DNA from: Candidatus Limnocylindrales bacterium
GTDB taxonomy: Bacteria; Chloroflexota; Limnocylindria; Limnocylindrales; CSP1-4
Reading direction: 5' to 3'
Assembly (NCBI GenBank): GCA_036404515.1
Contig: DASWZK010000071.1
Location: forward strand, 10,704 to 74,703
Length of the DNA: 64,000 bases
In this document: in pieces, positions 1 to 64,000 of the stretch
Layout: the number at the start of each line of letters is the position of its first letter
How positions within the stretch are numbered: position 1 is the first letter of the stretch
The notes under the pieces: generated by a model
The model's input: only the letters and a program-made list of their open reading frames with translations
Told to the model about the DNA's origin: nothing
Databases searched by the model: none
Translations under genes and position numbers: made by a program

Positions 1-138
1 TTCGCCTCGTCGGCCGCGATCATCGTGCCGGCGGTCCTGCGCAAGCGCCTCGGGGCGAAGTCGCTCCTCGTCGGCGGGGCCTTCTACCTCGCGTATCTGC
101 TCCTGGTGATCGCGGCTCTCTCACGTCCGAGCGGCTGA
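1..138 (+). CDS. 3' end of an ORF truncated by the window edge; hydrophobic C-terminus of an unidentified membrane protein
   Basis: Frame 1 is open from base 1 to TGA at 136-138. The translation FASSAAIIVPAVLRKRLGAKSLLVGGAFYLAYLLLVIAALSRPSG looks like a TM helix. It is too short to assign a family. Confidence 0.3.
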   Translation, partial: FASSAAIIVPAVLRKRLGAKSLLVGGAFYLAYLLLVIAALSRPSG

Positions 139-240
139 GGCGACGCTCGCTTCTGCCTGTCTGGGGGCGTGGCGCCGGGCCGCTCTATACTTGATTTCCG
201 CCGGCTCACGGTCGGCGCTACCACCAGGGAGGGCCGACAG

Positions 241-1218
241 ATGGTCACAGAGCAGTCAACGGCCCCAGCCGAGGGCGTGGCGTCCAAGCCGGACCAGAAC
301 AGCCTGGTCTGCTATTTCCGGGATGCCTACGTTCCGCTCGGCGAGGCACGCGTCCCGATCATGACACACGCCTTCCTGTATGGAACGGCCGTCTTCGAGG
401 GCATTCGAGCCTACTGGAACTCGGATGAGAAGCAGTTGTATGCGCTTCGAGTCAAGGAGCACATCGTCCGGCTGCGTAACTCCAGCAAGATCATGCTGAT
501 GGCTGAACTGCCGTCCGTAGATGAATTCGTCGAGATCGTCCTGCAGGTCCTGCGCCGCAACGAGTTCCGGGAAGACGCCTACTGCCGTCCGTCTGTCTAC
601 AAGAGCACCGAGGCGATCGGCGTCAGGCTTCACGGGCTGACTCACGAGTTCTACGTCCTGGCGATCCCGATGGGCGACTACATCGACACCGAGAAGGGGA
701 TCCCGACCGGAACCGTCTCCTGGCGCCGGACGAGCGACGTTTCGATGCCGTCACGCAGCAAGATAACGGGCAGCTACGTCAACCCGGCCTTCTCCAAGAC
801 CGAAGCGATGCTCAACGGCTTCGAGGAGGCCATCGTGCTGACCGCCGATGGCCACGTCGCCGAAGGTTCGGCCGAGAACCTGTTCATGGTTCGGGACGGT
901 GTACTGATCACGCCGTCGGTCACCGAGGACATCCTCGAAGGCATCACTCGAGCCGGGATGATGGAGATCGCCGCTCACCTTGGCATCCCGGTGAAGGAAC
1001 GCCAGATCGACAGGAGCGAGCTCTACATCGCCGACGAAGTGTTCCTTTGCGGTACAGGTGCGCAGGTCTCGCCAGTCGCGTCGGTCGACCACCGTCCGGT
1101 CGGCGAGGGCCGGGTTGGGCCGATCTCCGGGCAGATAAGCAAGACCTACTTCGACGCGGTGCGGGGACGCCTTCCGGCATTCCGGCACTGGGTGACACCC
1201 GTATACAAGGGTGAGTGA
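241..1218 (+). CDS. ilvE: Branched-chain amino acid aminotransferase (class IV fold)
   Basis: ORF 169..1218. Motifs THAFLYGTAVFEGIRAY, GSYVNPAFSKTEA, EGSAENLFMV and DEVFLCGTGAQVSPV are typical of IlvE. I moved the start to ATG 241, which has GGGAGGG 7 nt upstream. Confidence 0.85.
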   Translation: MVTEQSTAPAEGVASKPDQNSLVCYFRDAYVPLGEARVPIMTHAFLYGTAVFEGIRAYWNSDEKQLYALRVKEHIVRLRNSSKIMLMAELPSVDEFVEIVLQVLRRNEFREDAYCRPSVYKSTEAIGVRLHGLTHEFYVLAIPMGDYIDTEKGIPTGTVSWRRTSDVSMPSRSKITGSYVNPAFSKTEAMLNGFEEAIVLTADGHVAEGSAENLFMVRDGVLITPSVTEDILEGITRAGMMEIAAHLGIPVKERQIDRSELYIADEVFLCGTGAQVSPVASVDHRPVGEGRVGPISGQISKTYFDAVRGRLPAFRHWVTPVYKGE

Positions 1219-2926
1219 AGCTTCGGCTCGAGACTCCTCCGCTTCCCGGTCGGCCGTAGCGGCCGAGGCGCCGGCCGCGGCGACCAGGCCGCAGCTAATG
1301 CCCAGAGTTCTCGAGATGATCCCGGGGCTCGTGACATGGATCCTGATCCTGGGCATGATCCCGTTCGCCATCCGCTGGCCCGTGGTTCTGGGCGCCTTCG
1401 TCCTTAGCTTCGACTTCTACTGGATGTACCGGGCGATGGTCCTTTCCGTCAGCGTGCAGATCTCATTCCGACGTATCCGCCGGGTAGTCGCGGTCGACTG
1501 GCGGCAGCAGGCCTTCTCGCTCTCAGATCCGGCGAAGCGGTGGCAGGAATTGTCGGACCTGATCGACCGGGTGCGCACTCGTGCATCCGAGCTGGATGCC
1601 GCCGGCAACAAGCTGGCAGCGCAGGGCGGACGGCGCGAGCTTCGCCGGCTCATCGACGAACGGCGCCAGATTGAACGGCTGATCAACCTCCAGGAGCCCA
1701 TGCCGGATCCGCGCGAGCTCTGGCACGTGGCCCTGATCCCGACCTACACGGAGCCGTACGAAAAGCTCTTCCAGACGGTCAAGGCTCTCGCCGACGCCGA
1801 CTACCCGTGCGACCGGCGAATGGTCGCGATAATCACCCGCGAGACGGACCTTCAGGGTCGCGAGAACGTCGCCAAGCTGCGCGAGATCTTCGGCAGTCAG
1901 TTCGAGCACTTCTTCCACATCCTCGACCCGCTCGAGCCGGGCGTCGTCGTGGGCAAGTCCAGTGCCATGGCGTATGGCGGTCGGTGGCTGTACCGAGAGC
2001 TGACGAAGCTTGGTTTCGACCCCAAGCAAGTGATCGTGACGGATCTGGACTCCGACTACCGCGTTCACAAGCAGTACTTCGGCTACCTGACTTACAAGTT
2101 CGTAACCGACCGCGACCGCTTCCGGCGGCTATACCAGCCCGTTCCGATGTTTCACAACAACCTGTGGCAATGCCCGCTGCCGGTCCGCCTGATCGCCGTG
2201 AGCACGACGCACGTCCAGATGTGGCGGCATCTTACGCCCGAGCGGCTCGTCAGCTTCAGCTCGTACGCGGTTTCGCTGCAGACAATCCACGAGGTCGACT
2301 ACTGGGCGACCGATGCGATCCCCGAGGACAGTCGCTTCTACTGGAAGAGCTTCTTCCGCTACAGCGGCCAGTTCCGCGCCGAGCCGCTTTTCATCCCCGT
2401 CTATGGTGACGCGGTTCGGGCCCGGTCGTACCCTCGCAGCCTGATGCAGCAGTACACCCAGATCCGCCGCTGGGCCTGGGGCGTGACTGACATCCCGTTC
2501 TTCATCGACAACGCCCTGCATCACACCGAGATCCCGCTGCGCGACCGGGTCGGTCGTCTCTTCGACCTGTGGCTCGACCACATCACCTGGGCAATCACTC
2601 CGTTCATCATGATCTTCGGCGCGGCTCTGCCGGTCGCCCTCAATCAGACGTTCGCGGCTGCTACGTTCGGCCAGCAACTGCCCGTCTACACGGGCTGGCT
2701 GCTCTCCGGTGCCATGGCTTCGTTGCTGGTCTTGATATTCGTCGAGGACCAGCTGGCGCCGCCGCGTCCGGCAGAGTGGGGAATCCGGATGAAGGTCGTG
2801 TCCTGGCTGCAGTGGATTTGCCTGCCGGTGGTGGGCGCAGTGTTCACCAATCTGCCGGCGCTCGATGCGCAGACGCGCCTGCTGACGGGCCGCTACCTCG
2901 AGTATCGCGTCACCGAGAAGGCGTAG
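1211..2926 (+). CDS. Membrane-embedded family-2 glycosyltransferase, processive (cellulose/chitin-synthase-like) type, specificity unknown
   Basis: 571-aa ORF with N- and C-terminal TM segments. The ordered motifs are IPTYTEPYE, GKSSAMAYG, DLDSD, EDSRFYW and QIRRWAWG (the Q-x-x-R-W signature). GTG start overlaps the ilvE stop. Confidence 0.5.
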   Translation: MSEASARDSSASRSAVAAEAPAAATRPQLMPRVLEMIPGLVTWILILGMIPFAIRWPVVLGAFVLSFDFYWMYRAMVLSVSVQISFRRIRRVVAVDWRQQAFSLSDPAKRWQELSDLIDRVRTRASELDAAGNKLAAQGGRRELRRLIDERRQIERLINLQEPMPDPRELWHVALIPTYTEPYEKLFQTVKALADADYPCDRRMVAIITRETDLQGRENVAKLREIFGSQFEHFFHILDPLEPGVVVGKSSAMAYGGRWLYRELTKLGFDPKQVIVTDLDSDYRVHKQYFGYLTYKFVTDRDRFRRLYQPVPMFHNNLWQCPLPVRLIAVSTTHVQMWRHLTPERLVSFSSYAVSLQTIHEVDYWATDAIPEDSRFYWKSFFRYSGQFRAEPLFIPVYGDAVRARSYPRSLMQQYTQIRRWAWGVTDIPFFIDNALHHTEIPLRDRVGRLFDLWLDHITWAITPFIMIFGAALPVALNQTFAAATFGQQLPVYTGWLLSGAMASLLVLIFVEDQLAPPRPAEWGIRMKVVSWLQWICLPVVGAVFTNLPALDAQTRLLTGRYLEYRVTEKA

Positions 2927-3147
2927 CCTATGCGTCGGCGTGGCCCGAGCCAGGGAGGCCAACGCCACGTTCGTCGTGGCGAATTCGGACTGCCGGCGCG
3001 CCGGGCGGACTGAGATTGCCACCGGTTCGCTAGGATACCCACGTACGTGTCCCTCGCCGTGTTTCGACCAGCCAGCGGGAATGCCGCGCCCTGGAGAGAC
3101 AGGCGGGGGATCGGCGAGTCCATGGACCTACCATCGAGCCGAGGACG

Positions 3148-6100
3148 ATGTTCCGACCAGTCAGTTCCAAGCCCGATCTCGTCGCCCAGGAGCACGAGAT
3201 TCTCACGCTCTGGCGCGAGCGCCGGACCTTCTCCCGCCTGCGAGCCCAGAACGCCGGCAAGGAGCGCTGGAGCTTCCTGGACGGTCCGATCACGGCCAAC
3301 AATCCTATGGGCGTCCACCACGCCTGGGGTCGGGCGTACAAGGACCTGTTCCAACGCTTCTGGGCCATGCAGGGCCGGGACCAGCGTTACCAGAATGGCT
3401 TCGACTGCCAGGGGCTGTGGGTGGAGGTCAACGTCGAGCGAGACCTGGGCTTCACCAACAAGCGCGACATAGAGGAATACGGCATCGCGGAGTTCGTCAG
3501 CCTGTGCAAGCAGCGGGTGCTGACATTCGCGGCTCGCCAGACCGAGCAATCGGTTCGCTTGGGCATGTGGATGGACTGGAACGACCCCGTCGAGCTGCGA
3601 CGCCTGCGCGACCTGCTGGCTGAGAACCCGAGCCAGCCAGTGACGACGATCGGCGCGGACGGCAGGCCGGTGACCGACACGGCCGAGCAGGTGGTGGGCC
3701 GCCTGGGCATGCCGGAGCTGGGCGGCAGCTACTTCACCTTCTCAAATGAGAACAACTATCTGATCTGGTCGTTCCTGGCGGAGTGCCATCGCCGCGGTTG
3801 GCTTTACAAGGGCCACGACTCAATGCCCTGGTGCGCTCGCTGCGGCACCGGCATCAGCCAGCACGAGATGACCGAGGGCTACGCTGATCGCGAAGACCCC
3901 GGCCTGACCGTCAAGTTCCCACTCGTGGATCGGCCCGGCGAGGCGCTGCTCGTCTGGACGACCACGCCGTGGACGCTGACCTCCAACGTGGCTGCGGCCG
4001 TGGGCGAGGACCTTCGGTACGTCAAGGTCAAGCAGGACGACGAGATCTTCTGGCTCGGCCGCGGTACGGTCAGAAGCGCCCTCGTCGGACCGTTCCAGGT
4101 TCTTGAAGAGCGCCACGGTCGCGAACTTGAGGGCTGGCGCTACTCCGGCCCGTTCGACGAGCTGCCTGCGGTGCAGGCCGCCTTTGCCGAAGGCGGGGCT
4201 TCCGGAACCGCTTACGAGCACCGCGTCGTGGTCTGGGACGAGGTAGGTGAGGAAGAGGGCACGGGCATCGTCCACATCGCACCCGGCTGCGGTGCCGAAG
4301 ACTTCGCCCTTGGCAAGAAGCTGGGCCTGCCGACGATCGCTCCCCTCGATGAGAACGGCGTCGTTCTGCCTGGATTTGGCCCCTACTCAGGCCGCGACGT
4401 CCGCGACGTGGCCGACCCGATCGTCGAGACGCTCAGGCACCACCACCGTTTCTACCGCCTCGAAACGATCACTCACCGCTACCCGCACTGCTGGCGCTGC
4501 AACACGCCGCTGGTGTTCCGCGTCGTCGACGAGTGGTACATCAGCATGGGCCCGGTCTACGACGTCCCTCGCGAGCAGCTGACCCGCGAGCAGGTCGAGG
4601 CCAGCCTCCGCTACCAGATCATGGATGTCATCGAGGACATCCGCTGGATCCCCGGCTTCGGCTATGAGCGGGAGCTCGACTGGCTCCTGAACATGCATGA
4701 CTGGATGATCAGCAAGAAGCGCTACTGGGGCCTGGCGCTGCCTATCTACGACTGCGAGTCGTGCCCCGCGGTCACCGTCGTCGGCAGCCGCGAGGAGCTG
4801 GCCGAGCGGGCCGTCGAGGGCTGGGAAGCGTTCGAAGGCCACACCCCGCATCGGCCCTACGTAGACGCCGTCAAGATCCGATGTCCAGGCTGCGGTGGGT
4901 CGGTCGGTCGCATCGCCGATGTGGGCAACCCGTGGCTTGACGCCGGCATCGTGCCATTTTCGACGATGCATTACCGGAGCGATCCGGATTACTGGAAGGG
5001 CTGGTTCCCGGCCGACTTCGTGACGGAGAGCTTCCCGGGCCAGTTCCGCAACTGGTTCTACTCGCTTCTGGCCATGAGCACGGTGCTGCGGCGCGAGGCG
5101 CCGTTCAAGACGCTGTTCGGATATGCACTCGTCTTCGGGGACGACGGGCGCCAGATGCATAAGAGCTGGGGCAACGCCATCGAGTTCGACGAGGCGGCCG
5201 AGCGAATGGGCGTCGACGTGATGCGCTGGATGTTCGCCAACGCCCGGCCCGAGGACAATATCCTCTTCGGCTGGCACGCGGCCGACGAGGCGCGGCGGAG
5301 GTTGCTCGTCTTCTGGAACGTGTACTCGTTCTTCGTCACCTACGCCCGTCTTGCCGAATGGGATCCGCGCGGAGCCGCGCCGCCCGTCACCGAACGGAGT
5401 GCGCTCGATCGCTGGATCCTCTCCCGAGTCGCCAAGCTGGCCGGCGAAGTCGAGGACGATCTGCGGAACTACGACGCCCTCGATGCCGCCCGCGCCATCG
5501 ACTGGTTCATCGAGGAGCTGTCGACCTGGTATCTGCGCCGATCGCGTAAGCGATTCTCTCGCGGGGCCGATGCCGCGGACCGCGCCGCGGCTTTCGCCAC
5601 AATGCATGCAACTCTCGTGGCGCTGGTGCGGGTCATGGCCCCGATCCTGCCTTTCGCGACCGAGGCGATCTACCAGAACCTTGTAGTCGCCGTCGGCCTC
5701 GAAGGTGCGCCGGACAGCGTCCATCTGAACAGTTGGCCCTTGCGCGAGCTGTCCGAGTTCAAGGACCCGGCACTCGAGTCCTCGATGGCGGTCGCAACCC
5801 GCGCGGTCGATCTCGTTCGGACGCTGCGCGGGCAGGCTGGCATCAAGGTCCGCCAGCCCCTGGCGAGGATGTGGCTGGCTCTGCCTGGCGGCGAGTTCGT
5901 CGAGCGGGACGCTCTACTCGCTCTCGTGGCGGACGAAGTCAACGTCAAGTCGATCGAGTTGATAGGCGACGAGTCCGCGCTCGTCGATAGGCGGGTCAAG
6001 CCGCTGTTGCCGAAGATCGGCAAGAAGCTCGGATCGGCGATCCCGGCGGTCATGACAGCTGCTCGCGAGGGCCGCTTCGAGATACTGGCGGACGGCTCGG

Positions 6101-6498
6101 TTCTTCTGGCCGGCATGACGCTCGCCGCCGACGAGGTGGAGATCCAGGCCACTCCGCGGCCCGGCACGGCCGTGGCCCACGACGAGGGCTTGGTCGTGGT
6201 CATCGACACTGAGCTGACGCCGGAGCTTCGCGCTGAGGGCGACGCTCGCGAACTGCAGCGCGCAATCCAGGACGCTCGCAAGGACGCCGGCGTAGAGCTG
6301 GAGGACGAGGTCGAGGTTCGAGTGGAGGCGCTCGCTGCCGCCGAGCGGACGCTGCGGCCGTATCTCGCCGCGGTCGAGGTCGAGACGCGCAGCAGGATCG
6401 AGTTCGGGCCCGCGCCGGCAGGCGCCAACGCCATGACGGTAGACCTCGATTCGGGACCCGCGCGCGTTGGCTTGATACCGAAAGCCGTCGCCCCTTAG
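3148..6498 (+). CDS. ileS: Isoleucyl-tRNA synthetase (long, type-2-like)
   Basis: 1116 aa. Class Ia signatures: GPITANNPMGVHHAWG (HIGH-like), TTTPWTL editing-domain motif, DWMISKKRYWG, and QMHKSWGN (a KMSKS variant). It is followed directly by lspA, the conserved ileS-lspA pair. Confidence 0.9.
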   Translation: MFRPVSSKPDLVAQEHEILTLWRERRTFSRLRAQNAGKERWSFLDGPITANNPMGVHHAWGRAYKDLFQRFWAMQGRDQRYQNGFDCQGLWVEVNVERDLGFTNKRDIEEYGIAEFVSLCKQRVLTFAARQTEQSVRLGMWMDWNDPVELRRLRDLLAENPSQPVTTIGADGRPVTDTAEQVVGRLGMPELGGSYFTFSNENNYLIWSFLAECHRRGWLYKGHDSMPWCARCGTGISQHEMTEGYADREDPGLTVKFPLVDRPGEALLVWTTTPWTLTSNVAAAVGEDLRYVKVKQDDEIFWLGRGTVRSALVGPFQVLEERHGRELEGWRYSGPFDELPAVQAAFAEGGASGTAYEHRVVVWDEVGEEEGTGIVHIAPGCGAEDFALGKKLGLPTIAPLDENGVVLPGFGPYSGRDVRDVADPIVETLRHHHRFYRLETITHRYPHCWRCNTPLVFRVVDEWYISMGPVYDVPREQLTREQVEASLRYQIMDVIEDIRWIPGFGYERELDWLLNMHDWMISKKRYWGLALPIYDCESCPAVTVVGSREELAERAVEGWEAFEGHTPHRPYVDAVKIRCPGCGGSVGRIADVGNPWLDAGIVPFSTMHYRSDPDYWKGWFPADFVTESFPGQFRNWFYSLLAMSTVLRREAPFKTLFGYALVFGDDGRQMHKSWGNAIEFDEAAERMGVDVMRWMFANARPEDNILFGWHAADEARRRLLVFWNVYSFFVTYARLAEWDPRGAAPPVTERSALDRWILSRVAKLAGEVEDDLRNYDALDAARAIDWFIEELSTWYLRRSRKRFSRGADAADRAAAFATMHATLVALVRVMAPILPFATEAIYQNLVVAVGLEGAPDSVHLNSWPLRELSEFKDPALESSMAVATRAVDLVRTLRGQAGIKVRQPLARMWLALPGGEFVERDALLALVADEVNVKSIELIGDESALVDRRVKPLLPKIGKKLGSAIPAVMTAAREGRFEILADGSVLLAGMTLAADEVEIQATPRPGTAVAHDEGLVVVIDTELTPELRAEGDARELQRAIQDARKDAGVELEDEVEVRVEALAAAERTLRPYLAAVEVETRSRIEFGPAPAGANAMTVDLDSGPARVGLIPKAVAP

Positions 6499-6527
6499 GC
6501 TTAACCAGGACACCACGGAGGCCCTGA

Positions 6528-7139
6528 CTGGACCCCAGCGACACTTACCCAGCGGACCACTCGACTCGAACTCTCGGAGCCGGCGCTCCCGAGCTGCGGC
6601 GGCGCGCTGCCCTGATTGCTTTCGCTTTGGTGGCCCTGGGCATCGTCGTAAGCGATCAGCTGCTCAAGCGATGGGTGACCGCCAATTTCGCGCCCAACAC
6701 GCCTTCGCCGGTCCTGGACGATTGGTTTCGGATCGACTTCATTCACAACGCCGGCGGACTCTTCGGGCTCTTCCAGGGGTCGGCGCCGATCTTCGCTCTC
6801 GTGACTATCGGCGTGGTGGCTGTTCTCATAGCCTTCGAGGTCGGGTCGGGTTGGCGCAGCTGGCTTGTCACCCTGACCCTGGCCCTTCTGTTGGGCGGCG
6901 CGATCGGCAACTTCATCGACCGCATTCGCTTCGGCTACGTGGTCGACTTCGCCGATATCGGCATCGGAACATGGCGCTTCTACATCTTCAACATTGCCGA
7001 TTCGGCGGTAACCGTGGCCATCTTGCTGATGCTCTTCCTCTGGTTCGTGGCGCCTTACCTGGGGGTCCACGAGCCCGCCGAGAGGAATGGCGAGGGCGTC
7101 GCGGGCAGCGCCGACTCCGGCAGCGCAGAGGGCCGGTAG
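6528..7139 (+). CDS. lspA: Lipoprotein signal peptidase II
   Basis: Motifs FIHNAGGLFG, GGAIGNFIDRIRFGYVVDF and FNIADS. The track ORF starts at TTG 6627, which would remove most of TM1. The frame is open from 6528 (CTG), which sits 6 nt after GGAGG (6517-6521). The 5' end is therefore uncertain. Confidence 0.8.
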   Translation: MDPSDTYPADHSTRTLGAGAPELRRRAALIAFALVALGIVVSDQLLKRWVTANFAPNTPSPVLDDWFRIDFIHNAGGLFGLFQGSAPIFALVTIGVVAVLIAFEVGSGWRSWLVTLTLALLLGGAIGNFIDRIRFGYVVDFADIGIGTWRFYIFNIADSAVTVAILLMLFLWFVAPYLGVHEPAERNGEGVAGSADSGSAEGR

Positions 7140-7142
7140 TCG

Positions 7143-8144
7143 ATGAGGCGGTTGACGATCATCGTTCCCGATACCGCGGCAGGTCGAATCGATCGTTTCG
7201 TCGCCGATATGTCCGGCCTGTCGCGCAGCTACGTCCAGAAGTTGATCACGGAAGGTCATGTCACCGCGGCCGGCGCTCCCATCAGGGCCAACGAGGCCAT
7301 CGTACCCGGCGAGATCGTCGAGCTGGAGATTCCGGAGCCGCGACCTCTGGAGCTGACTCCCGAGCCGATACCCCTTTCCGTCGTCTATGAGGACGGGGAT
7401 CTCCTGATCGTCGACAAGGCTGCCGGGCTGGTCGTCCATCCGGCCCCCGGCCACCAGGGCGGGACGCTCGTCAATGCTCTCCTCGCCCGGGGCACCGAGT
7501 ACGGTGGCATCGCTGGCGTTCGACGGCCGGGTATCGTCCATCGCCTGGATCGGGACACCAGCGGCCTGTTGATGGTTGCCAAGAACGACCTGGCCCAGGC
7601 AGGCCTGATGGCTCAACTCAAGGCCCGCGGTGTGAAGAAGACATACCTGGGCCTGGTCCAGGGCGCCGTCGCGGCAACGTCCGGCCGCGTTGAAGCGGCG
7701 ATCGGGCGGGACCCGCATCACCGGACTCGGATGGCGGTCGTGCCGTCCGGGCGTGAGGCCGTTACCGGCTACCGCGTTCGGGAGCGCCTCCCCGGCTGGA
7801 CGCTGCTGGAGCTGGATCTCATCACTGGTCGAACGCACCAGATCCGCGTTCACCTGGCGGCCATCGAGCATCCACTGGCGGGCGACCCGCTGTACGGCAC
7901 CGGCACTTCGCGGCGAGGGCCGGACGGCCTGAAGCGCCTCTTCCTACACAGCTGGCGCATCGAGTTGCAGTCGCCGAGCGACGGCCACGTCATCCGGGCA
8001 ACGGCGCCGCTTCCGCCGGAGCTCGAGTCGGTGCTGGCCGGCTTGCGCGCCCGCGCTTCGGGCGAGCTCGACGCGGGTGGCGGCTTCGACGGATCGGCCG
8101 ACTCGGCCGCATCGGTCCCACCAGTCGAGAAGAGGCCGGTATGA
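7143..8144 (+). CDS. rluD: RluA-family 23S rRNA pseudouridine synthase (RluD-like) with N-terminal S4 domain
   Basis: HRLDRDTSGLLMVAKN catalytic motif, TGRTHQIRVHL, and an S4-like N-terminus (RIDRFVADMSGLSRSYVQKLI). Confidence 0.85.
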   Translation: MRRLTIIVPDTAAGRIDRFVADMSGLSRSYVQKLITEGHVTAAGAPIRANEAIVPGEIVELEIPEPRPLELTPEPIPLSVVYEDGDLLIVDKAAGLVVHPAPGHQGGTLVNALLARGTEYGGIAGVRRPGIVHRLDRDTSGLLMVAKNDLAQAGLMAQLKARGVKKTYLGLVQGAVAATSGRVEAAIGRDPHHRTRMAVVPSGREAVTGYRVRERLPGWTLLELDLITGRTHQIRVHLAAIEHPLAGDPLYGTGTSRRGPDGLKRLFLHSWRIELQSPSDGHVIRATAPLPPELESVLAGLRARASGELDAGGGFDGSADSAASVPPVEKRPV

Positions 8145-8833
8145 GCACGCACCCGCTCGAGCAGTCGGCGGCGCGACCGTCGGCAGCGGTCCCGTCGGCG
8201 GCCGACCGCAGCCCGGCAGCCGACGAGGCGGATCCGCCGAACCCGATGTTGGTCATCATCTCGGGGCCGTCGGGCGTGGGCAAGGACACGATCATCGCTG
8301 CGCTCCAGAAGCGGGGACACCGGCCGGAGTACCACTATGTCGTGACCTGCACGACCAGGCGTCGACGACCCACAGAGGTCGACGGCGTCAGCTACAACTT
8401 CGTCTCGCCGAGCGAGTTCGCTGCCATGCGTGAAGCGGGCGAGCTGCTCGAAGCGAACGAAGTCCACGGCAACTGCTACGGTACGCCGCGAAGAGGCGTT
8501 CGCCAGGCGCTCGCGGGCGGCCAGCATGCGATCCTGAAGATCGATGTTCAGGGCGCTCACGTAGTCAAGAGTTGCGTCCCTCAAGCCCTGCTGGTTTTCG
8601 TCGTGCCGCCGTCGTTCGAGACCCTCGCAGAGCACCTCAAGGCTCGACGCACCGAGTCGGCCGAACAGCTTGAGCTTAGACAGCGCAACGCCGCTATCGA
8701 GCTGGCTCGCAAGGACGATTACGACTACGTGGTCGTAAACGAGGAGGGCCGCGTGGACGTCACGGCTGAGAGGATCGAAGAGATAATTGCGCAGGAGGAA
8801 CGACGGGGATCTCGCCGTGCGGTGACCGTCTGA
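8141..8833 (+). CDS. gmk: Guanylate kinase
   Basis: P-loop ISGPSGVGKDT and TTRRRRPTEVDGVSYNFV. The ATG overlaps the rluD stop (ATGA). There is an N-terminal Ala/Pro-rich extension of about 35 aa; ATG 8245 is an alternative start. Confidence 0.85.
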   Translation: MSTHPLEQSAARPSAAVPSAADRSPAADEADPPNPMLVIISGPSGVGKDTIIAALQKRGHRPEYHYVVTCTTRRRRPTEVDGVSYNFVSPSEFAAMREAGELLEANEVHGNCYGTPRRGVRQALAGGQHAILKIDVQGAHVVKSCVPQALLVFVVPPSFETLAEHLKARRTESAEQLELRQRNAAIELARKDDYDYVVVNEEGRVDVTAERIEEIIAQEERRGSRRAVTV

Positions 8834-8876
8834 CGAGAGCGATGTCCGTCTGCCGGGCTGCTTCGATGGGGGGCGC

Positions 8877-11567
8877 ATGATGGCAGACCGCGGGGAGTCG
8901 ACTCTTGAGCTCGGCCTTGCTGCGGGCGAGTCTTCTTCGGATCAGGGTCGGCCGCCGGAGCACCCTTCGGTGGAGGTGGCGGTCGATGCGCCGGGCGCAT
9001 CTCGAACGTACGACTACGCGGTACCCGACCGACTCGCACCAGTCGAGCCCGGCGAGGCGGTTCTGGTTGAATTCGGGCGCGGCCGGCAGGCACTCGGCGT
9101 GGTTCTCGGACCGTCGCCCGACATCTCGATCGTCGGGCTGAAGCCGATCCTGGCACGCGTGCGAGCCGATGGACCGCTGCTACCACCGCTGACCCTCGAG
9201 TTCGCCCGGTGGATCTCGAGCGAGTATCTTGCCCCGCCGGCGGCCACCCTGCGCTCGATGCTGCCTCCCGGCATGCTTGAGCGGCTGGATCTCGTGGCCG
9301 AATGGCTTCCGTCTGGCTGGGGCGCGGCGGACGGCAATGCTGAGAGAGGCGGAGCGAGCGGCTCGGAACGCGGTGCGGCGTCAGCCTTGAACGCGTTCGA
9401 ATCTGGAATCCGCGACAAGCTTGCCACGGGACCGCGCGCCGTGAGGGACCTCGAAGGGGGAGAGCGAAGGGCGGGTACCTTGCGCCAGCTGCGGGCTATG
9501 GCAGTGCGTGGGCTGATCAAGCTGGAGTGGACACTCGCGGCAGCGACGGGCGGACCTCGGTTCGAACGATGGCTCACGCTCACGCCGGCGGGGCGGCAGA
9601 CGGCCGCGTGGCGGGACTCGAAGAGTAGCGCAGCTGGCGGCATGCTCGAAGGGAACGCCGGGCCAGAGGGAAGCGGTCCGCCGGCTCCGAGCCACGCACC
9701 CGAGGGGTGGGCCGTGTCTACGGCAAGGGACGTGGTTCCGACTACTCGCCTGGGTCCTCGGCAGCGAGCCCTCCTCGTGGACCTCGCCGCTGCCGAGTCC
9801 GCCGGCGCATCCGGCCTGGTGGCCGCCGAAGCCGCTCAGCGGCACGGGTCGGGCACTGCCACCGGGCTCGTCCGGCGCGGCCTGGTGACGGCCGAGATAC
9901 GCGAACGGCCGCGCCGACCGCTGGCGCAGCGCAGGGCAGGCCGGCGCGGCACACGTCCCCAGGGCTCTTCGCTCACGCCCACCCAGTTTGGAGCCCTATC
10001 GACGATCCTTACCGCAGTCAAGGCCCGAGACCCCAAGCCGCTGCTCCTCGAAGGCGTCACCGGTTCGGGCAAGACCGCGGTGTACGCCGAGGCCATTGCC
10101 GAGACAATCTCGGCCGGCCGGCCTGCCCTGGTCCTGGTGCCGGAGATCGCTCTCGCCATGCCTCTCGTCGACCGGCTTCGAGCCGAGCTGGAAGCTCAGA
10201 TCGCCATCCTGCACTCGGGCATCGGTGGCGGTGAGCGTGCCGACGAGTGGCGTCGCATCAGGGCGGGCGCTGTGGACATTGTGGTGGGTACGCGTATTGC
10301 GCTAACAGCGCCGCTCGCCGATGTCGGGTTGATCGTCGTCGACGAAGAGCACGACGCGGCCTACAAGAGCGACCGGACTCCGCGCCTTCAGGCTCGCGAT
10401 GCCGCAATCGCGCTGGGACGACTGGCTGGCGCAGCCGTGGTCCTCGGTAGCGCGACGCCGTCGGTGGAGAGCGTCGGCCGCGTCCGCCAGGGCCGCTACG
10501 GCCACGCCGAGTTGCCGGATCGGCCCACCGGGGCGCCGCCCCGGGTCGAGGTCGTGGATCTGCGCGCCGAGCTGGCTCTTGGGAATCGCGGCCTGCTCTC
10601 TGGACCGCTGCGTAACGCGCTCGAGTCGCTTCCCGAGGGTGAGCGGGCGATTCTGGTCATCAACCGCCGCGGGACGGCGTCAGTGGTGGTCTGTCGCGAC
10701 TGCGGCTACGTTCAGCGCTGCCCCGAGTGCGAACGGAGCCTGGTCTATCACCAGGCCGGCGTCACGCTGCGCTGCCACCACTGTGGTACGGCATCGCCCC
10801 TGGCGGCGCGCTGCCCGGCCTGCAAGTCGCCTCGGATTCGGTATCTGGGCGGCGGTACGCAGCGGGTGGAGGAGGAGGTCAAGTCTGCCTTCCCGCACCT
10901 CCGCGTCGGCCGGCTCGATCGAGATGTTGCCGAGCGCAAGGGTGCGGTCGAGCGCGTCCTCGATGCCTTCGCGGAGGGCCGGCTCGACGTCCTCGTCGGC
11001 ACGAGCCTGGTCGCCAAAGGGCTCGACATTCCGGAAGTGACTTTGGTGGGCGTCGTATCGGCCGACATCGCCCTCAACCTGCCCGATGAGCGGGCCGCCG
11101 AACGGACCTATCAGCTGCTCACGCAGGCCGTCGGGCGAGCGGGCCGGGGTGAGCTTCCCAGTCTGGCGATCATCCAGACTTATCAGCCGGACCACCCCGC
11201 GATCCGTGCCGTGGGGACGGGCGATGCCGCGGCATTCTACGACGCCGAGCTCGACGTCCGCCGCCGGTTCGGGTCACCGCCGTTCGGACGGCTTGTGAAG
11301 CTGACAGTGGGTCTGCCGGACCGTCTTGCCGCCGAGCGGGAGGCGGCCGCCATGGCCGAGCAGCTCGCCGCCCGATGTTCGTCTGCGTCAGCCTCCGAGG
11401 CAGGCATCCAAGTGGCCGTTCTGGGGCCTGCGCCCGCTTACGTCGGTCGCCGCGCCGGCCGCTGGCGCTGGAACGTCGTGCTGAGGGGCGACCGTCCGGT
11501 GGAAATCCTCGGTGCGCCGCCTGGTGCCCCATGGTCGATCGACGTGGATCCCGATTCGCTTCTCTAG
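8877..11567 (+). CDS. priA: Primosomal protein N' (replication restart helicase PriA)
   Basis: Walker A LLEGVTGSGKTAVY, DEEHD box, and the Cys-rich zinc region CRDCGYVQRCPECERSLVYHQAGVTLRCHHCG...CPACKS. Confidence 0.9.
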   Translation: MMADRGESTLELGLAAGESSSDQGRPPEHPSVEVAVDAPGASRTYDYAVPDRLAPVEPGEAVLVEFGRGRQALGVVLGPSPDISIVGLKPILARVRADGPLLPPLTLEFARWISSEYLAPPAATLRSMLPPGMLERLDLVAEWLPSGWGAADGNAERGGASGSERGAASALNAFESGIRDKLATGPRAVRDLEGGERRAGTLRQLRAMAVRGLIKLEWTLAAATGGPRFERWLTLTPAGRQTAAWRDSKSSAAGGMLEGNAGPEGSGPPAPSHAPEGWAVSTARDVVPTTRLGPRQRALLVDLAAAESAGASGLVAAEAAQRHGSGTATGLVRRGLVTAEIRERPRRPLAQRRAGRRGTRPQGSSLTPTQFGALSTILTAVKARDPKPLLLEGVTGSGKTAVYAEAIAETISAGRPALVLVPEIALAMPLVDRLRAELEAQIAILHSGIGGGERADEWRRIRAGAVDIVVGTRIALTAPLADVGLIVVDEEHDAAYKSDRTPRLQARDAAIALGRLAGAAVVLGSATPSVESVGRVRQGRYGHAELPDRPTGAPPRVEVVDLRAELALGNRGLLSGPLRNALESLPEGERAILVINRRGTASVVVCRDCGYVQRCPECERSLVYHQAGVTLRCHHCGTASPLAARCPACKSPRIRYLGGGTQRVEEEVKSAFPHLRVGRLDRDVAERKGAVERVLDAFAEGRLDVLVGTSLVAKGLDIPEVTLVGVVSADIALNLPDERAAERTYQLLTQAVGRAGRGELPSLAIIQTYQPDHPAIRAVGTGDAAAFYDAELDVRRRFGSPPFGRLVKLTVGLPDRLAAEREAAAMAEQLAARCSSASASEAGIQVAVLGPAPAYVGRRAGRWRWNVVLRGDRPVEILGAPPGAPWSIDVDPDSLL

Positions 11568-11636
11568 ATGCGGCGGCGTGCCGAGTCGGCAGCCGAGCCC
11601 GGATGGCGAGCTTCGGGCAGGCGTCCGGTGGCGCGG

Positions 11637-11664
11637 GTGCCATCCCTCAACCTCTCGGTATACT
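11637..11664 (+). promoter_or_regulatory. Candidate promoter upstream of def
   Basis: GTGCCA, then a 16-nt spacer, then TATACT (11659-11664). ATG 11673 lies 9 nt downstream, with no SD. Confidence 0.3.
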
Positions 11665-11672
11665 CTCGGGCC

Positions 11673-12188
11673 ATGAGCGTTCGACCCATTGTTCTCCTCG
11701 GTGATCCCCGGCTTCGCCTGAAGGGGGAGACCGTCGACAGCTTCGGTAAGTACCTGCATGAGCTTCTCGACGATCTGGCCGAAACCATGCGCAACGCTCC
11801 GGGTGTTGGGCTGGCTGCACCGCAGCTCGGCGAACCCCTGCGCGCCTGCACCATCGAAGTCGAGGGCCAGCTGCACGAGCTGGTCAACCCGCGCATCGTT
11901 CGTTCCGATGGCGACGACCGTGACCTCGAGGGTTGTCTGTCGATCCCGGGCTACGTCGCTTACGTCACGCGGCGCGAGAAGGTCTGGGTCGTGGCTCAGA
12001 ACAGGGTCGGTAGGAAGATCAAGGTCGCGGGTTCCGGTCTGCTGGGTCGCGCCCTGCAGCACGAACTGGACCACCTCGACGGGAAGCTCTATATCGACTA
12101 CCTGGATTCGATGGACGAGCTGATCGCGACGGCACAGGACGAGGAAGAGGAAGGGCGACCGGCAGCCGCGCGCACGCTGGTAGGGTGA
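11673..12188 (+). CDS. def: Peptide deformylase
   Basis: GVGLAAPQLG, EGCLSIPG and HELDHLDG motifs. I moved the start to ATG 11673 (MSVRPIVLLGDPRL), because the upstream part of ORF 11568 is Arg/Ala-rich filler. Confidence 0.9.
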   Translation: MSVRPIVLLGDPRLRLKGETVDSFGKYLHELLDDLAETMRNAPGVGLAAPQLGEPLRACTIEVEGQLHELVNPRIVRSDGDDRDLEGCLSIPGYVAYVTRREKVWVVAQNRVGRKIKVAGSGLLGRALQHELDHLDGKLYIDYLDSMDELIATAQDEEEEGRPAAARTLVG

Positions 12189-13162
12189 GCGGGACGGTGG
12201 CGGAAGGCTTGACCCTCGGTCGCGCCTCCGCCGAGCCTCCGGTTCGAGCGGTCTTCTTCGGCAGCGGCGGTTTCGCGGTTCCGATTCTCGACGCGCTCGT
12301 GGCCATGCCGGGAGTTGCGGTCGAGGCGGTCGTCTCGGCTCCCGATCGACCGGTCGGTCGGAAGGCGATTCTGATGGCGACGCCGGTGACTGTCCGAGCC
12401 GACGAGCTGGGCCTGCCGGTCCTGAGGCCCGAGCGTGTGCGGCGCTCTGAGTCGGTCGCTCAGCTCCGAGCGCTCGCGCCAGATCTTGTCGTCCTGGCCG
12501 ACTACGGCCAGCTCATTCCGCGCGCCCTGCTCGAACTCCCCACGCGAGGTTTCCTGAATCTGCATCCCTCGGCACTGCCCCGCCACCGGGGAGCGGCGCC
12601 GATCCCGGCCACGATCCTCGCCGGGGACACCGAGTCGGCGGTAACCCTGGTGGTAGTCACCGAAGAGATGGACGCTGGCCCGATCGTAGCCACCGAGCCA
12701 CTTGCGGTTCTCCCGGGCGACACGGCGGTAACGCTGGAGGAGCGGGCTGCTGAGACGGCGGCCCGGCTGCTGCGTCGAGCCTTGCCCGACTGGCTGGCTG
12801 GGCATCTGGAGGCTCGAACGCAGCCGGAGGTTGGTGTCACGCTGACGCGGCCGTTGCGCCGCGAGGACGGGCGGTTGGACCCGCGTCGTCCGGCCGATGA
12901 ACTGGAGCGACAGGTCCGGGCCTATCAGCCTTGGCCCGGGGCCTACTTCGAGACGCCCGAGGGCCGTCTCATCGTGTGGCGCGCTCATGTGGCGCCGTCC
13001 GTGCCGGGTGAGGTGGCCGGTGGGCTGGTTGCCTCCGGGCGAGACGAACTCGCGCTGGCCGCGAACGGGGATCGGCTTGTGCTCGACGAAGTCCAGCTGG
13101 CGGGCGGCCGCCGCATGGCCACTGCCGAACTGCTTCGAGGCCACCCGAGCCTGGCTCGATAG
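12185..13162 (+). CDS. fmt: Methionyl-tRNA formyltransferase
   Basis: FFGSGGFAVPILDAL N-terminus and NLHPSALPRHRGAAPI motif. Lies in the def-fmt pair and overlaps the def stop. Confidence 0.9.
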   Translation: MSGTVAEGLTLGRASAEPPVRAVFFGSGGFAVPILDALVAMPGVAVEAVVSAPDRPVGRKAILMATPVTVRADELGLPVLRPERVRRSESVAQLRALAPDLVVLADYGQLIPRALLELPTRGFLNLHPSALPRHRGAAPIPATILAGDTESAVTLVVVTEEMDAGPIVATEPLAVLPGDTAVTLEERAAETAARLLRRALPDWLAGHLEARTQPEVGVTLTRPLRREDGRLDPRRPADELERQVRAYQPWPGAYFETPEGRLIVWRAHVAPSVPGEVAGGLVASGRDELALAANGDRLVLDEVQLAGGRRMATAELLRGHPSLAR

Positions 13163-13190
13163 CGCCCGCCCGCCCGCGCCGGGGCTTGCG

Positions 13191-13199
13191 TGCGATAAT
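13191..13199 (+). promoter_or_regulatory. Candidate extended -10 promoter element upstream of rlmN
   Basis: TGCGATAAT (TGn + GATAAT) in the fmt-rlmN gap, 10 nt before GTG 13209. There is no SD in between. Confidence 0.3.
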
Positions 13200-13208
13200 C
13201 GCCGCCCT

Positions 13209-14534
13209 GTGAACTCTACCGACGCGGCCGGCGGCCGAACTGCCGGCGCTACTGTTGCCACGCCTGCGCAGGAGCTCGTCTCGCCATCGGGGCCGGGACC
13301 CCAATCCCGTCGCTCGCCTGAGGATCGTGCCGGACTGAGCGGTCTTTCCGACGGCGTGCTGGAGGATTGGCTGACGACGGAGGGCCAGCCAGCCTATCGA
13401 GCCCGGCAGATAAGCGACGCCGTCTGGCGCCAGAACGCCCGAACCGTCGAGGACCTGAGAACCCTGCCGGCGCCACTCCGCGCGCGTCTCGACGAGTCGT
13501 TCCGCCTTGATACGATCGCCCAGGACGAGATCCAGATCGCCGACGGCGGTCTGACGGAGAAGATCCTTCATCTGCTCTTCGACGGGGCCCTGATCGAGTC
13601 GGTGCTCATGCACTATCCGGCCCGAGGGTTCGTGGGACCGGGCCGGGCAATTCACCGGGAACGGCACACCCTCTGCATCTCGAGTCAGGCCGGATGCGCC
13701 GTCGGATGCCCGTTCTGCGCCACCGGCGAGCTGGGGTTTGGGCGCGATCTCGAGACTGCGGAGATCGTCGACCAGGTTCGGCACGCGGCCCGCCGCCTGG
13801 CGGCGACGGGTAGCCGCCTCACGAACATAGTCTTCATGGGCATGGGCGAGCCGCTTCTGAATCTGGAGCGCGTTCTGGAGGCCGTGGCTATTCTGTCCGA
13901 CCCGAGACTCTTCGCGCTGGGTGCGCGGCATGTGGTGGTGTCCACGTCGGGCGTGGTACCCGGCATCCGGCGCCTCACCGCGCTCGGGTCGCAGTTCACG
14001 CTCGCGGTCAGCCTTCACGCTGCCCGGGATCCGCTGCGTGACGTCCTCGTGCCACTGAACCGCCGTTGGCCTGTGGCGGAGGTCGTGGCTGCAGCCCGGG
14101 ACCATGCTCGGATAACGGGCCGGCGCGTCAGCTACGAGTACGTGATGATTTCGGGCGTGAACGACACCGACATCGATGCCGCCGCGCTTGCCACTCTCCT
14201 GCGAGGCGACCTTGCGCACGTAAACTTGATCCCCATGAACCCTGTCGCCCACACGCCGTGGGCGGCAAGCAGCCCCGAGCGGGTCGCCCAGTTCGCCGCA
14301 ATGGTCCGACGTGGCGGGGTAGGCGTCACTGTCCGTGCCAATCGTGGCCAGGATGCGGGCGCAGCCTGCGGCCAGCTCGCCGCCGACAGGGCGGGTGAGC
14401 CTCCAGCCCCAGCCGTCGCCCGCCGCCGCGATGAGATTGTTCGCCAGAGCGAAGCCGCCCTTCGCGGTAATCGCAGCTCGGACGGCCTCCCGGCCGGCCT
14501 CGAGGCCGCCGTCCGGACCGGAGGGGCTCGCTGA
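13209..14534 (+). CDS. rlmN: 23S rRNA/tRNA (adenine-C2)-methyltransferase, radical SAM
   Basis: CISSQAGCAVGCPFCATG radical-SAM cluster motif, YRARQISDAVW N-terminal motif, and MGMGEPLLN. The 5' part of ORF 12897 overlaps fmt in another frame. The first start after the fmt stop is GTG 13209. Confidence 0.85.
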   Translation: MNSTDAAGGRTAGATVATPAQELVSPSGPGPQSRRSPEDRAGLSGLSDGVLEDWLTTEGQPAYRARQISDAVWRQNARTVEDLRTLPAPLRARLDESFRLDTIAQDEIQIADGGLTEKILHLLFDGALIESVLMHYPARGFVGPGRAIHRERHTLCISSQAGCAVGCPFCATGELGFGRDLETAEIVDQVRHAARRLAATGSRLTNIVFMGMGEPLLNLERVLEAVAILSDPRLFALGARHVVVSTSGVVPGIRRLTALGSQFTLAVSLHAARDPLRDVLVPLNRRWPVAEVVAAARDHARITGRRVSYEYVMISGVNDTDIDAAALATLLRGDLAHVNLIPMNPVAHTPWAASSPERVAQFAAMVRRGGVGVTVRANRGQDAGAACGQLAADRAGEPPAPAVARRRDEIVRQSEAALRGNRSSDGLPAGLEAAVRTGGAR

Positions 14535-15280
14535 TGGCCGGTCATCGCGCGCTCGTCAGCGCCAGCATCCTGGACGCGGACCTGTCGAACCTGCGACGCG
14601 AGTGCCGCCGGGTCCTCAAGGCAGGCTCGGATCGGATTCACCTGGACGTCATGGACGGGCACTTCGTACCGAACATCACCTTTGGGCCGGGCATCATCAA
14701 GCGTCTCCGAACGATCGGGAAGCAGCCCTTCGACGCCCACTTGATGATCTCCGAGCCGGGCCGGTACGTGGACCAGTTCATCGATGCCGGGTGCGACTCA
14801 ATCACCTTCCACGTGGAGGTCGCGGAGCCGATCGAGCCGATCCTGCTTCGGATCCGCCAGGCCGGCCGGCTGGCCGGACTGGCGATCAAACCGGCTACCC
14901 CCCTCACCGCGCTGGACCCCTACGGCGACATGCTCGACATCGTCATGGTTATGACCGTTGAACCGGGGTTCGGAGGCCAGAAGTTCATTGCCGATGCGGC
15001 TACCAAGATCGAGCCGGCGCACGAGGTGTTCCGCGATCGCCCGGGCGGGCCGCGGTCGCGACGCGAGGTTCACGTCGATGGTGGGGTCAACCGCGAAAGT
15101 GCGGGACTCTGTGGCGGCCTTGGAGCCGATATCCTCGTCGTTGGCTCGGTGTTGTGGAAGAAGGGCCGCGATATCGAGCGCGAGATACGGTTGATTAAGG
15201 CTCTCGCCGATGAGGGTTACCGAGGCCGGCGTGGCAAGGGGGATACGCTCGGGAACTGCACCGCAGGAGAGGCTGAGTGA
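14534..15280 (+). CDS. rpe: Ribulose-phosphate 3-epimerase
   Basis: HLDVMDGHFVPNITFG, VMTVEPGFGGQKF and VDGGVN motifs. Confidence 0.9.
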   Translation: MAGHRALVSASILDADLSNLRRECRRVLKAGSDRIHLDVMDGHFVPNITFGPGIIKRLRTIGKQPFDAHLMISEPGRYVDQFIDAGCDSITFHVEVAEPIEPILLRIRQAGRLAGLAIKPATPLTALDPYGDMLDIVMVMTVEPGFGGQKFIADAATKIEPAHEVFRDRPGGPRSRREVHVDGGVNRESAGLCGGLGADILVVGSVLWKKGRDIEREIRLIKALADEGYRGRRGKGDTLGNCTAGEAE

Positions 15281-16530
15281 CTGAGGATGCGGCGCTGGGC
15301 CCGGCTGCAGTAGTTCCGGATTCCTCGGCCGGGGCGACCGGCGCGGGACCCGCCGCCGATCCACCTCAATACCATCTGGGTCGACGAAACGACCGGCTGC
15401 TGCTCGGCGCAGTGATCGCCTATGCGATCCTGCTCTCCTTCCTGATGATCGCACGGGGCATCTCCGTCACCCCCGACCTGGTGGTGGTCAGCTTCGGGCT
15501 CGCTGCGCTGGTGCTGGGCCGCGGCAAGCTGTTCCTGCGCGATTGGATCCCGTTCGTGGCGCTCTTCTTCGCCTACGAGCTCATGCGCGGCTACGCCGAC
15601 AAGTTCGGTTTGCCGATCCACGTCTCGGACGTCATCGCCATCGAGCGCGTCATCGGGCTCGGGAATCTGCCCACGACCCTTCTTCAGAGTCTCCACCACG
15701 GCCCAGCCTCGAGCCCCGATATCCTGGCCACGATCTCGATTGTCTTCTACTTCCTGCATTTCCCGCTGCCCCTGGCCATCGGCTTCCTGCTGTGGATCCA
15801 CCAGCGGCGCCTCTACTACGACTTCGTTGCTGCCCTGATCGTCCTCTCGATGGCTGCGTTCGTGACGTACCTGCTGCTGCCGGTGGCACCGCCGTGGTGG
15901 GCCGCCCAGAACGGCTACGTGGCGGGCGTCCTCCACCTCAGCCAGACCGGCTTCGACGGCCTGGCCGGCTTCTTCGGCTTCCACCCCGACCAGTATTTCT
16001 ACTCGTACTCGGTCTACAGCATCAGCCCGAACGAAGTGGCTGCTTTCCCGTCGCTTCACGCCGCGTACCCGTTCCTGGCCTTTCTCTTCGCCCGGCGAGC
16101 TTTTGGCAAGGTCGGTTGGCTGATGCTCGCCTACACGGTCTGCGTCTGGTTCGCGATCGTCTACCTGGGTGAGCACTGGGTGGTCGACATCATCGGCGGG
16201 GTGGCCTACGCGTTTGCCGCCTACTTCGCGATCACGCGCGGCCCGCGATGGGCCCGACGCATCATGGAGCGAGTCGCCGACGAGGAAATCGAGGCCAGCG
16301 TTGAAGCCGAGGACGAGGGGGACCTCGGCGCCCTGCGCCGTATGGGCCGGCACGTGCGCTGGGCTCTGGTCGTGCAGGGCCTGGCGGTGGCTCTGATCGG
16401 AGCGGTGGCTGCCTATGGCATGAACAAGTTGGGCTGGGTTGGTGGCACGGGCAGCGCTCTGTATCTCCTGCCCTGGCTGGCCATCCTGGGCGGTTTGTGG
16501 CGAAGTGCCGCCGGTCTGGTCAGCCGCTAG
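15277..16530 (+). CDS. Polytopic PAP2-superfamily membrane protein (phosphatase or phosphotransferase, substrate unknown)
   Basis: Multiple TM segments. C-terminal PAP2-type motifs FPSLHAAYPF and GEHWVVDIIGG. Confidence 0.55.
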   Translation: MTEDAALGPAAVVPDSSAGATGAGPAADPPQYHLGRRNDRLLLGAVIAYAILLSFLMIARGISVTPDLVVVSFGLAALVLGRGKLFLRDWIPFVALFFAYELMRGYADKFGLPIHVSDVIAIERVIGLGNLPTTLLQSLHHGPASSPDILATISIVFYFLHFPLPLAIGFLLWIHQRRLYYDFVAALIVLSMAAFVTYLLLPVAPPWWAAQNGYVAGVLHLSQTGFDGLAGFFGFHPDQYFYSYSVYSISPNEVAAFPSLHAAYPFLAFLFARRAFGKVGWLMLAYTVCVWFAIVYLGEHWVVDIIGGVAYAFAAYFAITRGPRWARRIMERVADEEIEASVEAEDEGDLGALRRMGRHVRWALVVQGLAVALIGAVAAYGMNKLGWVGGTGSALYLLPWLAILGGLWRSAAGLVSR

Positions 16531-16539
16531 GAGCCGGCG

Positions 16540-17010
16540 GTGCGTGCGTTGCTCCAGCGCGTGTCCAGGGCCGAGGTCCGGATCGACGGCGATCGGGTCG
16601 GGGCGATAGACCGGGGCCTGCTGGTACTTCTCGGAGTGGCGCCCGGCGACGACGAATTCGTGGCCGCCGGTCTCGCCGCCAAGGTCGCCGGGCTGCGCGT
16701 CTTTGCCGACGCCGACGGCTTGCCGAACCTGTCGATCGGCGAAATCGGCGGATCGGCGCTGGTAGTAAGCCAGTTCACCCTCTACGCGGACGCGCGCAGG
16801 GGGCGTCGCCCGTCCTTCATCGGTGCGGCTGGGCCGGTCGTCGGCGAGCGCCTGTACGAAGTCTTCTGTGAGATCCTGGCCTCGACCGGCATCCCTGTCC
16901 GGCAGGGTCGCTTCGGCGCGGAGATGGACGTGGAGCTGGTCAACGAGGGGCCGTTCACGATCTGGCTCGACAGCGATGAGCTGGGGATTACGCCACGGCC
17001 GGCGATCTAG
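16540..17010 (+). CDS. dtd: D-aminoacyl-tRNA deacylase
   Basis: MRALLQRVSRAEV, GLLVLLGV and SQFTLYADARRGRRPSF. AGGAG lies 6 nt upstream of the GTG. Confidence 0.9.
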   Translation: MRALLQRVSRAEVRIDGDRVGAIDRGLLVLLGVAPGDDEFVAAGLAAKVAGLRVFADADGLPNLSIGEIGGSALVVSQFTLYADARRGRRPSFIGAAGPVVGERLYEVFCEILASTGIPVRQGRFGAEMDVELVNEGPFTIWLDSDELGITPRPAI

Positions 17011-17111
17011 CCGGAAACGGCCGACCCTCGGGCTGACGGGCACGAAAACGGCGCCGAGCCAGAGCCCGACGCCGAGTCAGTTCACTCGACCGGCCCGCGG
17101 GGCCAACTTCC

Positions 17112-17309
17112 CTAGCGGTCCGCTCGCGAAAGAGTCCGCTGGCAGCGGGTGCAGACGAGGGCCTTGACTGGATGGCCGTTGACCTGGATGGTCGTCTGCT
17201 GAAGGTTCGGTTGGTAGCGGCGATGCGCGCGGACCCGGTTCATTCCGGACGACTGCGGGTTGAAGCCGTCCATGGAGACCTTCCCGCAGACGGCGCAGGA
17301 ACGAGCCAT
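17112..17309 (-). CDS. rpmB: 50S ribosomal protein L28
   Basis: MARSCAVCGKVSMDGFNPQSSGMNRVRAHRRYQPNLQQTTIQVNG... The start is the internal Met of ORF 17112..17381, with GAGAGGA upstream on the minus strand. This is the only convincing minus-strand gene. Confidence 0.85.
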   Translation of the reverse strand: MARSCAVCGKVSMDGFNPQSSGMNRVRAHRRYQPNLQQTTIQVNGHPVKALVCTRCQRTLSRADR

Positions 17310-17417
17310 GAGATCCTCTCGATTGCGTGATCGGAATACGCGGCCCCGACCGGGGCCGAACGGGGCGGTATGATAGCACACCGTTTACGTCGGTCAGGCC
17401 GGAGGTTGGATCAGCGC

Positions 17418-17888
17418 ATGCCGGAGCGTTCGGTGGCGGGCCGATCGATCGTCACCCGCCGGGCCATCGTAGACATCGTTCGAGCCGCGGTCCAGGGCAG
17501 CTACGGCGTGACCGGGTTCAGCGACCCTTCATTTCCCCGCCGGTTGCTGCGGTGGGTCGGTCTGGACCGACCCGGGATCAGGCTCACCACGGCAGGTGGA
17601 CTGAATCTCGACCTGTTCATAACGGTTGCCTACGGCGTGCCGGTTGCGGAGGTCGCCCGGCAGGTCGACTCGGCGGTGCGCTACTCGCTGCGGCACTATG
17701 TCGGTGCGGAGGTAGCCGGCTTGACCATCCACGTCGATGGGCTGCGATACCAGCCGGCTGCAGTCGAACGCGCCGCAGAGATTGAGCGGACGGAGACGAT
17801 CGAGCGCGCTGAACCCGTGCACGAGCAGCCGAAGAGCCCGATCGCGGCCGAGCGGGAGACGGCGCCGAGAAAACGCAAGCCCAAATGA
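17418..17888 (+). CDS. Asp23/Gls24-family protein (YloU-like)
   Basis: RAIVDIVRAAVQGSYGVTGF is a typical Asp23 N-terminus. It sits immediately upstream of the DAK2 gene, as yloU-yloV does in Bacillus. The start (ATG 17418 vs 17370) is uncertain. Confidence 0.7.
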   Translation: MPERSVAGRSIVTRRAIVDIVRAAVQGSYGVTGFSDPSFPRRLLRWVGLDRPGIRLTTAGGLNLDLFITVAYGVPVAEVARQVDSAVRYSLRHYVGAEVAGLTIHVDGLRYQPAAVERAAEIERTETIERAEPVHEQPKSPIAAERETAPRKRKPK

Positions 17889-17904
17889 TCACTCGAGCCG
17901 ATAG

Positions 17905-19680
17905 ATGACGCGCCGAGCCGGTGATGGAGCCGGGCTGCTGGCAGCCTTTCGGGCTGCCGTCGACAACCTCGCCGCTCATGTGGACGAGATCAACGCGCTC
18001 AACGTCTTCCCCGTTCCAGATGGCGATACCGGCAGCAACATGCTGGCCACGGTCAAAGCGGCCCTGGCTGAGGCCGAGGCTGCTTCCGATCCGACGGCCG
18101 ATCGAGTGGCCCAGGCCATTAGCTTCGGTGCGTTGATGGGCGCCCGGGGCAACTCGGGCGTGATCGCCTCCCAGATCTTCCGCGGCATGGCCGAGGGGCT
18201 TGGCGGCAAGCACCGCTTCACCGGCCCCGACCTGGCACACGCGCTGACCCAGGGGACTGCGACGGCGTACAAGGCCGTGGTCAAACCAGTCGAGGGCACG
18301 ATCCTGACCGTCGTTCGCGAGTCGGCGGCAGTGGCGGTGGAGGCGGCGGAGGCCGGCGGCGACCTTGAAGACGTCCTGACGGCCGCGGTGGATGGCGCTC
18401 GCGAAGCCGTGTTGAAGACGCCGTCAATGCTGCCGGTCCTGCGCGACGCGGGCGTCGTCGATGCCGGGGGAGAGGGTCTCTACCGGCTCCTGCAGGGCGC
18501 GTTGCAGTACCTCGCCTCGCGGACCGCGGAACCGAAATCGACGGCCTCCCTGGCGACGCGGCGAGGTTCCACGCGTGTCCCTTACGCAGACGAGGGATTC
18601 GGCTACGAGACCATGTTCCTGCTGCAGTCGCGCGACGGCCCGATAGATATCGATGGGCTGCGCCAGGAACTGGAGAAGATCGGCGAGTCGGTCCTCGTCG
18701 CCGGGGACTCGGGGGCGGTCAAAGTCCATGTCCACAACGAGCGGCCGGACAGCGTGATCACCCTCGGGCTGTCGATGGGCTCGGTGACCCGAATCACGGT
18801 CGAGAATCTGGACGCCCAGTCGCACGAGGTTCGTGAGAAGCGGGCTGCCCTGATCGCCGGGACCCCAATCGAATGGCACCATCGCGGCGTGCGCCATGAA
18901 GGTCGGCCGCACGTTGACCTCGATACCTACGGTGCCGAGGTCGAGGTCGACGACGCCGGCGTGGGATCCAATGGTTCGTCGGGCTCGAAGGGGTTGGACA
19001 CGGTGCCGCCACTGGCCGAGACGATTCCGCTGGCCGTGGTCGCCGTCGCCGCCGGCGATGGACTGGCCCGGATCTTCGACTCTTACGGCGTAGCCGCGGT
19101 CGTGCGCGGAGGGCAGAGCAACAACCCGTCGACCGGCGAGCTGCTCGACGCGGTGGAGAAGATCCGTGCCGACGAGGTATTGCTCCTGCCCAACAACCCG
19201 AACGTCGTCCTGGCGGCGCGGCAGGCGGCAGAGATGACGACGCGACTCGTCCGGGTGGTGCCGACCCGGAACGCGGCCGAGGGCTTCGCGGCGCTCCTGG
19301 CGCTCGATCCCGAGCGCGACGCCACCGCCAATGCGGAGGTCATGACCCTGGCCGGGAGAGCCGTGCAGACCCTGCAGGTCACCGAAGCCGTTCGCGATGC
19401 CAGGATCGGCGGCAGGAAGGTGAAGAAGGGCCAGACCATCGTTCTGGATCCAGACGACGGCCTGCTGGCCGCGAGCAACGATCGAATGAAGGCAGTGCTG
19501 GCAGCGCTGGAGGCCCTGGAGCCGGGGTTCGAGTTGATAACCCTCTACTATGGCGATGGTGCGGACCTGGCCGAGGCAGAAGCCGTGGCCCGTCGATTGG
19601 GGGCGTGGCGCGCTGGAGTGGAGGTTGAGGTAATCCACGGCGGGCAGCCCCACTACCGGTATCTGATCGCGGCCGAGTAG
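17905..19680 (+). CDS. DAK2-domain protein (YloV / fatty-acid kinase FakA-like)
   Basis: INALNVFPVPDGDTGSNM and GARGNSGVI are Dak2 phosphate-binding motifs. The C-terminal domain has VPTRNAAEG. Confidence 0.85.
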   Translation: MTRRAGDGAGLLAAFRAAVDNLAAHVDEINALNVFPVPDGDTGSNMLATVKAALAEAEAASDPTADRVAQAISFGALMGARGNSGVIASQIFRGMAEGLGGKHRFTGPDLAHALTQGTATAYKAVVKPVEGTILTVVRESAAVAVEAAEAGGDLEDVLTAAVDGAREAVLKTPSMLPVLRDAGVVDAGGEGLYRLLQGALQYLASRTAEPKSTASLATRRGSTRVPYADEGFGYETMFLLQSRDGPIDIDGLRQELEKIGESVLVAGDSGAVKVHVHNERPDSVITLGLSMGSVTRITVENLDAQSHEVREKRAALIAGTPIEWHHRGVRHEGRPHVDLDTYGAEVEVDDAGVGSNGSSGSKGLDTVPPLAETIPLAVVAVAAGDGLARIFDSYGVAAVVRGGQSNNPSTGELLDAVEKIRADEVLLLPNNPNVVLAARQAAEMTTRLVRVVPTRNAAEGFAALLALDPERDATANAEVMTLAGRAVQTLQVTEAVRDARIGGRKVKKGQTIVLDPDDGLLAASNDRMKAVLAALEALEPGFELITLYYGDGADLAEAEAVARRLGAWRAGVEVEVIHGGQPHYRYLIAAE

Positions 19681-19684
19681 CAAA

Positions 19685-22141
19685 GTGGCCGCGCGGGGAT
19701 ACGGTGGTTCGGCGGCACGGGGGCGTGGCCAGGGGAACGGAAGCGGCGCCGCCGGAGCGCGTGGAAGTTCGACGCGGAGTGGCGCCGCACGCGGTCGCCC
19801 GGCTACAGCTGTGGCGGCGCGACGGCCGGTCGGGCCGATCGGCCCCGACACGCCAATCGGCGCCAGCGGCGTTGCCGGTGCGACGGTCCTGCGACGCGTC
19901 GGCGGGCGCCTCGGAATCCGAACCGTCCGCGACCTGCTATTCCATCTGCCGCGCCGCTACGACGACCTCCGTGAACTGAGCACGGCCCGCGACCTCGCCT
20001 GGATCGGCGACGGCGAGCCCGCGAGCGCCCGCCTGCAGGTGCGTGCCGTTCGCCTCGAGTCGACCTTTCGACGGCGCGTCCAGCGGACGACCGCCTACAT
20101 GGGAGACGACACGGGCGAGGTGGAGGCGACGTGGTTCGGGCGCCGCTTCATCGAGCACAGGCTCCATGAGGGCGCGTGGATCGTGATCAGCGGCAAGGTT
20201 CGACGGCGCGGGTTTACGACCGTATTCGAGAACGCGGAGTTCCAGGCCGACGACGGGTCTGCGCTTCTGCACGCGGGTCGAATCGTACCGGTCTATCGGC
20301 TGACGGCTGGCCTGACGGCGACCACTCTCAGGCGGGCGATCCGGCAGGCTCTCGACGCCATCGGGTCTACGTATCCGGAGTACCTGCCGGCAGAGGTGTC
20401 GGCCGCGGTGGGGGAGGCGCTCGCCGGCACGTCGAAGGCTGGCGCCGCGGACGCTGTGCCACTCCCCATGCCCATCGCCACGGCCCTCGAGAACGCGCAC
20501 TACCCGGAGACGTTCGCGGCAAGGGACGCAGCCCTGAGCCGGTTGGGCTTCGACGAGCTGCTTGCCCTGCAGGTCGGCATGGTGGCCCGCGACCACGGAA
20601 GACGGCTCGCCCTCGGGGAACCCGTGGACGTGCCGCCCGGGACGGTCAGCCGCGCCGTCGGCGCCGTTGAGGCCGCCCTGACCGAGCAGATTCGAGCCCG
20701 GTCTGGTGGCGGCGAGGCCGCCCGCCTGACCGCTGATCAGGCTGCGGCGGTTGCCGCGATTGCCGCCGACCTGGGCCGGCCGCGACCGATGATGAGACTT
20801 CTTCAGGGGGACGTCGGGTCCGGGAAGACAGCGGTTGCGGCTCTGGCTCTCGCTTTCGTGGCGGAAGCCGGCCGCCAGGGTGCGCTCCTCGCGCCCACCG
20901 ACTTGCTGGCCCGTCAGCACGCTGCCGTGCTGCGCAAGCTGCTGGAGCCGCTCGGCCATGGCGTTACCCTGCTCACAGGCACGCTACCGGCGGCCGAGCG
21001 GCGCGCGGCACAGGAGCAGCTGGCCTCACCTGCGGCCAGGGACGGCCTGCTCGGCGTCACGGACGGCCGCATCGTCGTCGGCACGCATGCCCTTGTTCAG
21101 GAATCGGTCCAGTTCGCCGACCTCGCCCTGGCGGTGGTCGACGAGCAGCATCGCTTCGGGGTCGCCCAGCGCGAGGCCCTCGGCGCGAAGGGCCGGTCTC
21201 CGCACGTGCTGCTCATGACCGCGACACCTATCCCACGAACACTCGGTCAGATCCTACTCGCGGATCTCGACGTTTCCGACCTGCATGCGCTGCCGGCCGG
21301 GCGGTTGACGGTCAAGACCGGCATCAGGCGAACCGACGACCTCCTCGGAGCCGCAGAGGATCCAGCCCGCGGGGCCTACCCGCTCATCGTGCGCGAGGTC
21401 CGGGCCGGTCGCCGAGCCTTTGTTGTCGTGCCGCTGGTCGAGGAGGACGAGGAGACGGCCGCTCGCTCCGCCGATGAAATGGCCGTGGCGCTCCCCCGGC
21501 AACTGGCCGACGCCACCGCTCGCATGGGGCTTCCGGCCGAACCGGCGGCCCGGGTCGGCGTCGTACACGGCCAGATGAAGGCACTCGAGCGCGACGTGAG
21601 GATGGACCTCTTCCGGCGCGGCGAGCTCGACGTGCTGGTCGGCACAACGGTGCTCGAAGTTGGCGTGGACGTGCCCGAAGCGACGGTCATGGTCATCCTC
21701 GATGCAGACCGCTTCGGTCTGGCCCAGCTCCACCAGCTTCGCGGTCGAGTTGGGCGGGGCGAGGCGCAGTCGTACTGCGTCCTCGTTTCCGATTCGACCG
21801 ACGCCACGGCCAGAGCCCGGTTGGAGGCCCTGGCGTCAAATACGGATGGGTTCGAGCTGGCCGAGCTGGACCTGGAGCTCCGGCGGGAAGGAGAGCTGCT
21901 TGGGCTGCACCAGAGCGGCCTGCCGACGCTGCGAATCGCGTCCCTTCGAGACAGGGGCGACCGCGAAAGAGCCGCACAGGCCCGACGGATCGCTGAGCTG
22001 CTCGTGGACGACTCCGGGGCCCTGAGGCCCGGCAACGAAGCCTTTGCGGTGGAGTTGCGCGACGGCTGGCTGGCCCGCGTGGGGGCGGGCGAGGTTCTGG
22101 CAGACGTCCCAGCCGAGATCCGCGGTCGGCCCGATGAGTGA
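19685..22141 (+). CDS. recG: ATP-dependent DNA helicase RecG
   Basis: GDVGSGKT, DEQHRFG, MTATPIPRT and QLRGRVGRG motifs. The first ~60 aa are Gly/Ala/Arg low complexity, so the start is uncertain. Confidence 0.9.
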   Translation: MAARGYGGSAARGRGQGNGSGAAGARGSSTRSGAARGRPATAVAARRPVGPIGPDTPIGASGVAGATVLRRVGGRLGIRTVRDLLFHLPRRYDDLRELSTARDLAWIGDGEPASARLQVRAVRLESTFRRRVQRTTAYMGDDTGEVEATWFGRRFIEHRLHEGAWIVISGKVRRRGFTTVFENAEFQADDGSALLHAGRIVPVYRLTAGLTATTLRRAIRQALDAIGSTYPEYLPAEVSAAVGEALAGTSKAGAADAVPLPMPIATALENAHYPETFAARDAALSRLGFDELLALQVGMVARDHGRRLALGEPVDVPPGTVSRAVGAVEAALTEQIRARSGGGEAARLTADQAAAVAAIAADLGRPRPMMRLLQGDVGSGKTAVAALALAFVAEAGRQGALLAPTDLLARQHAAVLRKLLEPLGHGVTLLTGTLPAAERRAAQEQLASPAARDGLLGVTDGRIVVGTHALVQESVQFADLALAVVDEQHRFGVAQREALGAKGRSPHVLLMTATPIPRTLGQILLADLDVSDLHALPAGRLTVKTGIRRTDDLLGAAEDPARGAYPLIVREVRAGRRAFVVVPLVEEDEETAARSADEMAVALPRQLADATARMGLPAEPAARVGVVHGQMKALERDVRMDLFRRGELDVLVGTTVLEVGVDVPEATVMVILDADRFGLAQLHQLRGRVGRGEAQSYCVLVSDSTDATARARLEALASNTDGFELAELDLELRREGELLGLHQSGLPTLRIASLRDRGDRERAAQARRIAELLVDDSGALRPGNEAFAVELRDGWLARVGAGEVLADVPAEIRGRPDE

Positions 22142-22784
22142 TGCCGGCCGAGTCATTGCCGGCTCGGCAAGAGGAACGCACCTGCGGGCGCCGGGCGTCG
22201 GCACGCGGCCACTGGGGGATCGTGTAAAGCAGACGCTGTTCGCGATCCTCGAGCCGCATCTCGCCGGCGCAAACGTTCTGGATCTATTCGCGGGTTCGGG
22301 CGCAGGCGGCATCGAGGCCCTTTCGCGCGGGGCGGCGCGCGCAACGTTTGTCGAACGCGACGAGATCGCCGCGCGGGTGATCCTGGAGAACCTGGCCGGC
22401 AGCCGCCTCGCCGGCCGTGGGCACGTTGCCCGCGCCGATGTCCTGGCCTACCTTCAGAGCCGGGCTGCACCGGACGGGCCGTTCGACCTCGTCCTCCTCG
22501 ACCCCCCATACGCCGAGCCCGGCCTCATGGACGCCGCGCTCGCCCGCCTGGGGGCCGCCGACCCGCCTCTGGTGACGCCTGCGGTCTGGGTTGTCGCCAA
22601 GCACTTCTGGCGGACTCCTCCACGGGCCGTCGTCGGGCTGCTAGCATCCGTGAGAACCCGTCGTTTCGGGGAAACCACCCTCACGTTCTACAGGCCGGCG
22701 AGCGGGCTGGTCCGGGGCGCCGGGCTGGCCGACAGAGTCACGTCGGGCCGAACTAACGGCGAGCCTGAGGAGGCAACCAGGTGA
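22134..22784 (+). CDS. rsmD: 16S rRNA (guanine966-N2)-methyltransferase
   Basis: DLFAGSGAGGIEALSRGA SAM motif and the DPPY motif. ATG 22134 overlaps the recG stop (ATGAGTGA). Confidence 0.85.
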   Translation: MSDAGRVIAGSARGTHLRAPGVGTRPLGDRVKQTLFAILEPHLAGANVLDLFAGSGAGGIEALSRGAARATFVERDEIAARVILENLAGSRLAGRGHVARADVLAYLQSRAAPDGPFDLVLLDPPYAEPGLMDAALARLGAADPPLVTPAVWVVAKHFWRTPPRAVVGLLASVRTRRFGETTLTFYRPASGLVRGAGLADRVTSGRTNGEPEEATR

Positions 22785-23284
22785 AGATAGCCGTCTACGC
22801 TGGCTCTTTCGACCCGATTACCTACGGCCATCTCGATGTCGTATCTCGGGCCTCGGCAGTGTTCGACCGCATCGCACTCGCCGTCCTCGGCAATCCTCAC
22901 AAGGCGGCGCCCATCTTCCCGACCGATGACCGCCTCAAGGTCATCCGCGAGGCGGTCGATGAGTTTTGTCTACCCGACGTGGCGACCCGCATCGAGGTCG
23001 AGTCGTTCGACGGCCTGACGGTCGACTTCTGTCGCCGCCGGAAGGCGACCTTCATCGTTCGAGGACTGCGTGCCATCTCAGATTTCGAGTCGGAGCTGCA
23101 GATGGCCCACACGAATCGAAAGCTCGCTCCCGAGATCGACACCGTATTCTTTATGACGGCACTGGAGCACAGTTATCTGAGCTCGAGTTTGGTCAAGGAG
23201 ATCGCAGCCTTTGGCGGCGATGTGACTCAGATGGTGCCACCGTCCGTTGTGAGGCACCTGGCGGGGCGGAGCCGAGGTCTATAA
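22781..23284 (+). CDS. coaD: Phosphopantetheine adenylyltransferase
   Basis: AVYAGSFDPITYGHLD and ISDFESELQMAHTNR motifs. GTGA overlap with rsmD. Confidence 0.9.
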   Translation: MKIAVYAGSFDPITYGHLDVVSRASAVFDRIALAVLGNPHKAAPIFPTDDRLKVIREAVDEFCLPDVATRIEVESFDGLTVDFCRRRKATFIVRGLRAISDFESELQMAHTNRKLAPEIDTVFFMTALEHSYLSSSLVKEIAAFGGDVTQMVPPSVVRHLAGRSRGL

Positions 23285-23345
23285 TCGAGCCCGACCGGCA
23301 GCCCTTGCTATCTGCCCATGGAGGGCCCGACCGATAGACATCATC

Positions 23346-23891
23346 GTGCTCGTCGAGCGCCTGGAGGCGCTCGTGGCGAACGGCAGGAAGTTCCCGTTCA
23401 GCAACAACGTGATCATCGATCGGGCTGAGGCCCTCGAGTGGATCGACCAGCTGCGGGTGACCATCCCTGAAGAGGTGAAGTCCGCCCGCCGCGTCACCAA
23501 CGAGGTTGAGCGGCTGTTGGAGCAGGCTCGCGAGGAGGCCGAGCAGATTCTGGCCCGGGCTCAGGAACAGGCCACGTATCTCATCGAGGAGCGAGAGCTG
23601 ACTCGCCAGGCCGATGAGCTCAGCCATGAGATCGTGCGCCAGGCACAGCTCGAGGGCGACGAAATCCGACGCGGTGCCGATGACTACGCATCCGAAGTTC
23701 TGGCGGGGCTCGAGGCTGAGGTGGCGCGGACTCTCAAGACCATCAAGCACGGCCTTGAGTTGCTGGACGACCGGCGCTCATCGGCTGCTGCTGCCGCTTC
23801 CGTGGCTGAGGTGGCGGTCATGGAAAACGACGGCCATGAAGACCTCGATGAATACCCCGAATCGGACGCAGGGCAACCTGTCAGCGGCTGA
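23346..23891 (+). CDS. Hypothetical coiled-coil protein with acidic C-terminus
   Basis: 181-aa ORF with GC3-rich codon usage like its neighbours. It has heptad-like E/R/A/L-rich sequence (EVERLLEQAREEAEQILARAQEQATYLIEERELTRQADE). I do not recognise a family. Confidence 0.45.
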   Translation: MLVERLEALVANGRKFPFSNNVIIDRAEALEWIDQLRVTIPEEVKSARRVTNEVERLLEQAREEAEQILARAQEQATYLIEERELTRQADELSHEIVRQAQLEGDEIRRGADDYASEVLAGLEAEVARTLKTIKHGLELLDDRRSSAAAAASVAEVAVMENDGHEDLDEYPESDAGQPVSG

Positions 23892-24429
23892 AGCACTCAC
23901 GTTCAACGTCACGGGACTCCTGGCCCAACCCGCCGGGTCGATTCGGACCGTGTCCGTCTCCGGCCCGCCGCTCGACCTTGGGCCGGACCTGAGACAGAGC
24001 ATCGGCGTCGAGGGCGATCTTCGGCTCACCCGGACCAACCGAGGCCTTTTGCTGCACGGCCGGCTTCACACCGCAATCGAGCAGACCTGCAGTCGGTGTC
24101 TGCGAGAGATCGAACTGCCGGTCGAGATCGAGCTCGACGAGGAGGCCCTGCCGAGCATCGACTTCAGCAGCGGTCTACCGGTCGAGACTACCAACGAGCC
24201 CGACGCGCTGCGCCTCACCGACCACCACGAGCTGGACCTCGAGGGCGAGGTTCGTGACGCGATCGTACTGGCTGAACCGATCGCTGCGCTGTGTCGGGAT
24301 GATTGCCCCGGTCTTTGCATCGTCTGCGGCGGGGAACTGGCCAGCGGTCGGCACGACCACCCCGACGTGGAGATAGACCCTCGCCTGGAGATCCTGCGCG
24401 GTTTCGCGGACGAGCCCGGTGCCGACTGA
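23848..24429 (+). CDS. DUF177 (YceD/YlbN) family protein
   Basis: CSRCLREIELPVEIELDEE and CRDDCPGLCIVCGGEL motifs. It lies immediately upstream of rpmF, as in most bacteria. ATG 23848 is the first plausible start and overlaps the preceding ORF by 44 nt. Confidence 0.75.
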   Translation: MNTPNRTQGNLSAAEALTFNVTGLLAQPAGSIRTVSVSGPPLDLGPDLRQSIGVEGDLRLTRTNRGLLLHGRLHTAIEQTCSRCLREIELPVEIELDEEALPSIDFSSGLPVETTNEPDALRLTDHHELDLEGEVRDAIVLAEPIAALCRDDCPGLCIVCGGELASGRHDHPDVEIDPRLEILRGFADEPGAD

Positions 24430-24627
24430 TCGCCCGACGTCGAGGCGGTAGCCGAGGACATAGGTCTGCGCGGTGACAGAGAGCCGGGGAACCGCTAAAC
24501 TCCCGGCTCGGCCCCATGGTGCAGGGTATGATTCGACCTACCCGGTCACGGATCGGATAACCGCGCCCCGGCGCCTTCCCGGCTGAGCATCTGGGCCCGC
24601 GCCGGAGCGAAAGGAGTAACCACTTCA

Positions 24628-24828
24628 ATGGGTGTTCCCAAGAGGAAAGTCTCACACGCCCGACAGGGTGATCGTCGCGCCCACCACGCGATGACGGTCC
24701 CGCACCTGGAGCCGTGCCCACACTGCCACCAGCCCAAGCAGGTTCATCACGCCTGCCCGGTTTGCGGCTACTACGCCGGCCGGCCCACGGTCGAGATCAA
24801 GCAGGAAAAGCCACAGCAGACGGCCTGA
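24628..24828 (+). CDS. rpmF: 50S ribosomal protein L32
   Basis: MGVPKRKVSHARQGDRRAHH plus a CxxC...CxxC zinc ribbon (CPHCHQPKQVHHACPVCGYY). AAAGGAG lies upstream. Confidence 0.9.
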   Translation: MGVPKRKVSHARQGDRRAHHAMTVPHLEPCPHCHQPKQVHHACPVCGYYAGRPTVEIKQEKPQQTA

Positions 24829-24832
24829 AACC

Positions 24833-25888
24833 GTGGACCTTACGACGGTTCGGACGGTCAGTGAGGGCTCTGTCCGAGTTGCCGTCGATGCGATGGGCGG
24901 CGATCACGCTCCTCTGGAAGTGGTCGCCGGCACGCTGTCCTGGGCACGCGCCCATCCGTCCGACACGGTGCTGCTCGTCGGCATCCCCGAGCGGATCAGG
25001 GGGGTCGCCGGCGAACCCATCCCCCCGAATGTCGAGATCGTGGCGGCAAGCCAGGTCGTTGAAATGGACGAGTCGCCTGCGCTGGCCCTCAAGGCCAAGA
25101 AGGATTCGTCGATCATGGTCGCGATGGACCTGATCAATCAAGGTCGGGCCGACGTGCTCGTGACTGCCGGGCATAGCGGCGCCGGAATGGCCGCGGCCGT
25201 CGTCAAGCTCGGCCGACTTCCAGGCGTGGATCGACCGGCCCTGGCGGTCCAGATGGTCACCGAGACGGGCCCGTTCGTCCTGCTCGATATTGGCGCGAAC
25301 ATGGACTCGAGCGGAAACAACCTGTACCAGTTCGCCCACATGGGCTCGCTGTACGCGGAGCGGGTTCTGGGCGTCGACAAACCGCGAATCGCGTTGCTCT
25401 CGATAGGGGAGGAGAAGGGCAAGGGCGACCAGGCCATCCAGCAGGCAACTCAGATGCTCGACCAGGATGGCAGCCTCAACTTCATCGGCAACGTCGAGGG
25501 TCGCGACCTCGTCAAGCACATGGCCGACGTCGTCGTCTGCGATGCCGTGGTCGGCAACGTGACGATGAAGTTCTTCGAGGGGCTGGCGGGGTTCATCTTC
25601 AACCTGTGGCGCAAGGAGTTCGAGCGAGGCATGCGCGGCAAGCTCGCCTACGTCTTAATGCGCCCGGCGATCGGCCGCATCCGCAGGCTCTTCGACTACG
25701 AAAAGATGGGTGCCTCGCCGCTGCTTGGAGTCAACGGCATGGTGCTGATCACACACGGTTCGGCGGAGCGGCGCATGATCGAGTTCGCGGTAGAGGCCGG
25801 TGCGGGGGCGGCCCGTGCCCACATTCCCGATCTCATCGCCGACGCGTTCCGCGGCCGGCCTCGTCACACCGAGCAGAAGGCGCAGTGA
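24833..25888 (+). CDS. plsX: Phosphate acyltransferase PlsX
   Basis: VAVDAMGGDHAP, VTAGHSGA and LLGVNGMVLITHGSA motifs. Confidence 0.9.
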   Translation: MDLTTVRTVSEGSVRVAVDAMGGDHAPLEVVAGTLSWARAHPSDTVLLVGIPERIRGVAGEPIPPNVEIVAASQVVEMDESPALALKAKKDSSIMVAMDLINQGRADVLVTAGHSGAGMAAAVVKLGRLPGVDRPALAVQMVTETGPFVLLDIGANMDSSGNNLYQFAHMGSLYAERVLGVDKPRIALLSIGEEKGKGDQAIQQATQMLDQDGSLNFIGNVEGRDLVKHMADVVVCDAVVGNVTMKFFEGLAGFIFNLWRKEFERGMRGKLAYVLMRPAIGRIRRLFDYEKMGASPLLGVNGMVLITHGSAERRMIEFAVEAGAGAARAHIPDLIADAFRGRPRHTEQKAQ

Positions 25889-25892
25889 TCCG

Positions 25893-26246
25893 ATGAACAT
25901 CTCGCCGGCCGCGCAGTCGGCCTCAGGTCGGAAGCCCGACCCGCTCACCGTAAGCCACTCCGTCATCGTCGAGATGGTGCGGCTTGCCGCGCTCGAAGTT
26001 CCGGGCGTGCTCAAGGTCAGCCACGGCGGGCCGCTGGCCTGGCTCGCCGGCTCGCCCGTGCGGGCCCAGGTCGGCGATGGCCGGGTTTCGGTACGCGTCT
26101 GGGTGGTTGCCCGGCCCGGTCACGCCATCCAGCCGATCGCGGCTCAGATCCGGCAGGCCGTCGCTGCCACCGTGGAGCGGTTGCTCGGCCTCGAACTGGG
26201 CGAGGTCACAGTCGTCGTCGATGGGGTGGGGGGCTGGGGCAAGTGA
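25893..26246 (+). CDS. Asp23/Gls24-family protein (YqhY-like), second paralog
   Basis: [19 protein letters not shown] is an Asp23-type N-terminus. It sits directly upstream of nusB, as yqhY-nusB does in Bacillus. I took the start at ATG 25893, after the plsX stop. Confidence 0.7.
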
Positions 26247-27019
26247 CCCCAGCCGCGAGCTACGCGGGATCGGGCGCACGCCGCGGCCGCGGCAATTCGG
26301 ATGAGGTCAGCTCTCACCGTCTCGGCCGTCGCCTGGCGCTCGCAGCGCTGTTCGAGGCTGAGTTCGGCCAGCGGACCGCGGCCGCGGTCCTGGAGCGACA
26401 TCTGGCCGAAAGCGGGGCCGATGCAGCGACGTCGGACTTCGCCCGCGGGCTCGTCTCTGCCGTCATTGAAGACCGTGAGCAAATCGACGCCGACATCGAG
26501 AGGCTGGCCCCGCAATACCCCGTCGTCCAGCTCGCCCGCATGGACCGGAGTCTGCTGCGTAGCGGCATCGGCGAGGTGCTACACTCCGGCACGCCGTCCC
26601 GGGTGGCGATGGCCGAATGGGTCGAGCTGGCTCGCACATACAGCGGCGAACCTGCCCGGCGTCTGGTCAACGGTGTACTCGGGAGAATTGCTCGCGACTC
26701 TGAAGCCGGTGCGCACCGCGCCCCGGACCCAGGGTCGCGGCAGCCGTCAATCGCAAGCCAAGGAACCCCGAGGAGGGCGTCAGTGGCCACTACCTACGAG
26801 CGACTCAAGAAGATCGTCGTCGAGCAGCTCGGCGTCGACGAGGATGAGGTCAAGCCCGAAGCCTCGTTCGTTGACGATCTGAACGCCGATTCGCTGGACC
26901 TCGTCGAGCTGATCATGAGCCTCGAGGAAGAGTTCGGCACGGAGATCTCCGACGAGGATGCTGAGAAGATCCGGACCGTGCAGGACGCCGTCGACTACAT
27001 CGATGAACACGCGGCCTAG
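26243..27019 (+). CDS. nusB: NusB antitermination factor ORF that continues in frame, without a stop codon, through the acyl carrier protein sequence (NusB-ACP fusion reading frame)
   Basis: aa ~25-152 are NusB-like ([51 protein letters not shown]). A linker of about 28 aa follows, then a complete ACP. There is no stop anywhere in 26243..27016. Confidence 0.7.
26783..27019 (+). CDS. acpP: Acyl carrier protein (internal start inside the nusB reading frame)
   Basis: [49 protein letters not shown] carries the DSLD phosphopantetheine-attachment motif. GTG 26783 is preceded by GAGGAGG (26770-26776) at 6-nt spacing. Confidence 0.8.
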
Positions 27020-27034
27020 TTCGCAACTCGACTG

Positions 27035-27976
27035 ATGCGCCCCGCGGCCGCTCTTGCCGAGCGGCTGGGGCTCCCGTTCCGTGACCTCGATCTGCTGCAG
27101 CAGGCGCTGATCCACAGCAGCTATTTGTACGAGCATCGGGACCTGGCTGCCGGTCACAACGAGCGCCTCGAATTCCTGGGCGACGCGGTCGTAGGCCTGG
27201 CGATAGCGGACGCGCTGTACGGTCGCTACCCCGACGAGAACGAGGGCGTTCTCTCCGCCCGGCGAGCGTCGATCGTGAGCGCCACCGGACTGGCCCGCCT
27301 GGCCAATCGGCTGGGGCTCGGAACGTATCTGCTGCTCGGTGAGGGCGAGGCTCAGCGTGGCGGCCGTCGTCGGCCGGCCTTGCTCGCCTCGGCTTTCGAG
27401 TCGGTTGTCGGCGCCGTCTATCTCGATCTCGGGTATGAAGCGGCCAGCGGTTTCGTGACTGCGACAGCCGCGACCGAGTTGGCGAGCGATCGTCCGATCG
27501 GTGCTCTGAAGAGCCCCAAGAGTCGACTCCAGGAGTATACCCAGCGCCTCTCGGGCGAGAGGCCGCAATACCGCCTGATCGAGGCTGTCGGTCCAGACCA
27601 TGACAAGCTGTTTCGGATTGAAGTGGCGATCGGTGGGCGGGTGATTGGCGTCGGCGAAGGTCACTCGCGCCGCGTGGCCGAGACCGCGGCTGCGGCCCAC
27701 GCGATCGAGGCTCTGCGGGCGGCGTCCGGGGCCACCGCCGACGGTTCTCTCAATGCCTCGGAGCTGGCCGAGTTCCTCGGCACCGATGTCGACGACAACC
27801 CGGAGGACTGGGACGGCCCTGAGACAGTGCCCGACGCCGGCGGCGAGTCCTGGACCGAGTTCGATCTTGAGACGCTCAACCTGGCTCCGGAGGCTAGGGT
27901 CCTCGATGGCGAGGCCGCGCCCGATAACCCACTTTCGTCAGACAGACGCCCGGCCGATGAAGGCGAGTGGCCGTGA
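27035..27976 (+). CDS. rnc: Ribonuclease III with an acidic C-terminal tail of about 75 aa
   Basis: ERLEFLGDAV catalytic signature. dsRBD: PKSRLQEYTQ...GEGHSRRVAETAAAAHAIEAL. The tail is D/E/P-rich. Confidence 0.9.
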   Translation: MRPAAALAERLGLPFRDLDLLQQALIHSSYLYEHRDLAAGHNERLEFLGDAVVGLAIADALYGRYPDENEGVLSARRASIVSATGLARLANRLGLGTYLLLGEGEAQRGGRRRPALLASAFESVVGAVYLDLGYEAASGFVTATAATELASDRPIGALKSPKSRLQEYTQRLSGERPQYRLIEAVGPDHDKLFRIEVAIGGRVIGVGEGHSRRVAETAAAAHAIEALRAASGATADGSLNASELAEFLGTDVDDNPEDWDGPETVPDAGGESWTEFDLETLNLAPEARVLDGEAAPDNPLSSDRRPADEGEWP

Positions 27977-28040
27977 CTTCGACCCTCTGCCGGGAACGCG
28001 GACCTTCGGTGGGCCATGGCCGGACCGGGGCTAGCGCCCG

Positions 28041-31000
28041 ATGACGGCGCCTGCGCGCCTTCTGGCGCTGCACCTGCACGGGTTCAAGTCGTTCCGCGAA
28101 CGAACGATGGTCGAGTTCGGCCCGGGCATCAGCGCCGTGGTTGGACCGAATGGAGCGGGCAAAAGCAATCTTGCCGACGCACTTCGCTGGGCGCTCGGGG
28201 AGCAGGGTCGGGCGCTTCGACTGCGCAAGTCGGAGGACGTCATCTTCGCCGGCTCCGAGAAGCGGTCTGCCCTCGGCATGGCCGACGTCACTCTGGTCTT
28301 CGGCAACTCCGACCGGCTCCTGCCGATCGACTACGAAACGGTCGAGCTCGGCCGCCGACTCTTCCGCTCCGGCGAGAACGACTACCTATTGAACCGACAG
28401 CGTGTCCGCCTCAAGGATCTGGTTGACCTGCTCGATTCGGCTCATCTCGCCGACAACGCATTCCTCTTCATCGGCCAGGGTACGGTCGATCAGGCTCTGG
28501 CTTTGCGGCCCGAGGAGCGCCGGCCGCTTTTCGAGGAAGTGGCAGGCGTGCGACGCCACGAACGACGCAAGGCCAAGGCTGAGGATCAGCTGGCCGAGGC
28601 CGAAGCCAATCTTGCTCGTATTGAGGACTTACTGGCGGAGCTGCGGCCCCAAGCCCGGCGGTTGGCCTCTCAGGCCGAACAGCAAGCATCGCGCCAGACC
28701 GCGGGTCGCGAATACGGACGGGCCGTCATTGCGCTGGCTCGCTCGCGCTGGTCTGAGGTTGCCGGCCGGGCGCGCGACGCAGCGGGGCAGCTTGCCACCG
28801 GACGCGCCCAGATCGCAGCGGCCATGGCGGAGTTGCGCGAGGGCGAGGAAGCGGCTGCGGCTGTTGCGCGCGTGCTCGCACTCGGATCCGAGTTTGAGGC
28901 TGACCGTCGGGCTGCTCACGAAGCCGCGCGGGGGCTGCTGACCGAACTGCAGCTCCGTGATGCCCGAGCCGCGAGCGACGTGGCCGGGGCGGGCCGCGAG
29001 CGCGAGCGCCTGGAGCGGGACCTCGTGGCGGCAGAGGCGAATCTGGTCGTACAACGGCGCGAGCAGGCCTCGCCCGTTCCCGCCCGCGACCTGGCGCTTG
29101 CCGCTGCCGTGGTCGAAGGAGAGCGAGCGCTGGCGGAGGCGCTCGAGCAGTTGAGCTCGATGCGCGCCGCCCAGCAGGCCCAGGGAGAGGCGCCGGCCGC
29201 GCTGCGGCTGGTCGAGGCAGCGCGAGCGGCTGAGCTGGAAACCGCGAGGCGGCGGCTGGCCGATGCCGAGCGGGGGGCCGCCGACGAACGAGCCGCGGCC
29301 GACGACGTTGCGCGCCGGCTTGAAGCCGCGGAGACGGCGTGCCGGATCCCTCGCGCCGCCCTGTCGAAGGCAATCGACGACGAGAGGACGTCCGTAGCGT
29401 CACGAGAGGCGGCGCGCGCCGAGCTCGATCGCCGGGAAGGCGCGCGCCAGGCGGCAGCCGAAAAGGCGTCGGCGTTGGCCAGCCGTCTGGCAGGGCTTGG
29501 CGGTCGACTCGAAGGCTTGCAGGCGCGACTCGCCGAGGAGGCGACCCGCGGTATTTCGCGGGCGGCGCGCCGCGCCGGCGGGCGGCCGCTGTCCGATGGG
29601 CTCGAAGTGGAGGCCGGCTTTCGGGTGGCTGTCCAAGCGGCACTCGGAGAGGCCATGCGAGGCTACGTGATCGGGCGAGAAGCCGCGTTGGGGCTGGACG
29701 GACAGCGCGGTGTACTGGTCCTCGAGGGTGCCGAAGTCCGGGAGGTTCGGCGTGGGGCCGCCTGGCGCGACCGGGACGCCGAGGCCGAGGCGGTGGCAGA
29801 GGCCGCTGCGGGCTGCGGCGGCGGGCGGCTGGCCGAAGTGATCCGTGTGGATCCAGTCGGTGCCGCGGGCCGCCTGCTGGCCCGTTCGGTGTGGGTGCCG
29901 GATTTGAGTGCTGCCCTGACGATTCAACCAAAGCTGCCCGCTGGATGGCTTGCGGTCACGCTCAGTGGAGCGGCGGTGACTTCGTTTGGGGTCGTCGAGT
30001 TGGGCCGTGACGAGTCGCTTCTGGAGCGGCGGGCCGAGGTCGAGCGTTTGGCCGAGGAAGTTGCGCGCCTTGAGGTGGAATCGGGTATCGCCGGTGCGGA
30101 AGCTGCTGCTGCGAACGAGGCCGCCGCGGCAGCACGCCTCGCGCGGGACGGCGTTCGTGAGGCTGAGCGACGGACCGGGGCCGCTCGTCGCGAGGCTGAA
30201 GAGGCGGAGCGGCAGGCCGCCCGGGTTTTGGAGACGATCGCTCGCGAGGCCGCCTGGCGGTCTGCGCAGGCCGCGCGTCTGGAAGCGGATCGCGACCGGC
30301 TGATGGAATCCGTTCGGCAGTCCACGGTAGTAGCCGCGGCGGTCGCGGAGGGCGCAGAGACGAAGGACGCCGTCGCCGCGACCGCCGGCCCGGACGACGA
30401 GCGAGCAAGCGCGCTGAGGGAGTGGGAATTCCGGGCAGCGTCCCTGCGCATTCGTCGTGACCAGCTGGCGGCGGAAGAGGCCTCGCTTGAAGCAGTCCGC
30501 CATGATGCGGAAGTTCGTCGTGCCCGGGCCTCGGCCGCTGCAAGTCTGGATCAGGAACGGATAGCCGGCCTGGAGCGTGAGAGGGCCGACCTGGCAAAGC
30601 GAGAGCAGCTGATCGAGGCCGAACGGGAGAGCCTGGGCGAGGAGCTGGCAGCTGCCGGTATTCGCGATGCCGCGCTCCGGGCCGAGCTCGACGAGCTGCA
30701 TATTGCCGCTGCGGCTGGGCGCGCGAGGCTGACGCAGTTTGAAGCTGCCGCAGTGCATTCCCGCGATCGGCTTCGGGCGTGCCAGGAGCGAGTTCGAACG
30801 GCAGAAGTGGCGGAAATGGAATCTCGGCTGGCCCTCGACGCGATACGCGAGCAGGTGCTGGTCGAGCTGGCTGGCCTCGGTGATCTGGGCGTTCGATTGC
30901 TGCTCGACGAGAGCGGCCGCGGGGACGGACACGAGACCTTCAAGGCGCTCCTGACGGTCGAACGCGAAGGAGGCGTGGATGCGGCGGATCGCCCGGGGGA

Positions 31001-31787
31001 CGCCGACTCAGATCCCTCTTCGGCCGCAACCCTCGAGAGGCTGCTCGCAAACGCCACGACGCGGTGGGCCAGATCGCCGATTGTCGAACCGCCCGGAGCC
31101 GCAAAGCTGGGCGCTCTTCGGCGCCGCTTCCACGAGTTGGGGGCACCCAATCCCTTCGCGGCGGAGGAGTATGCGGACATCAAGACGCGGCTGGACGGCC
31201 TGGAAGCACAGCGCTCGGATCTCACCGAGGCCATCTCTAAGACGCGTGCCCTGATCGAGCAGCTCAATGTGATGATCGCGACCCAATTCCGGTCGACCTT
31301 CAAAGCTCTCGAGACGGCCTTTGATGGCCGCTTTCGCCAGCTCTTCGGGGGCGGTTTCGCTCGGCTTAGCCTGACCGAACCAGAGGATCTCGCCGCCACC
31401 GGCATCGAGATCGTGGCCCGTCCGCCCGGCAAGAAGGCCCAGCCGTTGAGCATGCTCTCGGGCGGCGAGCGCGCGCTGACGGCCGTGGCTCTGCTCTTCG
31501 CGATGCTCGAAGTCCACCCGGTTCCGTTCTGCGTCCTCGACGAGGTCGACGCGGCCCTGGACGAGGCCAACGTGGGTCGATTCGCAGATGCTCTGCGGGG
31601 GTTGGCCGATCAGACGCAGTTCATCGTTATCACTCACAATCGCGGCACCATCGAAAGCGCCGACGCGCTCTACGGCGTCACGGTCGGAGACGATGCCGTC
31701 AGCCGCGTGATCAGCCTGCGGCTGGAAGAGGCTCGCGAAATCGCCGACCAGGCGACGAGGAACAAAGCAGCGGCTTCGGCTGGGTGA
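28041..31787 (+). CDS. smc: Chromosome partition protein SMC
   Basis: N-terminal Walker A GPNGAGKSNLADALRW, long Ala/Glu/Arg coiled coils, C-terminal signature LSGGERALTAVALLFA, and Walker B CVLDEVDAALD. Confidence 0.9.
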   Translation: MTAPARLLALHLHGFKSFRERTMVEFGPGISAVVGPNGAGKSNLADALRWALGEQGRALRLRKSEDVIFAGSEKRSALGMADVTLVFGNSDRLLPIDYETVELGRRLFRSGENDYLLNRQRVRLKDLVDLLDSAHLADNAFLFIGQGTVDQALALRPEERRPLFEEVAGVRRHERRKAKAEDQLAEAEANLARIEDLLAELRPQARRLASQAEQQASRQTAGREYGRAVIALARSRWSEVAGRARDAAGQLATGRAQIAAAMAELREGEEAAAAVARVLALGSEFEADRRAAHEAARGLLTELQLRDARAASDVAGAGRERERLERDLVAAEANLVVQRREQASPVPARDLALAAAVVEGERALAEALEQLSSMRAAQQAQGEAPAALRLVEAARAAELETARRRLADAERGAADERAAADDVARRLEAAETACRIPRAALSKAIDDERTSVASREAARAELDRREGARQAAAEKASALASRLAGLGGRLEGLQARLAEEATRGISRAARRAGGRPLSDGLEVEAGFRVAVQAALGEAMRGYVIGREAALGLDGQRGVLVLEGAEVREVRRGAAWRDRDAEAEAVAEAAAGCGGGRLAEVIRVDPVGAAGRLLARSVWVPDLSAALTIQPKLPAGWLAVTLSGAAVTSFGVVELGRDESLLERRAEVERLAEEVARLEVESGIAGAEAAAANEAAAAARLARDGVREAERRTGAARREAEEAERQAARVLETIAREAAWRSAQAARLEADRDRLMESVRQSTVVAAAVAEGAETKDAVAATAGPDDERASALREWEFRAASLRIRRDQLAAEEASLEAVRHDAEVRRARASAAASLDQERIAGLERERADLAKREQLIEAERESLGEELAAAGIRDAALRAELDELHIAAAAGRARLTQFEAAAVHSRDRLRACQERVRTAEVAEMESRLALDAIREQVLVELAGLGDLGVRLLLDESGRGDGHETFKALLTVEREGGVDAADRPGDADSDPSSAATLERLLANATTRWARSPIVEPPGAAKLGALRRRFHELGAPNPFAAEEYADIKTRLDGLEAQRSDLTEAISKTRALIEQLNVMIATQFRSTFKALETAFDGRFRQLFGGGFARLSLTEPEDLAATGIEIVARPPGKKAQPLSMLSGGERALTAVALLFAMLEVHPVPFCVLDEVDAALDEANVGRFADALRGLADQTQFIVITHNRGTIESADALYGVTVGDDAVSRVISLRLEEAREIADQATRNKAAASAG

Positions 31788-32881
31788 TCTGGAGGTTTCC
31801 ACTGTTCCTGCGACGCAAACCCAAGGATGAGCCGAAGCCGTCGACCGAACCGGTGGATTCGACCGAGTCGGCCGAATCAATCGCAGCCGCCGAGCCCCCT
31901 GGGTCGGCCGACCTCGCGGTAGCCGGGAGCGCCGACTCGAGCCGTGTCGAGCCCGACGCTGCCGATCAATTGATGCGGCCCGATGACGATACGCCGGGAG
32001 ACCTCGCGACCGGGCTCGCCCGGAGCCGCGGCGGGTTCATCTCGCGCCTTCGAGGAATCCTTCGAAGCGGGCCGTCGGATGCCGATTGGGAGGCAGTTGA
32101 AGAGCTTCTGATCTCCGGCGACGTGGGCGGCGGCCTGGCGATGGAGATCGTCGAGCGGGCCCGCGCCCGCAAGGATGCACCGTCGGCCGAGGCCGCCGTT
32201 CGGGCGGAGTTGACGGCACGCTTGCTGCCGGGCGAGCATGGCTGGCGACCCAGGCCGGCCGAACCGGGCCAGCCGGCGGTGATCCTGATGGTCGGCGTCA
32301 ACGGCACCGGCAAGACGACCACCATTGGCAAGCTCGCCCATCTCTATCGGGCGGAGGGCAACTCCGTCCTGCTCGCCGCAGCCGACACCTTCCGGGCCGC
32401 GGCCATCGGTCAGCTCCGCATCTGGGCCGATCGCACAGGCAGTCAGTTCGTGGCTCACGCCCCGGGCGCCGATCCTGCCGCCGTGATCTACGACGCCCTT
32501 GATGCGGCGATCGCCCGACGCGCGGATGTCGTGATTGCCGACACGGCCGGGCGCCTCCACACGAAGTCGAATCTCATGGACGAGCTGGCGAAGATGCGCC
32601 GGGTCATCGATAAGCGCCTGGCCGGAGCGCGGCCCGAGGTTCTGTTCGTTCTGGATGCTACGACCGGCCAGAACGGCCTCTCGCAAGCGAAGGTGTTCCA
32701 CGAGACCGTGGGCCTTACCGGCATCGTCCTGACCAAGCTCGACTCGACGGCCAAGGGCGGGATCGTCTTCGCCATCGAGGACACTCTCCACCTCCCTGTC
32801 CGGTTTGTCGGGGTGGGGGAGAAGCTCGGCGACCTGCTGCCCTTCGACCCCGAATCGTTCGTCGATGCGCTCTTCGCCTAG
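31784..32881 (+). CDS. ftsY: Signal recognition particle receptor FtsY
   Basis: GVNGTGKTTTIGKLA, ADTFRAAA, DTAGRLH and TKLDSTAKGG motifs, with an acidic N-terminal region. Confidence 0.9.
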   Translation: MIWRFPLFLRRKPKDEPKPSTEPVDSTESAESIAAAEPPGSADLAVAGSADSSRVEPDAADQLMRPDDDTPGDLATGLARSRGGFISRLRGILRSGPSDADWEAVEELLISGDVGGGLAMEIVERARARKDAPSAEAAVRAELTARLLPGEHGWRPRPAEPGQPAVILMVGVNGTGKTTTIGKLAHLYRAEGNSVLLAAADTFRAAAIGQLRIWADRTGSQFVAHAPGADPAAVIYDALDAAIARRADVVIADTAGRLHTKSNLMDELAKMRRVIDKRLAGARPEVLFVLDATTGQNGLSQAKVFHETVGLTGIVLTKLDSTAKGGIVFAIEDTLHLPVRFVGVGEKLGDLLPFDPESFVDALFA

Positions 32882-33192
32882 AGATCTTCTTCGACAGCGC
32901 GGACCATAAGCGCGGCGCCGCTCCGTTTCCCTGCCTGCGGCCCGCCCTCCTGGGGCCCTTCCCGCCGGCGGTTTGCGGGCAGCAGTCTGCGGCGCGACGG
33001 ATTCGGGCGCCGGAGCCCCTCGCGGGCCGCTGGGACCGTGTTGGATTCGGCAGCGGCGCCGCGCGCCAATGTCAACTGTCCCCGCGCCGCTCGATGAGGT
33101 ACACTCCGCCCGCCTCGGTGCTGCCAGAATCCGCGGCCCAACGCCGTCCCGCCCGTCGGGGCGACGGGACGGATCAGGAGTCCAAGCCACCC

Positions 33193-34518
33193 GTGTTCGA
33201 TGCTCTGAGCGACCGTCTGCGCAAGACGCTCGGTGCCCTGACCGGTCACGGTCGGGTGAGCGCCGCGGACGTCGACGTCGCCATGCGCGAAGTACGGCTG
33301 GCGCTCCTTGAGGCCGACGTCAACTTCAAAGTCGTCAAGGACTTCGTCGGGCGCGTGCGCGAACGGGCTACGGGCGTCGAGATCCTCGAGAGCCTGAGCG
33401 CCGGCCAGCAGATCGTGAAGATCGTGGACGAGGAGCTTGTGGCACTGCTCTCGGCCGGCGACCTATCCTTCCGGCTGACCGGCAATCCCGCCGTCGTGGT
33501 CCTTGTCGGACTCCAGGGCTCAGGCAAGACGACAACCGCCGCCAAGCTTGCCCGCCATCTGCACAAGCAAGGCCGCCGACCGCTGCTGGTCGCCGCGGAC
33601 CCGTACCGGCCCGCGGCCGCCGATCAGCTCGAGACCCTCGGCAAGTCGCTCGACCTGCCGGTGTACCGAGCCCCTGTCGGCACGGAGGTCCTGGGCATCG
33701 CCAGGGGTGGGCTCGATGCTGCTCGCAAGCAGGTCCGCGACACGGTAATCCTGGACACAGCGGGCCGCCTGACCGTCGACGTGCCCCTGATGAAGGAGAT
33801 CGCAGATCTGGCTGCGGCGGTCAAGGCGTCGGAAACACTTCTGGTGGTGGATGCCATGACCGGCCAGGAGGCCGTGGCCGTGGCCGAGGCCTTCCACGCG
33901 GCAGTGCCAGTCACCGGGCTCGTCCTGACCAAGATCGACGGCGATGCCCGCGGCGGCGCCGCGCTCTCGATCAGCGCCGTGACCGGTCTGCCAGTCAAGT
34001 TCCTCGGCACCGGCGAAAAGACGGACGCCCTTGAGCCGTTCCACCCAGACCGGCTCGCCGGCCGCATCCTCGGCATGGGCGACGTGCTGACACTCATCGA
34101 GCGAGCCCGGGAGCATTACGACGAGAAGCAGGCGGCGAGGATTGCCGAGAAGCTGAAGAAGAACAGCTTCACTCTCGAGGACATGCTCGAGCAGATGGAG
34201 CAGGTCGGAAAAATGGGTCCGATGGGTCAGATGCTGGAGATGATCCCGGGCATGGGCGGCCTGGCCAAGCAAGCCCAGGACTCGGTCGATCGGGGCGACC
34301 TCAAGCGGGTCGAAGCCATCATTCGGTCGATGACCCTGGACGAGAGGCGCGACCCGAACATCCTCAATGGAGCCAGGCGCCGCCGCATCGCCCTTGGATC
34401 GGGCACGCGCCTGCAGGACGTCAACCAGCTGATCAAGCAGTTCGGCGCCATGCACAAGATGATGAAGCAAATGACCGGGGGTCGACTCGGGCGGCGAGTC
34501 CCCGGCATGTTCGGGTAG
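33193..34518 (+). CDS. ffh: Signal recognition particle protein Ffh (SRP54)
   Basis: FDALSDRL N-terminus, GLQGSGKTTTAAKLA, DTAGRL, TKIDGDARGG, and a Met-rich M domain. I chose GTG 33193 (AGGAG 12 nt upstream). The upstream ATG 33094 would add a non-conserved 33 aa. Confidence 0.88.
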   Translation: MFDALSDRLRKTLGALTGHGRVSAADVDVAMREVRLALLEADVNFKVVKDFVGRVRERATGVEILESLSAGQQIVKIVDEELVALLSAGDLSFRLTGNPAVVVLVGLQGSGKTTTAAKLARHLHKQGRRPLLVAADPYRPAAADQLETLGKSLDLPVYRAPVGTEVLGIARGGLDAARKQVRDTVILDTAGRLTVDVPLMKEIADLAAAVKASETLLVVDAMTGQEAVAVAEAFHAAVPVTGLVLTKIDGDARGGAALSISAVTGLPVKFLGTGEKTDALEPFHPDRLAGRILGMGDVLTLIERAREHYDEKQAARIAEKLKKNSFTLEDMLEQMEQVGKMGPMGQMLEMIPGMGGLAKQAQDSVDRGDLKRVEAIIRSMTLDERRDPNILNGARRRRIALGSGTRLQDVNQLIKQFGAMHKMMKQMTGGRLGRRVPGMFG

Positions 34519-34532
34519 GGGAGGTGCCCGAT

Positions 34533-36296
34533 ATGGATCAGAACCTGAACCCCGGACCCGGCCAAGGCCAGCTCCCGACGGCATCCGGGCCGCAGGCGAC
34601 CCTCGTGACGATGGGCGAGACGTGGGCTGCCGGCGTCGATGCAATATCGGTTTCGCCACGCTCGCGCCGGCTGCGCTGGGGCATCGCGGCGGCGGTCGTC
34701 CTCTGTGTTGTCGTGGCCACGGCGGCCGGTGCGTTCGTGCTTTCCGGTGCCTCTGGCGTCAAGTCGCTAACCGCGACAATCGCCCCGAAGAACTCGCTCG
34801 CATTTCTCGAGGTTCGAACCGACCTGCCCGGTGACCAGCACGCCAACCTGGCCGACTTCATGAGCCACTTCCCTGGGTTCGAGGATCGAGCCCAGTTCGA
34901 CAACGCTCTGGACGAGCTTCTGAACCAGCTCACGAGCGCGGTTTCTCCGGACCTCACCTACTCTTCGGCGTTCAAGCCGTGGATGGAGGGCGAGGTCTCG
35001 GTCGCAGTTACCGACCTTGGCACGGCCGACACTTCGACGTTCCGGCCGCCCAGCGCCGTCGCCATATTTGCCCTCCAGGATCGTGCCGCGGCCGAGAGCT
35101 GGGTCACGTCCGAGCTCGCCCGAATCGACATCACGGCGGCTTCCCAGTCCTACGCCGGGACGACGCTCTATACAACCGGATCCGGCACCGATGCCGGCGC
35201 GTACGCCTTCACGGACCAGGATCTTCTGCTCGGGACGATCGATGCAGTCAAGGCGGCCCTCGACAGCAAGACGAACGGGTCGCTTGCCGACAACGCCAAC
35301 TACCAGGCGGCGATGAACTCGCTCTCGGGCGACAGCCTGGCCCGCTTCTACCTTGATCCCAGGGCGGTCGTCGGCTACGAGCTGGACAGCTACAACGGAA
35401 TTGCGCAGGCAATCCTAGGTGCCGGCGCTTCGCCGCTGGCGACCCTCGGCGTGTCCCCACAGGAAGCTCCGGCCTGGATTGCTGGCTCGATCCGGGCCGA
35501 GTCGAGCGATATGGTCGTGGACGTGGTCATGCCGAGTACGGCATCGACGGGCATCGGCAATCACACAAGCGCTCTCGCCTCGGCGCTGCCAGCCAGCACT
35601 GTAGGGGTCCTCGAGGTCCATTCGATCGGCAAGCTGGTCTCCGACGAGCTGTCGGCCCTGCGGGCCAAAGCTCCCGCCGGCTCGGCGACCACAATCCAGA
35701 GCGTCCAGGACGCGCTTGCGCGGTTCGGTGGCATCGACTGGCTGGGTGACGGCGTCGCCGTCGTGACCAAGGACGGTTCGACCTACGGCGGCGGTCTCGT
35801 CGCCCAGGCCGCCGATGCCTCAACGGCCAGCGCCAAGGTGGCGCTGCTGACCAACCTCGCCGCGCTCACTGGCGGCAGCCTCAACATCTCCAGCCGTCGA
35901 GAGACGTACAAGGGCGTCGACATCACTCTCATCAGCATCCCCGGCGGCACGCGAGGGATTCCGGTCACGATCGCGGTGGCCGCAAGAGGTAACCTCATAG
36001 TGGCCGGCTACACCGACGCGTTCGTCAAGGCGGTCATCGACACATCGACTTCGACCTCGCTTGCGTCGCAGCCGGATTACTCGACGGTCATGGCCGCCGC
36101 TGGCTTGAGCAATCTGGCGTCGTTCTACGTCGACATTCCCGCGCTGGAGGATGCGGTCGGCCAGGCCGTTTTTGCAGCGTCGCCGTCGCGGTGGACTTTG
36201 GACTACAAGCCCTATTTCGATCATATCGGTGGCGTTGGATACAGCGTCGTCGACGGCAATGCGGTTATTCTGCGGCTCGTCGTCACGGCCAAATAG
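34533..36296 (+). CDS. Hypothetical membrane-anchored extracytoplasmic protein (possibly DUF3352-like)
   Basis: A single N-terminal TM helix (WGIAAAVVLCVVVATAAGAFVL) is followed by about 520 aa rich in Ala/Ser/Thr/Gly. The FKPWMEGEVSVAV motif recalls DUF3352 from memory only. ATG 34533 lies 8 nt after GGAGG. Confidence 0.45.
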   Translation: MDQNLNPGPGQGQLPTASGPQATLVTMGETWAAGVDAISVSPRSRRLRWGIAAAVVLCVVVATAAGAFVLSGASGVKSLTATIAPKNSLAFLEVRTDLPGDQHANLADFMSHFPGFEDRAQFDNALDELLNQLTSAVSPDLTYSSAFKPWMEGEVSVAVTDLGTADTSTFRPPSAVAIFALQDRAAAESWVTSELARIDITAASQSYAGTTLYTTGSGTDAGAYAFTDQDLLLGTIDAVKAALDSKTNGSLADNANYQAAMNSLSGDSLARFYLDPRAVVGYELDSYNGIAQAILGAGASPLATLGVSPQEAPAWIAGSIRAESSDMVVDVVMPSTASTGIGNHTSALASALPASTVGVLEVHSIGKLVSDELSALRAKAPAGSATTIQSVQDALARFGGIDWLGDGVAVVTKDGSTYGGGLVAQAADASTASAKVALLTNLAALTGGSLNISSRRETYKGVDITLISIPGGTRGIPVTIAVAARGNLIVAGYTDAFVKAVIDTSTSTSLASQPDYSTVMAAAGLSNLASFYVDIPALEDAVGQAVFAASPSRWTLDYKPYFDHIGGVGYSVVDGNAVILRLVVTAK

Positions 36297-36343
36297 CTGG
36301 CCGAGCATAAGGCCGTACAACTTCTGGAGGAGCAAGCTCGCAC

Positions 36344-36622
36344 ATGGCAGTTCGAATTCGCCTCAGCCGCGTCGGGGCCACCAAGCAGCCGTCATATCGA
36401 GTTGTCGTCATGGATGGCCGCAGTGCCCGAGACAGTCGCGCCATCGAAACGCTCGGCCACTACAACCCGAGGACCGACCCTGTTGAGTTCGCCGTCGACA
36501 CCGAAAAGGTGAAGAAGTGGCTCGCACAGGGCGCTCTGCCGTCCGACACGGTTTCAAGGCTCCTGCAGAACGCAGGCGTCCTGCCGAGAGTCGCGCGCAA
36601 GGCCCCACCCGCGGCCAAGTAG
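36344..36622 (+). CDS. rpsP: 30S ribosomal protein S16
   Basis: MAVRIRLSRVGATKQPSYRVVVMDGRSARDSRAIETLGHYNP. Confidence 0.92.
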   Translation: MAVRIRLSRVGATKQPSYRVVVMDGRSARDSRAIETLGHYNPRTDPVEFAVDTEKVKKWLAQGALPSDTVSRLLQNAGVLPRVARKAPPAAK

Positions 36623-36676
36623 TCCCGCGCACGCGATGTGTCAGGCGCAGCTCGAACAAAACAAAAGAGGAGGCCA

Positions 36677-36910
36677 ATGGCAGCCAAGGATCTAGTCGAG
36701 TACGTCGCCCGCAACCTGGTCGATGATCCCGATGCAGTCGTCGTCGAGGTCACAACGGGCCCGGACGGCACGGTTATCGAGCTCCACGTCGCCGAAGAGG
36801 ACATGGGCAAAGTGATCGGCCGGAACGGCAGCGTCGCCAAGGCGCTCCGAACGCTGCTCAAGGTCATGTCCGCGCGCGAAGGCGAATCCGTCTCCCTGGA
36901 AATCGGCTGA
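36677..36910 (+). CDS. KH-domain RNA-binding protein (YlqC/UPF0109)
   Basis: LVEYVARNLVDDPDAVVVEV...EEDMGKVIGRNGSVAKALRTLL. In the conserved position between rpsP and rimM. GAGGAGG lies upstream of ATG 36677. Confidence 0.8.
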   Translation: MAAKDLVEYVARNLVDDPDAVVVEVTTGPDGTVIELHVAEEDMGKVIGRNGSVAKALRTLLKVMSAREGESVSLEIG

Positions 36911-36920
36911 GTCTTCGGCC

Positions 36921-37547
36921 GTGACCGCCGGAGAGCGGCTCGTGGTCGGCCAGGTCCGTGGCTTCCATGGGCTGCGTGGCACCGTCCGTGTCGAGTCACT
37001 TACCGACCGGCCCGAAGAGCGTTTCGTCGTGGGTCGCGCCCTCTTCAAGGAGGGCGGAGACGACCAGTTGACGGTCGTGCAGGCCGATGCCGACGCGATC
37101 GGGTGGCGCCTGCGCTTCGCCGAGGTACGGGACCGGACTGCAGCCGAGGCGCTTCGTGACGTCTATCTCGAGGCAATCGTGGCCCCCGGCGAGGAATTGC
37201 CGCGCGGCGAATTCTACTGGCACGAGGTCGTCGGCGCGTCGGTGAACGACGTGGACGGCACGACGCTGGGCAAGGTCGTCGACATTTACCGCGCCGGTGG
37301 CGCTGAAGTCGTCATCGTCCACGGCGCTGCCGGCGAGCTGGACATCCCGCTGGTCCGATCTGTCGTGCGCATCTTCGCTCCAGCTCGAGGCGAGATCGTG
37401 GTCGATGGCGATGCGCTGGGGCTGCGTGGCGATGAGGCAGCCCGCGAGGCGCAGGCTCCCGGTGAGCCCGAGGTACCCAGCGAGGTTGATGTCCCCGTCG
37501 AGGTCGAGGGACCGACAGCCGAAGGCGAGCCCGGCGACCGCATATGA
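36921..37547 (+). CDS. rimM: 16S rRNA processing protein RimM
   Basis: VVGQVRGFHGLRGTVRVESLTDRPEERF and GEFYWHEVVG motifs. Confidence 0.85.
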   Translation: MTAGERLVVGQVRGFHGLRGTVRVESLTDRPEERFVVGRALFKEGGDDQLTVVQADADAIGWRLRFAEVRDRTAAEALRDVYLEAIVAPGEELPRGEFYWHEVVGASVNDVDGTTLGKVVDIYRAGGAEVVIVHGAAGELDIPLVRSVVRIFAPARGEIVVDGDALGLRGDEAAREAQAPGEPEVPSEVDVPVEVEGPTAEGEPGDRI

Positions 37548-38425
37548 GCGAAGGCCGCGATCCGAGAGATTGGGCGGGCGAGGGAGACAGTCCGCCCCCC
37601 GGCTCAGGTTCTCACTTACGCCTCGAGATCGAGATCTTGACGTTGTTCCCGGGCATGTTGTCCGGGCCGCTCGCGGAGAGCATCCCGGGTCGCGTGCAGT
37701 CACGCGGTCTGGCGACGATTCGGGTCCACGACCTGCGCCAGTGGGGCCTTGGCCGCCACAAGACGGTCGACGACTATACCTACGGCGGGGGTGCCGGTAT
37801 GGTGCTGCGGCCCGAGCCGGTGGCAGCTGCTCTTGGCGTACTCAAGCGCCCCGACAGCACCGTCATCCTGCCCGACCCGGGCGGAGAGGTGTTCGGGCAA
37901 GCCCGTGCCCACTCTCTGGCGAGGCGTGGGCACCTGATTATCCTCTGCCCTCGCTACGAAGGCGTCGATGAGCGCGTACGGTCGATGATCGACCTGGAGC
38001 TGTCCATCGGAGACTACGTCCTCTCCGGCGGCGAGATACCGGCGCTGGTCGTCGTCGACACAATCCTGCGGCTCTTGCCGGGGGCCATAGACGCCGAGTC
38101 CACGGCCGAGGAATCGTTCGCAGAGGGCCTGCTCGAGTACCCCCAGTACACGCGCCCGCCGGTCTTCGCAGAGATGGCGGTTCCGGCGGTGCTGACGAGC
38201 GGACACCATGAGGAGGTCCGCAGGTGGCGTCTCAAGGAATCGTTGCGGCGGACGCGGCGGCGTCGACCGGAGCTTCTCGAGCATCGGCCGACGACGCGCG
38301 AGGAGGCCAAGCTGCTGGCGCAAGTCCTCGACGAGGAGGACGCTGCCGCCGCAGAAGCGGCGCAGCCAGATTCGAGCGAAGCGGCCGGGGGCGCGGCGAC
38401 CGCGTGGAAGGGCGAAGGCGGGTAA
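37544..38425 (+). CDS. trmD: tRNA (guanine37-N1)-methyltransferase
   Basis: LTLFPGMLSGPL, VDDYTYGGGAGMV, YEGVDERV and SIGDYVLSGGE motifs. ATGA overlap with rimM. Confidence 0.9.
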   Translation: MSEGRDPRDWAGEGDSPPPGSGSHLRLEIEILTLFPGMLSGPLAESIPGRVQSRGLATIRVHDLRQWGLGRHKTVDDYTYGGGAGMVLRPEPVAAALGVLKRPDSTVILPDPGGEVFGQARAHSLARRGHLIILCPRYEGVDERVRSMIDLELSIGDYVLSGGEIPALVVVDTILRLLPGAIDAESTAEESFAEGLLEYPQYTRPPVFAEMAVPAVLTSGHHEEVRRWRLKESLRRTRRRRPELLEHRPTTREEAKLLAQVLDEEDAAAAEAAQPDSSEAAGGAATAWKGEGG

Positions 38426-38838
38426 CCAGGCAACTGCAAACTCCTGTAGCGCGAGACCAGGACCGCAGGCCGTCATGGTCGCCGCTGGACCTCAGGACGG
38501 CGCCAGAGTGGCTGTCTTCGCGCTCTGAATCGTGCGTCTGCGCTTCACTCCGGCAGTTCGCCGTCGGACGGTGCATGGCCGGGTGCAAGCGCCGTTGGCA
38601 GATAATATGACGTTGGGAGCTGCGACTGGCCGCATGTCCGCTGTTCCGCAACTGCCAGTCGGCGGCGATGCCGCCAACTTGAGCCGCCATACCCGATGCC
38701 GCCAATAAGCGCGGTTGTGCTATTCTTCGCCGTCGGTCGCCCAGGCGGCCTCTTCCGCTGTACCTTCGTCGCAGCCGGGCTGCGGGCCACGTAGCCATCG
38801 CAGCGCTGTCGCGCCGCCGCAAGAAGTAGGGATCGATT

Positions 38839-39189
38839 GTGAACGTGCTCGAAGAGATCACCCAGGAACAGATCCGGACCGACATTCCGGAACTCAGCCC
38901 GGGCGACACCGTGCGCGTTTCGGCCCGGGTCGTCGAAGGCACCCGCGAGCGCATCCAGGTCTTCGAGGGCACCGTCATGCGTATGCGCGCCGGTGGGATC
39001 CAGAAGTCGATCACGGTCCGCCGCATCGCCAGCGGTGTGGGCGTGGAGCGCACCTTCAAGATCAATAGCCCGCGCATCGACAAGATTGAGGTCGTGCGCC
39101 ACGGCCAGGCTCGCCGCGCTCAGCTCTACTTCCTGCGCAAGCGCGTTGGCAAGGCCGCCACGCTGCGTGAGCGCCGAACCAACAGCTAG
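38839..39189 (+). CDS. rplS: 50S ribosomal protein L19
   Basis: [31 protein letters not shown]...SGVGVERTF...[13 protein letters not shown]. Confidence 0.9.
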
Positions 39190-39203
39190 GAATCCGGAGC
39201 GAC

Positions 39204-40043
39204 ATGCCAGGTGCCCGTCGCTCAATCGGTTCGGTCGAGGACCCCGTTCGGTCGCCCTCAGGGGCGCGGCGGGGTCCCACTGTTCTTGCGCCCGGCTCGC
39301 TTGGCGGTCGAATCGAAGTTGCCGTCTGGCACCACCCCCGTTTGGACCCAGACTTCGCCGAGGAACGTGTCTTGTGGTCTCGAGGCTACCGGCACGTTGC
39401 CGGAATCGACGAGGTCGGTCGAGGTTGCCTCGCCGGTCCAGTCGCAGCAGCGGCGGTCATTCTTCCGCCCGATTGGAAGCCATTCGGCCTACGCGATTCC
39501 AAGCTCCTCAAACCCGAGGTCAGGCGCCGGCTCGACATCGAGATCAGGGCTCACGCCCTGGCCTGGTCGATCGCGTTCGTGGGGCCGGAGCTGATCGACC
39601 GCATCAACATCCTCCAGGCGACGCTTCTCGCCAGCACTCTCGCGGCGGCACGCCTGCCAATCAGACCGGATGCGCTGCTGCTGGACGCGGTGGCGCTGCC
39701 AGAAGTGCCGATTCATCAGCGCGTTCTGGTTTCCGCCGACCGGCTGTGCGCCTCGGTCGCTGCCGCATCCGTAATCGCCAAAGTGGCTCGCGACCGTCTC
39801 ATGGAGGAGTACGACGCGCTTTATCCGGGTTACGACCTAGCCCGGAACAAGGGCTACGCGGCCCCCGGGCATCGGGCCGGGCTCGACTCCCATGGCCTGA
39901 GCCCGATCCACCGGCTTACGTTCGCGCCATGCCGTGATCGGGAGCAAATGACGCTGTGGCAGGATTCCGGAGCGGACGCGATCGGGCACGACGACGGGGC
40001 GAACGAGACAGACGACCTCGAGGTTGCCGAACCGATCGACTAG
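39204..40043 (+). CDS. rnhB: Ribonuclease HII
   Basis: GIDEVGRGCLAGPV and DSKLL motifs, plus a C-terminal GYAAPGHRAGL motif. The start is uncertain (ATG 39204 has GGAG 4 nt upstream). Confidence 0.85.
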   Translation: MPGARRSIGSVEDPVRSPSGARRGPTVLAPGSLGGRIEVAVWHHPRLDPDFAEERVLWSRGYRHVAGIDEVGRGCLAGPVAAAAVILPPDWKPFGLRDSKLLKPEVRRRLDIEIRAHALAWSIAFVGPELIDRINILQATLLASTLAAARLPIRPDALLLDAVALPEVPIHQRVLVSADRLCASVAAASVIAKVARDRLMEEYDALYPGYDLARNKGYAAPGHRAGLDSHGLSPIHRLTFAPCRDREQMTLWQDSGADAIGHDDGANETDDLEVAEPID

Positions 40044-40494
40044 CGCGCCGCCAGAGGCAGTGGGTCGATTGAGCCAGGGCGGAACTTCGTCGGCGTCGGG
40101 CAGGCGGACGAGCCGGCAGCGAGCCGGCGACGCCGCCGAAAGTCTGGTGGCCAGCTTGCTGGCCGGCCGGGGCTGGACGGTCCTGGCTCGGAACGTCCAC
40201 GTTGGCCGAAGCGAGTTGGACATCGTGGCTGTCGACCCGGGGCCGCCGTCGCGGCTCGTGGTCGTCGAGGTCCGCTGGCGCAGATCGCAGGGCTTCGGCA
40301 GACCCGAGGAGTCGTTCGACGGCCGAAAGCGGGCGCAGATGCGGGTCGGTGTAGCCCGCCTTCTGGAACGGGGTGGTTTGCCGGGCGGATCTTCGTTGCC
40401 GTCGCTGCCAGTAGCCGTGGATCTGGCGATCGTGGAGCCCGGGCCTGAAGGCCGGGCTCGCGTCCTTCTCTACCGGAACGCCCTGAGCGATTAG
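40024..40494 (+). CDS. YraN-family (UPF0102) endonuclease-like protein
   Basis: [37 protein letters not shown]...VVVEVRWR. The start is uncertain (TTG 40024 or GTG 40060). Confidence 0.7.
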
Positions 40495-40516
40495 GCTCGG
40501 GAGCCGCACGCCACTG

Positions 40517-40525
40517 TGCTACACT
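40517..40525 (+). promoter_or_regulatory. Candidate extended -10 promoter element upstream of rpsB
   Basis: TGCTACACT (TGn + TACACT) in the 202-nt yraN-rpsB gap, about 170 nt upstream of the rpsB ATG. Confidence 0.3.
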
Positions 40526-40696
40526 CCGCGCCGGTCGTCGCGTCGCGATGGCTCCCGCTTCGGGCTCGCCGCAAGGCGGCCGGAGGCGGAGATCACACGC
40601 AGGGCCGCAATGTCGAGAGCGGTGCCGGACGAGCCTTCGAGGCTCCCGGTTCTCGGCAGGAGCGCTGCGGAGGAAGCAACCGCAGGAGGTTCGTTC

Positions 40697-41602
40697 ATGC
40701 CTTCCGTATCGATGCGACAGCTCCTGGAGGCCGGCATCCATTTCGGCCACCAGACTCGTCGCTGGAATCCCAAGATGCGCCCGTTCATATTCGCGGAGCG
40801 CAACGGGATCCATATCATCGACCTCGCCCAGACGGTCAAGCGGCTCGATGTCGCGCTGGACGCTGCCAAGGAAACTGTCGCCCGTGGCGACAGCGTGCTG
40901 TTCATTGGCACGAAAAAGCAAGCCCAGGAGCCCATCGCCCAGGAAGCCACCCGAGCCGGCCAGCCCTACGTTAATCGACGGTGGCTCGGCGGGATGCTGA
41001 CTAACTTCCTCACCATCAAGAAGCGCATCGCCCTGCTCGACCAGCTTGAAGCCCGCCAGGCCAGCGGTGACTTCGAGCGACTTACGAAGAAGGAAACGGC
41101 GAAGCTCGTCGAGGAGATGGAGCACCTGCGCGACCACTTCGGCGGTATCCGGAAGATGAAGCGCCTGCCCGGCATGGTCTTCATCGTCGACCCGCATCGC
41201 GAGCGGATCGCCGTGACCGAGGCTCGCAAGCTCGAGCTCCCGATCATCGGCACCGGCGACACGAACGTCGACCCCGACGAGCTCGACTACATCATCCCCG
41301 CCAACGACGACGCCATCCGCGCTATCCGGCTGCTCTGCCAGCTCGTGGCCGATGCCTGTGTGGAAGGTCAACGCGAGCGCGGCATCCGGGCAAACGCCGA
41401 AGCGGAGGCTCCAGAGGCGTCGGCCGAGGCCGAGATCGGGATCGAGGAGGCTGCATCCGAAGAGCTCGTTGCGGCCCTTGCGGGAGGCGGAGCTCTCACA
41501 TTCGAGCCCGACCTCGACGAGGAGGAAGTCCTGCTGCCTGGCGTGCGGGTTCCGTCCCACCCACGCGATGCCGAGGGCGAAGTGGCTCCACGGTCCCACT
41601 GA
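40697..41602 (+). CDS. rpsB: 30S ribosomal protein S2 with an acidic C-terminal extension
   Basis: [22 protein letters not shown] and GGMLTNF motifs. GCAGGAGG lies upstream of ATG 40697. Confidence 0.9.
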
Positions 41603-41682
41603 GTTAGCGACGATTCGCCGCGCCGCGCTCTCCCGAGATCCGGGTGGCCGGCAGGCGACGACCACAGGAGAACGACACAACG

Positions 41683-42276
41683 ATGGCGACGATCACTGCG
41701 GAGACCGTCAAGACCCTCCGCGAACAGAGCGGCGCGGGCGTCATGGATTGCAAGCGCGCGCTCGAGGAAGCCGGCGGCGACCTCGAGAAGGCCGCGGCCT
41801 TGCTGCGCGAACGCGGCCAGGCGGCTGCGGCCAAGCGCGCCGGTCGCGAAGCGAACGAGGGCCAGATCGGCAGTTACATCCACACGGGTGGCAAGATCGG
41901 CGTACTCGTGGAAGTCAACTGCGAGACGGACTTCGTTGCCCGAACTGATGAGTTCCAACGGCTGGTCCGCGATCTGGCCATCCAGGTCGCCGGGCTCCGA
42001 CCGTTGTACACGACCATCGACGCGATCCCGGCGGTCGATCTAGAGGCCAAGCGCGCGGCGCTTCTGGCGGACAAGACGACGCTGAAGAAGCCGGAGGCGG
42101 TCCGGGCGCAGATCGTCGAAGGTCAGCTCAAGAAGTGGTTTGCCGAGGTCGTGCTCGTGGAGCAGCCCTTCCGTGACCAGGATCGCACCGTTGGCGACTT
42201 AGTCACTGAAGCAATCGCCAAGACCGGCGAGAATATCAAGGTGCGACGCTTCGTCCGGTTCGAACTGGGGGAATAG
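41683..42276 (+). CDS. tsf: Elongation factor Ts (short form)
   Basis: ITAETVKTLREQSGAGVMDCKRALEEAGGDLEKA UBA-like N-terminus and VEVNCETDFVART. Confidence 0.9.
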   Translation: MATITAETVKTLREQSGAGVMDCKRALEEAGGDLEKAAALLRERGQAAAAKRAGREANEGQIGSYIHTGGKIGVLVEVNCETDFVARTDEFQRLVRDLAIQVAGLRPLYTTIDAIPAVDLEAKRAALLADKTTLKKPEAVRAQIVEGQLKKWFAEVVLVEQPFRDQDRTVGDLVTEAIAKTGENIKVRRFVRFELGE

Positions 42277-43074
42277 ATGAGCGAGGCCACTGCGGCCAAA
42301 GGCGAGGCTGCCGGTGCGATTGAATCTGGGCCGGCGGCCGGAAGTGCGAAGGGACCGCGTTATCGGCGCATCCTGCTGAAGTTGTCGGGTGAGGCGCTCC
42401 TCGGCAGCCGGCAGTACGGTGTCGATCCAGATTTCTGCGCCTTCATCGCGGCGCAGGTCGCGGAAGTCCATAGCACCGGGATCGAGATCGGAATCGTCGT
42501 TGGAGGCGGGAACATATTCCGGGGCCTGGCGGCGGCGGCCAAAGGGATGGACCGTGCCACCGGCGACTATATGGGCATGCTGGCCACGGTCATGAACGCC
42601 CTGGCGTTGCAGGATGCCATCGAGAAGGCCGGCGTGCCGACGCGCGTTATGAGCGCCATCGGCATGAACGAGATCGCGGAACCTTACATCCGGCGCCGCG
42701 CCGTCCGCCACCTCGAAAAGGGCCGGGTGGTCATCCTGGCCGCCGGCACCGGCAACCCGTATTTCACGACGGACACGGCCGCCGCGTTGCGAGCTGTGGA
42801 GATCGGGGCCGAGATCATCCTGAAGGCCACCAGGGTGGATGGGGTCTACGACTCGGATCCGTTGACGAACCCGGGTGCGAGACGCTACGACCGCCTCACG
42901 TACTCCCAGGTTCTGGCCCAGCGGTTGCGCGTGCTGGACGCCACGGCCGTGTCGCTGTGCATGGAGAACGACACGCCGATCGTGGTCTTCGATCTGAACA
43001 AGCCCGAGAACATCACCCGAGTCGCTGCCGGCGAGCCAGTCGGCACCTTGATAACCGGAGGCGGCCCCGCATGA
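42277..43074 (+). CDS. pyrH: UMP kinase
   Basis: [40 protein letters not shown] and [11 protein letters not shown] motifs. Confidence 0.9.
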
Positions 43075-43628
43075 GCAGCGAGACGTTGTCGGCCACTGAG
43101 CACAAGATGGCCCGGGCCGTGGAGGTTCTCGAGCGCGATCTGCAGGGCGTTCGGACTGGCCGCGCCTCGACCTCGCTGGTCGAGCGGGTGATGGTCGAGT
43201 ACTACGGAACGCCAACGGCCCTCAACCAGCTAGCTGGCATCAACGTGCCCGAGGCCCACCAGATCGTCATTCAGCCGTGGGACCGCGGCGTCCTCGGAGC
43301 CATCGAAAAGGCGATCATCAGGAGCGATATAGGCCTCGTCCCGAACGTCGACGGCGCCGTCGTGAGGTTGAACATCCCGCCTCTCACCGAGGAGCGACGA
43401 AAGGACCTCGTGAAGCAGGTTCACAAACGCATGGAGGAGGCCCGGGTAGAGATCCGGAACCTCCGCCGTGAGGCCGCCGATGGGTTGAAGAAGGAAGAGC
43501 ACGAAGGCACCATCGGCACCGACGAGTCTCGGCGAGAGCTCGAGCAGCTGCAGCGGATCACGGACAAACACATTGTCGACGTGGACCACGTCGGCGCAGC
43601 CAAGGAACAGGAGATCCTGGAGGTCTAG
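43071..43628 (+). CDS. frr: Ribosome recycling factor
   Basis: [33 protein letters not shown] and [13 protein letters not shown] motifs. ATGA overlap with pyrH. Confidence 0.9.
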
Positions 43629-44446
43629 TGGCCCGCCGGATTTCCCGCCCGACCGACTCCCCGGCGCGCGTTCACCGCGAGTCGAAGGCGACGGTAGACC
43701 AGGGGGCGGGACCGCCTTCGTCTCCTGACGCGACGCCGACCGAAGCCTTCCCGGTACACGAGGAAGAGCTACCGCGCCACGTGGCCATAATCATGGACGG
43801 CAACCGGCGCTGGGCGAAGGCGCGCGGTCTGACCGAGATGGAGGGCCACGCGGCCGGCGTCGAAGCGATTCGAGAGATCATTCGCCATGCCGTGCGCCGC
43901 GGCATCGGTGTTCTCTCTCTTTACGCCTTCAGCCGCGAGAACTGGGCCCGCTCCGACGAGGAAGTCAGGGGCCTGTTCTCATTGCTTGAGAACGTCATTC
44001 GCAACGAAACCGCTGAACTCAACCGGCAGGGCGCCAGGGTTCGGCTCCTCGGTCGCATCGAGGAACTTCCGCCCGCGACACGCGCATCGATTCAACAGGC
44101 CATTGAGGCCACGGCCGGCGGCACGCGGTTGCAGCTCAACATCGCCTTCAACTACTCGGGCCGGACCGAGTTGGTGGACGCTGCCCGCGAACTCGTTGCA
44201 CGTGGCGTTCGACCGGAGGAGATCGACGAGGATGTGCTGGCCGGCGCTCTCTACACCGCCGGCCTGCCCGACCCGGACATCGTCATTCGGACTGGTGGCG
44301 ACGAGCGACTGTCCAACTTCCTGATATGGCAGGCTGCTTACGCGGAGTTCTATTTCAGTTTGATCCTCTGGCCCGACTTCGGCCCGGATGCCTTCGACGC
44401 CGCGCTGGTCGAGTACGCGAGCCGGCAGCGGCGGTTCGGCCGGTAG
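43628..44446 (+). CDS. uppS: Undecaprenyl (isoprenyl) diphosphate synthase
   Basis: HVAIIMDGNRRWA, FSRENWARS, RTGGDERLSNFLIWQAAYAEF motifs. The N-terminal ~45 aa are non-conserved. Confidence 0.88.
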   Translation: MARRISRPTDSPARVHRESKATVDQGAGPPSSPDATPTEAFPVHEEELPRHVAIIMDGNRRWAKARGLTEMEGHAAGVEAIREIIRHAVRRGIGVLSLYAFSRENWARSDEEVRGLFSLLENVIRNETAELNRQGARVRLLGRIEELPPATRASIQQAIEATAGGTRLQLNIAFNYSGRTELVDAARELVARGVRPEEIDEDVLAGALYTAGLPDPDIVIRTGGDERLSNFLIWQAAYAEFYFSLILWPDFGPDAFDAALVEYASRQRRFGR

Positions 44447-44454
44447 GGGATCGG

Positions 44455-45282
44455 ATGCGTCAAAGGGCGCTCAGCGCCGCCTTCTTCGTTCCACCCCTGC
44501 TCTTCGTGGTTGCCCTCGGGGAGCCATGGTTCGGAGCGCTGATCGCCGTCTTCGTCGCCGTCGCAGCCTGGGAGGCGGTCCGGCTGATGCGTAGCGCAGG
44601 CTATCCGGCCGTGCCCGCCCTGGCCGTCGCCGGCGGGCTGGCAGTGGCCGCGGACGTGGCGTCGGTTGAGCAGCTGCGTCCGTACGCAGATCTGCTGGTG
44701 GCGGCCGTGCTGATCGTAAGCGGCGTCGCCGCATTCGCGGAGAAGGACGCGAGAGTGAGCTTCGCTGCGTGGATGGCGACTGCGTTCACGGCCGTGTACG
44801 TGGGCATGCTCGGGGGTCTGGTTCGCCTCGGCCAGGTCGCGCCGCCGCTACCCGTGACCGCGCCCGCGGCCCAGTTGGGATCCGAGCGAGGCTGGATCCT
44901 GCTGGTGATTGTTCTCGTCTGGTCCTTCGACACGGGCGCCTACTGTGTCGGCACCGCCCTGGGCAAGCGAAAGTTCCTCTTGCACATCTCCCCGTCGAAG
45001 AGCTACTGGGGCCTGTTCGGGGGCCTTGCCGCCTCCACGGCCGTCGCCGCAGCCGGGCTGTGGGCTCTTGGCCAGCCGGCAGTCATGGGCCTGGCGCTCG
45101 GTCCGCTCGTTGGGGCCGTGGCCCAGGCCGGCGACTTGGCCGAGTCGATGCTGAAACGCGCCGCGGGCGCCAAGGACTCCGGCGGACTGATCCCGGGCCA
45201 CGGGGGCATACTGGACCGCGTGGACTCGTTCATCTTCGCGGCGCCGGTGTCAGCGTTGTTCGTCGCGGCGCTGGTTCGCTGA
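44455..45282 (+). CDS. cdsA: Phosphatidate cytidylyltransferase
   Basis: Polytopic membrane protein with the SMLKRAAGAKDSGGLIPGHGGILDRVDS signature. I took the start at ATG 44455, after the uppS stop. Confidence 0.8.
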   Translation: MRQRALSAAFFVPPLLFVVALGEPWFGALIAVFVAVAAWEAVRLMRSAGYPAVPALAVAGGLAVAADVASVEQLRPYADLLVAAVLIVSGVAAFAEKDARVSFAAWMATAFTAVYVGMLGGLVRLGQVAPPLPVTAPAAQLGSERGWILLVIVLVWSFDTGAYCVGTALGKRKFLLHISPSKSYWGLFGGLAASTAVAAAGLWALGQPAVMGLALGPLVGAVAQAGDLAESMLKRAAGAKDSGGLIPGHGGILDRVDSFIFAAPVSALFVAALVR

Positions 45283-46524
45283 GTGGCGACATGGAACGTA
45301 CGGGGAGGCACCGGCAAGGGCAGTCAGCCCATTCGGGTTGCGCTCCTGGGTTCGGGCGGCTCGATCGGGCGCCAGGCCGTGGACGTGCTGGTTCGCAACT
45401 CAGAGGCATTTCGAGTTGTAGCCCTGGCCACCGGGTCGCAGGGCCAGATCCTCGAGGAGCAGGCGCGGCTGCTGAGACCGGCCGTTGTGGCTCTGGCTGA
45501 TGGTCGGTCGGCCGCGCGGCTGGATCTCCCCGCCGGCACGGAGTTCCTCGGCGGGCCGGACGCCCTCGAGATGCTGGCCACTCGCCCTGACGTGGATCTG
45601 GTGGTGGTGGCGACTGGCGGGCTGGTTGCGCTGCGGTCCGTGCTCGCGGCCCTTGAGGTGGGCAAGGTCGTGGCCACGGCCAACAAGGAGACTCTCGTCG
45701 CCGGCGGCCATCTGGTCATGCCGCTCGTCCGCCGTCTGGCGGCCGGCACCCTCGGGGCGACCGGCGACCGGCATCATCCGCTCGGCAGCCCTCTGGGCTG
45801 GCTGCGGCCGATCGACTCGGAGCACTCGGCGATCTGGCAATGCCTGGCCGGGGAAGATCACTCCGCCATCGATCGTCTGCTGCTCACCGCGTCGGGCGGA
45901 CCCTTCCTCGATGCCAGCGTCGCGGACCTCGCGACAGTCACACCCGAACGGGCGCTGCGTCACCCCACCTGGACGATGGGGGCGAAGATCACGATCGACT
46001 CGGCAACTCTTGCCAATAAGGGCCTGGAGATGATCGAAGCACGCTGGCTGTACGATGTGCCACTCTCGGCCATCTCGGTCGTAGTACACCCTCAAAGTGT
46101 CGTCCACTCGGCCGTGCAGTTCGTGGACGGCTGCGTGAAGGCACAGCTGGGGACTCCGGATATGCGGCTCCCTATCCAGTACGCTCTGACCTACCCGGCG
46201 CGGGCGCCCTCGGCGGCGACCGCCGTGGATCTGATCGCGGCCGGCCGACTCGAGTTCCGCGCCCCCGACGAAGGGCGCTTCCCGGCGCTGCGTATCGCTC
46301 GTGAGGCGGGCCTGGCGGGCCCGCGGGCCAGCACAGCCCTGATATCGGCGGATGAGGTCGCCGTGGCCCGGTTCCTGGGTGGCAGCCTCGATTTCGTCGC
46401 CATTCCGCGTTTGCTCGGCGCCGCAGTTGAACGCTTCGCTTCCGGTGAGCCGACGGAGCCGTCGCTCGAGCAGCTTGTCAAGCTTGACGCCGAGGTTCGG
46501 CAGTTCGCCGAGGCTTACCGATGA
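45283..46524 (+). CDS. dxr: 1-deoxy-D-xylulose 5-phosphate reductoisomerase
   Basis: VALLGSGGSIGRQA, NKETLV, IDSEHSAIWQCL, LTASGGPF and HPTWTMG motifs. Confidence 0.9.
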   Translation: MATWNVRGGTGKGSQPIRVALLGSGGSIGRQAVDVLVRNSEAFRVVALATGSQGQILEEQARLLRPAVVALADGRSAARLDLPAGTEFLGGPDALEMLATRPDVDLVVVATGGLVALRSVLAALEVGKVVATANKETLVAGGHLVMPLVRRLAAGTLGATGDRHHPLGSPLGWLRPIDSEHSAIWQCLAGEDHSAIDRLLLTASGGPFLDASVADLATVTPERALRHPTWTMGAKITIDSATLANKGLEMIEARWLYDVPLSAISVVVHPQSVVHSAVQFVDGCVKAQLGTPDMRLPIQYALTYPARAPSAATAVDLIAAGRLEFRAPDEGRFPALRIAREAGLAGPRASTALISADEVAVARFLGGSLDFVAIPRLLGAAVERFASGEPTEPSLEQLVKLDAEVRQFAEAYR

Positions 46525-47624
46525 GCCTCGACGGCCTGCTCTTCTGGGCAGTCGCGATACCGGTCCTGCTGCTGATACTCGTTCCGCTGGTTCTGGTTCA
46601 CGAGCTGGGCCACTTCATCATGGCGCGCCTTTCCGGGATCAGGGTCCTTGAGTTCGGCCTCGGCTTCCCGCCCCGGGCCAAGGTCCTGGGCCACGACCAC
46701 GAAACGGAGTACACGCTCAACTACCTTCCGATCGGTGGCTTCGTTCGTCTCGAGGGCGAGGAAACGAACTCAGACGATCCTCGCGCCTTCACGAACGCCC
46801 CGCTTCCCAAACAGCTCGTCGTCCTCGTGGCCGGAGTGGCCATGAACCTGCTGATGGCGTTCGTCCTGTTCTTCATCGTCGCCTGGGTCTTCAATCCAGT
46901 GGTGGAGCCGACCATAAGCTCGATAGTGACGGGCTCGCCGGCGGCGGCCGTGGGCCTTCAGTCCGGCGACTCTCTCATCTCGATCGACGGTCGGACCCAC
47001 TCCGTTCTCGAGTTCTCCGGCTCGGATTCCACGGCAGCCTGGCGACAGGATCTGCTGGATCACGGGGGACAGACCGTCCACCTCGTTGTGGCAAACGAGA
47101 CCGGCCAGCAGCGTACGGTGGTGGTGACATTGCGCGTACCGAAGGGAAACGAAGGCGCCCTTGGCGTGGGTATCGGGGGCTTCACACTCGCCAACACAGC
47201 CGGCAACCCGGTGGCCGCGGCCGGCCTGGCATTCACCGGGACCACTCGAGCGATGAACCTGATCCTCGGTGCGCTGGGCGCTCTGGGCACGCAGTTCGCA
47301 ACCAACCCCACCCAGAGTCCGCCCGGCGTGCAGGGCCCCGTTGGGATCGCCACGGATGTCGGCCACGTCGTTTCCCAGCCCGACGCCCTGATGCTTCTTC
47401 TGCTTATGGCGGCTGTGCTCTCGGCCAACCTGGCCCTGGTGAATGTCCTGCCCATCCCGGTCCTGGATGGCGGCAAGATGGTCATCATGGTCGTGAAGCG
47501 CGTCTTCGGCGCCAGGGGAGTCGGTGCCGTCGAGGCCTTTGCGTACATCGCCAGCTTCGCCTTGCTGCTGGGCTTTATCGGCTGGATAACCTATTTCGAC
47601 ATCGTGCGCGGCGGCGCTCCGTAG
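46521..47624 (+). CDS. rseP: RIP site-2 metalloprotease (RseP/M50 family) with one PDZ domain
   Basis: HELGHF zinc motif in TM1. PDZ-like region [21 protein letters not shown]-terminal [11 protein letters not shown]-type motif ([11 protein letters not shown]). Confidence 0.85.
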
Positions 47625-47626
47625 GT

Positions 47627-48871
47627 ATGACCCAATCTGGTTTTGCATCTCGGCGTCGTTCGATCGCTGTCGACGTGGGCGGGGTCATGGTCGGCGGCGA
47701 TTACCCAATCGTCGTTCAGTCGATGACCAATACGGACACCACCGATGCCGACGCCACGGCCATCCAGGTTGCCCGGTTGGCCCACGCCGGGTCTGAGCTG
47801 GTCCGAATCACGGTCAATACGGAGGCAGCCGCTGCCGCCGTGCCGGATATCGTCCGGAAAGTCCGCGGCCTCGGACTGACCGTTCCGATCGTCGGCGACT
47901 TCCACTACAACGGCCACAAGCTGCTGACCGAGTTCCCTGAGGCGGCAAAAGCCCTGGCCAAGTACCGGATCAATCCGGGGAACGTGGGCCCGGGCCGGCA
48001 CCACGACGATCACTTCGCCGCCATCGTTCGGGTCGCGATCGCGAACGACAAGCCGGTCCGGATCGGCGTCAACTGGGGCTCGCTCGATCAGGACGTCCTG
48101 GCCGAGATGATGGATGCAAACGCCCGCCAGGCCGAGCCTCGCGATGCCCATGAGGTCATGATCGAAGCCATGGTCGAAAGCGCCATCCGATCGGCCGAGC
48201 TGGCAGAAGCGACCGGTCTGGCCCACGATCGGATCATTCTCTCGGCCAAGGTTTCCGGCGTACGCGACCTGGTCGAGGTGTATCGGAGACTTGCCGCGCG
48301 CGGCGACTACCCGCTCCACCTCGGCCTGACCGAGGCGGGCATGGGTATGAAGGGGATCGTGGCCTCGTCCGCCGGCCTGTCGCTGCTGCTCGCCGAGGGG
48401 ATCGGCGACACGATCCGCGTGTCGGTCACCCCCGAGCCGGACGGCGATCGGACGGAAGAAGTCGCAGTCGCTCAACAGGTGCTGCAGACGCTCGGATTGC
48501 GATCGTTTCTGCCCCAGGTTTCATCCTGCCCGGGCTGCGGCCGGACCACCAGCACGTACTTCCAGGAACTGGCCCGCGACATTCAGACCTATCTGCGCGA
48601 CCAGATGCCCTCGTGGCGGGAGCGGCACCCCGGCGTGGAGGAGCTCCGCGTGGCGGTCATGGGCTGCGTCGTGAACGGCCCGGGCGAGTCCAAGCACGCC
48701 GACATCGGCATCAGCCTGCCCGGCACCTTCGAGGAGCCCGTCGCGCCCGTCTTCATCGACGGGGCGCTGGACCGAACGCTGCGGGGCGATCACATCGTCG
48801 ACGAGTTCAAGGCGATCCTCGAGTCCTACGTCGAGCGGCGGTTCCCGGCGCCGGGGGCGCTCCCCGGTTAG
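47627..48871 (+). CDS. ispG: 4-hydroxy-3-methylbut-2-enyl diphosphate synthase
   Basis: [21 protein letters not shown] and GCVVNGPGE motifs. Confidence 0.9.
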
Positions 48872-48997
48872 CAGCGCCGGTTAGCGGCGCCCCTGCGCCC
48901 GCCACTGGCTCCGGCCGCGCGGAGGTCCGAAGCACCGCCTCAGGCGGTACGATTGCGTGAAATCGTCGCAGTCGAATCGCCTGGAGGATCAAGCAGC

Positions 48998-50455
48998 GTG
49001 ACCACAGAGGGTTTCGTCGCCAGCATCACGCACCAGTCCGAGAGCTTTCCGGAGTGGTACAACGACGTGGTCCTGAAGGCGGAACTGGCTGACTATTCCC
49101 CGGTTCGCGGCTGCATGGTGATTCGGCCGTACGGGTACGCCATCTGGGAGTCGATGCAGGGCGAGCTCGACCGCCACATCAAGGCGACGGGCCACAGCAA
49201 CGTCTACTTCCCGCTCTTCGTACCCAAGTCGCTGCTCGAAAAGGAAGCTCAACATGTCGAGGGCTTCAACCCGCAGGTAGCGTGGGTGACTCACGCCGGC
49301 GGCAAGGCCCTCGACGAGTGGCTGGCAATCCGGCCGACAAGCGAGGCGATCATCGCCGACAGCGTGAAGAACTGGATTCAGTCCTATCGCGACCTGCCGC
49401 TGCTGATGAACATATGGAACAACGTCGTCCGCTGGGAGCTGCGCACGCGTCTCTTCCTGCGCACGACCGAGTTCTTGTGGCAGGAGGCCCACACCTTCCA
49501 CGCCACCGAAAAGGAGGCGGCCGACGAGGTTGCCACCGGACTCGAGTGCTACCGGATCGTGGCCGAGGACTGGCTCGCTATACCAGTCATCAAGGGCCGG
49601 AAGACTGACAGCGAGAAGTTCCCCGGTGCCGACTGGACATGGTGTGTCGAGGCCATGATGCGCGACAAGAAAGCGCTGCAGGCGGGCACGAGCCATATGC
49701 TCGGCCAGAATTTCGCCCGCGCTGCCGGCATCGAGTTCCTCGACGGCGACAACGTGCGCAAGAACCCGTACGGGACCTCATGGGGCTTCTCGACGCGCAT
49801 GGTCGGGGCCACGATTATGGCCCATGGTGACGACTCCGGGCTGGTGTTGCCGCCCAATGTCGCCCCGGTCCAGGTCGTGGTCGTGCCGATCTTCCGTAAG
49901 GACGAGGAGAAGGCGGCGGTAAGCGCTGCCGTCGATCGATTCCAGGCGGCCCTCGCGGAGACCCCCGGAGGGGCGGCCGTCCGGGTCAAGGTCGACTGGC
50001 GAGACGACTCGCCGGGCTTCAAGTACAACCACTGGGAGCTCCGTGGCGTGCCGTTCCGGCTGGAGATCGGCCCACGCGACGTCGCGGCGGGACAGGGAAT
50101 GCTCGTCAAGCGGGTCGACCGGTCGAAGGAGGCGGTGCCGCTGGACCGGCTGGCGGCCGAGCTGCCGGCTCGACTCCGCGACTACCAGGCCGAGCTCTTC
50201 AAGCGAGCCGTCGAGTTCCGAGAGGCGAGCACTCACCGCGCCGACACATACCGGCAGCTCAAGGATGGGCTCGACGGCGAGGGCGGCTTCTTCATGGCGC
50301 CCTGGTGCGGCGACGCGAAATGCGAGCGGCAGGTCAACGAGGAGACCGGCGCCACGATTCGGTGTATTCCATTCGACTCGCCTGCGGAGGCCGGCAAATG
50401 CACGGTCTGCGGCGGTGCGTCCGAGCGGCGGGTACTGTTCGCTCGCGCTTACTGA
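48998..50455 (+). CDS. proS: Prolyl-tRNA synthetase (archaeal/eukaryote-like short type)
   Basis: FPEWYNDVVLKAELADYSPVRGCMVIRPYGYAIWE, FLRTTEFLWQEAHT, and a C-terminal zinc-like CGD..CE....C..CG. GTG 48998 lies 9 nt after GGAGGA. The track start at 48953 is less likely. Confidence 0.88.
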   Translation: MTTEGFVASITHQSESFPEWYNDVVLKAELADYSPVRGCMVIRPYGYAIWESMQGELDRHIKATGHSNVYFPLFVPKSLLEKEAQHVEGFNPQVAWVTHAGGKALDEWLAIRPTSEAIIADSVKNWIQSYRDLPLLMNIWNNVVRWELRTRLFLRTTEFLWQEAHTFHATEKEAADEVATGLECYRIVAEDWLAIPVIKGRKTDSEKFPGADWTWCVEAMMRDKKALQAGTSHMLGQNFARAAGIEFLDGDNVRKNPYGTSWGFSTRMVGATIMAHGDDSGLVLPPNVAPVQVVVVPIFRKDEEKAAVSAAVDRFQAALAETPGGAAVRVKVDWRDDSPGFKYNHWELRGVPFRLEIGPRDVAAGQGMLVKRVDRSKEAVPLDRLAAELPARLRDYQAELFKRAVEFREASTHRADTYRQLKDGLDGEGGFFMAPWCGDAKCERQVNEETGATIRCIPFDSPAEAGKCTVCGGASERRVLFARAY

Positions 50456-50529
50456 GACCTTTCGGAGCTTGCCTTTCCGAACGGGAGCCCAAACCGTCTC
50501 CCAGTGTGCAGCGGTGCTCGCCCCTCCCC

Positions 50530-50558
50530 TTGGATGGTCCAGAGGCGCCGTGTATACT
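50530..50558 (+). promoter_or_regulatory. Candidate sigma-70-type promoter of the nusA-infB operon
   Basis: TTGGAT (50530-50535), then a 17-nt spacer, then TATACT (50553-50558). It lies in the 252-nt proS-nusA gap. This is a motif match only. Confidence 0.45.
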
Positions 50559-50582
50559 TCCTGCAATCTACCGGCCGCTCGT

Positions 50583-50607
50583 GACGTGGGTGACCCCCAC
50601 GTCTTTT
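50583..50607 (+). terminator. Intrinsic-terminator-like hairpin (candidate leader attenuator upstream of nusA, or the proS terminator)
   Basis: GACGTGGG-tgacc-CCCACGTC is a perfect 8-bp stem followed by TTTT. It is the only hairpin plus T-run I found in an intergenic region. An outer helix GCCGCTC (50574-80) / GAGCGGC (50611-17) can also form. Confidence 0.55.
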
Positions 50608-50707
50608 GCTGAGCGGCTCGTGACTGACCGGCGGCCGAGTGGACGGACGCAGAGTCCAGGTCGGTCGCAGTCGATAGCAGCCGGGCACAAAGAACAGGAG
50701 GCGCGAA

Positions 50708-51967
50708 GTGAGTCGGGATTTCGTCGGCGCCCTCCTGCAGCTTAACGCCGAGAAGGGTGTCTCACGGGAGCAACTCATCCGGACCGTCGAGGAGGCTATT
50801 CAGGCCGCTTACCGCCGCACGGCGGGAGACGAGGACATCCAGGTTCGAATCGATGCCGATTCCGGGAAGGTGCGCGTTTTCCGGGCCCGCCTGGTAGTCG
50901 AAGAGGTCGACGACCCCACGACACAAACGACGGTGGCGGATGCGCAGGCCTACCTGCCGGGAGCCAAGGTCGGCGACCTCGTCGAGACCGAGCAACTCGA
51001 CCAGGAGGCCTTCGGCCGAATCCACGCCCAGACGGCCAAGCAGGTGGTCCTGCAGCGACTCCACGAAGCCGAACGCAACGTAGTCTTCGACCAGTACGCC
51101 AGTCGCGAAGGCGAGCTGATCACCGGCACGGTCTCGCGCATCGAGCCCAGAGCGATCATCCTGGATGTAGGCAAGGCCGAGGCCATTCTGGCCACGACCG
51201 AGCAGTCGCCCTTGGAGCATGCCCGCATTGGCCAGAACGTGAAGGCCTATGTTCTGGAGGTTCGACGCAGCGCAAAGGGCCCACAGATCTACGTCAGCCG
51301 AACCCACAAGGGTTTCCTGCGTCGCCTTTTCGAGCTGGAGGTTCCCGAGATCCACGCCGGAACCGTCGAGATCAAGGCCATTGCCCGCGAGGCGGGGAGC
51401 CGCTCCAAGGTCGCGGTGGCCTCGCGCCAGCAGGGCTTGGATCCGGTCGGCGCGACTGTCGGTCAGCGCGGCGCTCGCGTTCAAGCGGTCGTGGCGGAGC
51501 TTGGCGGCGAGAAGATAGACGTGATCGAATGGTCCGAGGACGCCTCCACCTTCGTCGCCAAGGCCCTGAGCCCGGCCCAGGTGATCGAAGTCAGGATCGA
51601 CGAAGAGCACCGCATCGCCAACGTCGTAGTGCCCGAACGGATGCTATCGCTGGCGATCGGCCGGGAGGGCCAGAACGCCCGGCTGGCGGCCAAGCTGACA
51701 GGATGGCGCATCGACATCCGCAGCGACGTTTCCGTAGCCGAAGCCGCCAGAGCCGAGGCGGAGACTCTGGCCGACGCGGAATCAGCGGTGGCAGATGCTC
51801 CGGGTCCCACGGCTGAGACCGCCGCTTCGGAGGCGGTTGCCGCGCCCGAGCTCGAACCGAATACTGTTCCCGTGGTCCCGGCTACCGCCGAGGCGCCGGC
51901 CAGGCCGAAGCGGCGCAAGGCCGCCAAATCGGCGGAGACCGACAATGATGCGGAGGTGGCCCCGTAG
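50708..51967 (+). CDS. nusA: Transcription termination/antitermination factor NusA
   Basis: N-terminal domain [15 protein letters not shown]1 domain [12 protein letters not shown], two KH domains ([31 protein letters not shown]), and an Ala/Glu-rich tail. AGGAGG lies upstream of the GTG. Confidence 0.9.
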
Positions 51968-51984
51968 CCCGGGGCGCGCCTCCA

Positions 51985-52266
51985 CGGCGGTATCCGACGC
52001 GATCGTGCGTCGTCTGTCGGACGGCGCGGCAGAAGCGCGAGCTGCTGCGGATCGTTCGGATGCCGGACGGCCGGATCGCCGTCGACCCGAGCGGTAAAAT
52101 GCCGGGCCGGGGAGCCTACGTGTGCGACAAGCAAGAGTGCCGGTCCGCGGCGCTGGACAAAGGATCGCTTCAGCGAGCGCTGACAGCACCGATCCCGGCC
52201 GAACTCCGGGCCGAGCTGACAGGGGAGGCGAGCAGGATCGAAGGAGGAAGTCGTGGCCAAGAGTAG
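51985..52266 (+). CDS. ylxR: YlxR/DUF448 family RNA-binding protein; 5' boundary unresolved
   Basis: In-frame translation [42 protein letters not shown] matches the YlxR signature. The first canonical start (ATG 52060) lies after the CxxC/ELLRIV motif. The frame is open from 51949. Confidence 0.65.
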
Positions 52267-54163
52267 GAGCGGCACGCGGGGCCGTCGTGGGCCTCGCAAG
52301 CCGGTGCGCCACGACCTTGGAACCCAGGGAGGCGCTGCTGCCGTCGCCGACCCGCGCGAACGCGGCGCGATCGAGCTGCCGTCGAGTATCACTGTCAAGG
52401 ACCTGGCAGATCTGCTCGGCGTCAACCCCGCCGACGTCATTCGCGAGCTGATCAAGAGCGGCATCTTCGCCAATATCAATCAGGGGATCGATCGCGAGAC
52501 GGCATCTCTCGTCGCCGAGGAACTCGGCTACGAGGTCGCCGAATCGGCCCAGATCGGCGGCGCCTCCAGTGGCGACGCCGCCTCGGGTGAGGCTGCGCCG
52601 ATAAGTGCCGCCACAAAGGAACAGCTGTACGAAGAGGACGATCCGAGCCTCCTCCAGCCTCGCGCCCCGATCGTGACCGTCATGGGCCACGTCGACCACG
52701 GTAAGACCTCCTTGCTCGACGCCATCCGCACTACCAAGGTCGCGGCGGGTGAGCGTGGCGGAATAACCCAGCGCATCGGCGCGAGCGAGGTCGTCAAGGA
52801 CGGGCGGCACATCGTCTTCCTCGATACGCCGGGCCACGAGGCCTTCACCGCGATGCGCGCCCGCGGAGCCAAGGTCACCGACATCGCGATCGTGGTTGTC
52901 GCGGCCGACGACGGCGTCATGCCCCAGACCCTCGAAGCGATCGACCACGCCCGGGCGGCCAAGGTTCCGATCATCATCGCCCTTAACAAGATGGACAAGG
53001 CGGATGCCAACCCGGACCGCGTAAAGAACAGCCTGGCCGAGGCCGGCGTTGTCGTCGAGGAATACGGCGGTGACGTGCCGATGGTGCCCGTTTCCGCGAA
53101 GGCTCTACTCGGCCTGGACGAGCTGCTCGAGATGATCAATCTCGTGGCTGATCTGCAGGAGCTAAAGGCCAATCCCAAGCGCCCCGCCGTGGGCACGATC
53201 GTCGAGGCGGAACTGGACAAGGGCCGCGGCCCGGTCGCGACTGCCCTGGTCCAGACCGGCACTTTGCGCGTGGGCGACGTCATCGTCGTGGGCGAGACAT
53301 ACGGCAAGGTCCGCGCTCTCGAGAATGCGCTCGGCAAACGCATCACCAAGGCCGGTCCTTCGAGCCCGGCCGTGGTTCTGGGCCTTGCCGACGTGCCGCA
53401 GGCAGGCGACATCTTGCGCGTTGTGGCCGACGAGAAGATCGCCCGCACGATGGTCGAGGAGCGGAAAGCAGCCTCGGCGGCGCGGTCGGAGGGGAGTGGC
53501 CGCGCCACTCTTGAGGATCTGTATGCGCAGATCCAGGCCGGTCAGACCAAGGAATTGCGGATCATCCTCAAGACGGACGTGTCGGGTTCGCTCGGCGCGA
53601 TCACACACGCCCTGGAGCAGCTGTCGACCGACGAGGTCCGGATCAACGTGCTCCATGAAGGCGCTGGCGACGTCACCGACAACGACATCATGCTGGCGGC
53701 CGCCTCGGATGCGATCGTTGTGGCGTTCAACACGAAGGTGACCGACACTGCCCGTCGCGCCGCCGAATCCGAGAAGGTCGACGTTCGTAACTACGACATT
53801 ATCTACAAGCTCACGGACGACATCTCCGCGGCCCTGCGCGGCATGCTCGAACCGGAGCAGGTCGAGACGGTGGAGGGTCGGGCGGAGGTTCGTCAGATCT
53901 TCAGGGTCGGCAAGGTCGCTGTCATCGCCGGTTGCTACGTGACGGACGGGCGCATCGTTCGTGCCGGTGGTGCTCGGGTCTGGCGCGGCGGCAAGGTGGT
54001 CGTAACAGACCGGATCGAGTCGCTACGCCGCTTCCGCGACGACGTCCGCGAAGTGGCCACCAACTTCGAGTGCGGCATCGGTCTGGCCGGCTCGAATGAC
54101 CTGGCTGAGGGCGACATCATCGAGTGCTTCACACAGCAGATGGTGAGCCGGGCGGCCGGTTGA
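52253..54163 (+). CDS. infB: Translation initiation factor IF-2
   Basis: [24 protein letters not shown] and NKMDK G-domain motifs. AAGGAGGA lies upstream of GTG 52253. Confidence 0.92.
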
Positions 54164-54182
54164 GCCGGGGTATCGGGTCTCA

Positions 54183-54743
54183 ATGACGCAGCGAACCGAG
54201 AGGATCGACGAGCTTCTTCGCCAGGAGATCGGCCGGGCGCTGGAGCGCGAAGTGACCGACCCCGGCATCGGGTTCGTCACCGTAACGGACGTCGAGACCA
54301 GTCCCGACCTGGCTCACGCGCGGGTCTGGGTCAGCGTCATTGGCACCGAGGAACGGCGCAAGGCGTCGCTGGCTGGGTTGCGGCGGGCGATGCCGTACAT
54401 ACGCCGCGGCCTGGCGTCGAAGATCAGGCTGCGCCGCATCCCCGAGCTGGAGGTGCGGCTCGACAGTTCCATCGAGCGAGGCACCCGGGTTCTCCAGATC
54501 ATCCACGATCTTGAAGAGGGCCGGACTCCGGACGGGTTGAGCCAGCCCAGTGAGTCTCTGCCAACGCCCCTGCCGCGCCTGCCGCACGAGGGCGACACTG
54601 TCGACGATCCGCTCGTTGAAGAGTCGTCCGGACACCTGGCGCGAAAGGCCGGAGCAACGGAGTCACGAAAGCGCGAAAGCCACATCGCGCCCGCGAAAGG
54701 GACCAGATCCGGGAAGCCAGCGGCTCGCAGGAGACCGCGGTGA
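54183..54743 (+). CDS. rbfA: Ribosome-binding factor A with a C-terminal extension
   Basis: RIDELLRQEIGRALEREVTDPGIGFVTVTDVETSPDLAHARVWVSV. Confidence 0.85.
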   Translation: MTQRTERIDELLRQEIGRALEREVTDPGIGFVTVTDVETSPDLAHARVWVSVIGTEERRKASLAGLRRAMPYIRRGLASKIRLRRIPELEVRLDSSIERGTRVLQIIHDLEEGRTPDGLSQPSESLPTPLPRLPHEGDTVDDPLVEESSGHLARKAGATESRKRESHIAPAKGTRSGKPAARRRPR

Positions 54744-55774
54744 ACGGTCACGGGCCGCGAGTAGACCTTTCCGAATACGCCGTTGCGGTACCTGAAGAGG
54801 TCCTGGACAGGCTGCGTTCGGCTCGGTGCGTCCTGGCTGTATGTCACGAGAACCCGGAGGCGGACGCATTGGGCTCTGCTCTGGCGGTCAGCCTCCTGGC
54901 CGAGTCGTTCGGGGGGAAGGCGACGCCGGTCTGCGCAGATCCGGTGCCAGCGATGTACGGCTTTCTGCCCGGCATGGACCGCTTTCGCCGTGAGCCCGAC
55001 TCAGCGTTCGACTACGACCTGATCGTGGTCGGCGACTGCGGCGAGCTCGAACGGGTCGGCCCAATCCTGGAGACTCATCGCGAGCTGTTCGAGCGAGTGC
55101 CGATTCTCAATATCGACCACCACATCTCCAACCCGCGCTTTGGCGCTGTGGATTGGGTGGATGCATCGAGCTCGGCCACCTGCGAGATGGTGACGTTGCT
55201 CGCGTTGCGGCTGGGAGTGCCGCTCACGACCGCGGACGGGATGCTCGCCTCGGCTCTGGCGGGCGGCGTGGTGATGGACACCGCCAACTTCCAGCATCCC
55301 AACGTGACGCCCCGGACGTTGGTCGTGGCTGCCGCCTTGAGAGAAGCGGGAGCGCCGTTGAGCGAGCTTGCGCGGCGCTTTTACCGCTCCAAGCCGAACA
55401 ATCAGCTGACGCTTTTTGGGCGAGTCCTCGCTCGCATGGAATCCGACCTGGCCGGCAGGCTCGTCTGGTCCACGCTCGAGCTCGCCGACCTCGTGGCAAG
55501 TGGTGCAGATCCGGCCGAGTCCGAGGGCCTGATCGATCTGCTCGCGCAGTCCGAGAGCTACGAGGTTGCGATCCTGTTCAAGGAGGGCGGCGACTCAACC
55601 CGCATCAGCATCCGGACGCGTGACGGGGGCGTCGACGCGACTGTACTCGCCGACACGTTCGGTGGCGGCGGCCACGCCCGGGCGGCCGGGGCCACGGTTG
55701 CGCTGCCACTTGACAAGGCCCGGGCGGCAGTTCGGGCACGGGCCGCGGCGCTCGTCGACGCAGTAGATCGCTGA
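54740..55774 (+). CDS. nrnA: DHH/DHHA1 phosphoesterase (NrnA-type nanoRNase / pAp phosphatase)
   Basis: CHENPEADALGS, NIDHH and FGGGGHARAAG motifs. In the conserved position between rbfA and truB. Confidence 0.8.
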   Translation: MNGHGPRVDLSEYAVAVPEEVLDRLRSARCVLAVCHENPEADALGSALAVSLLAESFGGKATPVCADPVPAMYGFLPGMDRFRREPDSAFDYDLIVVGDCGELERVGPILETHRELFERVPILNIDHHISNPRFGAVDWVDASSSATCEMVTLLALRLGVPLTTADGMLASALAGGVVMDTANFQHPNVTPRTLVVAAALREAGAPLSELARRFYRSKPNNQLTLFGRVLARMESDLAGRLVWSTLELADLVASGADPAESEGLIDLLAQSESYEVAILFKEGGDSTRISIRTRDGGVDATVLADTFGGGGHARAAGATVALPLDKARAAVRARAAALVDAVDR

Positions 55775-55776
55775 AG

Positions 55777-57648
55777 ATGCCGCCGACGGGTCGGGGAGTG
55801 GACGGGGTCCTTGTCGTTCGGAAGGACCCCGGCTTCACGTCACAGGACGTCGTTGCCGTGGTCCGGCGACTGACTGCAACGCGCCGTGCCGGCCACGGCG
55901 GAACCCTCGATCCATTTGCCTCGGGCGTTCTGCCGATCTTCCTTGGGCTCGCCACACGCCTGGTCGAATACCACATGGGCGACGACAAGGCATATCGGGC
56001 GACGGTGTGCTTCGGTGCGACCTCCGAGACTGACGACCGAGAGGGCGAGCTCGTACCCGGGTCCGGTCCGGGCCCGACGCGGGAGGCAGTGGAGGCGGCC
56101 CTGGCCGGCTTTCGCGGCCGCATCCAGCAGCGACCGCCGGCCTACAGCGCGCTCAAGGTCGGCGGACGCCGAGCTTATCAGCTGGCCCGGCAGGGAACAC
56201 CGCCCCAGCTGGCGCCGCGCCCGGTGACGATCGGCCGCCTCGATCTGGTCGAATGGGACGGATCCGACCCGGAGCGCCCCACGGCAGTTCTCGAGGTGGA
56301 GTGCGGAGCGGGCACTTACATCCGATCTCTGGCCCGCGATCTTGGTGAGCGGCTTGGCTGCGGCGCTTATCTCGGGGCCCTCGTCCGCACGGCCAGCGGA
56401 CCGTTCGCGCTGCCGGCCGCGCACTCGCTCGACGATATCCGTCGGGCGGCGGCCGACGGCCCCGGTGCGCTGGCCCGGGTCCTCTTGCCGGTCGACGCTG
56501 GGCTGGAGGTCGTACCGGAGGCGGTGCTTACCGGCCCTGAGGTTGCCGCTGCAGCGCGCGGCCAGCAGGTCAAGCCGACTCACCGGCCCGCGCTCGAGCA
56601 AGGAACGCGCGTCCGGCTGCTGACCGAGGATCGTGCATTGGTGGGCATCGGATCGTGGAAGGGCGGCCGCCTGGTGCCCGAGAAGATCTTCGTGGCCGCC
56701 CCGCTGCCGGCCGGCTCCGGTTCTACGGCAGAAGCGACAGCCGACGCCGCGACCGGCGTCACTCATTTGATCGAGCCGCGGCTGCGAGTGGTCGACACGC
56801 ACAACCGCATGGCCGTCGCGGCCGGCATCAGTGCTCTCGGAGCCGATTTCGGTCGACTCTACGTGGCGGTGGGTGTCTTCGACGGCCTCCACCGCGGTCA
56901 CCTGTATCTTCTCCGCGAGCTGCGTCGGGCTGCCCGCGACGCCGGCGCGCGAGCCGCGGTCATCACGTTCGACGCCCATCCGGAGGAGCTGATCGAGGGC
57001 CTCGCGCCGCCGCTGCTGTGCGATCCAGACGAGCGCCTCGTGCGCCTGCAGGCCGCCGGCGTCGAGGTCACGGTCGTGCAGCATTTCGACCACGCTCTCC
57101 GAATCACCCCATACGAAGCGTTCGTGGCGGCAATCCGCGAGCGGGTCGACTTGGCCGGCTTCGTCATGACCCCAGATGCCGCTTTCGGGTTCGAGCGCGG
57201 AGGCACCGCGGAGACGCTCGCTTCTCTCGGCGAGCGGGAGGGCTTCTCGGTCAAGGTCGTCTCTTCGTTCCTTTCCAACGGGGAGCAGGTCCGAAGCTCG
57301 GAGATCCGTCGCCGCATCGCCGCCGGGGATCTGTCCGGAGCCAGGCAGCTCCTCGGCCGATTGCACGGCTTCAGCGGCCGGCTCGCTTCGAGCGACACTT
57401 CCGCCGGCGTCCCCCTGATCTTCGAGCTGCCCGTCTCGCTCCCTCCGACGGGCCGCTATGAGGCGCTCGTCGGGCCGTCGTGGCGACTTGGCCGGCTTGC
57501 CGAGCCGGCCTCGATTGCGGCGGTGGCCGCGATTCTGGAGGGGCAGGTGCGGCTCGAGATGACCACCGCGCCGTCTGCCGACGAGGTCCGAGTGGTCCTG
57601 CTCCAGGCCGTCCGGGACGGTGTCCGGGACGGTGTGACTCTCGCCTGA
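55777..57648 (+). CDS. truB: Single ORF fusing tRNA pseudouridine55 synthase TruB (with PUA domain) to an FMN adenylyltransferase (RibF N-terminal module) and a divergent C-terminal module
   Basis: aa 1-305: GHGGTLDPFASGVLPI, YRATVCFG, GTYIRSLARDLG and a PUA-like end. aa ~355-520: VGVFDGLHRGHLYL, VITFDAHP, SSEIRRRI, LLGR. The last ~95 aa lack the usual riboflavin-kinase motifs. No stop occurs between the modules. Confidence 0.85.
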   Translation: MPPTGRGVDGVLVVRKDPGFTSQDVVAVVRRLTATRRAGHGGTLDPFASGVLPIFLGLATRLVEYHMGDDKAYRATVCFGATSETDDREGELVPGSGPGPTREAVEAALAGFRGRIQQRPPAYSALKVGGRRAYQLARQGTPPQLAPRPVTIGRLDLVEWDGSDPERPTAVLEVECGAGTYIRSLARDLGERLGCGAYLGALVRTASGPFALPAAHSLDDIRRAAADGPGALARVLLPVDAGLEVVPEAVLTGPEVAAAARGQQVKPTHRPALEQGTRVRLLTEDRALVGIGSWKGGRLVPEKIFVAAPLPAGSGSTAEATADAATGVTHLIEPRLRVVDTHNRMAVAAGISALGADFGRLYVAVGVFDGLHRGHLYLLRELRRAARDAGARAAVITFDAHPEELIEGLAPPLLCDPDERLVRLQAAGVEVTVVQHFDHALRITPYEAFVAAIRERVDLAGFVMTPDAAFGFERGGTAETLASLGEREGFSVKVVSSFLSNGEQVRSSEIRRRIAAGDLSGARQLLGRLHGFSGRLASSDTSAGVPLIFELPVSLPPTGRYEALVGPSWRLGRLAEPASIAAVAAILEGQVRLEMTTAPSADEVRVVLLQAVRDGVRDGVTLA

Positions 57649-57793
57649 TTGGATGCAACGCGTTATCCCGGGCGTGTCAGGATCCGATCGGGTGGCAGTG
57701 GCGGTGTGGCGCGGGCGGTCGAACCCTGTTACCATCCGCCAGGCATTTAGAGAGTAAGCAAGACCACAGTCACAGAGCTATTCGGAGGATCGT

Positions 57794-58063
57794 GTGCCGC
57801 TCGCGCGGGAGACGAAGGAACAGGTGATCTCGGAGTACGCCGTCAAAGATGGCGACACGGGCTCAGCGGAGGTGCAGATAGCACTCCTGACCGAGAGGAT
57901 CAAGGAGTTGACGGAGCACCTGCGAAGCTTCCCAAAGGATAACCAATCCCGCCGCGGCCTCCTCAAGCTCGTCGGAGAGCGACGCCGCCTTCTCAGGTAC
58001 CTGATCAAGAAGGACAACGCTCGCTATCGCGCCGTCATCGCACGGCTCGGACTGCGCCGCTAG
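57794..58063 (+). CDS. rpsO: 30S ribosomal protein S15
   Basis: [51 protein letters not shown]. Confidence 0.92.
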
Positions 58064-58073
58064 CGCACCGGCC

Positions 58074-58101
58074 GCTTCGCGAGGCGGTGTCCTCGCGAAG
58101 C
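58074..58101 (+). promoter_or_regulatory. Long perfect hairpin in the rpsO-pnp intergenic region (candidate rpsO 3' stabiliser or RNase III processing site)
   Basis: GCTTCGCGAGG-cggtgt-CCTCGCGAAGC is an 11-bp perfect stem starting 11 nt after the rpsO stop. No U-tract follows. Confidence 0.45.
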
Positions 58102-58144
58102 CGCCCCGCGCCCGGCTCGTCCAGGCGAGAACAAGGGCACGCCC

Positions 58145-58166
58145 TTCCTCCTAGGCTCAGGAGGAA
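58145..58166 (+). promoter_or_regulatory. Shine-Dalgarno-sequestering hairpin of pnp
   Basis: TTCCTCCT-aggctc-AGGAGGAA is an 8-bp perfect stem. Its 3' arm is the only SD (AGGAGG 58159-64) upstream of the pnp GTG at 58176. Confidence 0.45.
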
Positions 58167-58175
58167 TACAAGCTC

Positions 58176-60764
58176 GTGTCTCAGACATTCGAGACGCAAT
58201 TCGCCGGTCGCACCCTGACCATCGAGACCGGCAAGCTGGCTCTGCTCGCAGGCGGGGCCGTCACTGTTCGCTTCGGCGACACCATGGTCCTTGGGACGGC
58301 CAACCGGTCCGACCCACGGCCCGGACTCGACTTCTTCCCTCTGACCGTCGAGTTCGAAGAGCGCATGTACGCCGCCGGCAAGATTCCCGGCGGCTTTATC
58401 AAGCGAGAGTCGCGCCCGTCCGAGCAGGCGATTCTGGCTTGCCGGCTGACCGACCGGCCCATCCGGCCGCTCTTCCCCGAGGGTTACAAGGACGACGTCC
58501 AGATCGTGATCACGGTCCTCTCCACGGATCAGGAGAACCAGCCCGACATCCTCGGCACGTTCGCTGCCTCATGTGCGCTGACGATCAGCGAGATCCCATT
58601 CCTCGGGCCCATCGGCGCCGTCCGCATCGGTCGCATTGACAGCGAGTTCGTCGTCAACCCCACGGTCGCCGACCTCGAGCGATCGGACATCGATCTCGTC
58701 GTCTCGGGCACCCGCGACGCCATCATGATGGTCGAGGCCGGGGCCTCGATCGTGCCGGAGGAAGTGATGGCGGAGGCCATTCTCTTTGGCCACCGTTCCA
58801 TCCAGCCGCTTATCGACATCCAGGAACAGATGCGTGCTGCCGTCGGCAAGCCCAAGTCCGTCGGCTACCTGGAGCCCGGCACGGGCTCCGTCCTCGAGTT
58901 CGTCAAGCAGGCCAGCCAACCCGGCTTCGAGGTGGTCGTTCTCGACGTCGAGACGACCGGCCGCGACCCCAAGGTCGCCGATTTGATCGAGATCGGCGCG
59001 GTTCGCGTCCGGGACGGCCAGATCGTTGATCGCTTTTCGACATTCGTCAGTCCCGGCCGCGAGATCTTCGGTGCCCAGATGCACGGCATCACCACTGCGG
59101 ATGTGGCCGGCGCCCCGGTCGCCCGTGAGGCTGCTGAGAAACTGCTCGCCTTCGTCGGTGGCTCCCCAGTCATCGGCCACAACGTCGGCTTCGACCTCGG
59201 CTTCCTCGATGCCGCCCTCGGCGAGACCGGGAAGTTCATCACGGGCGGGTATTTCGACACCCTGGTGATTGCTCGCGAGGCCTACCCGGACCTCGAGTCG
59301 TACAAGCTAAGCGACATCGCTCGCTTCTTCGGCATTGAAGTGGCGACCGCCCATCGTGGTCTGGCCGACGCCGAAACCACTGCGGCCATCGTCGCTCGCT
59401 TCGCCGACGATCTCTCGGCCCGAATCGCGAACCTGCAGGACGCGATCACCATCTCGATCCGTGCCAACCGCACCGAGGGCGAAGATCCGGCCGGCCTGCT
59501 CGACGCGGCCCGCCGCCAGGCCCGCGTCAGCAAGAGCCTCTTCCAGCTGGTTCAGAAGAAGACCGTCCGCAACGTGGTCCTCGACGAGGGGATCCGAATC
59601 GACGGCCGGGGCGTTGACGAGCTCCGACCGATCTCCGTGGAGGTCGGCGTTCTGCCGCGCGCCCACGGGTCGGGCCTCTTCACCCGCGGCCAGACCCAGG
59701 CTCTGACGGTAGCCACGCTCGGCCCGGCCTCCGACGTCCAGCGCATCGACACGATCAGCCCGGAGACCGAGAAGCGATACCTCCACCACTACAACATGCC
59801 GCCATACAGCACCGGTGAGAATAAGCCGATGCGCGGTCCAGGCCGGCGTGAAATCGGCCACGGCCACCTGGCTGAGCGGGCGTTGCTGCCGGTCCTGCCG
59901 TCCGAGGATGAGTTCCCGTATGTCATCCGCCTCGTCAGCGAGTGCGTGACGTCCAACGGATCTACTTCGATGGCCTCGACCTGCGGCTCGAGCCTGGCCC
60001 TCATGGACGCCGGTGTGCCGATCAAGGCCGCCGTCGGCGGTGCCGCGATGGGCCTCATCAGCGAGCCCGATGGCCGCTTCGTGGTCCTGACCGACATCCT
60101 CGGCAAGGAAGACGCTTTCGGCGACATGGACTTCAAGGTGACCGGCACCCGAGAGGGCGTCACGGCGCTGCAGATGGACATCAAGGTCAAGGGCATCAGT
60201 GAGGCGATCATTCGCCAGGGCCTCCAGAAGGCCCACGCCGCTCGGATGGCCATTCTGGACAAGATGGACGCGGTCATCTCTTCAAGCCGCACCGAGATGA
60301 GCAGCTTCGCGCCGCGCATCATCACCATCAAGATCAACCCCGAGAAGATCCGCGACATCATCGGCAAGGGCGGCTCGGTGATCCGCAAGATCCAGGAGGA
60401 GACCGGCACCGAGATCAACGTCGAGGATGACGGCACCGTCCAGATCGCCGCAGTGTCGGGCGATAGCTCGCGCAAGGCGGTCCAATGGATCGAGTCGCTC
60501 ACCCGCGAGGTCGAGGTCGGCGGGCTCTATCTGGGCAAGGTCACTCGGATCATGGGCTTCGGCTGCTTCGTCGAGATCCTGCCCGGCAAGGAAGGTCTGA
60601 TTCGTATAGGCGAGCTGGCCGATTACCACGTGCCGACGGTTGAGGACGTGGTTTCGGTGGGAGATGAAGTGATGGTCGTGGTCGTCGAGATCGATCGGCA
60701 GGGCCGGATCAACCTCTCGCGCAAGGCGGCCATGCAGCGCCACCTCGCTCGCACCGAGGCCTAG
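58176..60764 (+). CDS. pnp: Polyribonucleotide nucleotidyltransferase (PNPase) carrying an inserted DEDDh exonuclease domain
   Basis: RNase PH core 1 (FFPLTVEFEERMYAAGKIPGGFIKRE), core 2 (RIDGRGVDELRPI, HHYNMPPYSTGE, GSSLALMDAGVP), KH (IGKGGSVIRKIQEETG) and S1 (GKVTRIMGFGCFVEI). At 862 aa it is about 150 aa longer than usual. Confidence 0.92.
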   Translation: MSQTFETQFAGRTLTIETGKLALLAGGAVTVRFGDTMVLGTANRSDPRPGLDFFPLTVEFEERMYAAGKIPGGFIKRESRPSEQAILACRLTDRPIRPLFPEGYKDDVQIVITVLSTDQENQPDILGTFAASCALTISEIPFLGPIGAVRIGRIDSEFVVNPTVADLERSDIDLVVSGTRDAIMMVEAGASIVPEEVMAEAILFGHRSIQPLIDIQEQMRAAVGKPKSVGYLEPGTGSVLEFVKQASQPGFEVVVLDVETTGRDPKVADLIEIGAVRVRDGQIVDRFSTFVSPGREIFGAQMHGITTADVAGAPVAREAAEKLLAFVGGSPVIGHNVGFDLGFLDAALGETGKFITGGYFDTLVIAREAYPDLESYKLSDIARFFGIEVATAHRGLADAETTAAIVARFADDLSARIANLQDAITISIRANRTEGEDPAGLLDAARRQARVSKSLFQLVQKKTVRNVVLDEGIRIDGRGVDELRPISVEVGVLPRAHGSGLFTRGQTQALTVATLGPASDVQRIDTISPETEKRYLHHYNMPPYSTGENKPMRGPGRREIGHGHLAERALLPVLPSEDEFPYVIRLVSECVTSNGSTSMASTCGSSLALMDAGVPIKAAVGGAAMGLISEPDGRFVVLTDILGKEDAFGDMDFKVTGTREGVTALQMDIKVKGISEAIIRQGLQKAHAARMAILDKMDAVISSSRTEMSSFAPRIITIKINPEKIRDIIGKGGSVIRKIQEETGTEINVEDDGTVQIAAVSGDSSRKAVQWIESLTREVEVGGLYLGKVTRIMGFGCFVEILPGKEGLIRIGELADYHVPTVEDVVSVGDEVMVVVVEIDRQGRINLSRKAAMQRHLARTEA
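58917..59420 (+). other. DEDDh 3'-5' exonuclease (DnaQ/RNase T-like) domain inserted in the PNPase inter-core helical region
   Basis: aa ~248-415 of Pnp carry Exo I FEVVVLDVETTG, Exo II PVIGHNVGFDLGFL, and Exo III AHRGLADAETT (H-x4-D). Order and spacing match the DnaQ superfamily. Confidence 0.8.
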
Positions 60765-60877
60765 CTTCGCAAGGGACGAGGGCGGCCGGTCGAACGGTCG
60801 TCCATCGTCCGCGCATGCATAGGGTGGGTGCATAACAGACCGCGTATGCACCTTGCCGGGGAGCAGCGGCCGGTCGC

Positions 60878-60886
60878 TGGTATACT
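60878..60886 (+). promoter_or_regulatory. Candidate extended -10 promoter element upstream of asd
   Basis: TGGTATACT (TGn + TATACT) in the pnp-asd gap. GTG 60893 lies 7 nt downstream. Confidence 0.35.
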
Positions 60887-60892
60887 CGGTCG

Positions 60893-61999
60893 GTGCCCGA
60901 GGTCTCAAGAAGTTTGAGCGGAGCCATGCCCCGAGAACCTTTCCAGCTTACCGTCGCGGTCGTCGGCGCCACCGGTGTCGTCGGTCGAACGATGGTCCAG
61001 GTGCTTGCCGAACGGAGCTTTCCGGTCGGAGAGCTTCGCTTGCTGGCCTCCGGTCGCTCCGCCGGCTCTACCGTCAGTGCCGGTGGGCGGACGCTGACCG
61101 TAGGGGAGGCGATTCCGGACGCCTTCGCTGGCGTCGACATCGCCCTCTTCTCGGCAGGCACCGAGGTGTCGCGCCAGCTCGCTCCCGAAGCGGCTGCCCG
61201 TGGCGCTACGGTCATAGACAACTCAAGCGCCTGGCGGATGGAGGCGGGCGTACCGCTCATAGTCAGCCAGGTGAACCCCGGCGACGCTGAGTGGCACGAG
61301 GGCATCATCGCCAATCCGAATTGCTCGACCATGCAGCTCATGCCTGTTTTGATGGCCATCCGCGACACGGTTGGGATAGAACGTGTCGTCGTGGATACAT
61401 ACCAGTCGGTTTCTGGAACCGGCGCGGCGGCGCTGGCCGAGCTCGAGACGCAGATTCGGGCTCACGTCGCCGGCGAGTCGAAGGTGGCGAGCGTCTACCC
61501 GCACCCGATCGCCTTCAACGTTCTACCCGAAATCGACGTCTTTCTTGACAACGGCTACACGCGCGAGGAGTGGAAGGTCGTCACCGAGACCCGCAAGATC
61601 CTGCACCTGCCAGGACTGCGAATCTCGTGCACGGCCGTCCGCGTCCCCGTCTTTGTGAGCCACTCGGAAGCTGTCCACGTCGAGACCGCAAAGCCTATTA
61701 CGCCCGACCAGGCCAGACGCGCATTCGCAGCCGTGCCAGGTGTCGTCGTCATGGACGATCCGGCCGCCCACGTCTATCCGATAGCGACTCAGGCGGCCGG
61801 CAAGGATGAGGTGTACGTTGGCCGGGTCAGGCAAGACCCCTCGGTGGAGCACGGGCTGGCTTTCTGGGTCGTCAGCGATAACCTTCGCAAAGGCGCTGCC
61901 ACGAACGCCATCGAGATCGCCGAAGTACTCCTTGAGCGCGGCTGGGTGAAGGCTCGGTCCCGCCGCGAATTGCCGCGCGAGGCCGGGGACGTATCGTGA
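60893..61999 (+). CDS. asd: Aspartate-semialdehyde dehydrogenase
   Basis: VAVVGATGVVG, NPNCSTMQLM, SGTG, VRVPVFVSHSEAV motifs. The start is either GTG 60893 (7 nt after a TATACT box, possibly leaderless) or ATG 60926. Confidence 0.9.
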   Translation: MPEVSRSLSGAMPREPFQLTVAVVGATGVVGRTMVQVLAERSFPVGELRLLASGRSAGSTVSAGGRTLTVGEAIPDAFAGVDIALFSAGTEVSRQLAPEAAARGATVIDNSSAWRMEAGVPLIVSQVNPGDAEWHEGIIANPNCSTMQLMPVLMAIRDTVGIERVVVDTYQSVSGTGAAALAELETQIRAHVAGESKVASVYPHPIAFNVLPEIDVFLDNGYTREEWKVVTETRKILHLPGLRISCTAVRVPVFVSHSEAVHVETAKPITPDQARRAFAAVPGVVVMDDPAAHVYPIATQAAGKDEVYVGRVRQDPSVEHGLAFWVVSDNLRKGAATNAIEIAEVLLERGWVKARSRRELPREAGDVS

Positions 62000-62772
62000 T
62001 CGAACCCGAGCGCCTGGCGGCGCTCGATGCAATCGGGGCGGAAGTGGCAGCCTGTACCCGTTGCCCCCTGCATCGAACCAGAACCAGGGCCGTTCCAGGA
62101 GAAGGAACCGCAGCGACGGAGGTCATGTTCGTGGGTGAAGGCCCGGGTTTCAACGAGGATCGTCAGGGCAGGCCCTTCGTAGGTCAGGCCGGCGCGCTCC
62201 TCGACGAGCTGCTCAGATCGGTCGGCTGGTCCCGAGAGGAGGTCTTCATCACCAACGTCGTCAAGTGCCGCCCGCCTGAGAACCGCGACCCTGAGCCTGT
62301 GGAGATCGCCGCATGCGCGCCGTTCCTGACCCGGCAGCTCGCGGCTCTGGACCCCGCCTTGGTGGTCACCCTCGGCCGTTTCTCGATGGCGCGATTCAAT
62401 CCGGGGGCGCGGATCGGCCAGGTCCACGGCACCTTCTGCGAGGCGGATCCCCGGTCCGGCGCTCCGGACGCTCTGACCTATGCTATGTACCACCCGGCCG
62501 CGGCCCTGCACCAGGGATCGCTGAAGGCCACACTCTTGCGCGACATGAAGGGCGTGCCGGCCGCGCTCCTGGAAGCTCGCAGGCGGCGCGGCGCCGGTAT
62601 TGAGGGCGGCACGCCCTTTTCGGATCTCGACGAGCCGGAGCGGGGGCCGCGCGCCGAGCGTGCGGAGCCGGGCGAGCGACCTGAGCCTCAGGGCGATGCC
62701 TTCACGGGCTCTGTCCGTTCGGTTGGGCTGGCTGCAGAATCCAACCCCACGGACCAGCTCACCCTCTTCTAG
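61996..62772 (+). CDS. Family-4-type uracil-DNA glycosylase (Fe-S) with a C-terminal extension
   Basis: CTRCPLHRTRTRAVPGEG, FVGEGPGFNEDRQGRPFVGQAG and VVKCRPPENR motifs. GTGA overlap with asd. Confidence 0.8.
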   Translation: MIEPERLAALDAIGAEVAACTRCPLHRTRTRAVPGEGTAATEVMFVGEGPGFNEDRQGRPFVGQAGALLDELLRSVGWSREEVFITNVVKCRPPENRDPEPVEIAACAPFLTRQLAALDPALVVTLGRFSMARFNPGARIGQVHGTFCEADPRSGAPDALTYAMYHPAAALHQGSLKATLLRDMKGVPAALLEARRRRGAGIEGGTPFSDLDEPERGPRAERAEPGERPEPQGDAFTGSVRSVGLAAESNPTDQLTLF

Positions 62773-62810
62773 GATGCACACAACTGGACTGTCACTTCAC
62801 ACGAGCATCG

Positions 62811-64000
62811 ATGCCTGACAATCAGACCCCGCTCCGCATCATCCCCCTCGGAGGCGTGGGGGAGATCGGCAAGAACATGTACGTCTTCGAGTACGGCGAC
62901 GACATCGTCGTTGTCGATTGCGGGCTCATGTTCCCCGACGAAGAGATGTTCGGGATCGACCTCGTCATCCCCGACGTCACATACCTCCGGGAGAACCGAG
63001 ACAAGGTTCGCGCCTTCCTGATAACCCACGCCCACGAAGATCACGTTGGCGGTCTGGCGTACGTTCTGCCGTACCTTCCGGGCGTGCCGGTGTATGCCTC
63101 TACGCTGGCGCGCGGTCTGCTCGGCATCAAGATCAAGGAGCACAAGCTCCACGACAACCCGCTCCTGCCTCTCGATCCGGGTGACAAGCTTCAAATCGGG
63201 CCGTTCCGCATCGAGCCGTTCCGGGTAAGCCACTCGATCCCGGACGCAATGGGGCTCGCCCTCCACACGCCGGTCGGGACCGTTGTGACCACCGGAGACT
63301 TCAAGTTCGACCACACGCCGGTTGACGGTCGCCGATCGGACTTCGCCGTCCTGTCGCGACTTGGCGAGGACGGGGTGATCTGCCTCCTCTCCGACTCAAC
63401 TCGTGCCGAGAACCCCGGCTACACGCTCTCGGAGCGGACGGTGGGCGAGACGTTCCGCGAGATCATGGAGCCGCTCGAAGGTCGGGTCATCGTGGCCACG
63501 TTCGCCAGCAACATCGCCCGAATCCAGCAGGTGATGGATGCGGCGGCCACGTTCGATCGCCGGGTTGCGGTCGTCGGTCGGTCCATGGAACAGAACTTCC
63601 GCATTGCCACCGACCTGGGGTATCTGACCTATGCCCCCGGCCAGGTCCTGCCAAAGGATCAGATCGGATCGGTGCCAGCCAATCGGCTTGTGATCGCCAC
63701 GACCGGCGCCCAGGGCGAGCCCATGGCCGGACTGGCCCGCATGGCAAATCGCGATCATCGCTTCGTCGAGATCCAGGTCGGCGACACCGTCATCGTCAGC
63801 GCCAGCCCGATCCCCGGCAACGAGGAGTACGTGGCGCGCACGATCGACAACCTGTTCAAGGCCGGGGCCAACGTCTATTACCACACCGTCAAACACGCTC
63901 ACGTTTCGGGCCACGCCAGCCAGGAAGAGCTCAAGCTGATGCTCGGCCTGACCCGGCCGAAGTACTTCATTCCAATCCACGGCGAGTTCCGAATGCTCGT
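62811..64000 (+). CDS. rnj: Ribonuclease J (beta-CASP metallo-beta-lactamase), 3'-truncated by the window edge
   Basis: From ATG 62811: LRIIPLGGVGEIGKNMYVFEYGDDIVVVDCG, ITHAHEDHVGG, SDSTRAENPG, and HVSGHASQEELKLM. The frame is open to the window end. It is not in the ORF track because no stop is reached. Confidence 0.85.
   Translation, partial: MPDNQTPLRIIPLGGVGEIGKNMYVFEYGDDIVVVDCGLMFPDEEMFGIDLVIPDVTYLRENRDKVRAFLITHAHEDHVGGLAYVLPYLPGVPVYASTLARGLLGIKIKEHKLHDNPLLPLDPGDKLQIGPFRIEPFRVSHSIPDAMGLALHTPVGTVVTTGDFKFDHTPVDGRRSDFAVLSRLGEDGVICLLSDSTRAENPGYTLSERTVGETFREIMEPLEGRVIVATFASNIARIQQVMDAAATFDRRVAVVGRSMEQNFRIATDLGYLTYAPGQVLPKDQIGSVPANRLVIATTGAQGEPMAGLARMANRDHRFVEIQVGDTVIVSASPIPGNEEYVARTIDNLFKAGANVYYHTVKHAHVSGHASQEELKLMLGLTRPKYFIPIHGEFRML

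What the first reader, a model, noticed from the sequence alone, without database searches (positions are those of the whole stretch)
26243..27019. nusB has no stop codon and reads in frame into acpP, which also has its own strong internal SD+GTG
ORF 26243..27019 contains a full NusB domain (aa ~25-152), a Pro/Ser/Arg linker of ~28 aa, and a full acyl carrier protein with the DSLD attachment serine. Inside the linker, GAGGAGG (26770-26776) sits 6 nt before GTG 26783. That GTG is exactly where a normal 78-aa ACP would begin. The locus should therefore give free ACP from internal initiation, while every ribosome translating nusB would make a NusB-ACP chimera. The locus is also unusual because the fabD/fabG genes normally between plsX and acpP are absent here; an Asp23 paralog and nusB take their place. 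Either this is a lineage-specific fusion linking a transcription/rRNA antitermination factor to the lipid-synthesis carrier, or a recently lost nusB stop is being tolerated.
Basis: seen in the sequence. Interest (0 to 1): 0.6.

Follow-up and report, generated by a model that had tools for sequence, protein, structure and literature searches.

The report
Inherited nusB stop loss fuses NusB to ACP
In this uncultured peat-soil Chloroflexota bacterium and three close relatives, the stop codon of the transcription-factor gene nusB mutated to a glutamine codon, so nusB reads straight into the neighbouring acyl carrier protein gene; the fusion is real and inherited, but most likely a tolerated accident of tight gene packing, not a new function.

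Summary
ORF 26243..27019 encodes a complete NusB, a disordered linker of about 26 aa and a complete ACP with its DSLD serine. GAGGAGG lies 6 nt before the GTG at which ACP starts in relatives.

All 32 non-fusion relatives in a 36-lineage, mostly same-genus tree end nusB with TAA, TGA or TAG at codon 167. Here that codon is CAG (26741-26743). Three related lineages have CAA or CAG. With this genome they form one clade (support 1.0), with plsX dS of 0.30-0.57 within it. So the stop was lost once (T to C) and has been kept across species-level divergence.

It is not an assembly error. Contigs assembled independently from four public runs match the junction exactly, and the identical protein is recorded on 7 further contigs.

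nusB is the only copy in the genome and remains under purifying selection. The 13-codon former spacer is in frame, and its SD and GTG are unchanged, so free ACP is probably still made.

The same fusion arose independently elsewhere in the order (TAG to CAG, twice). It also marks a larger Dehalococcoidia-like clade, and one source annotates such proteins "NusB/acyl carrier protein". No paper on it was found.

Most likely this is a tolerated read-through fusion, of modest interest.

The parts
24833..25888 (+). plsX (context; first gene of the tightly packed string)
   Evidence: Pfam FA_synthesis, E = 4e-96. Same position in relatives L103 and L104.
25893..26246 (+). Asp23-family gene. The likely start is ATG 25893 (117 aa). 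Its TGA stop overlaps the nusB GTG (GTGA).
   Evidence: Pfam Asp23, 46.5 bits. Called as 117 aa in relatives L103 and L104. Overlap read.
26243..26740 (+). nusB proper, codons 1-166. This is the full length of NusB in relatives that keep the stop.
   Evidence: PF01029 covers aa 29-151 and TIGR01951 is passed. It is the only NusB match in the genome. Omega is 0.12-0.33 within the fusion clade. AF2 pLDDT exceeds 90 for aa 21-150.
26741..26743 (+). Former nusB stop codon, now CAG (Gln167)
   Evidence: The homologous codon is TAA, TGA or TAG in 17 of 19 same-genus genomes. It is CAA in G018/L012 and CAG in L103 and L104.
26744..26782 (+). Former nusB-acpP intergenic spacer, 39 nt, now 13 in-frame linker codons
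   Evidence: Alignment with relatives. No indel in any of the 4 fusion lineages. Substitutions within the clade are 5 non-synonymous and 1 synonymous, counted by eye. AF2 pLDDT is 33-34 in the 161-180 blocks, and aa 155-180 are all below 50.
26770..26776 (+). Shine-Dalgarno GAGGAGG of acpP, now inside the fused ORF (encodes Arg-Arg)
   Evidence: Read. Conserved (GAGGAGG, or CAGGAGG in three genomes) in every same-genus genome readable at the junction, fused or not.
26783..27019 (+). acpP: GTG start, 78 codons, TAG stop. The phosphopantetheine-attachment serine of DSLD is TCG 26891-26893.
   Evidence: PF00550, TIGR00517 and NF002149 are all passed. PDB ACP chains align from their residue 2-3. 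It is the only ACP of this type in the genome.
27035..27976 (+). rnc (RNase III), 15 nt downstream (context)
   Evidence: Pfam Ribonucleas_3_3, Ribonuclease_3 and dsrm.

Best explanation
A point mutation destroyed the nusB stop codon in the common ancestor of a small clade of Candidatus Limnocylindrales (Chloroflexota). The change was TAA to CAA, and later CAA to CAG in three of the four lineages.

The 39-nt spacer to acpP happens to be in frame and free of stops. Ribosomes that start at the nusB GTG (26243) therefore read through 13 former intergenic codons and the whole of acpP. The product is a chimera of about 28 kDa: NusB, a flexible linker, then ACP.

The acpP ribosome-binding site (GAGGAGG, 6 nt, GTG) is untouched. 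Free 78-aa ACP should still be made by independent internal initiation, probably in large excess, and this would supply fatty-acid synthesis.

The appended ACP hangs on a disordered tether and is tolerated by NusB. The fusion is most likely neutral or nearly so, a by-product of tight operon packing, and not a new regulatory device.

Shown here: the DNA change, its inheritance, its reality in independent assemblies, intact and constrained domains, and a conserved SD and start codon.

Inferred only: that both proteins are actually made, their ratio, and neutrality.
For: 1. The fused ORF and both complete domains are present.
2. A stop sits at the homologous codon in 17 of 19 same-genus genomes, with CAA or CAG only in the fusion lineages.
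3. The four fusion lineages (own, L103, L012/G018, L104) form one clade with support 1.000 on an 1850-nt plsX-asp23-nusB tree. All 32 other lineages in that tree have the stop.
4. Persistence: plsX dS within the clade is 0.30-0.57. nusB omega is 0.12-0.33, similar to the 0.16-0.28 seen in comparisons involving the two stop-bearing relatives.
5. It is the only nusB and the only acpP in the genome.
6. It is real in DNA:
   - Contigs assembled independently from 4 runs of different samples and studies match with no difference at the junction.
   - The exact protein is on 7 contigs and a one-residue variant on 20. The 90%-identity cluster has 16 members from JGI, ENA, Logan and NCBI.
7. The SD and GTG are identical to those of unfused relatives.
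8. The AF2 model shows two well-folded domains joined by a linker at aa 155-180 with pLDDT below 50, and pTM 0.54.
9. Tolerance is general:
   - Independent TAG-to-CAG fusions occur in L113 and L114.
   - In other genera nusB overruns the acpP start out of frame.
   - A larger Dehalococcoidia-like clade carries fabD-fabG-nusB::acpP and also keeps an AGGAG plus GTG internally.
10. Linker substitutions within the clade are 5 non-synonymous to 1 synonymous, so there is no sign of protein-level constraint on the linker.
Against: - No protein-level, ribosome-profiling or RNA evidence was available.
- Neutrality is not demonstrated. The fusion has survived substantial divergence in four lineages without any frame-breaking indel, whereas sister lineages show 1-nt indels in the same spacer. 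My rough estimate is that about 0.7 indels would be expected in the clade, so this test has no power.
- Longer-lived NusB-ACP fusion clades exist elsewhere, which could mean the architecture is useful.
- A 166-aa variant with the stop and a near-identical N-terminus (P0130, one contig) suggests polymorphism, recombination or a chimeric contig. Its DNA could not be retrieved.
- Logan contigs drop rare variants, so a minority stop-bearing allele in these populations is not excluded.
Confidence: 0.72

Rival explanations
1. The fusion is adaptive. Tethering ACP to NusB could physically couple rRNA antitermination and ribosome biogenesis to the state of fatty-acid synthesis through the holo, apo or acyl form of ACP. 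Alternatively ACP could serve as a docking module.
For: - The fusion is retained in four species-level lineages over plsX dS of up to 0.57 with no frame-breaking indel.
- It arose independently in L113 and L114.
- A large clade elsewhere in Chloroflexota has 34 protein clusters (at 90% identity) of fused NusB-ACP, spanning 64-100% identity to the query.
- nusB-acpP adjacency is conserved across the order.
Against: - All 32 other lineages in the tree and about 99% of 401 species sampled in the order keep the genes separate.
- Linker residues are not conserved (5 non-synonymous to 1 synonymous change).
- The model shows no domain interface (pTM 0.54, linker pLDDT about 33).
- The internal SD and start are kept everywhere, so the free ACP is what selection visibly preserves.
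- A near-identical variant with the stop exists (P0130).
- No literature support was found.
Confidence: 0.15
2. The chimera is translated but is then cleaved in the disordered linker. The cell would effectively contain ordinary NusB and ACP, and the fusion would have no consequence at the protein level.
For: The 26-aa linker is predicted to be disordered and is rich in Pro, Ser, Arg and Gln. Such linkers are typically accessible to proteases; that last point is general knowledge, not tested here.
Against: No cleavage motif or dedicated protease is evident, and no data bear on it.
Confidence: 0.08
3. The missing stop is a sequencing, assembly or binning artefact.
For: The genome is a fragmented MAG of 167 contigs. 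Some other apparent fusions sit on assemblies with broken or frameshifted neighbouring genes: G375, G357/L073 and L112.
Against: - The same junction is assembled independently from 4 runs of different samples and studies, with 0 differences at the junction.
- The exact protein is on 7 contigs and close variants on more than 25.
- Three sister lineages have CAA or CAG at the same codon.
Confidence: 0.02
4. nusB is decaying here, and the read-through is an early step of pseudogenisation.
For: Loss of a stop codon can accompany relaxed selection.
Against: - It is the only nusB in the genome.
- The full-length domain passes the equivalog cut-off.
- Omega is 0.12-0.33 within the fusion clade, similar to comparisons with stop-bearing relatives.
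- There are no frameshifts or internal stops.
Confidence: 0.03

Closest known systems
Separate nusB and acpP genes of same-genus Limnocylindrales (e.g. loci L004, L023, L024)
   Same: Same gene order: plsX-asp23-nusB-acpP-rnc. The combined product is 83-88% identical in the closest of them. The same 39-nt spacer, GAGGAGG and GTG are present.
   Different: They have TAA, TGA or TAG at codon 167 and make a 166-aa NusB. Here that codon is CAG and the ORF continues through acpP.
NusB/ACP fused proteins already in public metagenome catalogues (JGI name 'transcription antitermination factor NusB/acyl carrier protein'), e.g. the fabD-fabG-nusB::acpP-tatA loci L115 and L116 of a Dehalococcoidia-like clade
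   Same: Same two-domain architecture. A linker derived from the former spacer. An internal AGGAG plus GTG retained before the ACP domain. The DSLD serine intact.
   Different: Only about 40-50% identical to the protein here, judged from representatives of these families (P0142 48%, P0150 41%). Different neighbours (fabD and fabG upstream, tatA downstream). Independent and older origin, and a much larger clade (34 protein clusters at 90% identity).
One ORF giving two proteins by in-frame internal initiation (E. coli IF2 alpha/beta, CheA long/short, ClpB 93/79 kDa; from general knowledge)
   Same: A strong SD and start codon inside a longer ORF should give a long and a short product that share a C-terminus.
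   Different: In those cases the arrangement is ancient and both isoforms are known to function. Here the long form arose by accidental loss of a stop between two unrelated genes, and neither product has been observed.
RsmB/Sun, the classic NusB-domain fusion (N-terminal NusB-like domain plus 16S rRNA m5C methyltransferase)
   Same: A NusB-fold domain is covalently joined to another module.
   Different: The RsmB models score 20-36 bits against cut-offs of 269-540. There is no methyltransferase domain, and the NusB half here is the true NusB equivalog.
Carrier domains integrated in type I FAS, PKS or NRPS megasynthases
   Same: A PP-binding domain is embedded in a larger polypeptide.
   Different: No catalytic partner domain is in the same chain. 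The ACP half is a housekeeping type II AcpP equivalog, and the type II fab genes lie elsewhere.

Membership tests
NusB (TIGR01951 / PF01029) | Full-length match to the family model above the curated cut-off | tested here: met
   PF01029 scores 80.1 bits against 23.1, covering profile positions 4-133 of 133. TIGR01951 scores 94.9 against 88.35.
NusB (TIGR01951 / PF01029) | Housekeeping orthologue: single copy, syntenic, under purifying selection | tested here: met
   One match in the genome. Same position as in relatives. Omega 0.12-0.33.
NusB (TIGR01951 / PF01029) | Binds NusE (S10) and BoxA RNA and supports rrn antitermination | not testable with these tools
   Needs biochemistry or complementation.
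Acyl carrier protein AcpP (TIGR00517 / PF00550) | Full-length match above the cut-off | tested here: met
   TIGR00517 scores 108.4 against 70.45 and NF002149 scores 119.5 against 106. PF00550 scores 57.1 against 20.8. PDB ACPs match with E-values down to 1e-27.
Acyl carrier protein AcpP (TIGR00517 / PF00550) | Conserved DSLD serine for 4'-phosphopantetheine | tested here: met
   The sequence NADSLDLVE is present. The serine is residue 217, TCG at 26891-26893.
Acyl carrier protein AcpP (TIGR00517 / PF00550) | Is phosphopantetheinylated and carries acyl chains | not testable with these tools
   Needs mass spectrometry or an AcpS assay.
Stop-loss read-through gene fusion | Orthologous genes are separate in relatives, with a stop at the homologous codon | tested here: met
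   17 of 19 same-genus genomes and all 32 non-fusion lineages in the tree have the stop.
Stop-loss read-through gene fusion | The downstream gene is in the same frame, with no stop in the spacer | tested here: met
   The 39-nt spacer gives 13 sense codons.
Stop-loss read-through gene fusion | The change is real in the organism's DNA and is inherited | tested here: met
   Independent contigs of 4 runs. Many contigs carry the identical or near-identical protein. The fusion clade is monophyletic.
Stop-loss read-through gene fusion | The chimeric protein is actually produced | not testable with these tools
Dual products from in-frame internal initiation | A conserved SD at proper spacing plus a start codon inside the ORF | tested here: met
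   GAGGAGG, 6 nt, then GTG, identical in fused and unfused relatives. AGGAG plus GTG is also kept in the older fusion clade.
Dual products from in-frame internal initiation | Both the long and the short product are detected | not testable with these tools
   Needs a western blot, proteomics or ribosome profiling.
RsmB-type NusB-domain fusion | A C-terminal SAM-dependent methyltransferase domain and an RsmB model score above the cut-off | tested here: not met
   RsmB models score 20.6-36.2 bits against cut-offs of 269-540.

The most novel reading that the evidence does not exclude
In several Chloroflexota lineages, including this clade, NusB-ACP is a functional chimera. The tethered carrier domain, in its apo, holo or acylated state, would modulate NusB's role in rRNA antitermination. 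That would link ribosome production directly to lipid-synthesis capacity. The repeated origin and long retention of the fusion would then reflect selection, not tolerance.
Probability: 0.1. Interest if true: 0.7.

Novelty: new member of a known kind. Interest (0 to 1): 0.33.

Why it matters
This is a clean, datable natural example of how a single T-to-C change at a stop codon in a tightly packed operon creates a two-domain protein, while the downstream gene keeps its own translation start.

It shows that an essential-type transcription factor, the only NusB in the genome, can carry an appended domain of roughly 90 residues for a long evolutionary time.

The NusB-ACP combination recurs in Chloroflexota and is catalogued by automatic annotation, but it appears unstudied. 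If it proved functional, it would point to an unknown link between ribosome biogenesis and lipid synthesis.

For annotation, gene callers label the fused ORF either "NusB" or "acyl carrier protein". As a result, acpP can look absent from these genomes.

Tried and rejected
- **Artefact:** rejected on the basis of independent contigs and sister lineages.
- **Pseudogene:** rejected on single copy, intact domain and low omega.
- **Second nusB or acpP copy that would make the fusion irrelevant:** none found in the 90.7%-complete MAG.
- **Promoter or terminator between nusB and acpP:** the consensus scan of 25700-27300 found none. This scan is weak evidence in a high-GC Chloroflexota genome.
- **Indel test for selection on the reading frame in the fusion clade:** no power. 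The estimate of about 0.7 expected events is my own rough calculation from the branch lengths.
- **Other apparent fusions used at first as evidence of recurrence, then downgraded:** G375/P0099, G357/L073, L112/P0005, P0007, P0042 and P0016. Their contigs carry frameshifted nusB or broken neighbouring genes, or (for the last three) the protein sequences themselves look frameshifted on my reading. Only L113 and L114 were kept.
- **DNA of the stop-bearing variant P0130:** not on record.
- **Literature:** no paper on a NusB-ACP fusion among 19 hits. The Limnocylindria papers listed were not opened, and their titles and abstract openings do not concern it.
- **First tree attempt:** timed out. It was repeated on 36 sequences.

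Full report
**1. What is there**

The window carries a co-directional string of genes: rpmF, plsX (24833-25888), an Asp23-family gene (probably ATG 25893 to 26246), one ORF at 26243-27019, rnc (27035-27976) and smc.

The ORF at 26243-27019 has 258 codons.
- Pfam places a complete NusB domain at aa 29-151 and a complete PP-binding domain at aa 186-253.
- NCBIfam equivalog models for both NusB (TIGR01951, 94.9 against 88.35) and housekeeping ACP (TIGR00517, 108.4 against 70.45; NF002149, 119.5 against 106) are passed.
- Solved ACP structures align from their residue 2-3 at query residues 181-183.
- The DSLD serine is residue 217.
- GAGGAGG (26770-26776) lies 6 nt before GTG 26783.

**2. Organism and context**

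The genome is a 2.6-Mb MAG of 167 contigs, 90.7% complete. Related records name the group Candidatus Limnocylindrales, Chloroflexota, and the runs that hold the sequence are peat and soil metagenomes.

This is the only nusB and the only acpP in the assembly. fabD and two ketoacyl synthases lie on contig C113, and a third synthase on C80. So this ACP must serve a dispersed type II system.

The nusB-acpP adjacency is the rule throughout the order, and the full plsX-Asp23-nusB-acpP-rnc order was read in relatives L103 and L104. The absence of fabD and fabG at this locus is a trait of the lineage, not of this genome.

**3. What happened to the stop**

I aligned the junction of 20 same-genus genomes.
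- Of the 19 that are readable, 17 end nusB with TAA, TGA or TAG at the codon homologous to window 26741-26743. That is 13-14 codons before the acpP start.
- In this genome the codon is CAG, and in G018 it is CAA.
- Two further lineages found through the protein cluster (L103, L104) also have CAG.

On a maximum-likelihood tree of the 1850 nt upstream (plsX, asp23 and most of nusB), the four stop-less lineages form one clade with support 1.000. All 32 other lineages carry the stop.

The simplest history is a single T-to-C change (TAA to CAA) in the clade's ancestor, followed by CAA to CAG. The 39-nt spacer happened to be in frame and free of stops. Several sister species have the same in-frame spacer behind their stop, while others differ by 1 nt.

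**4. Is it real?**

Logan contigs assembled independently from four runs match 26500-27100. The runs come from different samples and studies (soil 2014; peat 2018, 2018 and 2020). There are no differences or indels at the junction; the only variants are at 26611, 26638 and 26653.

The exact 258-aa protein is recorded on 7 contigs and a one-residue variant on 20. The 90%-identity cluster has 16 members from JGI, ENA, Logan and NCBI. An artefact is effectively excluded.

Two caveats remain.

**5. Age and constraint**

Within the fusion clade, plsX differs by dS 0.30-0.57, with 86-91% nucleotide identity. These are separate species.

The nusB part has omega 0.12-0.33. Comparisons involving the two stop-bearing relatives give 0.16-0.28, so the range is similar. 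NusB is functional and is not decaying.

The 13 former spacer codons show 5 non-synonymous and 1 synonymous change among the four lineages, with no indel. The linker is not constrained as protein. The SD and GTG are invariant, as in unfused relatives.

**6. Structure**

An AlphaFold2 model built from a 31-sequence alignment shows three parts.
- A confident NusB helical bundle, with pLDDT above 90 for aa 21-150.
- A confident ACP four-helix domain at aa 181-258, with pLDDT about 80.
- A linker at aa 155-180 with pLDDT below 50. Overall pTM is 0.54.

This describes two beads on a flexible string with no predicted interface.

**7. Mechanism proposed**

Every ribosome that starts at the nusB GTG should produce the NusB-linker-ACP chimera. 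That GTG overlaps the Asp23 stop in GTGA.

Ribosomes loading at the strong internal SD should produce ordinary 78-aa ACP, as they do in all relatives. The nusB start is preceded only by a G-run, whereas acpP has a perfect GAGGAGG. I therefore infer that free ACP greatly outnumbers the chimera.

No promoter-like or terminator-like site separates the genes, though that scan is weak evidence here.

The translation products, their ratio and any cleavage of the linker are inferences. No RNA or protein data could be obtained.

**8. Recurrence elsewhere**

Among 401 species sampled from the order, full-length stop-less matches are limited to this genome, G018, G375 and G357. The last two sit on assemblies in which nusB itself is frameshifted, so I do not count them.

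Two short JGI contigs give clean independent cases. In L113 and L114 the stop of their nearest relatives (TAG) is CAG.

In other genera nusB lacks an upstream stop and runs 20-45 codons out of frame into acpP. The 3' end of nusB is therefore evolutionarily loose in this group.

Beyond the order, a search of 1.84 billion representative proteins found about nine 50%-identity clusters of NusB-ACP fusions at 41-51% identity to this protein.
- One family lies in fabD-fabG-nusB::acpP-tatA loci (L115, L116).
- It comprises 34 clusters (at 90% identity) spanning 64-100% identity to the query. Its unfused neighbours are named Dehalococcoidia and Anaerolinea.
- It too keeps an AGGAG plus GTG before the ACP domain.
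- JGI's pipeline names such proteins [quoted passage not shown].

Earlier notes of this scan report similar NusB-ACP and FabD-NusB fusions in other Chloroflexota and in candidate-phyla-radiation bacteria. I treat those notes as leads only. My own results agree with the Chloroflexota one.

No paper describing the fusion was found.

**9. Verdict**

This is a lineage-specific fusion created by a lost stop, real and inherited, and older than "recent".

The best-supported reading is a tolerated read-through fusion, with free ACP still made from its own start (confidence 0.72).

An adaptive role cannot be excluded (about 0.1-0.15). It would be interesting because the same architecture recurs and persists in other Chloroflexota.

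As it stands, this is a new, independently arisen member of an architecture already present, though unstudied, in public catalogues. Interest is modest.

Noticed in passing
window 25800-26246: The longest Asp23 ORF starts at GTG 25800 and overlaps plsX by 89 nt. Relatives call the gene at the ATG equivalent to 25893 (117 aa), 5 nt after the plsX stop. The shorter start is probably the right one.
   Followed up: partly
window 26243-26246: The nusB GTG start overlaps the Asp23 TGA stop (GTGA). This suggests translational coupling of nusB to Asp23, preceded only by a G-run and not by a clear SD.
   Followed up: no
loci L080-L083, L086, L089, L096, L101 (other Limnocylindrales genera): nusB has no stop before the acpP start and reads 20-45 codons out of frame into acpP. 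The result is long overlapping genes and NusB tails of unrelated sequence.
   Followed up: partly
protein P0130 (one JGI contig of 8.8 kb; DNA not retrievable): A 166-aa NusB that is identical over roughly its first 149 residues to the commonest variant of this species (P0122). Its last ~17 residues and its stop resemble those of a different same-genus species (G001-like). This could be recombination, a segregating stop allele or a chimeric contig.
   Followed up: partly
L115 4001-4750 and L116 4001-4759: A separate, larger Chloroflexota clade (neighbours named Dehalococcoidia/Anaerolinea) has yceD-rpmF-fabD-fabG-nusB::acpP-tatA-tatC. It has a conserved NusB-ACP fusion of about 250 aa and a retained internal AGGAG plus GTG. 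There are 34 protein clusters at 90% identity.
   Followed up: partly
G375:C2 (L110) and G357:C6 (L111 = L073): These MAGs show nusB split over two frames in addition to the apparent fusion. The pattern looks like indel errors in these assemblies, so their fusions should not be trusted without reads.
   Followed up: partly
G019 (L020), nusB-acpP junction: The junction is a run of N in the held genome, so this same-genus species could not be scored.
   Followed up: no
G000 contig C113:12550-16536: fabD and two ketoacyl-ACP synthase genes cluster here, and a third KAS is on C80. The type II FAS genes are dispersed away from acpP and plsX in this organism.
   Followed up: no

What the first reader, a model, noticed from the sequence alone, without database searches (positions are those of the whole stretch)
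55777..57648. truB and ribF fused in one 623-aa ORF, with a riboflavin-kinase module that looks degenerate
truB and ribF are usually adjacent but separate genes. Here a complete TruB (GHGGTLDPFASGVLPI ... GTYIRSLARDLG ... PUA-like LVGIGSWKGGRLVPEKIF) continues without a stop through an Ala/Gly/Ser/Thr linker of ~40 aa (about 56692-56808). It then enters an FMN-adenylyltransferase module (VGVFDGLHRGHLYL, VITFDAHP, SSEIRRRI, LLGR). The only internal Met near the junction (ATG 56809) has no SD, which favours a true fusion. After LLGR only ~95 aa remain. In them I cannot find the usual kinase motifs (G-F-P-T-A-N, G-x-R-P-T, E-x-H-L-x-D-F). The FMN-producing half may therefore be inactive, or repurposed as a binding barrel.
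Basis: partly seen in the sequence, partly recalled or inferred. Interest (0 to 1): 0.6.

Follow-up and report, generated by a model that had tools for sequence, protein, structure and literature searches.

The report
TruB fused to kinase-dead FAD synthetase
This soil/freshwater Chloroflexota bacterium really does make its tRNA pseudouridine synthase and its FAD-forming enzyme as one protein, and the riboflavin-kinase end has decayed to an inactive-looking barrel. That type is known, but this genome has no other recognisable way to make FMN.

Summary
ORF 55777-57648 (623 aa) contains a complete TruB, a roughly 40-aa linker, an intact FMN-adenylyltransferase (FMNAT) module and a roughly 100-aa C-terminal domain. 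No Flavokinase model matches that domain.

**C-terminal domain.** Profile-profile and fold comparison show it is a shrunken riboflavin-kinase (RFK) barrel. It has lost Flap I, the PTAN Mg-ATP motif, GxRPT, the catalytic Glu and the terminal helix. It keeps the flavin-loop GxY. Its dN/dS is 0.3-0.5, against about 0.1 for TruB and FMNAT.

**Classification.** This is a "type II FAD synthetase" (Yruela 2010) fused to TruB.

**Fusion.** It is real. It occurs in independent metagenome contigs and in all 8 sampled genomes of the genus. It is confined to that genus; sister genera have overlapping truB stop and ribF start codons. TruB-RibF fusions recur in other phyla, so the fusion itself is ordinary.

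**The open problem.**
- The genome and genus lack both RFK families and the riboflavin synthesis genes.
- They also lack FMN riboswitches and the RibXY-, RibU- and PnuX-type importers.
- FMN-dependent enzymes are nevertheless encoded.

My best reading is FMN/FAD scavenging, with the FMNAT interconverting the two.

**Lead from relatives.** In RFK-less sister genera, an uncharacterised FGGY kinase is tightly linked to the FMN-riboswitch RibXY importer. It is a candidate replacement riboflavin kinase.

The parts
55777..57648 (+). Whole fused ORF truB::ribF-like, 623 aa (P0001)
   Evidence: The same fused ORF occurs in the genus and in independent contigs L055-L057.
55864..56505 (+). TruB catalytic domain (TruB_N aa 30-182, TruB_C_2 aa 183-243). 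The catalytic Asp45 lies in GTLDP.
   Evidence: Pfam. The NCBIfam TruB equivalog scores above its cut-off. Foldseek matches 1k8w with TMt 0.89. dN/dS is 0.09-0.15.
56515..56685 (+). PUA-type C-terminal domain of TruB (aa 247-303)
   Evidence: Pfam PF09157, E 7e-6. pLDDT is above 90. dN/dS is 0.15-0.28.
56686..56808 (+). Linker, aa 304-344. The disordered core is aa 313-328 (56713-56760); aa 331-344 are conserved and confidently modelled.
   Evidence: pLDDT is 41 for aa 311-330. Column conservation is 0.60. dN/dS is 0.56-1.27.
56809..56811 (+). ATG of Met345, the ancestral ribF start codon, now internal
   Evidence: It aligns with the start Met of the separate ribF-like genes of sister genera. 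By my reading of the alignment register it also aligns with Met1 of C. ammoniagenes FADS. It is invariant in the 64 aligned fused homologs. There is no SD-like sequence upstream.
56809..57336 (+). FMN adenylyltransferase module (Pfam FAD_syn aa 361-508). It carries HRGH at 56890-56901 and SSEIRRR at aa 507-513.
   Evidence: Pfam E 5e-31. PDB sequence hits to CaFADS cover only this module. Column conservation is 0.925. dN/dS is 0.08-0.14.
57349..57609 (+). Decayed riboflavin-kinase barrel (LLGR aa 525-528, then six beta-strands aa 531-611). It has no PTAN, no Flap I, no GxRPT, no conserved catalytic Glu and no terminal helix.
   Evidence: no HMM hit; hhalign 97.3%; pLDDT 85-96; Foldseek to RFK modules; dN/dS 0.30-0.48.
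57439..57459 (+). LPPTGRY (aa 555-561), the retained GxY flavin-loop motif of the RFK fold
   Evidence: L555, P556, P557, G559 and Y561 are invariant in the genus. The motif is conserved across RFK-less and RFK+ relatives. GxY is named as a substrate-binding motif in PMC2972280.
52253..55774 (+). Upstream operon context: infB (52253-54163), rbfA (54183-54743) and a DHH/DHHA1 nrnA-like gene (54740-55774)
   Evidence: Pfam labels come from the syntenic contigs.
57794..60764 (+). Downstream context: rpsO (57794-58063) and pnp (58176-60764)

Best explanation
The ORF encodes a single polypeptide carrying two working enzymes and one relic.

**Module 1, TruB.** It makes pseudouridine-55 in tRNA.

**Module 2, FMNAT.** This is a RibF-type FMN adenylyltransferase. 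It catalyses FMN + ATP <-> FAD + PPi and is reversible.

**Module 3, the former kinase barrel.** It has lost the Mg-ATP site (Flap I and PTAN), GxRPT, the catalytic Glu and the terminal helix, so it does not phosphorylate riboflavin. It survives under moderate purifying selection as a folded six-stranded barrel that keeps the GxY flavin loop. It most likely acts as a structural or flavin-holding accessory of the FMNAT. The RibF part is therefore a 'type II FAD synthetase'.

**Origin of the fusion.** In sister genera the truB stop overlaps the ribF start (ATGA or 8-nt overlaps). In one genus a small frame change joined the two genes, leaving a disordered, neutrally drifting tether. Nothing suggests the two activities are functionally coupled.

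**Consequence for flavin supply.** The genus has none of the following:
- riboflavin synthesis genes
- either known RFK family
- an FMN riboswitch
- a RibXY-, RibU- or PnuX-type importer

The cell most likely takes up ready-phosphorylated flavin (FMN and/or FAD) and uses this FMNAT to interconvert them.

**Shown here:** the architecture, the homology and decay of the barrel, the selection pattern, the phyletic distribution and the gene absences.

**Inferred:** activity of TruB and FMNAT, inactivity of the barrel, and FMN/FAD scavenging.
For: **Architecture.** Pfam and NCBIfam. AlphaFold mean pLDDT 85.7. Foldseek matches TruB 1k8w (TMt 0.89) and CaFADS 2x0k over 293 columns.

**Barrel is a decayed RFK.**
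- hhalign gives 97.3% probability, E 2e-11.
- Foldseek on the domain alone hits the RFK modules 3op1, 5a88 and 2x0k.
- In the alignment with 11 canonical RFK-bearing RibF proteins among 31 class relatives, PTAN reads AGVP, Flap I is deleted, GVRPTF is lost, and the helix is lost.
- Some sister genera (g4, g8) have deleted further strands. That argues against a conserved catalytic role.
- The functional roles of PTAN, Flap I and the Glu are taken from PMC9299109.

**Selection.** dN/dS is 0.09-0.15 for TruB, 0.08-0.14 for FMNAT, 0.30-0.48 for the barrel and 0.56-1.27 for the linker.

**Fusion confined to the genus; overlapping stop/start elsewhere**.

**Absences.**
- PF01687 is absent in the own genome and in 46 of 121 class genomes, including near-closed ones.
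- PF01982 is absent.
- A class-tuned RFK HMM run with --max over all six-frame ORFs finds nothing below E=3.
- ribH is absent.
- ribD, ribE, ribBA and ribH are absent by tblastn with same-family queries.
- There is no FMN riboswitch in 8 of 8 genomes of the genus.
- There is no RibY SBP in the own genome.
- PF07155 and PF04973 give no match over cut-off in the six genomes of the genus that were tested; there is one sub-threshold PF07155 hit in G017.

**FMN is needed.** Motifs of NuoF, PyrD and GltB are found in the own genome.

**Reversibility.** FADS enzymes have FAD pyrophosphorylase (FADpp) activity (PMC9299109).
Against: - No enzyme activity was measured, and no FMN or FAD importer was identified in the genome. 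Scavenging is therefore an inference from absences in a 90.7%-complete, 167-contig MAG. Near-closed congeners (7-10 contigs) do show the same absences.
- RFK-less relatives keep riboflavin importers. Two of them (G005, G035) keep an FMN-riboswitch rib operon. So some riboflavin kinase activity must exist in the wider clade, and an unrecognised kinase could also exist here.
- The barrel is still under selection and keeps its flavin loop, so a rewired activity is not strictly excluded.
- Met345 is invariant in the aligned homologs, so a separately initiated RibF-like product is possible alongside the fusion.
Confidence: 0.6

Rival explanations
1. An unrecognised, non-orthologous riboflavin kinase, together with an unrecognised riboflavin importer, exists elsewhere in this genome. 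The organism salvages riboflavin like its relatives. The ORF is still a kinase-dead type II FADS fusion, but the cell is not an FMN/FAD scavenger.
For: The wider RFK-less clade must phosphorylate riboflavin. Sister genera keep FMN-riboswitch-controlled RibXY-type importers. G035 and G005 keep full rib operons; the G035 contig flanks are syntenic with this genome's C91.

An uncharacterised FGGY kinase is exclusive to RFK-less genomes. It occurs in 21 of 46 RFK-less and 0 of 75 RFK+ genomes at >=46% identity. It sits directly before the riboswitch/importer in 21 of 21 species-representative loci. This shows that non-orthologous replacement is plausible in this lineage.
Against: The own genus lacks that FGGY ortholog. 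All 8 own FGGY paralogs fall outside the clade with 98/99 support. The genus also lacks the importer and the riboswitch. No candidate kinase was identified here.
Confidence: 0.3
2. The shrunken barrel is still a riboflavin kinase with a rewired active site. For example, it might hold riboflavin on the GxY loop and borrow ATP from the FMNAT site of a neighbouring protomer, as in the head-to-tail FADS oligomer.
For: The barrel is retained across a whole family and is under purifying selection, with dN/dS 0.3-0.5 against about 1 for the linker. LLGR, Gly534 and LPPxGxY are invariant in the aligned genus homologs. RFK-less relatives with rib operons need a kinase. CaFADS places the RFK and FMNAT modules of adjacent protomers together (PMC5428420 abstract).
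Against: All residues known to bind Mg-ATP or to act as the catalytic base are gone, and no alternative polar residue is conserved across genera. Genera g4 and g8 have deleted whole strands, and in g4 the GxY Tyr is His. Plant and Listeria proteins of the same type lack RFK activity (PMC2972280; PMC9299109).
Confidence: 0.07
3. The ORF is fused at the DNA level but mainly yields two proteins. Translation re-initiates at the retained ancestral start, Met345, or the linker is cleaved. The fusion would then be functionally silent.
For: Met345 is invariant within an otherwise drifting region and aligns with the start Met of separate ribF-like genes. The linker core is disordered and would be protease-accessible.
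Against: There is no SD-like sequence before ATG 56809. Without a truB stop codon, ribosomes cannot terminate and re-initiate as they can in the overlapping-gene relatives. Every genome of the genus keeps the frame open across a neutrally evolving linker. That is expected only if FMNAT expression depends on read-through from truB.
Confidence: 0.12
4. The fusion is an assembly or sequencing artefact that hides a stop codon or frameshift near 56690-56810.
Against: The same uninterrupted ORF occurs in 396 protein clusters. It is also in three independent JGI metagenome contigs of 45-164 kb and in all sampled genomes of the genus, including 7- and 10-contig assemblies.
Confidence: 0.01

Closest known systems
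FADS type II (Yruela et al. 2010, PMC2972280). Examples are Listeria monocytogenes LmFADS-2 and the sole FADS of Treponema pallidum, Mycoplasma conjunctivae and Eubacterium saphenum.
   Same: It has a prokaryotic RibF-type FMNAT module with HxGH and SSxxR motifs. This is followed by a shorter C-terminal module that lacks PTAN. No RFK activity is expected, and the function of the C-terminal module is unknown. As in T. pallidum, it is the only FADS-like gene in the genome.
   Different: Here it is fused to TruB. It occurs in a 2.6-Mb environmental Chloroflexota lineage that has no recognisable RFK and none of the tested flavin importer types. The known type-II-only organisms are described in that paper as parasites and pathogens. 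The decay can also be traced within one family, because genera g5 and g9 still have the full RFK.
Plant-like (chloroplast) FADS, AtRibF1/AtRibF2
   Same: It has an FMNAT module plus a C-terminal module that is 40-60 residues shorter, with PTAN lost. The GxY motif is retained next to a Pro-Pro motif (LNxPP in plants, LPPxGxY here). No RFK activity was detected in AtRibF1/2 (cited in PMC2972280).
   Different: It is bacterial and arose independently. Plants have a separate RFK; this genome has none detectable.
Type I bifunctional FAD synthetase RibF/RibC (C. ammoniagenes FADS 2x0k, S. pneumoniae 3op1, T. maritima 1mrz)
   Same: The FMNAT module is homologous (E 1e-19 to 2x0k). The overall two-module fold matches (Foldseek, 293 columns). 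The barrel descends from the RFK module.
   Different: There is no Flavokinase HMM hit. Flap I, PTAN, GxRPT, the catalytic Glu and the C-terminal helix are all missing. Scores fall below every NCBIfam RibF equivalog cut-off.
TruB-RibF fusion proteins already present in sequence databases (e.g. Bacillota MAG protein MBR6824617.1, 614 aa)
   Same: The order TruB then RibF sits in one ORF. About 35 of the 150 best 50%-identity representatives are fusions of this kind by length and two matched stretches. Ten of them were checked by Pfam. Three of the ten also lacked a Flavokinase hit; two of those (P0137, P0138) show type II-like C-termini, while the end of the third (P0145) looks frameshifted.
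   Different: Most others keep a full Flavokinase domain (7 of the 10 tested). They share only 33-45% identity with this protein and come from other clusters. The one named example is a Bacillota MAG.
Separate, translationally coupled truB-ribF gene pairs of the infB-rbfA-truB-ribF-rpsO-pnp region
   Same: The gene order and context are the same. Sister genera of the same family have exactly this arrangement, with a 4- or 8-nt stop/start overlap.
   Different: In this genus the stop is gone and the two genes are read as one frame.

Membership tests
TruB tRNA pseudouridine-55 synthase (TIGR00431) | Full-length match above the curated equivalog cut-off | tested here: met
   215.2 bits against a cut-off of 151.45. 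Pfam finds TruB_N, TruB_C_2 and TruB-C_2.
TruB tRNA pseudouridine-55 synthase (TIGR00431) | Catalytic Asp in the GxxDP motif, and the TruB fold with a PUA domain | tested here: met
   The motif reads GHGGTLDP, with D45 invariant in 64 homologs. Foldseek to 1k8w gives TMt 0.89 and rmsd 2.4.
TruB tRNA pseudouridine-55 synthase (TIGR00431) | Psi55 formation in tRNA | not testable with these tools
   This needs an enzyme assay or tRNA modification mapping.
FADS type II (FMNAT + non-RFK C-terminal module) | RibF-type FMNAT module with HxGH and SSxxR motifs | tested here: met
   PF06574, E 5e-31. HRGH lies at aa 372-375. S507, S508 and R511 are invariant.
FADS type II (FMNAT + non-RFK C-terminal module) | C-terminal module shorter than in type I and lacking the PTAN motif | tested here: met
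   The barrel plus tail is about 100 aa, against about 150 in the class type I proteins. PTAN aligns to AGVP.
FADS type II (FMNAT + non-RFK C-terminal module) | FMNAT activity present and RFK activity absent | not testable with these tools
   This is inferred from motif conservation and loss only.
Type I bifunctional RibF (TIGR00083 / PRK05627) | Score above the equivalog cut-off across both modules | tested here: not met
   The best score is 123.3 bits against a cut-off of 295. All alignments stop at about aa 539, which is model position ~190-199 of 290-326.
Type I bifunctional RibF (TIGR00083 / PRK05627) | Flavokinase domain (PF01687) with PTAN, Flap I and the catalytic Glu | tested here: not met
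   There is no PF01687 hit at E<=10. A class-tuned RFK HMM gives no hit. The motifs are absent in the alignment.
RFK beta-barrel fold (homology only) | Six-stranded barrel homologous to RFK modules | tested here: met
   hhalign gives 97.3% probability, E 2e-11. The model has six strands at pLDDT 85-96. The top Foldseek hits are RFK modules with TMq 0.55-0.64, although E-values are only 5e-3 to 0.1.
Archaeal CTP-dependent riboflavin kinase (PF01982) | Any match in the ORF or the genome | tested here: not met
   There is no match in the own genome at E<=1. There is none in 14 genomes of the family at E<=0.1.

The most novel reading that the evidence does not exclude
A whole family of Limnocylindrales has abandoned the universal RFK-fold riboflavin kinase.

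**Sister genera.** They appear to have replaced it with an uncharacterised FGGY-family (xylulokinase-like) kinase. That gene sits immediately upstream of the FMN riboswitch and RibXY-type importer. It is found only in Flavokinase-negative genomes. It would be the first non-orthologous bacterial riboflavin kinase.

**This genus.** It has gone one step further. It has lost the FGGY kinase, the importer and the riboswitch as well. That would make it a free-living bacterium with no riboflavin kinase at all, living on imported FMN or FAD with the TruB-fused FMNAT as its only flavin-cofactor enzyme.
Probability: 0.3. Interest if true: 0.75.

Novelty: new variant of a known kind. Interest (0 to 1): 0.5.

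Why it matters
Taken alone, the ORF is a clean natural example of two things. One is how overlapping, translationally coupled neighbour genes fuse. The other is how the kinase half of RibF decays into the poorly understood 'type II FADS' C-terminal module, with intermediate states preserved in sister genera.

The larger point is the pathway hole. Riboflavin kinase is regarded as essential in free-living cells. Yet 46 of 121 sampled genomes of this abundant soil and freshwater class have no recognisable one. Some of those still make or import riboflavin under FMN-riboswitch control.

That makes the question directly testable: who phosphorylates riboflavin here, or is FMN/FAD taken up directly? 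There is a concrete candidate, the FGGY kinase linked to RibXY. There is also a concrete negative control, this genus, which lacks it. The outcome bears on vitamin B2 cross-feeding in soil communities, on the cultivation of Limnocylindria, and on genome-scale metabolic models that currently annotate this gene as TruB only.

Tried and rejected
**Hidden RFK elsewhere in the genome.** Rejected. The following found nothing:
- PF01687 and PF01982 searches.
- A class-specific RFK HMM run with --max on all six-frame ORFs.
- Regex searches for ribB, ribA and ribE motifs.
- tblastn with same-family RibD, RibE/BA and RibH proteins.

**MAG incompleteness as the explanation.** Rejected. Near-closed relatives (2-10 contigs) show the same absences.

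**The G035 rib-operon contig is contamination.** Rejected for G035, because its flanks are syntenic with this genome's contig C91. Unresolved for G005 contig C98.

**The small CxxC protein downstream of ribH in G035 as a hidden kinase.** Dropped. It has no family hit, and it travels with galU, not with the rib genes.

**Pinpointing the fusing indel.** A nucleotide alignment of the junction was too diverged to be informative.

**PDB sequence search for the barrel.** It matched only the FMNAT part. Fold and profile methods were needed instead.

**Synteny search for what replaced the FGGY-RibXY cluster in this genome.** Nothing useful was found.

**Literature.**
- No paper links an FGGY kinase to riboflavin kinase activity.
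- Nothing relevant on flavin metabolism in Limnocylindria was found.
Full report
**1. Observation**

The window carries one ORF from ATG 55777 to the stop at 57646-57648 on the + strand. It is 623 aa long with no internal stop. Pfam places four domains:
- TruB_N at aa 30-182 (E 3e-47)
- TruB_C_2 at aa 183-243
- the PUA-type TruB-C_2 at aa 247-303
- FAD_syn at aa 361-508 (E 5e-31)

No Flavokinase (PF01687) match appears even at E<=10. This holds for the whole protein, for aa 340-623 and for the last 94 aa alone. In NCBIfam the TruB equivalog scores above its cut-off. Every RibF equivalog aligns only up to about aa 539 and scores far below its cut-off, 123 against 295 bits. This is presumably why public records call the protein simply TruB.

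The gene context is infB, rbfA, a DHH/DHHA1 gene, truB::ribF, rpsO and pnp.

**2. The fusion is real, young and mechanically simple**

A search of the 5.8-billion-protein collection returned 396 proteins with the same TruB+FAD_syn architecture. The 120 best listed share down to 67% identity and are mostly 590-660 aa. The named ones are Candidatus Limnocylindrales.

Three independent JGI metagenome contigs of 45-164 kb carry the same fused gene in the same context.

I compared the protein against 121 genomes of the class.
- The single stop-free frame occurs in all 8 sampled genomes of the window's genus. One of them is split by a contig end.
- It occurs nowhere else.
- In every other genus of the family, truB and the ribF-like gene are adjacent but separate.

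In most of those relatives the truB TGA overlaps the ribF start by 4 nt (ATGA/GTGA) or by 8 nt. A small indel is therefore enough to fuse them. Nucleotide divergence is too high to identify the exact event.

Met345 (ATG 56809) aligns with the start Met of the separate genes. By my reading of the alignment register it also aligns with Met1 of C. ammoniagenes FADS.

The tether behaves as follows:
- AlphaFold models aa 313-328 as disordered, with pLDDT about 41.
- The linker evolves nearly neutrally, with dN/dS 0.56-1.27.

TruB-RibF fusion as such is not rare. Among the 150 best representatives of a 1.8-billion-protein library, about 35 are 570-745-aa proteins that match both halves. I checked ten of these by Pfam.
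- Seven are TruB+FAD_syn+Flavokinase. One is a Bacillota MAG protein in NCBI.
- Three lack the Flavokinase domain. Two of those show type II-like C-termini. The end of the third (P0145) looks frameshifted.

**3. The C-terminal domain is a decayed riboflavin-kinase barrel**

*Homology.* A profile of the domain (133 sequences) aligned to a profile of the RFK domains of class relatives gives 97.3% probability, E 2e-11, over 90 columns.

*Fold.* AlphaFold models six beta-strands (aa 531-611) at pLDDT 85-96 and no terminal helix. Foldseek with the domain alone returns the RFK modules of S. pneumoniae FADS (3op1) and C. ammoniagenes FADS (5a88, 2x0k). TMq is 0.55-0.64 and probability about 1, but E-values are only 5e-3 to 0.1. 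The full model aligns to 2x0k over 293 columns.

*What is lost.* I aligned RibF and RibF-like proteins from 31 class relatives, 11 of them canonical RFK-bearing, plus the window's own protein.
- The Flap I segment (RGRxLG) is deleted.
- PTAN aligns to AGVP.
- GVRPTF is lost.
- The column of the catalytic Glu (E268 in CaFADS) is not conserved between genera.
- The C-terminal helix is absent.

The functional roles of these elements are taken from PMC9299109.

*What is kept.* LLGR, one Gly, the last strand and the LPPxGxY loop. GxY is a substrate-binding motif of the RFK fold (PMC2972280).

*Selection.* Column conservation is 0.62, against 0.925 for the FMNAT. dN/dS is 0.30-0.48, against 0.08-0.15 for the TruB and FMNAT modules. 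The domain is therefore maintained, but not like a catalytic site. In genera g4 and g8 further strands are deleted, and in g4 the GxY Tyr is replaced by His.

*Classification.* This matches the published definition of 'FADS type II': an FMNAT module plus a shorter C-terminal module without PTAN. It also resembles plant-like FADS, which keep GxY next to a PP motif and showed no RFK activity (PMC2972280). LmFADS-2 is described as lacking the RFK domain (PMC9299109). From my own memory of Sebastian et al. 2019, the function of its C-terminal module is still unknown.

**4. Where the decay sits in the phylogeny**

Flavokinase was found in 75 of 121 class genomes.
- It is present in f3 (all but one incomplete genome, G061), in f5, in most of f4, and in genera g5 and g9 of the window's family f1.
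- It is absent from the other 32 f1 genomes, from all 5 f2 genomes (1.0-1.4 Mb), from 8 f4 genomes and from the incomplete G061.
- Several of the negative genomes are near-closed: G038 has 2 contigs, G059 has 4, and G020, G050 and G062 have 7 each.

The RibF-like genes of these genomes carry the same kind of shrunken barrel, fused or not. The kinase loss is therefore family-wide and older than the fusion.

**5. The pathway hole**

In the own genome:
- There is no PF01687 and no archaeal PF01982. PF01982 is also absent in 14 genomes of the family.
- A class-tuned RFK HMM finds nothing below E=3.
- This ORF is the single FAD_syn hit.
- There is no lumazine synthase.
- There are no ribB, ribA or ribE motifs.
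- tblastn with RibD, RibE/BA and RibH of a same-family genome gives no hit, apart from one marginal deaminase-region match at E 0.001.
- There is no RibY-type binding protein.

In the genus:
- No FMN riboswitch was found in any of the 8 genomes.
- ECF-RibU (PF07155) and PnuX (PF04973) gave no match over cut-off in the six genomes tested. There was one sub-threshold PF07155 hit in G017.

Yet motif searches find NuoF-, PyrD- and GltB-like ORFs, and these enzymes need FMN (motif-level evidence only).

The FMNAT module is the most conserved part of the protein. My best reading is that the genus imports FMN and/or FAD and uses the reversible FMNAT to interconvert them. FADpp activity is cited in PMC9299109. 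This is an inference from absences, and no importer was identified.

**6. A lead from the relatives**

RFK-less sister genera still handle riboflavin.
- Their FMN riboswitches precede an ABC ATPase, a permease and an NMT1/THI5-type binding protein. This is the RibXY type, shown to import riboflavin in Chloroflexus (PMC4418817).
- Two RFK-less genomes (G005, G035) carry an FMN-riboswitch ribD-ribE/BA-ribH operon. The flanks of the G035 contig are syntenic with this genome's contig C91, so it is native.

Some riboflavin kinase must therefore exist in the clade.

Immediately upstream of the riboswitch or importer lies an FGGY-family kinase.
- Class-wide, its ortholog (>=46% identity) occurs in 21 genomes. 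All 21 are Flavokinase-negative, and none of the 75 Flavokinase-positive genomes has it.
- Five weaker f3 hits form a separate sister clade.
- The two f4 g27 sequences nest inside the f1 clade, which suggests transfer.
- The order FGGY, ATPase, permease, binding protein holds in genera g2, g4, g6, g8, g13 and in f4 g27.
- It also holds in all 21 species-representative loci with a >=63%-identical FGGY.
- An FMN riboswitch above gathering score lies between FGGY and the ATPase in 11 of 11 loci scanned and in two more.
- The nearest NCBIfam model is xylulokinase, at 225-250 bits against a cut-off of 380.
- No paper links FGGY to riboflavin kinase. PMC4418817 does list an unexplained 'carbohydrate kinase' under an FMN riboswitch in Clostridium ljungdahlii.

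Caveats:
- The co-occurrences amount to roughly two independent events, not 21.
- G035 has a rib operon but no FGGY ortholog.
- The window's genus lacks the ortholog entirely. Its 8 FGGY paralogs fall outside the clade with 98/99 support.

**7. Verdict**

The ORF is a TruB::type II FAD synthetase fusion. It is a known protein type in a fusion architecture that recurs in databases, so the ORF itself is a variant rather than a new kind.

An earlier follow-up of a related genome reached the same view. Its claim was re-tested independently here.

Three things raise the interest:
- The decay series is documented within one family.
- This genome has no recognisable route to FMN.
- There is a testable FGGY candidate for the missing kinase in sister genera.

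Reads and RNA-seq could not be consulted.

Noticed in passing
Relatives: L025:99-1496 (G062), L063-L070, L073-L092, L104, L126: An uncharacterised FGGY-family kinase lies directly upstream of the FMN riboswitch and the RibXY-type ABC importer. It is found only in Flavokinase-negative Limnocylindria: 21 of 46 such genomes, against 0 of 75 Flavokinase-positive ones. It is a candidate non-orthologous riboflavin kinase. It is absent from the window's own genus.
   Followed up: yes
L023 (G035:C194, 5290-9031, minus strand) and L022 (G005:C98, 8925-15201, minus strand): Two Flavokinase-negative genomes of the same family carry an FMN-riboswitch-controlled ribD-ribE/ribBA-ribH operon. In G005 it continues into an FbiC-like FO synthase (two radical-SAM stretches plus CofH_C). 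Riboflavin is therefore made in genomes with no recognisable kinase. G035 also lacks the FGGY ortholog.
   Followed up: partly
window 58176-60764 (pnp), insert about aa 245-420: The PNPase is 862 aa and carries an RNase_T/DEDDh exonuclease domain between its two RNase PH cores. The syntenic contigs show the same feature (Pfam PF00929). It was already reported in this scan as e1-2854489.
   Followed up: no
own genome C91:13036-13410 (outside the window); homolog at L023:4683-5150, minus strand: A conserved protein of about 125 aa containing a CxxC motif lies just upstream of galU. It has no Pfam or NCBIfam family. In G035 it directly follows ribH. It has no kinase features, and its function is unknown.
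   Followed up: partly
Class survey: family f2, genus g14 (G011, G044, G056, G065, G104): A sister family in the same order has genomes of only 1.0-1.4 Mb at 91-93% estimated completeness. These genomes also carry an RFK-less RibF-like gene next to truB.
   Followed up: no
L068 and L017 (f4 genus g27) versus the f1 loci: The FGGY kinases of f4 genus g27 nest inside the f1 clade in the tree. The adjacent ABC ATPase is also somewhat closer to the f1 versions. This suggests that the kinase-riboswitch-importer cassette was transferred between families.
   Followed up: partly
P0137 (577 aa) and P0138 (605 aa), proteins from other lineages: These are TruB fusions to type II-like FADS from other, unidentified lineages. 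Their C-terminal modules lack Flavokinase but keep PPxGxY or PxSGRY loops. The combination seen in the window therefore appears to have arisen more than once.
   Followed up: partly

What the first reader, a model, noticed from the sequence alone, without database searches (positions are those of the whole stretch)
58917..59420. PNPase with a complete DEDDh (DnaQ/RNase T-like) 3'-5' exonuclease domain inserted between its two RNase PH cores
The pnp ORF (58176..60764) is 862 aa, about 150 aa longer than the canonical ~700-740-aa bacterial enzyme. RNase PH core 1 and the start of the helical linker (FGHRSIQPLIDIQEQMRAAVGKPKS) read normally. Residues ~248-415 then read FEVVVLDVETTG (Exo I, D-x-E), PVIGHNVGFDLGFL (Exo II) and AHRGLADAETT (Exo III, H-x4-D). 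The spacings of ~85 and ~55 aa are as in the epsilon/RNase T/oligoribonuclease superfamily. Afterwards the linker resumes (KSLFQLVQKKTVRNVVLDEGIRIDGRG) and runs into core 2, KH and S1. All five catalytic positions are retained, there is no stop or frameshift, and codon usage matches the flanks. One polypeptide would therefore combine a phosphorolytic and a hydrolytic 3' exonuclease. I do not know of a description of this architecture. Possible roles, all speculative: clearing the short oligonucleotide end products PNPase cannot finish, trimming structured 3' ends, or acting on DNA/RNA hybrids.
Basis: partly seen in the sequence, partly recalled or inferred. Interest (0 to 1): 0.85.

Follow-up and report, generated by a model that had tools for sequence, protein, structure and literature searches.

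The report
PNPase carrying a built-in DEDDh exonuclease
In a whole class of environmental bacteria (Limnocylindria, Chloroflexota), the universal RNA-degrading enzyme PNPase carries a complete, conserved second nuclease domain of the DNA-proofreading type spliced into its linker domain; this two-active-site design does not appear to have been described or tested.

Summary
ORF 58176..60764 encodes an 862-aa PNPase that passes the curated PNPase model. It has a full Pfam RNase_T/DEDDh domain (aa 254-405, E=7e-29) nested in the helical linker between the two RNase PH cores.

It is not an assembly artefact. The exact protein lies on 8 independently assembled contigs. The insert with both junctions matches 126 stretches in species-representative genomes, nearly all labelled Chloroflexota/Limnocylindria, and more than 240 protein clusters carry the architecture.

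The five catalytic residues (D257, E259, D340, H393, D398) are invariant in 55/55 orthologues while the domain diverges to about 45% identity. Median dN/dS is about 0.31. Codon usage matches the host gene, and insert and core distances co-vary (r=0.97). This points to one ancient acquisition kept under selection, even in 1.3-Mb genomes.

By sequence and predicted fold, the module belongs to the DinG/PolC/epsilon branch, not to RNase T or Orn. It sits on the ring face opposite KH/S1, beside the side pore to the phosphorolytic site.

Most likely it is an active hydrolytic 3'-5' exonuclease working alongside phosphorolysis. Whether the substrate is RNA ends, short oligonucleotides, DNA or RNA-DNA hybrids is unresolved.

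No description was found in the literature. I rate it a new variant of known kinds, of moderately high interest.

The parts
58176..60764 (+). pnp ORF, 862 aa: PNPase with a nested DEDDh domain
   Evidence: TIGR03591 scores 945 bits (cutoff 525).
58176..58856 (+). RNase PH core 1 (aa 1-227), including the 'GGFIKRE' RNA-binding loop and the first linker helix
   Evidence: Aligns to S. aureus PNPase 18-242. 109 of 227 columns are invariant and dN/dS is 0.17.
58857..58922 (+). N-terminal connector (aa 228-249): a low-confidence loop followed by a short helix at 237-246
   Evidence: Poorly conserved: 2 of 22 columns invariant, dN/dS 0.46.
58923..59420 (+). DEDDh (DnaQ-like) 3'-5' exonuclease domain, aa 250-415
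   Evidence: PF00929 E=7e-29. NF005906, DinG and PolC models E 1e-46 to 1e-36. AF2 pLDDT about 85-97. Foldseek: DinG, PolC, epsilon.
58944..58952 (+). Exo I motif, D257-x-E259
   Evidence: Invariant in 55/55. Aligned to the PolC 'DfE' motif.
59178..59195 (+). Exo II motif, H335-N-x-x-F-D340
   Evidence: H335, F339 and D340 invariant; N336 in 54/55.
59352..59369 (+). Exo III motif, H393-R-x-x-x-D398 (the 'h' of DEDDh)
   Evidence: H393, R394 and D398 invariant in 55/55.
59421..59543 (+). C-terminal part of the helical linker domain (aa 416-456). The Exo III helix continues as one long helix (395-432), followed by helix 438-449.
   Evidence: AF2 models. PF03726 positions 53-80 match aa 451-478.
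59544..60275 (+). RNase PH core 2 (aa 457-700), carrying the phosphorolytic site motifs 'SNGSTSMAS' and 'GDMDFKVTGT'
   Evidence: Aligns to 5yjj 315 onward. 149 of 244 columns invariant, dN/dS 0.14.
60321..60494 (+). KH domain (aa 716-773)
   Evidence: PF00013 E=5.8e-12.
60510..60725 (+). S1 domain (aa 779-850)
   Evidence: PF00575 E=6e-16.
57794..58063 (+). rpsO (ribosomal protein S15), the canonical upstream partner of pnp
   Evidence: TIGR00952. Directly upstream in 55 of 56 loci.
54740..55774 (+). Context: DHH/DHHA1 NrnA-like protein, a candidate nanoRNase, in the same gene cluster
   Evidence: Pfam DHH and DHHA1. NrnA model E=1e-21 but 77 bits against a cutoff of 350. Present upstream in 51 of 56 loci.

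Best explanation
SHOWN:
- This is the housekeeping PNPase of the class Limnocylindria, sitting in the canonical rpsO-pnp slot.
- A complete DinG/PolC/epsilon-type DEDDh 3'-5' exonuclease domain was inserted once, anciently, into its all-alpha linker domain.
- Both catalytic centres are conserved, and the module has been inherited vertically under purifying selection.

INFERRED from published PNPase structures and the AF2 model:
- Each trimer displays three DEDDh modules on the ring face opposite the KH/S1 RNA-capture face.
- Each module is mounted through a continuous long helix on the helical domain that lines the side pore to the phosphorolytic site.

PROPOSED MECHANISM:
- The module is an active, two-metal, hydrolytic 3'-5' exonuclease working in cis with the phosphorolytic ring on RNA 3' ends. 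This gives one particle a phosphate-independent activity that releases NMPs alongside the phosphate-dependent activity that releases NDPs.
- The most likely job is to finish or trim what the ring cannot handle: short oligoribonucleotide limit products, or 3' ends too short or too close to structure to thread through the channel.
- This would be a covalent version of the recurring partnership between RNase-PH rings and DEDD nucleases.
For: Architecture and reality:
- Domain and family hits.
- The exact protein is on 8 contigs; the three places shown come from two ENA assemblies and one NCBI assembly, with identical neighbours.
- 120 + 120 clusters at 90% identity all carry PF00929 within a PNPase, on contigs up to 2.2 Mb.
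- 126 stretches in species-representative genomes match the insert with both junctions at 88 to 38% identity.

Catalytic competence:
- D257, E259, D340, H393 and D398, plus T260, T261, H335 and F339, are invariant in 55/55 while the domain falls to about 45% identity.
- Median dN/dS is 0.31, against 0.41-0.46 for the adjacent linker and 0.14-0.21 for the cores and KH-S1.
- The insert is retained in Limnocylindrus, whose genomes are reduced to about 1.3 Mb (PMC13212565).

Single ancient acquisition:
- Insert and core pairwise distances correlate at r=0.97 with slope 1.65, and codon usage matches the host gene.

PNPase part intact:
- TIGR03591 is above its cutoff, and the phosphate-binding and metal motifs are invariant.

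Fold:
- Sub-region model has pLDDT 85.5. Top Foldseek hits are the DinG exonuclease, PolC (rmsd 1.9 A) and epsilon (TM about 0.8).

Position:
- The helical domain lies opposite S1/KH and forms part of a pore giving access to the active site (PMC2723993).

Precedents for cooperation between a PH ring and a DEDD nuclease on RNA:
- REXO2 scavenges the 4-5-nt products of PNPase-SUV3 and thereby speeds the degradosome (PMC7261184).
- The Caulobacter degradosome contains both PNPase and RNase D, and that paper notes the parallel with Rrp6 and the exosome (PMC4245959).

Relatives can cut RNA:
- S. aureus DinG degrades ssRNA. [quoted passage not shown]
Against: - No enzymatic data exist.
- Every close relative of the module outside PNPase sits in a DNA-metabolism architecture: PolC, DinG helicases, GIY-YIG/UVR, BRCT, and VRR-NUC fusions.
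- A DHH/DHHA1 NrnA-like gene is conserved in the same cluster (51 of 56 loci), so the lineage probably already has a nanoRNase.
- A family-4 uracil-DNA glycosylase is conserved just downstream (55 of 60 loci), a weak hint of a DNA connection.
- Coordinates of the models could not be inspected, and no trimer was modelled. The distance and orientation of the DEDDh site relative to the pore are therefore not known.
- The full-length model is poor in the cores (mean pLDDT 61.7).
Confidence: 0.5

Rival explanations
1. DNA-directed or hybrid-directed module. [quoted passage not shown] It would equip PNPase for DNA-end processing, R-loop removal or repair, extending the DNA-related roles already reported for PNPase in Bacillus.
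For: - The best family and structure matches are PRK07883 DEDD exonucleases, the DinG N-terminal exonuclease, the PolC proofreading domain and epsilon.
- The nearest non-PNPase relatives among 1.84 billion representatives are all DNA-enzyme architectures.
- B. subtilis DinG prefers ssDNA and RNA-DNA hybrids, and PNPase is cited there as a processor of DNA 3' tails (PMC12525004).
- A family-4 UDG is conserved downstream of pnp.
- The NrnA-like neighbour makes a nanoRNase role less necessary.
Against: - The host is the single-locus housekeeping RNA exonuclease, with intact KH and S1 domains, in the rpsO-pnp operon.
- DEDDh enzymes of this branch discriminate poorly between sugars (S. aureus DinG cuts ssRNA).
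- The insert is retained in Limnocylindraceae, which are reported to have shed much DNA repair (PMC13212565).
- The udg4 adjacency is usually interrupted by asd (47 of 55 loci), and no function has been linked to it.
Confidence: 0.25
2. Tail editing or proofreading for PNPase's synthetic mode. Where poly(A) polymerase I is absent, PNPase makes heteropolymeric 3' tails. A proofreading-type exonuclease on the same polypeptide would trim or limit those tails, or would reverse polymerisation when phosphate is scarce.
For: - The module descends from polymerase-associated proofreading exonucleases.
- PAP I is sporadic in Chloroflexota and was acquired there by horizontal transfer (PMC13514080), so PNPase is the likely tailing enzyme. 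That last step is an inference.
- The module sits next to the pore thought to carry NDP and phosphate traffic (PMC2723993).
Against: - The idea rests purely on analogy.
- PNPase itself removes tails by phosphorolysis.
- There is no evidence about tails in this class.
Confidence: 0.08
3. Mainly structural or regulatory domain. The insert would act as a gate on the side pore, a nucleotide or oligonucleotide sensor, or a docking platform for partners (a degradosome substitute), with catalysis secondary or lost in practice.
For: - The helical domain is dynamic and affects PNPase activity (PMC2723993).
- The insert evolves 1.65 times faster than the cores.
- A rigid helical connection is predicted.
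Against: - All five metal- and base-binding residues and the flanking motif residues are invariant across the deepest divergence. That is hard to explain without catalysis.
- Inactivated DEDD domains normally lose these residues (general knowledge).
Confidence: 0.07
4. Artefact: a chimeric assembly, a recent mobile insertion, or a gene-calling error that fuses two genes.
For: None, beyond the unusual length of the ORF.
Against: - The same junctions appear in hundreds of independent assemblies from NCBI, ENA, JGI and Logan, including contigs of 1-2 Mb.
- There is no compositional or codon-usage break.
- The insert has co-diverged with the host gene.
- PNPase sequence continues in frame on both sides.
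Confidence: 0.01

Closest known systems
Canonical bacterial, organellar and human PNPase (TIGR03591; PDB 5yjj, 3cdi, 4am3, 1e3h, 7ld5, 8zaw, 3u1k)
   Same: - The order RNase PH core 1, helical linker, RNase PH core 2, KH, S1.
- Conserved RNA-binding loop and phosphate/metal motifs.
- The rpsO-pnp gene order.
- The curated model score is passed.
   Different: - About 157 extra residues form a complete second catalytic domain inside the helical linker.
- None of the solved PNPases matched has the extra domain.
- Only the last 28 positions of Pfam's helical-domain model are recognisable.
DnaQ-like DEDDh exonuclease modules of DinG (PDB 8zef, 9ii8), PolC (2p1j, 9qrn), epsilon (1j53, 2gui) and PRK07883 DEDD proteins
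   Same: - The Exo I, II and III motifs.
- The fold: rmsd 1.9-2.6 A and TM about 0.8 normalised to the target.
- 26-36% identity to the solved structures, and up to 49% to DinG-like metagenomic proteins.
- In PolC the same type of module is also nested inside another domain, the PHP domain. This is a precedent for its insertion as a cassette.
   Different: - The host here is an RNA phosphorylase, not a DNA polymerase or helicase.
- It fails the equivalog cutoffs of every named family: epsilon TIGR01406 81 bits against 223, DinG 126 against 789, PRK07883 152 against 495.
Eukaryotic exosome with Rrp6, and the Caulobacter degradosome (PNPase + RNase D)
   Same: A PH-type ring is physically combined with a DEDD-superfamily hydrolytic 3'-5' exonuclease for RNA processing or decay (PMC4245959).
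   Different: - Those partners are separate polypeptides of the DEDDy (RNase D/Rrp6) branch, recruited non-covalently.
- Here a DEDDh module of the DnaQ branch is covalently nested in the ring subunit, at three copies per trimer.
PNPase-SUV3 with REXO2, or E. coli PNPase with Orn (nanoRNA scavenging in trans)
   Same: A DEDDh hydrolase finishes the 2-5-nt products that PNPase leaves, and this relieves product inhibition (PMC7261184).
   Different: - REXO2 and Orn are free dimeric enzymes of a different DEDDh branch.
- Orn ranks low among the structural neighbours of this insert.
- This lineage also keeps an NrnA-like gene.

Membership tests
Polynucleotide phosphorylase (PNPase, TIGR03591 / EC 2.7.7.8) | Scores above the curated whole-protein cutoff of the equivalog model | tested here: met
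   TIGR03591 scores 944.8 bits (cutoff 525) and NF008805 scores 943.7 bits (cutoff 471), each in two stretches that flank the insert.
Polynucleotide phosphorylase (PNPase, TIGR03591 / EC 2.7.7.8) | Two RNase PH-like cores followed by KH and S1 domains | tested here: met
   Pfam RNase_PH x2, RNase_PH_C x2, KH_1 and S1. Foldseek top hits are all PNPases, E about 1e-45.
Polynucleotide phosphorylase (PNPase, TIGR03591 / EC 2.7.7.8) | Conserved phosphorolytic-site motifs in core 2 (phosphate-binding 'SNGSxSM', metal-binding 'GDMDFKV') and the RNA-binding loop in core 1 | tested here: met
   These align residue for residue with S. aureus and Anabaena PNPase and are invariant in 56 sequences. The assignment of roles to these motifs comes from my own knowledge of E. 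coli PNPase.
Polynucleotide phosphorylase (PNPase, TIGR03591 / EC 2.7.7.8) | A contiguous all-alpha linker domain (PF03726) between the cores | tested here: inconclusive
   Only model positions 53-80 match (aa 451-478). In-silico excision of the insert at five different cut points does not restore positions 1-50. The AF2 model still predicts five helices around the insert.
Polynucleotide phosphorylase (PNPase, TIGR03591 / EC 2.7.7.8) | Homotrimeric ring with phosphorolytic activity | not testable with these tools
   Only monomer models without coordinates were available, and no biochemistry was possible.
DEDDh exonuclease superfamily (Pfam RNase_T PF00929; DnaQ-like) | Pfam domain above the gathering threshold over the full model length | tested here: met
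   101.9 bits (cutoff 24), model positions 1-163 of 164.
DEDDh exonuclease superfamily (Pfam RNase_T PF00929; DnaQ-like) | Exo I D-x-E, Exo II D and Exo III H-x4-D at positions homologous to characterised members | tested here: met
   D257/E259, D340 and H393/D398 align with the motifs of PolC 2p1j, PolC 9qpc and DinG 8zef. All are invariant in 55/55.
DEDDh exonuclease superfamily (Pfam RNase_T PF00929; DnaQ-like) | RNase H-like alpha/beta fold | tested here: met
   Sub-region AF2 model has pLDDT 85.5. Foldseek: DinG, PolC, DnaQ and epsilon at E 5e-11 to 6e-9, rmsd about 2 A.
DEDDh exonuclease superfamily (Pfam RNase_T PF00929; DnaQ-like) | Metal-dependent 3'-5' exonuclease activity | not testable with these tools
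   Requires enzymology.
DNA polymerase III epsilon subunit (DnaQ proper) | Scores above the cutoff of the epsilon equivalog models | tested here: not met
   TIGR01406 81-85 bits against 222.7; NF004316 72-76 against 196. Only the broad domain model TIGR00573 is reached, and only by the excised insert (72.7 against 71.5). This explains JGI's automatic name 'DNA polymerase III epsilon subunit family exonuclease'.
RNase T / oligoribonuclease (RNA-specific DEDDh enzymes) | Closest sequence and structural affinity to RNase T or Orn | tested here: not met
   RNase T reaches only E=4e-5 over a partial stretch in the PDB sequence search. Neither family appears among the 25 best NCBIfam hits. Structurally RNase T has TM about 0.65 and Orn ranks 37th, both below DinG, PolC and epsilon.

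The most novel reading that the evidence does not exclude
The two active sites are physically coupled. The side pore lined by the helical domain would deliver the ring's short limit products, or a backtracked 3' end, directly into the grafted DEDDh site. One particle would then degrade RNA completely to mononucleotides and could switch between phosphorolysis (yielding NDPs and conserving energy) and hydrolysis (independent of phosphate) according to phosphate supply. That would amount to a self-contained bacterial 'mini-exosome' suited to oligotrophic, phosphate-poor habitats.
Probability: 0.2. Interest if true: 0.8.

Novelty: new variant of a known kind. Interest (0 to 1): 0.6.

Why it matters
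PNPase is one of the best-studied and most conserved RNA-decay enzymes, and its five-domain layout is usually treated as fixed from bacteria to humans. Here an entire bacterial class, abundant in lakes, soils and peat, has carried a sixth domain that is itself a nuclease, over deep evolutionary time and even through drastic genome reduction.

If the domain is active, this is the first PNPase with two different exonuclease chemistries in one chain. It would be a natural covalent version of the pairing between PH rings and DEDD nucleases, which eukaryotes (exosome-Rrp6), mitochondria (PNPase-REXO2) and Caulobacter (degradosome-RNase D) assemble from separate proteins.

The system offers a tractable way to ask three questions:
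- why phosphorolytic rings so often need a hydrolytic helper;
- what the enigmatic helical domain and its side pore do;
- whether PNPase's proposed DNA roles can be strengthened by evolution.

It also matters for annotation. JGI pipelines label hundreds of these proteins 'DNA polymerase III epsilon subunit family exonuclease', while NCBI labels them plain PNPase, which hides the extra domain.

Tried and rejected
1. Misassembly or chimera: rejected. The exact protein was found in independent ENA and NCBI assemblies, and there are hundreds of orthologues with the same junctions.

2. Recent horizontal insertion: rejected. There is no GC or codon-usage break, and the insert has co-diverged with the cores.

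3. Paralogy. Two MAGs each appeared to carry two copies (L045/L053 and L062/L070). The copies are syntenic contigs 86-94% identical at the DNA level, so these are mixed bins and not paralogues. Whether a second, canonical pnp exists elsewhere in these genomes could not be tested.

4. Clean insertion or partial replacement of the helical domain. Removing the insert in silico at five different cut points did not recover Pfam PF03726 positions 1-50, so this is inconclusive by sequence. The AF2 secondary structure suggests the helices are still there.

5. Other PNPase lineages with this insert. In an exhaustive HMMER search of 1.84 billion representatives, only Limnocylindria-type PNPases (many of them fragments) span the junctions. 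All 20 other architectures I checked are PolC, DinG-like, GIY-YIG/UVR, BRCT or VRR-NUC proteins.

6. Taxonomic origin of the nearest free-standing relatives: the cluster look-up returned no organism names.

7. Second DEDDh or PNPase copy, or any Rfam element, in the window: none found.

8. The full-length AF2 model came out mediocre (pLDDT 61.7), because the available alignment (two clades, with highly conserved cores) carries little covariation. Only the sub-region model is used for fold statements. Neither model's coordinates could be inspected, so no distances were measured.

9. Seven literature searches and a class-specific genomics paper found no mention of the architecture. One further search attempt failed on a term that was too short.

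10. 'The insert replaces a missing nanoRNase': downgraded after finding the conserved NrnA-like gene.


Full report

Yes. The window contains a single uninterrupted ORF at 58176..60764 (+), 862 aa. Pfam finds the full PNPase domain set: RNase_PH x2, RNase_PH_C x2, KH at 716-773 and S1 at 779-850. It also finds a full-length RNase_T/DEDDh domain at aa 254-405 (E=7.1e-29, 101.9 bits against a gathering score of 24). The curated PNPase equivalog TIGR03591 scores 945 bits (cutoff 525), in two stretches interrupted by the insert.

Sequence comparison with solved PNPases shows collinear alignment of aa 1-227 and 457-853. Query aa 228-456 (229 residues) stand where S. aureus PNPase has 72 residues of helical linker.

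The finding's coordinates, 58917..59420, are exactly aa 248-415. The only correction is numbering: the Exo I acidic residues are D257 and E259, not D255 and E257.

**2. Is it an artefact?**

No.
- The exact 862-aa protein lies on 8 contigs. The three places shown come from two ENA assemblies and one NCBI assembly, with the same neighbours.
- The 120 best clusters at 90% identity (89-100% identical to the query; NCBI, JGI, ENA and Logan; contigs up to 2 Mb) all combine PF00929 with the PNPase domains.
- A second search, seeded with the most divergent orthologue, returned another 120 such clusters.
- Scanning one genome per GTDB species with the insert plus both junctions gave 126 matching stretches. 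The 79 loci fetched fall from 88% to 38% identity with full-length coverage. Nearly all are labelled Chloroflexota or Limnocylindria, including Limnocylindrus and Aquidulcis.
- GC content shows no discontinuity.
- The insert's synonymous codon usage cannot be told apart from the rest of the gene: cosine 0.929, against 0.926 +/- 0.027 for same-size segments of the rest.

**3. Conservation and selection**

I extracted 54 full-length orthologues from the loci. Results:
- D257, E259, D340, H393 and D398 are invariant in 55/55. So are T260, T261, H335, F339 and R394. Over the same set, the DEDDh domain as a whole drops to about 45% identity between the deepest clades, while the cores stay at 65-76%.
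- Median Nei-Gojobori dN/dS over 1108 pairs is 0.31 for the DEDDh domain. It is 0.14-0.17 for the two PH cores, 0.21 for KH-S1, and 0.41-0.46 for the helical remnants on either side. The pairs are not independent and dS is high for inter-clade pairs, so these figures are descriptive.
- Pairwise distances in the insert and in the cores correlate at r=0.97 with a slope of 1.65.

Together these indicate one ancient acquisition, vertical inheritance, and continued purifying selection focused on the catalytic centre.

The insert is also kept in Limnocylindrus. According to PMC13212565, those genomes have shrunk to about 1.3 Mb.

The PNPase active-site motifs ('SNGSTSMAS', 'GDMDFKVTGT', the 'GGFIKRE' loop and 'RREIGHG') are invariant as well. 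Both catalytic centres therefore look functional.

**4. What kind of DEDDh domain is it?**

- By profile, the best NCBIfam matches are PRK07883-type DEDD exonucleases (E about 1e-46), the DinG N-terminal exonuclease (about 1e-37) and the PolC proofreading domain (about 1e-36). No equivalog cutoff is reached. Neither RNase T nor oligoribonuclease is among the best 25 families.
- By PDB sequence search, the order is T. maritima PolC exonuclease (6e-25), PolC, DinG, DnaQ, Cas2-DEDDh and epsilon. RNase T reaches only 4e-5.
- A confident AF2 model of aa 195-480 (pLDDT 85.5, pTM 0.78) gives the same order by Foldseek: S. aureus DinG, PolC (rmsd 1.9 A over 173 columns), a DnaQ domain and epsilon (TM about 0.8). 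RNase T (TM about 0.65), ExoX, ExoI and Orn follow.
- An exhaustive HMMER search of 1.84 billion representative proteins found that only Limnocylindria-type PNPases, many of them fragments, span the junctions. The next-best proteins match only the exonuclease part at 30-49% identity.
- All 20 of those that I checked are DNA-metabolism architectures: three DEDDh domains plus GIY-YIG and UVR; two DEDDh domains plus BRCT; DinG-like helicases; PolC, where the module is itself nested in the PHP domain; and a FAN1-like VRR-NUC fusion.

So the module comes from the DNA-side DnaQ branch, and no other PNPase lineage was found to carry it.

**5. Where does it sit?**

In both AF2 models the region 240-480 is confident. 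The elements run in this order:
- a linker helix at 210-223;
- a low-confidence loop;
- a short helix at 237-246;
- the alpha/beta DEDDh fold (strands 252-260, 270-279, 282-290, 332-334 and 359-361);
- the Exo III helix, which continues without a break as one long helix (395-432);
- two further helices (438-449 and 453-471) leading into core 2.

The helical domain therefore appears to be retained around the insert. Pfam, however, recognises only its last 28 positions, even after in-silico excision of the insert, so by sequence this is inconclusive.

Nurmohamed et al. 2009 (PMC2723993) show that the helical domain lies on the face of the torus opposite S1/KH. [quoted passage not shown] They propose that the pore carries NDP and phosphate traffic.

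By inference, a trimer would carry three DEDDh modules on that distal face, next to those pores, each mounted on a long helix and not on a floppy tether. I could not inspect model coordinates or model the trimer, so the exact geometry is unknown.

**6. Genomic context**

The window carries the classical cluster: proS, nusA, infB, a DHH/DHHA1 NrnA-like gene, a truB-FAD synthetase fusion, rpsO, pnp, asd and a family-4 UDG.

Across the fetched loci:
- rpsO is directly upstream in 55 of 56;
- the NrnA-like gene is upstream in 51 of 56;
- a family-4 UDG is downstream on the same strand in 55 of 60. In 47 of these asd lies between, and in 8 it is directly adjacent to pnp.

This gene is therefore the orthologue of the housekeeping pnp. 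No second PNPase or DEDDh copy and no Rfam element occur in the window.

**7. How it most likely works**

The evidence shows an intact phosphorolytic ring subunit with a conserved and apparently catalytically complete hydrolytic 3'-5' exonuclease grafted on beside the side pore. The step from this to function is inference.

I favour cooperation on RNA 3' ends (confidence about 0.5). In this view a phosphate-independent activity releasing NMPs finishes short limit products, or trims ends that cannot thread the channel.

Reasons in favour:
- The host is the housekeeping RNA exonuclease.
- PH rings repeatedly team up with DEDD hydrolases. REXO2 scavenges the 4-5-nt products of PNPase-SUV3 and accelerates decay (PMC7261184). 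In Caulobacter, RNase D sits with PNPase in the degradosome, and that paper notes the parallel with Rrp6 and the exosome (PMC4245959).
- Relatives of the module do cut RNA. S. aureus DinG cuts ssRNA. B. subtilis DinG cuts the RNA strand of hybrids, and ssRNA when Mn2+ is present (PMC12525004).

Reasons against:
- The module's ancestry is entirely on the DNA side.
- A probable nanoRNase (the NrnA-like gene) is conserved nearby.
- A UDG is conserved downstream.

These support the main rival (about 0.25): a role directed at DNA or RNA-DNA hybrids, building on PNPase's reported processing of DNA ends.

Minor rivals are editing of PNPase-made tails (about 0.08; PAP I is sporadic in Chloroflexota) and a mainly structural or gating role (about 0.07). 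The invariance of the catalytic residues disfavours the structural role. An artefact is effectively excluded.

**8. Novelty and verdict**

Both component families are well known, and so is the idea of pairing a PH ring with a DEDD nuclease. A PNPase that carries the nuclease as a nested domain is not something I could find described. Seven full-text searches and a 2026 comparative-genomics paper devoted to this class (PMC13212565) make no mention of it.

Databases annotate it either as plain PNPase (NCBI) or, misleadingly, as 'DNA polymerase III epsilon subunit family exonuclease' (JGI).

I classify it as a new variant of a known kind. Function is unresolved but directly testable. Interest: 0.6.

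Noticed in passing
window 55777..57648 (+): TruB (tRNA pseudouridine-55 synthase) is fused in one 623-aa ORF to an FAD-synthetase (RibF N-terminal, PF06574) domain. No riboflavin-kinase domain was detected in the last ~85-115 residues. In the more distant Limnocylindria clades only the TruB part matches at this position, so the fusion seems specific to the window's clade.
   Followed up: partly
window 54740..55774 (+); conserved in 51 of 56 related loci: A DHH/DHHA1 protein sits in the classical rbfA/nrnA/truB slot. It matches the NrnA model only weakly (E=1e-21, 77 bits against a cutoff of 350). It is a candidate nanoRNase or pAp phosphatase that travels with the DEDDh-PNPase across the class.
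   Followed up: partly
window 61996..62772 (+); L040:9054-9737 (Limnocylindrus sp.): A family-4 uracil-DNA glycosylase (TIGR00758: 196 bits in the window and 185 bits in Limnocylindrus, cutoff 125) is conserved downstream of pnp in 55 of 60 loci. PMC13212565 reports loss of 'UDG family 4 (TIGR03914), Ung and Mug' in Limnocylindraceae. TIGR03914 is the UdgX-type model, which these proteins miss (about 120 bits against a cutoff of 190). A canonical family-4 UDG may therefore have been overlooked in that analysis.
   Followed up: partly
proteins P0002, P0005 and many others: JGI/IMG automatic annotation names hundreds of these PNPases 'DNA polymerase III epsilon subunit family exonuclease'. The excised insert just reaches the TIGR00573 domain cutoff (72.7 against 71.5 bits). 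NCBI names them plain PNPase. Neither name reveals the architecture.
   Followed up: yes
loci L009, L012, L015, L026, L034, L064, L068, L078: In these MAGs the pnp gene is split over two or three reading frames. These are probably frameshift errors of the assemblies and not pseudogenes, because each fragment remains highly similar to the intact gene.
   Followed up: no
L045/L053 (JBILBX01) and L062/L070 (JBPCOK01): Two MAGs each contain two contigs with the DEDDh-pnp locus. The contigs are 94% and 86% identical at the DNA level, flanks included. This indicates mixed populations in one bin and not gene duplication.
   Followed up: yes
L052 (CAMAXG010000001.1), L028, L037, L058: Some records carry labels at odds with the locus, for example 'Thermoflexus hugenholtzii JAD2 isolate MH-08apr19-222' and 'uncultured Anaerolineaceae bacterium'. 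The L052 pnp locus groups with the Limnocylindrus/Aquidulcis clade at about 68% identity to the window protein, the same as its neighbours in the list. The taxonomy labels are probably wrong.
   Followed up: no
proteins P0130, P0135, P0142, P0146, P0261 (metagenomic; no taxonomy): The nearest non-PNPase relatives of the insert include unusual multi-nuclease architectures: three tandem DEDDh domains plus GIY-YIG and UVR (1045 aa), two DEDDh domains plus BRCT, and a FAN1-HTH + VRR-NUC + DEDDh fusion.
   Followed up: no
window 1..64000: No Rfam family reaches its gathering score anywhere in the 64-kb window, on either strand.
   Followed up: no
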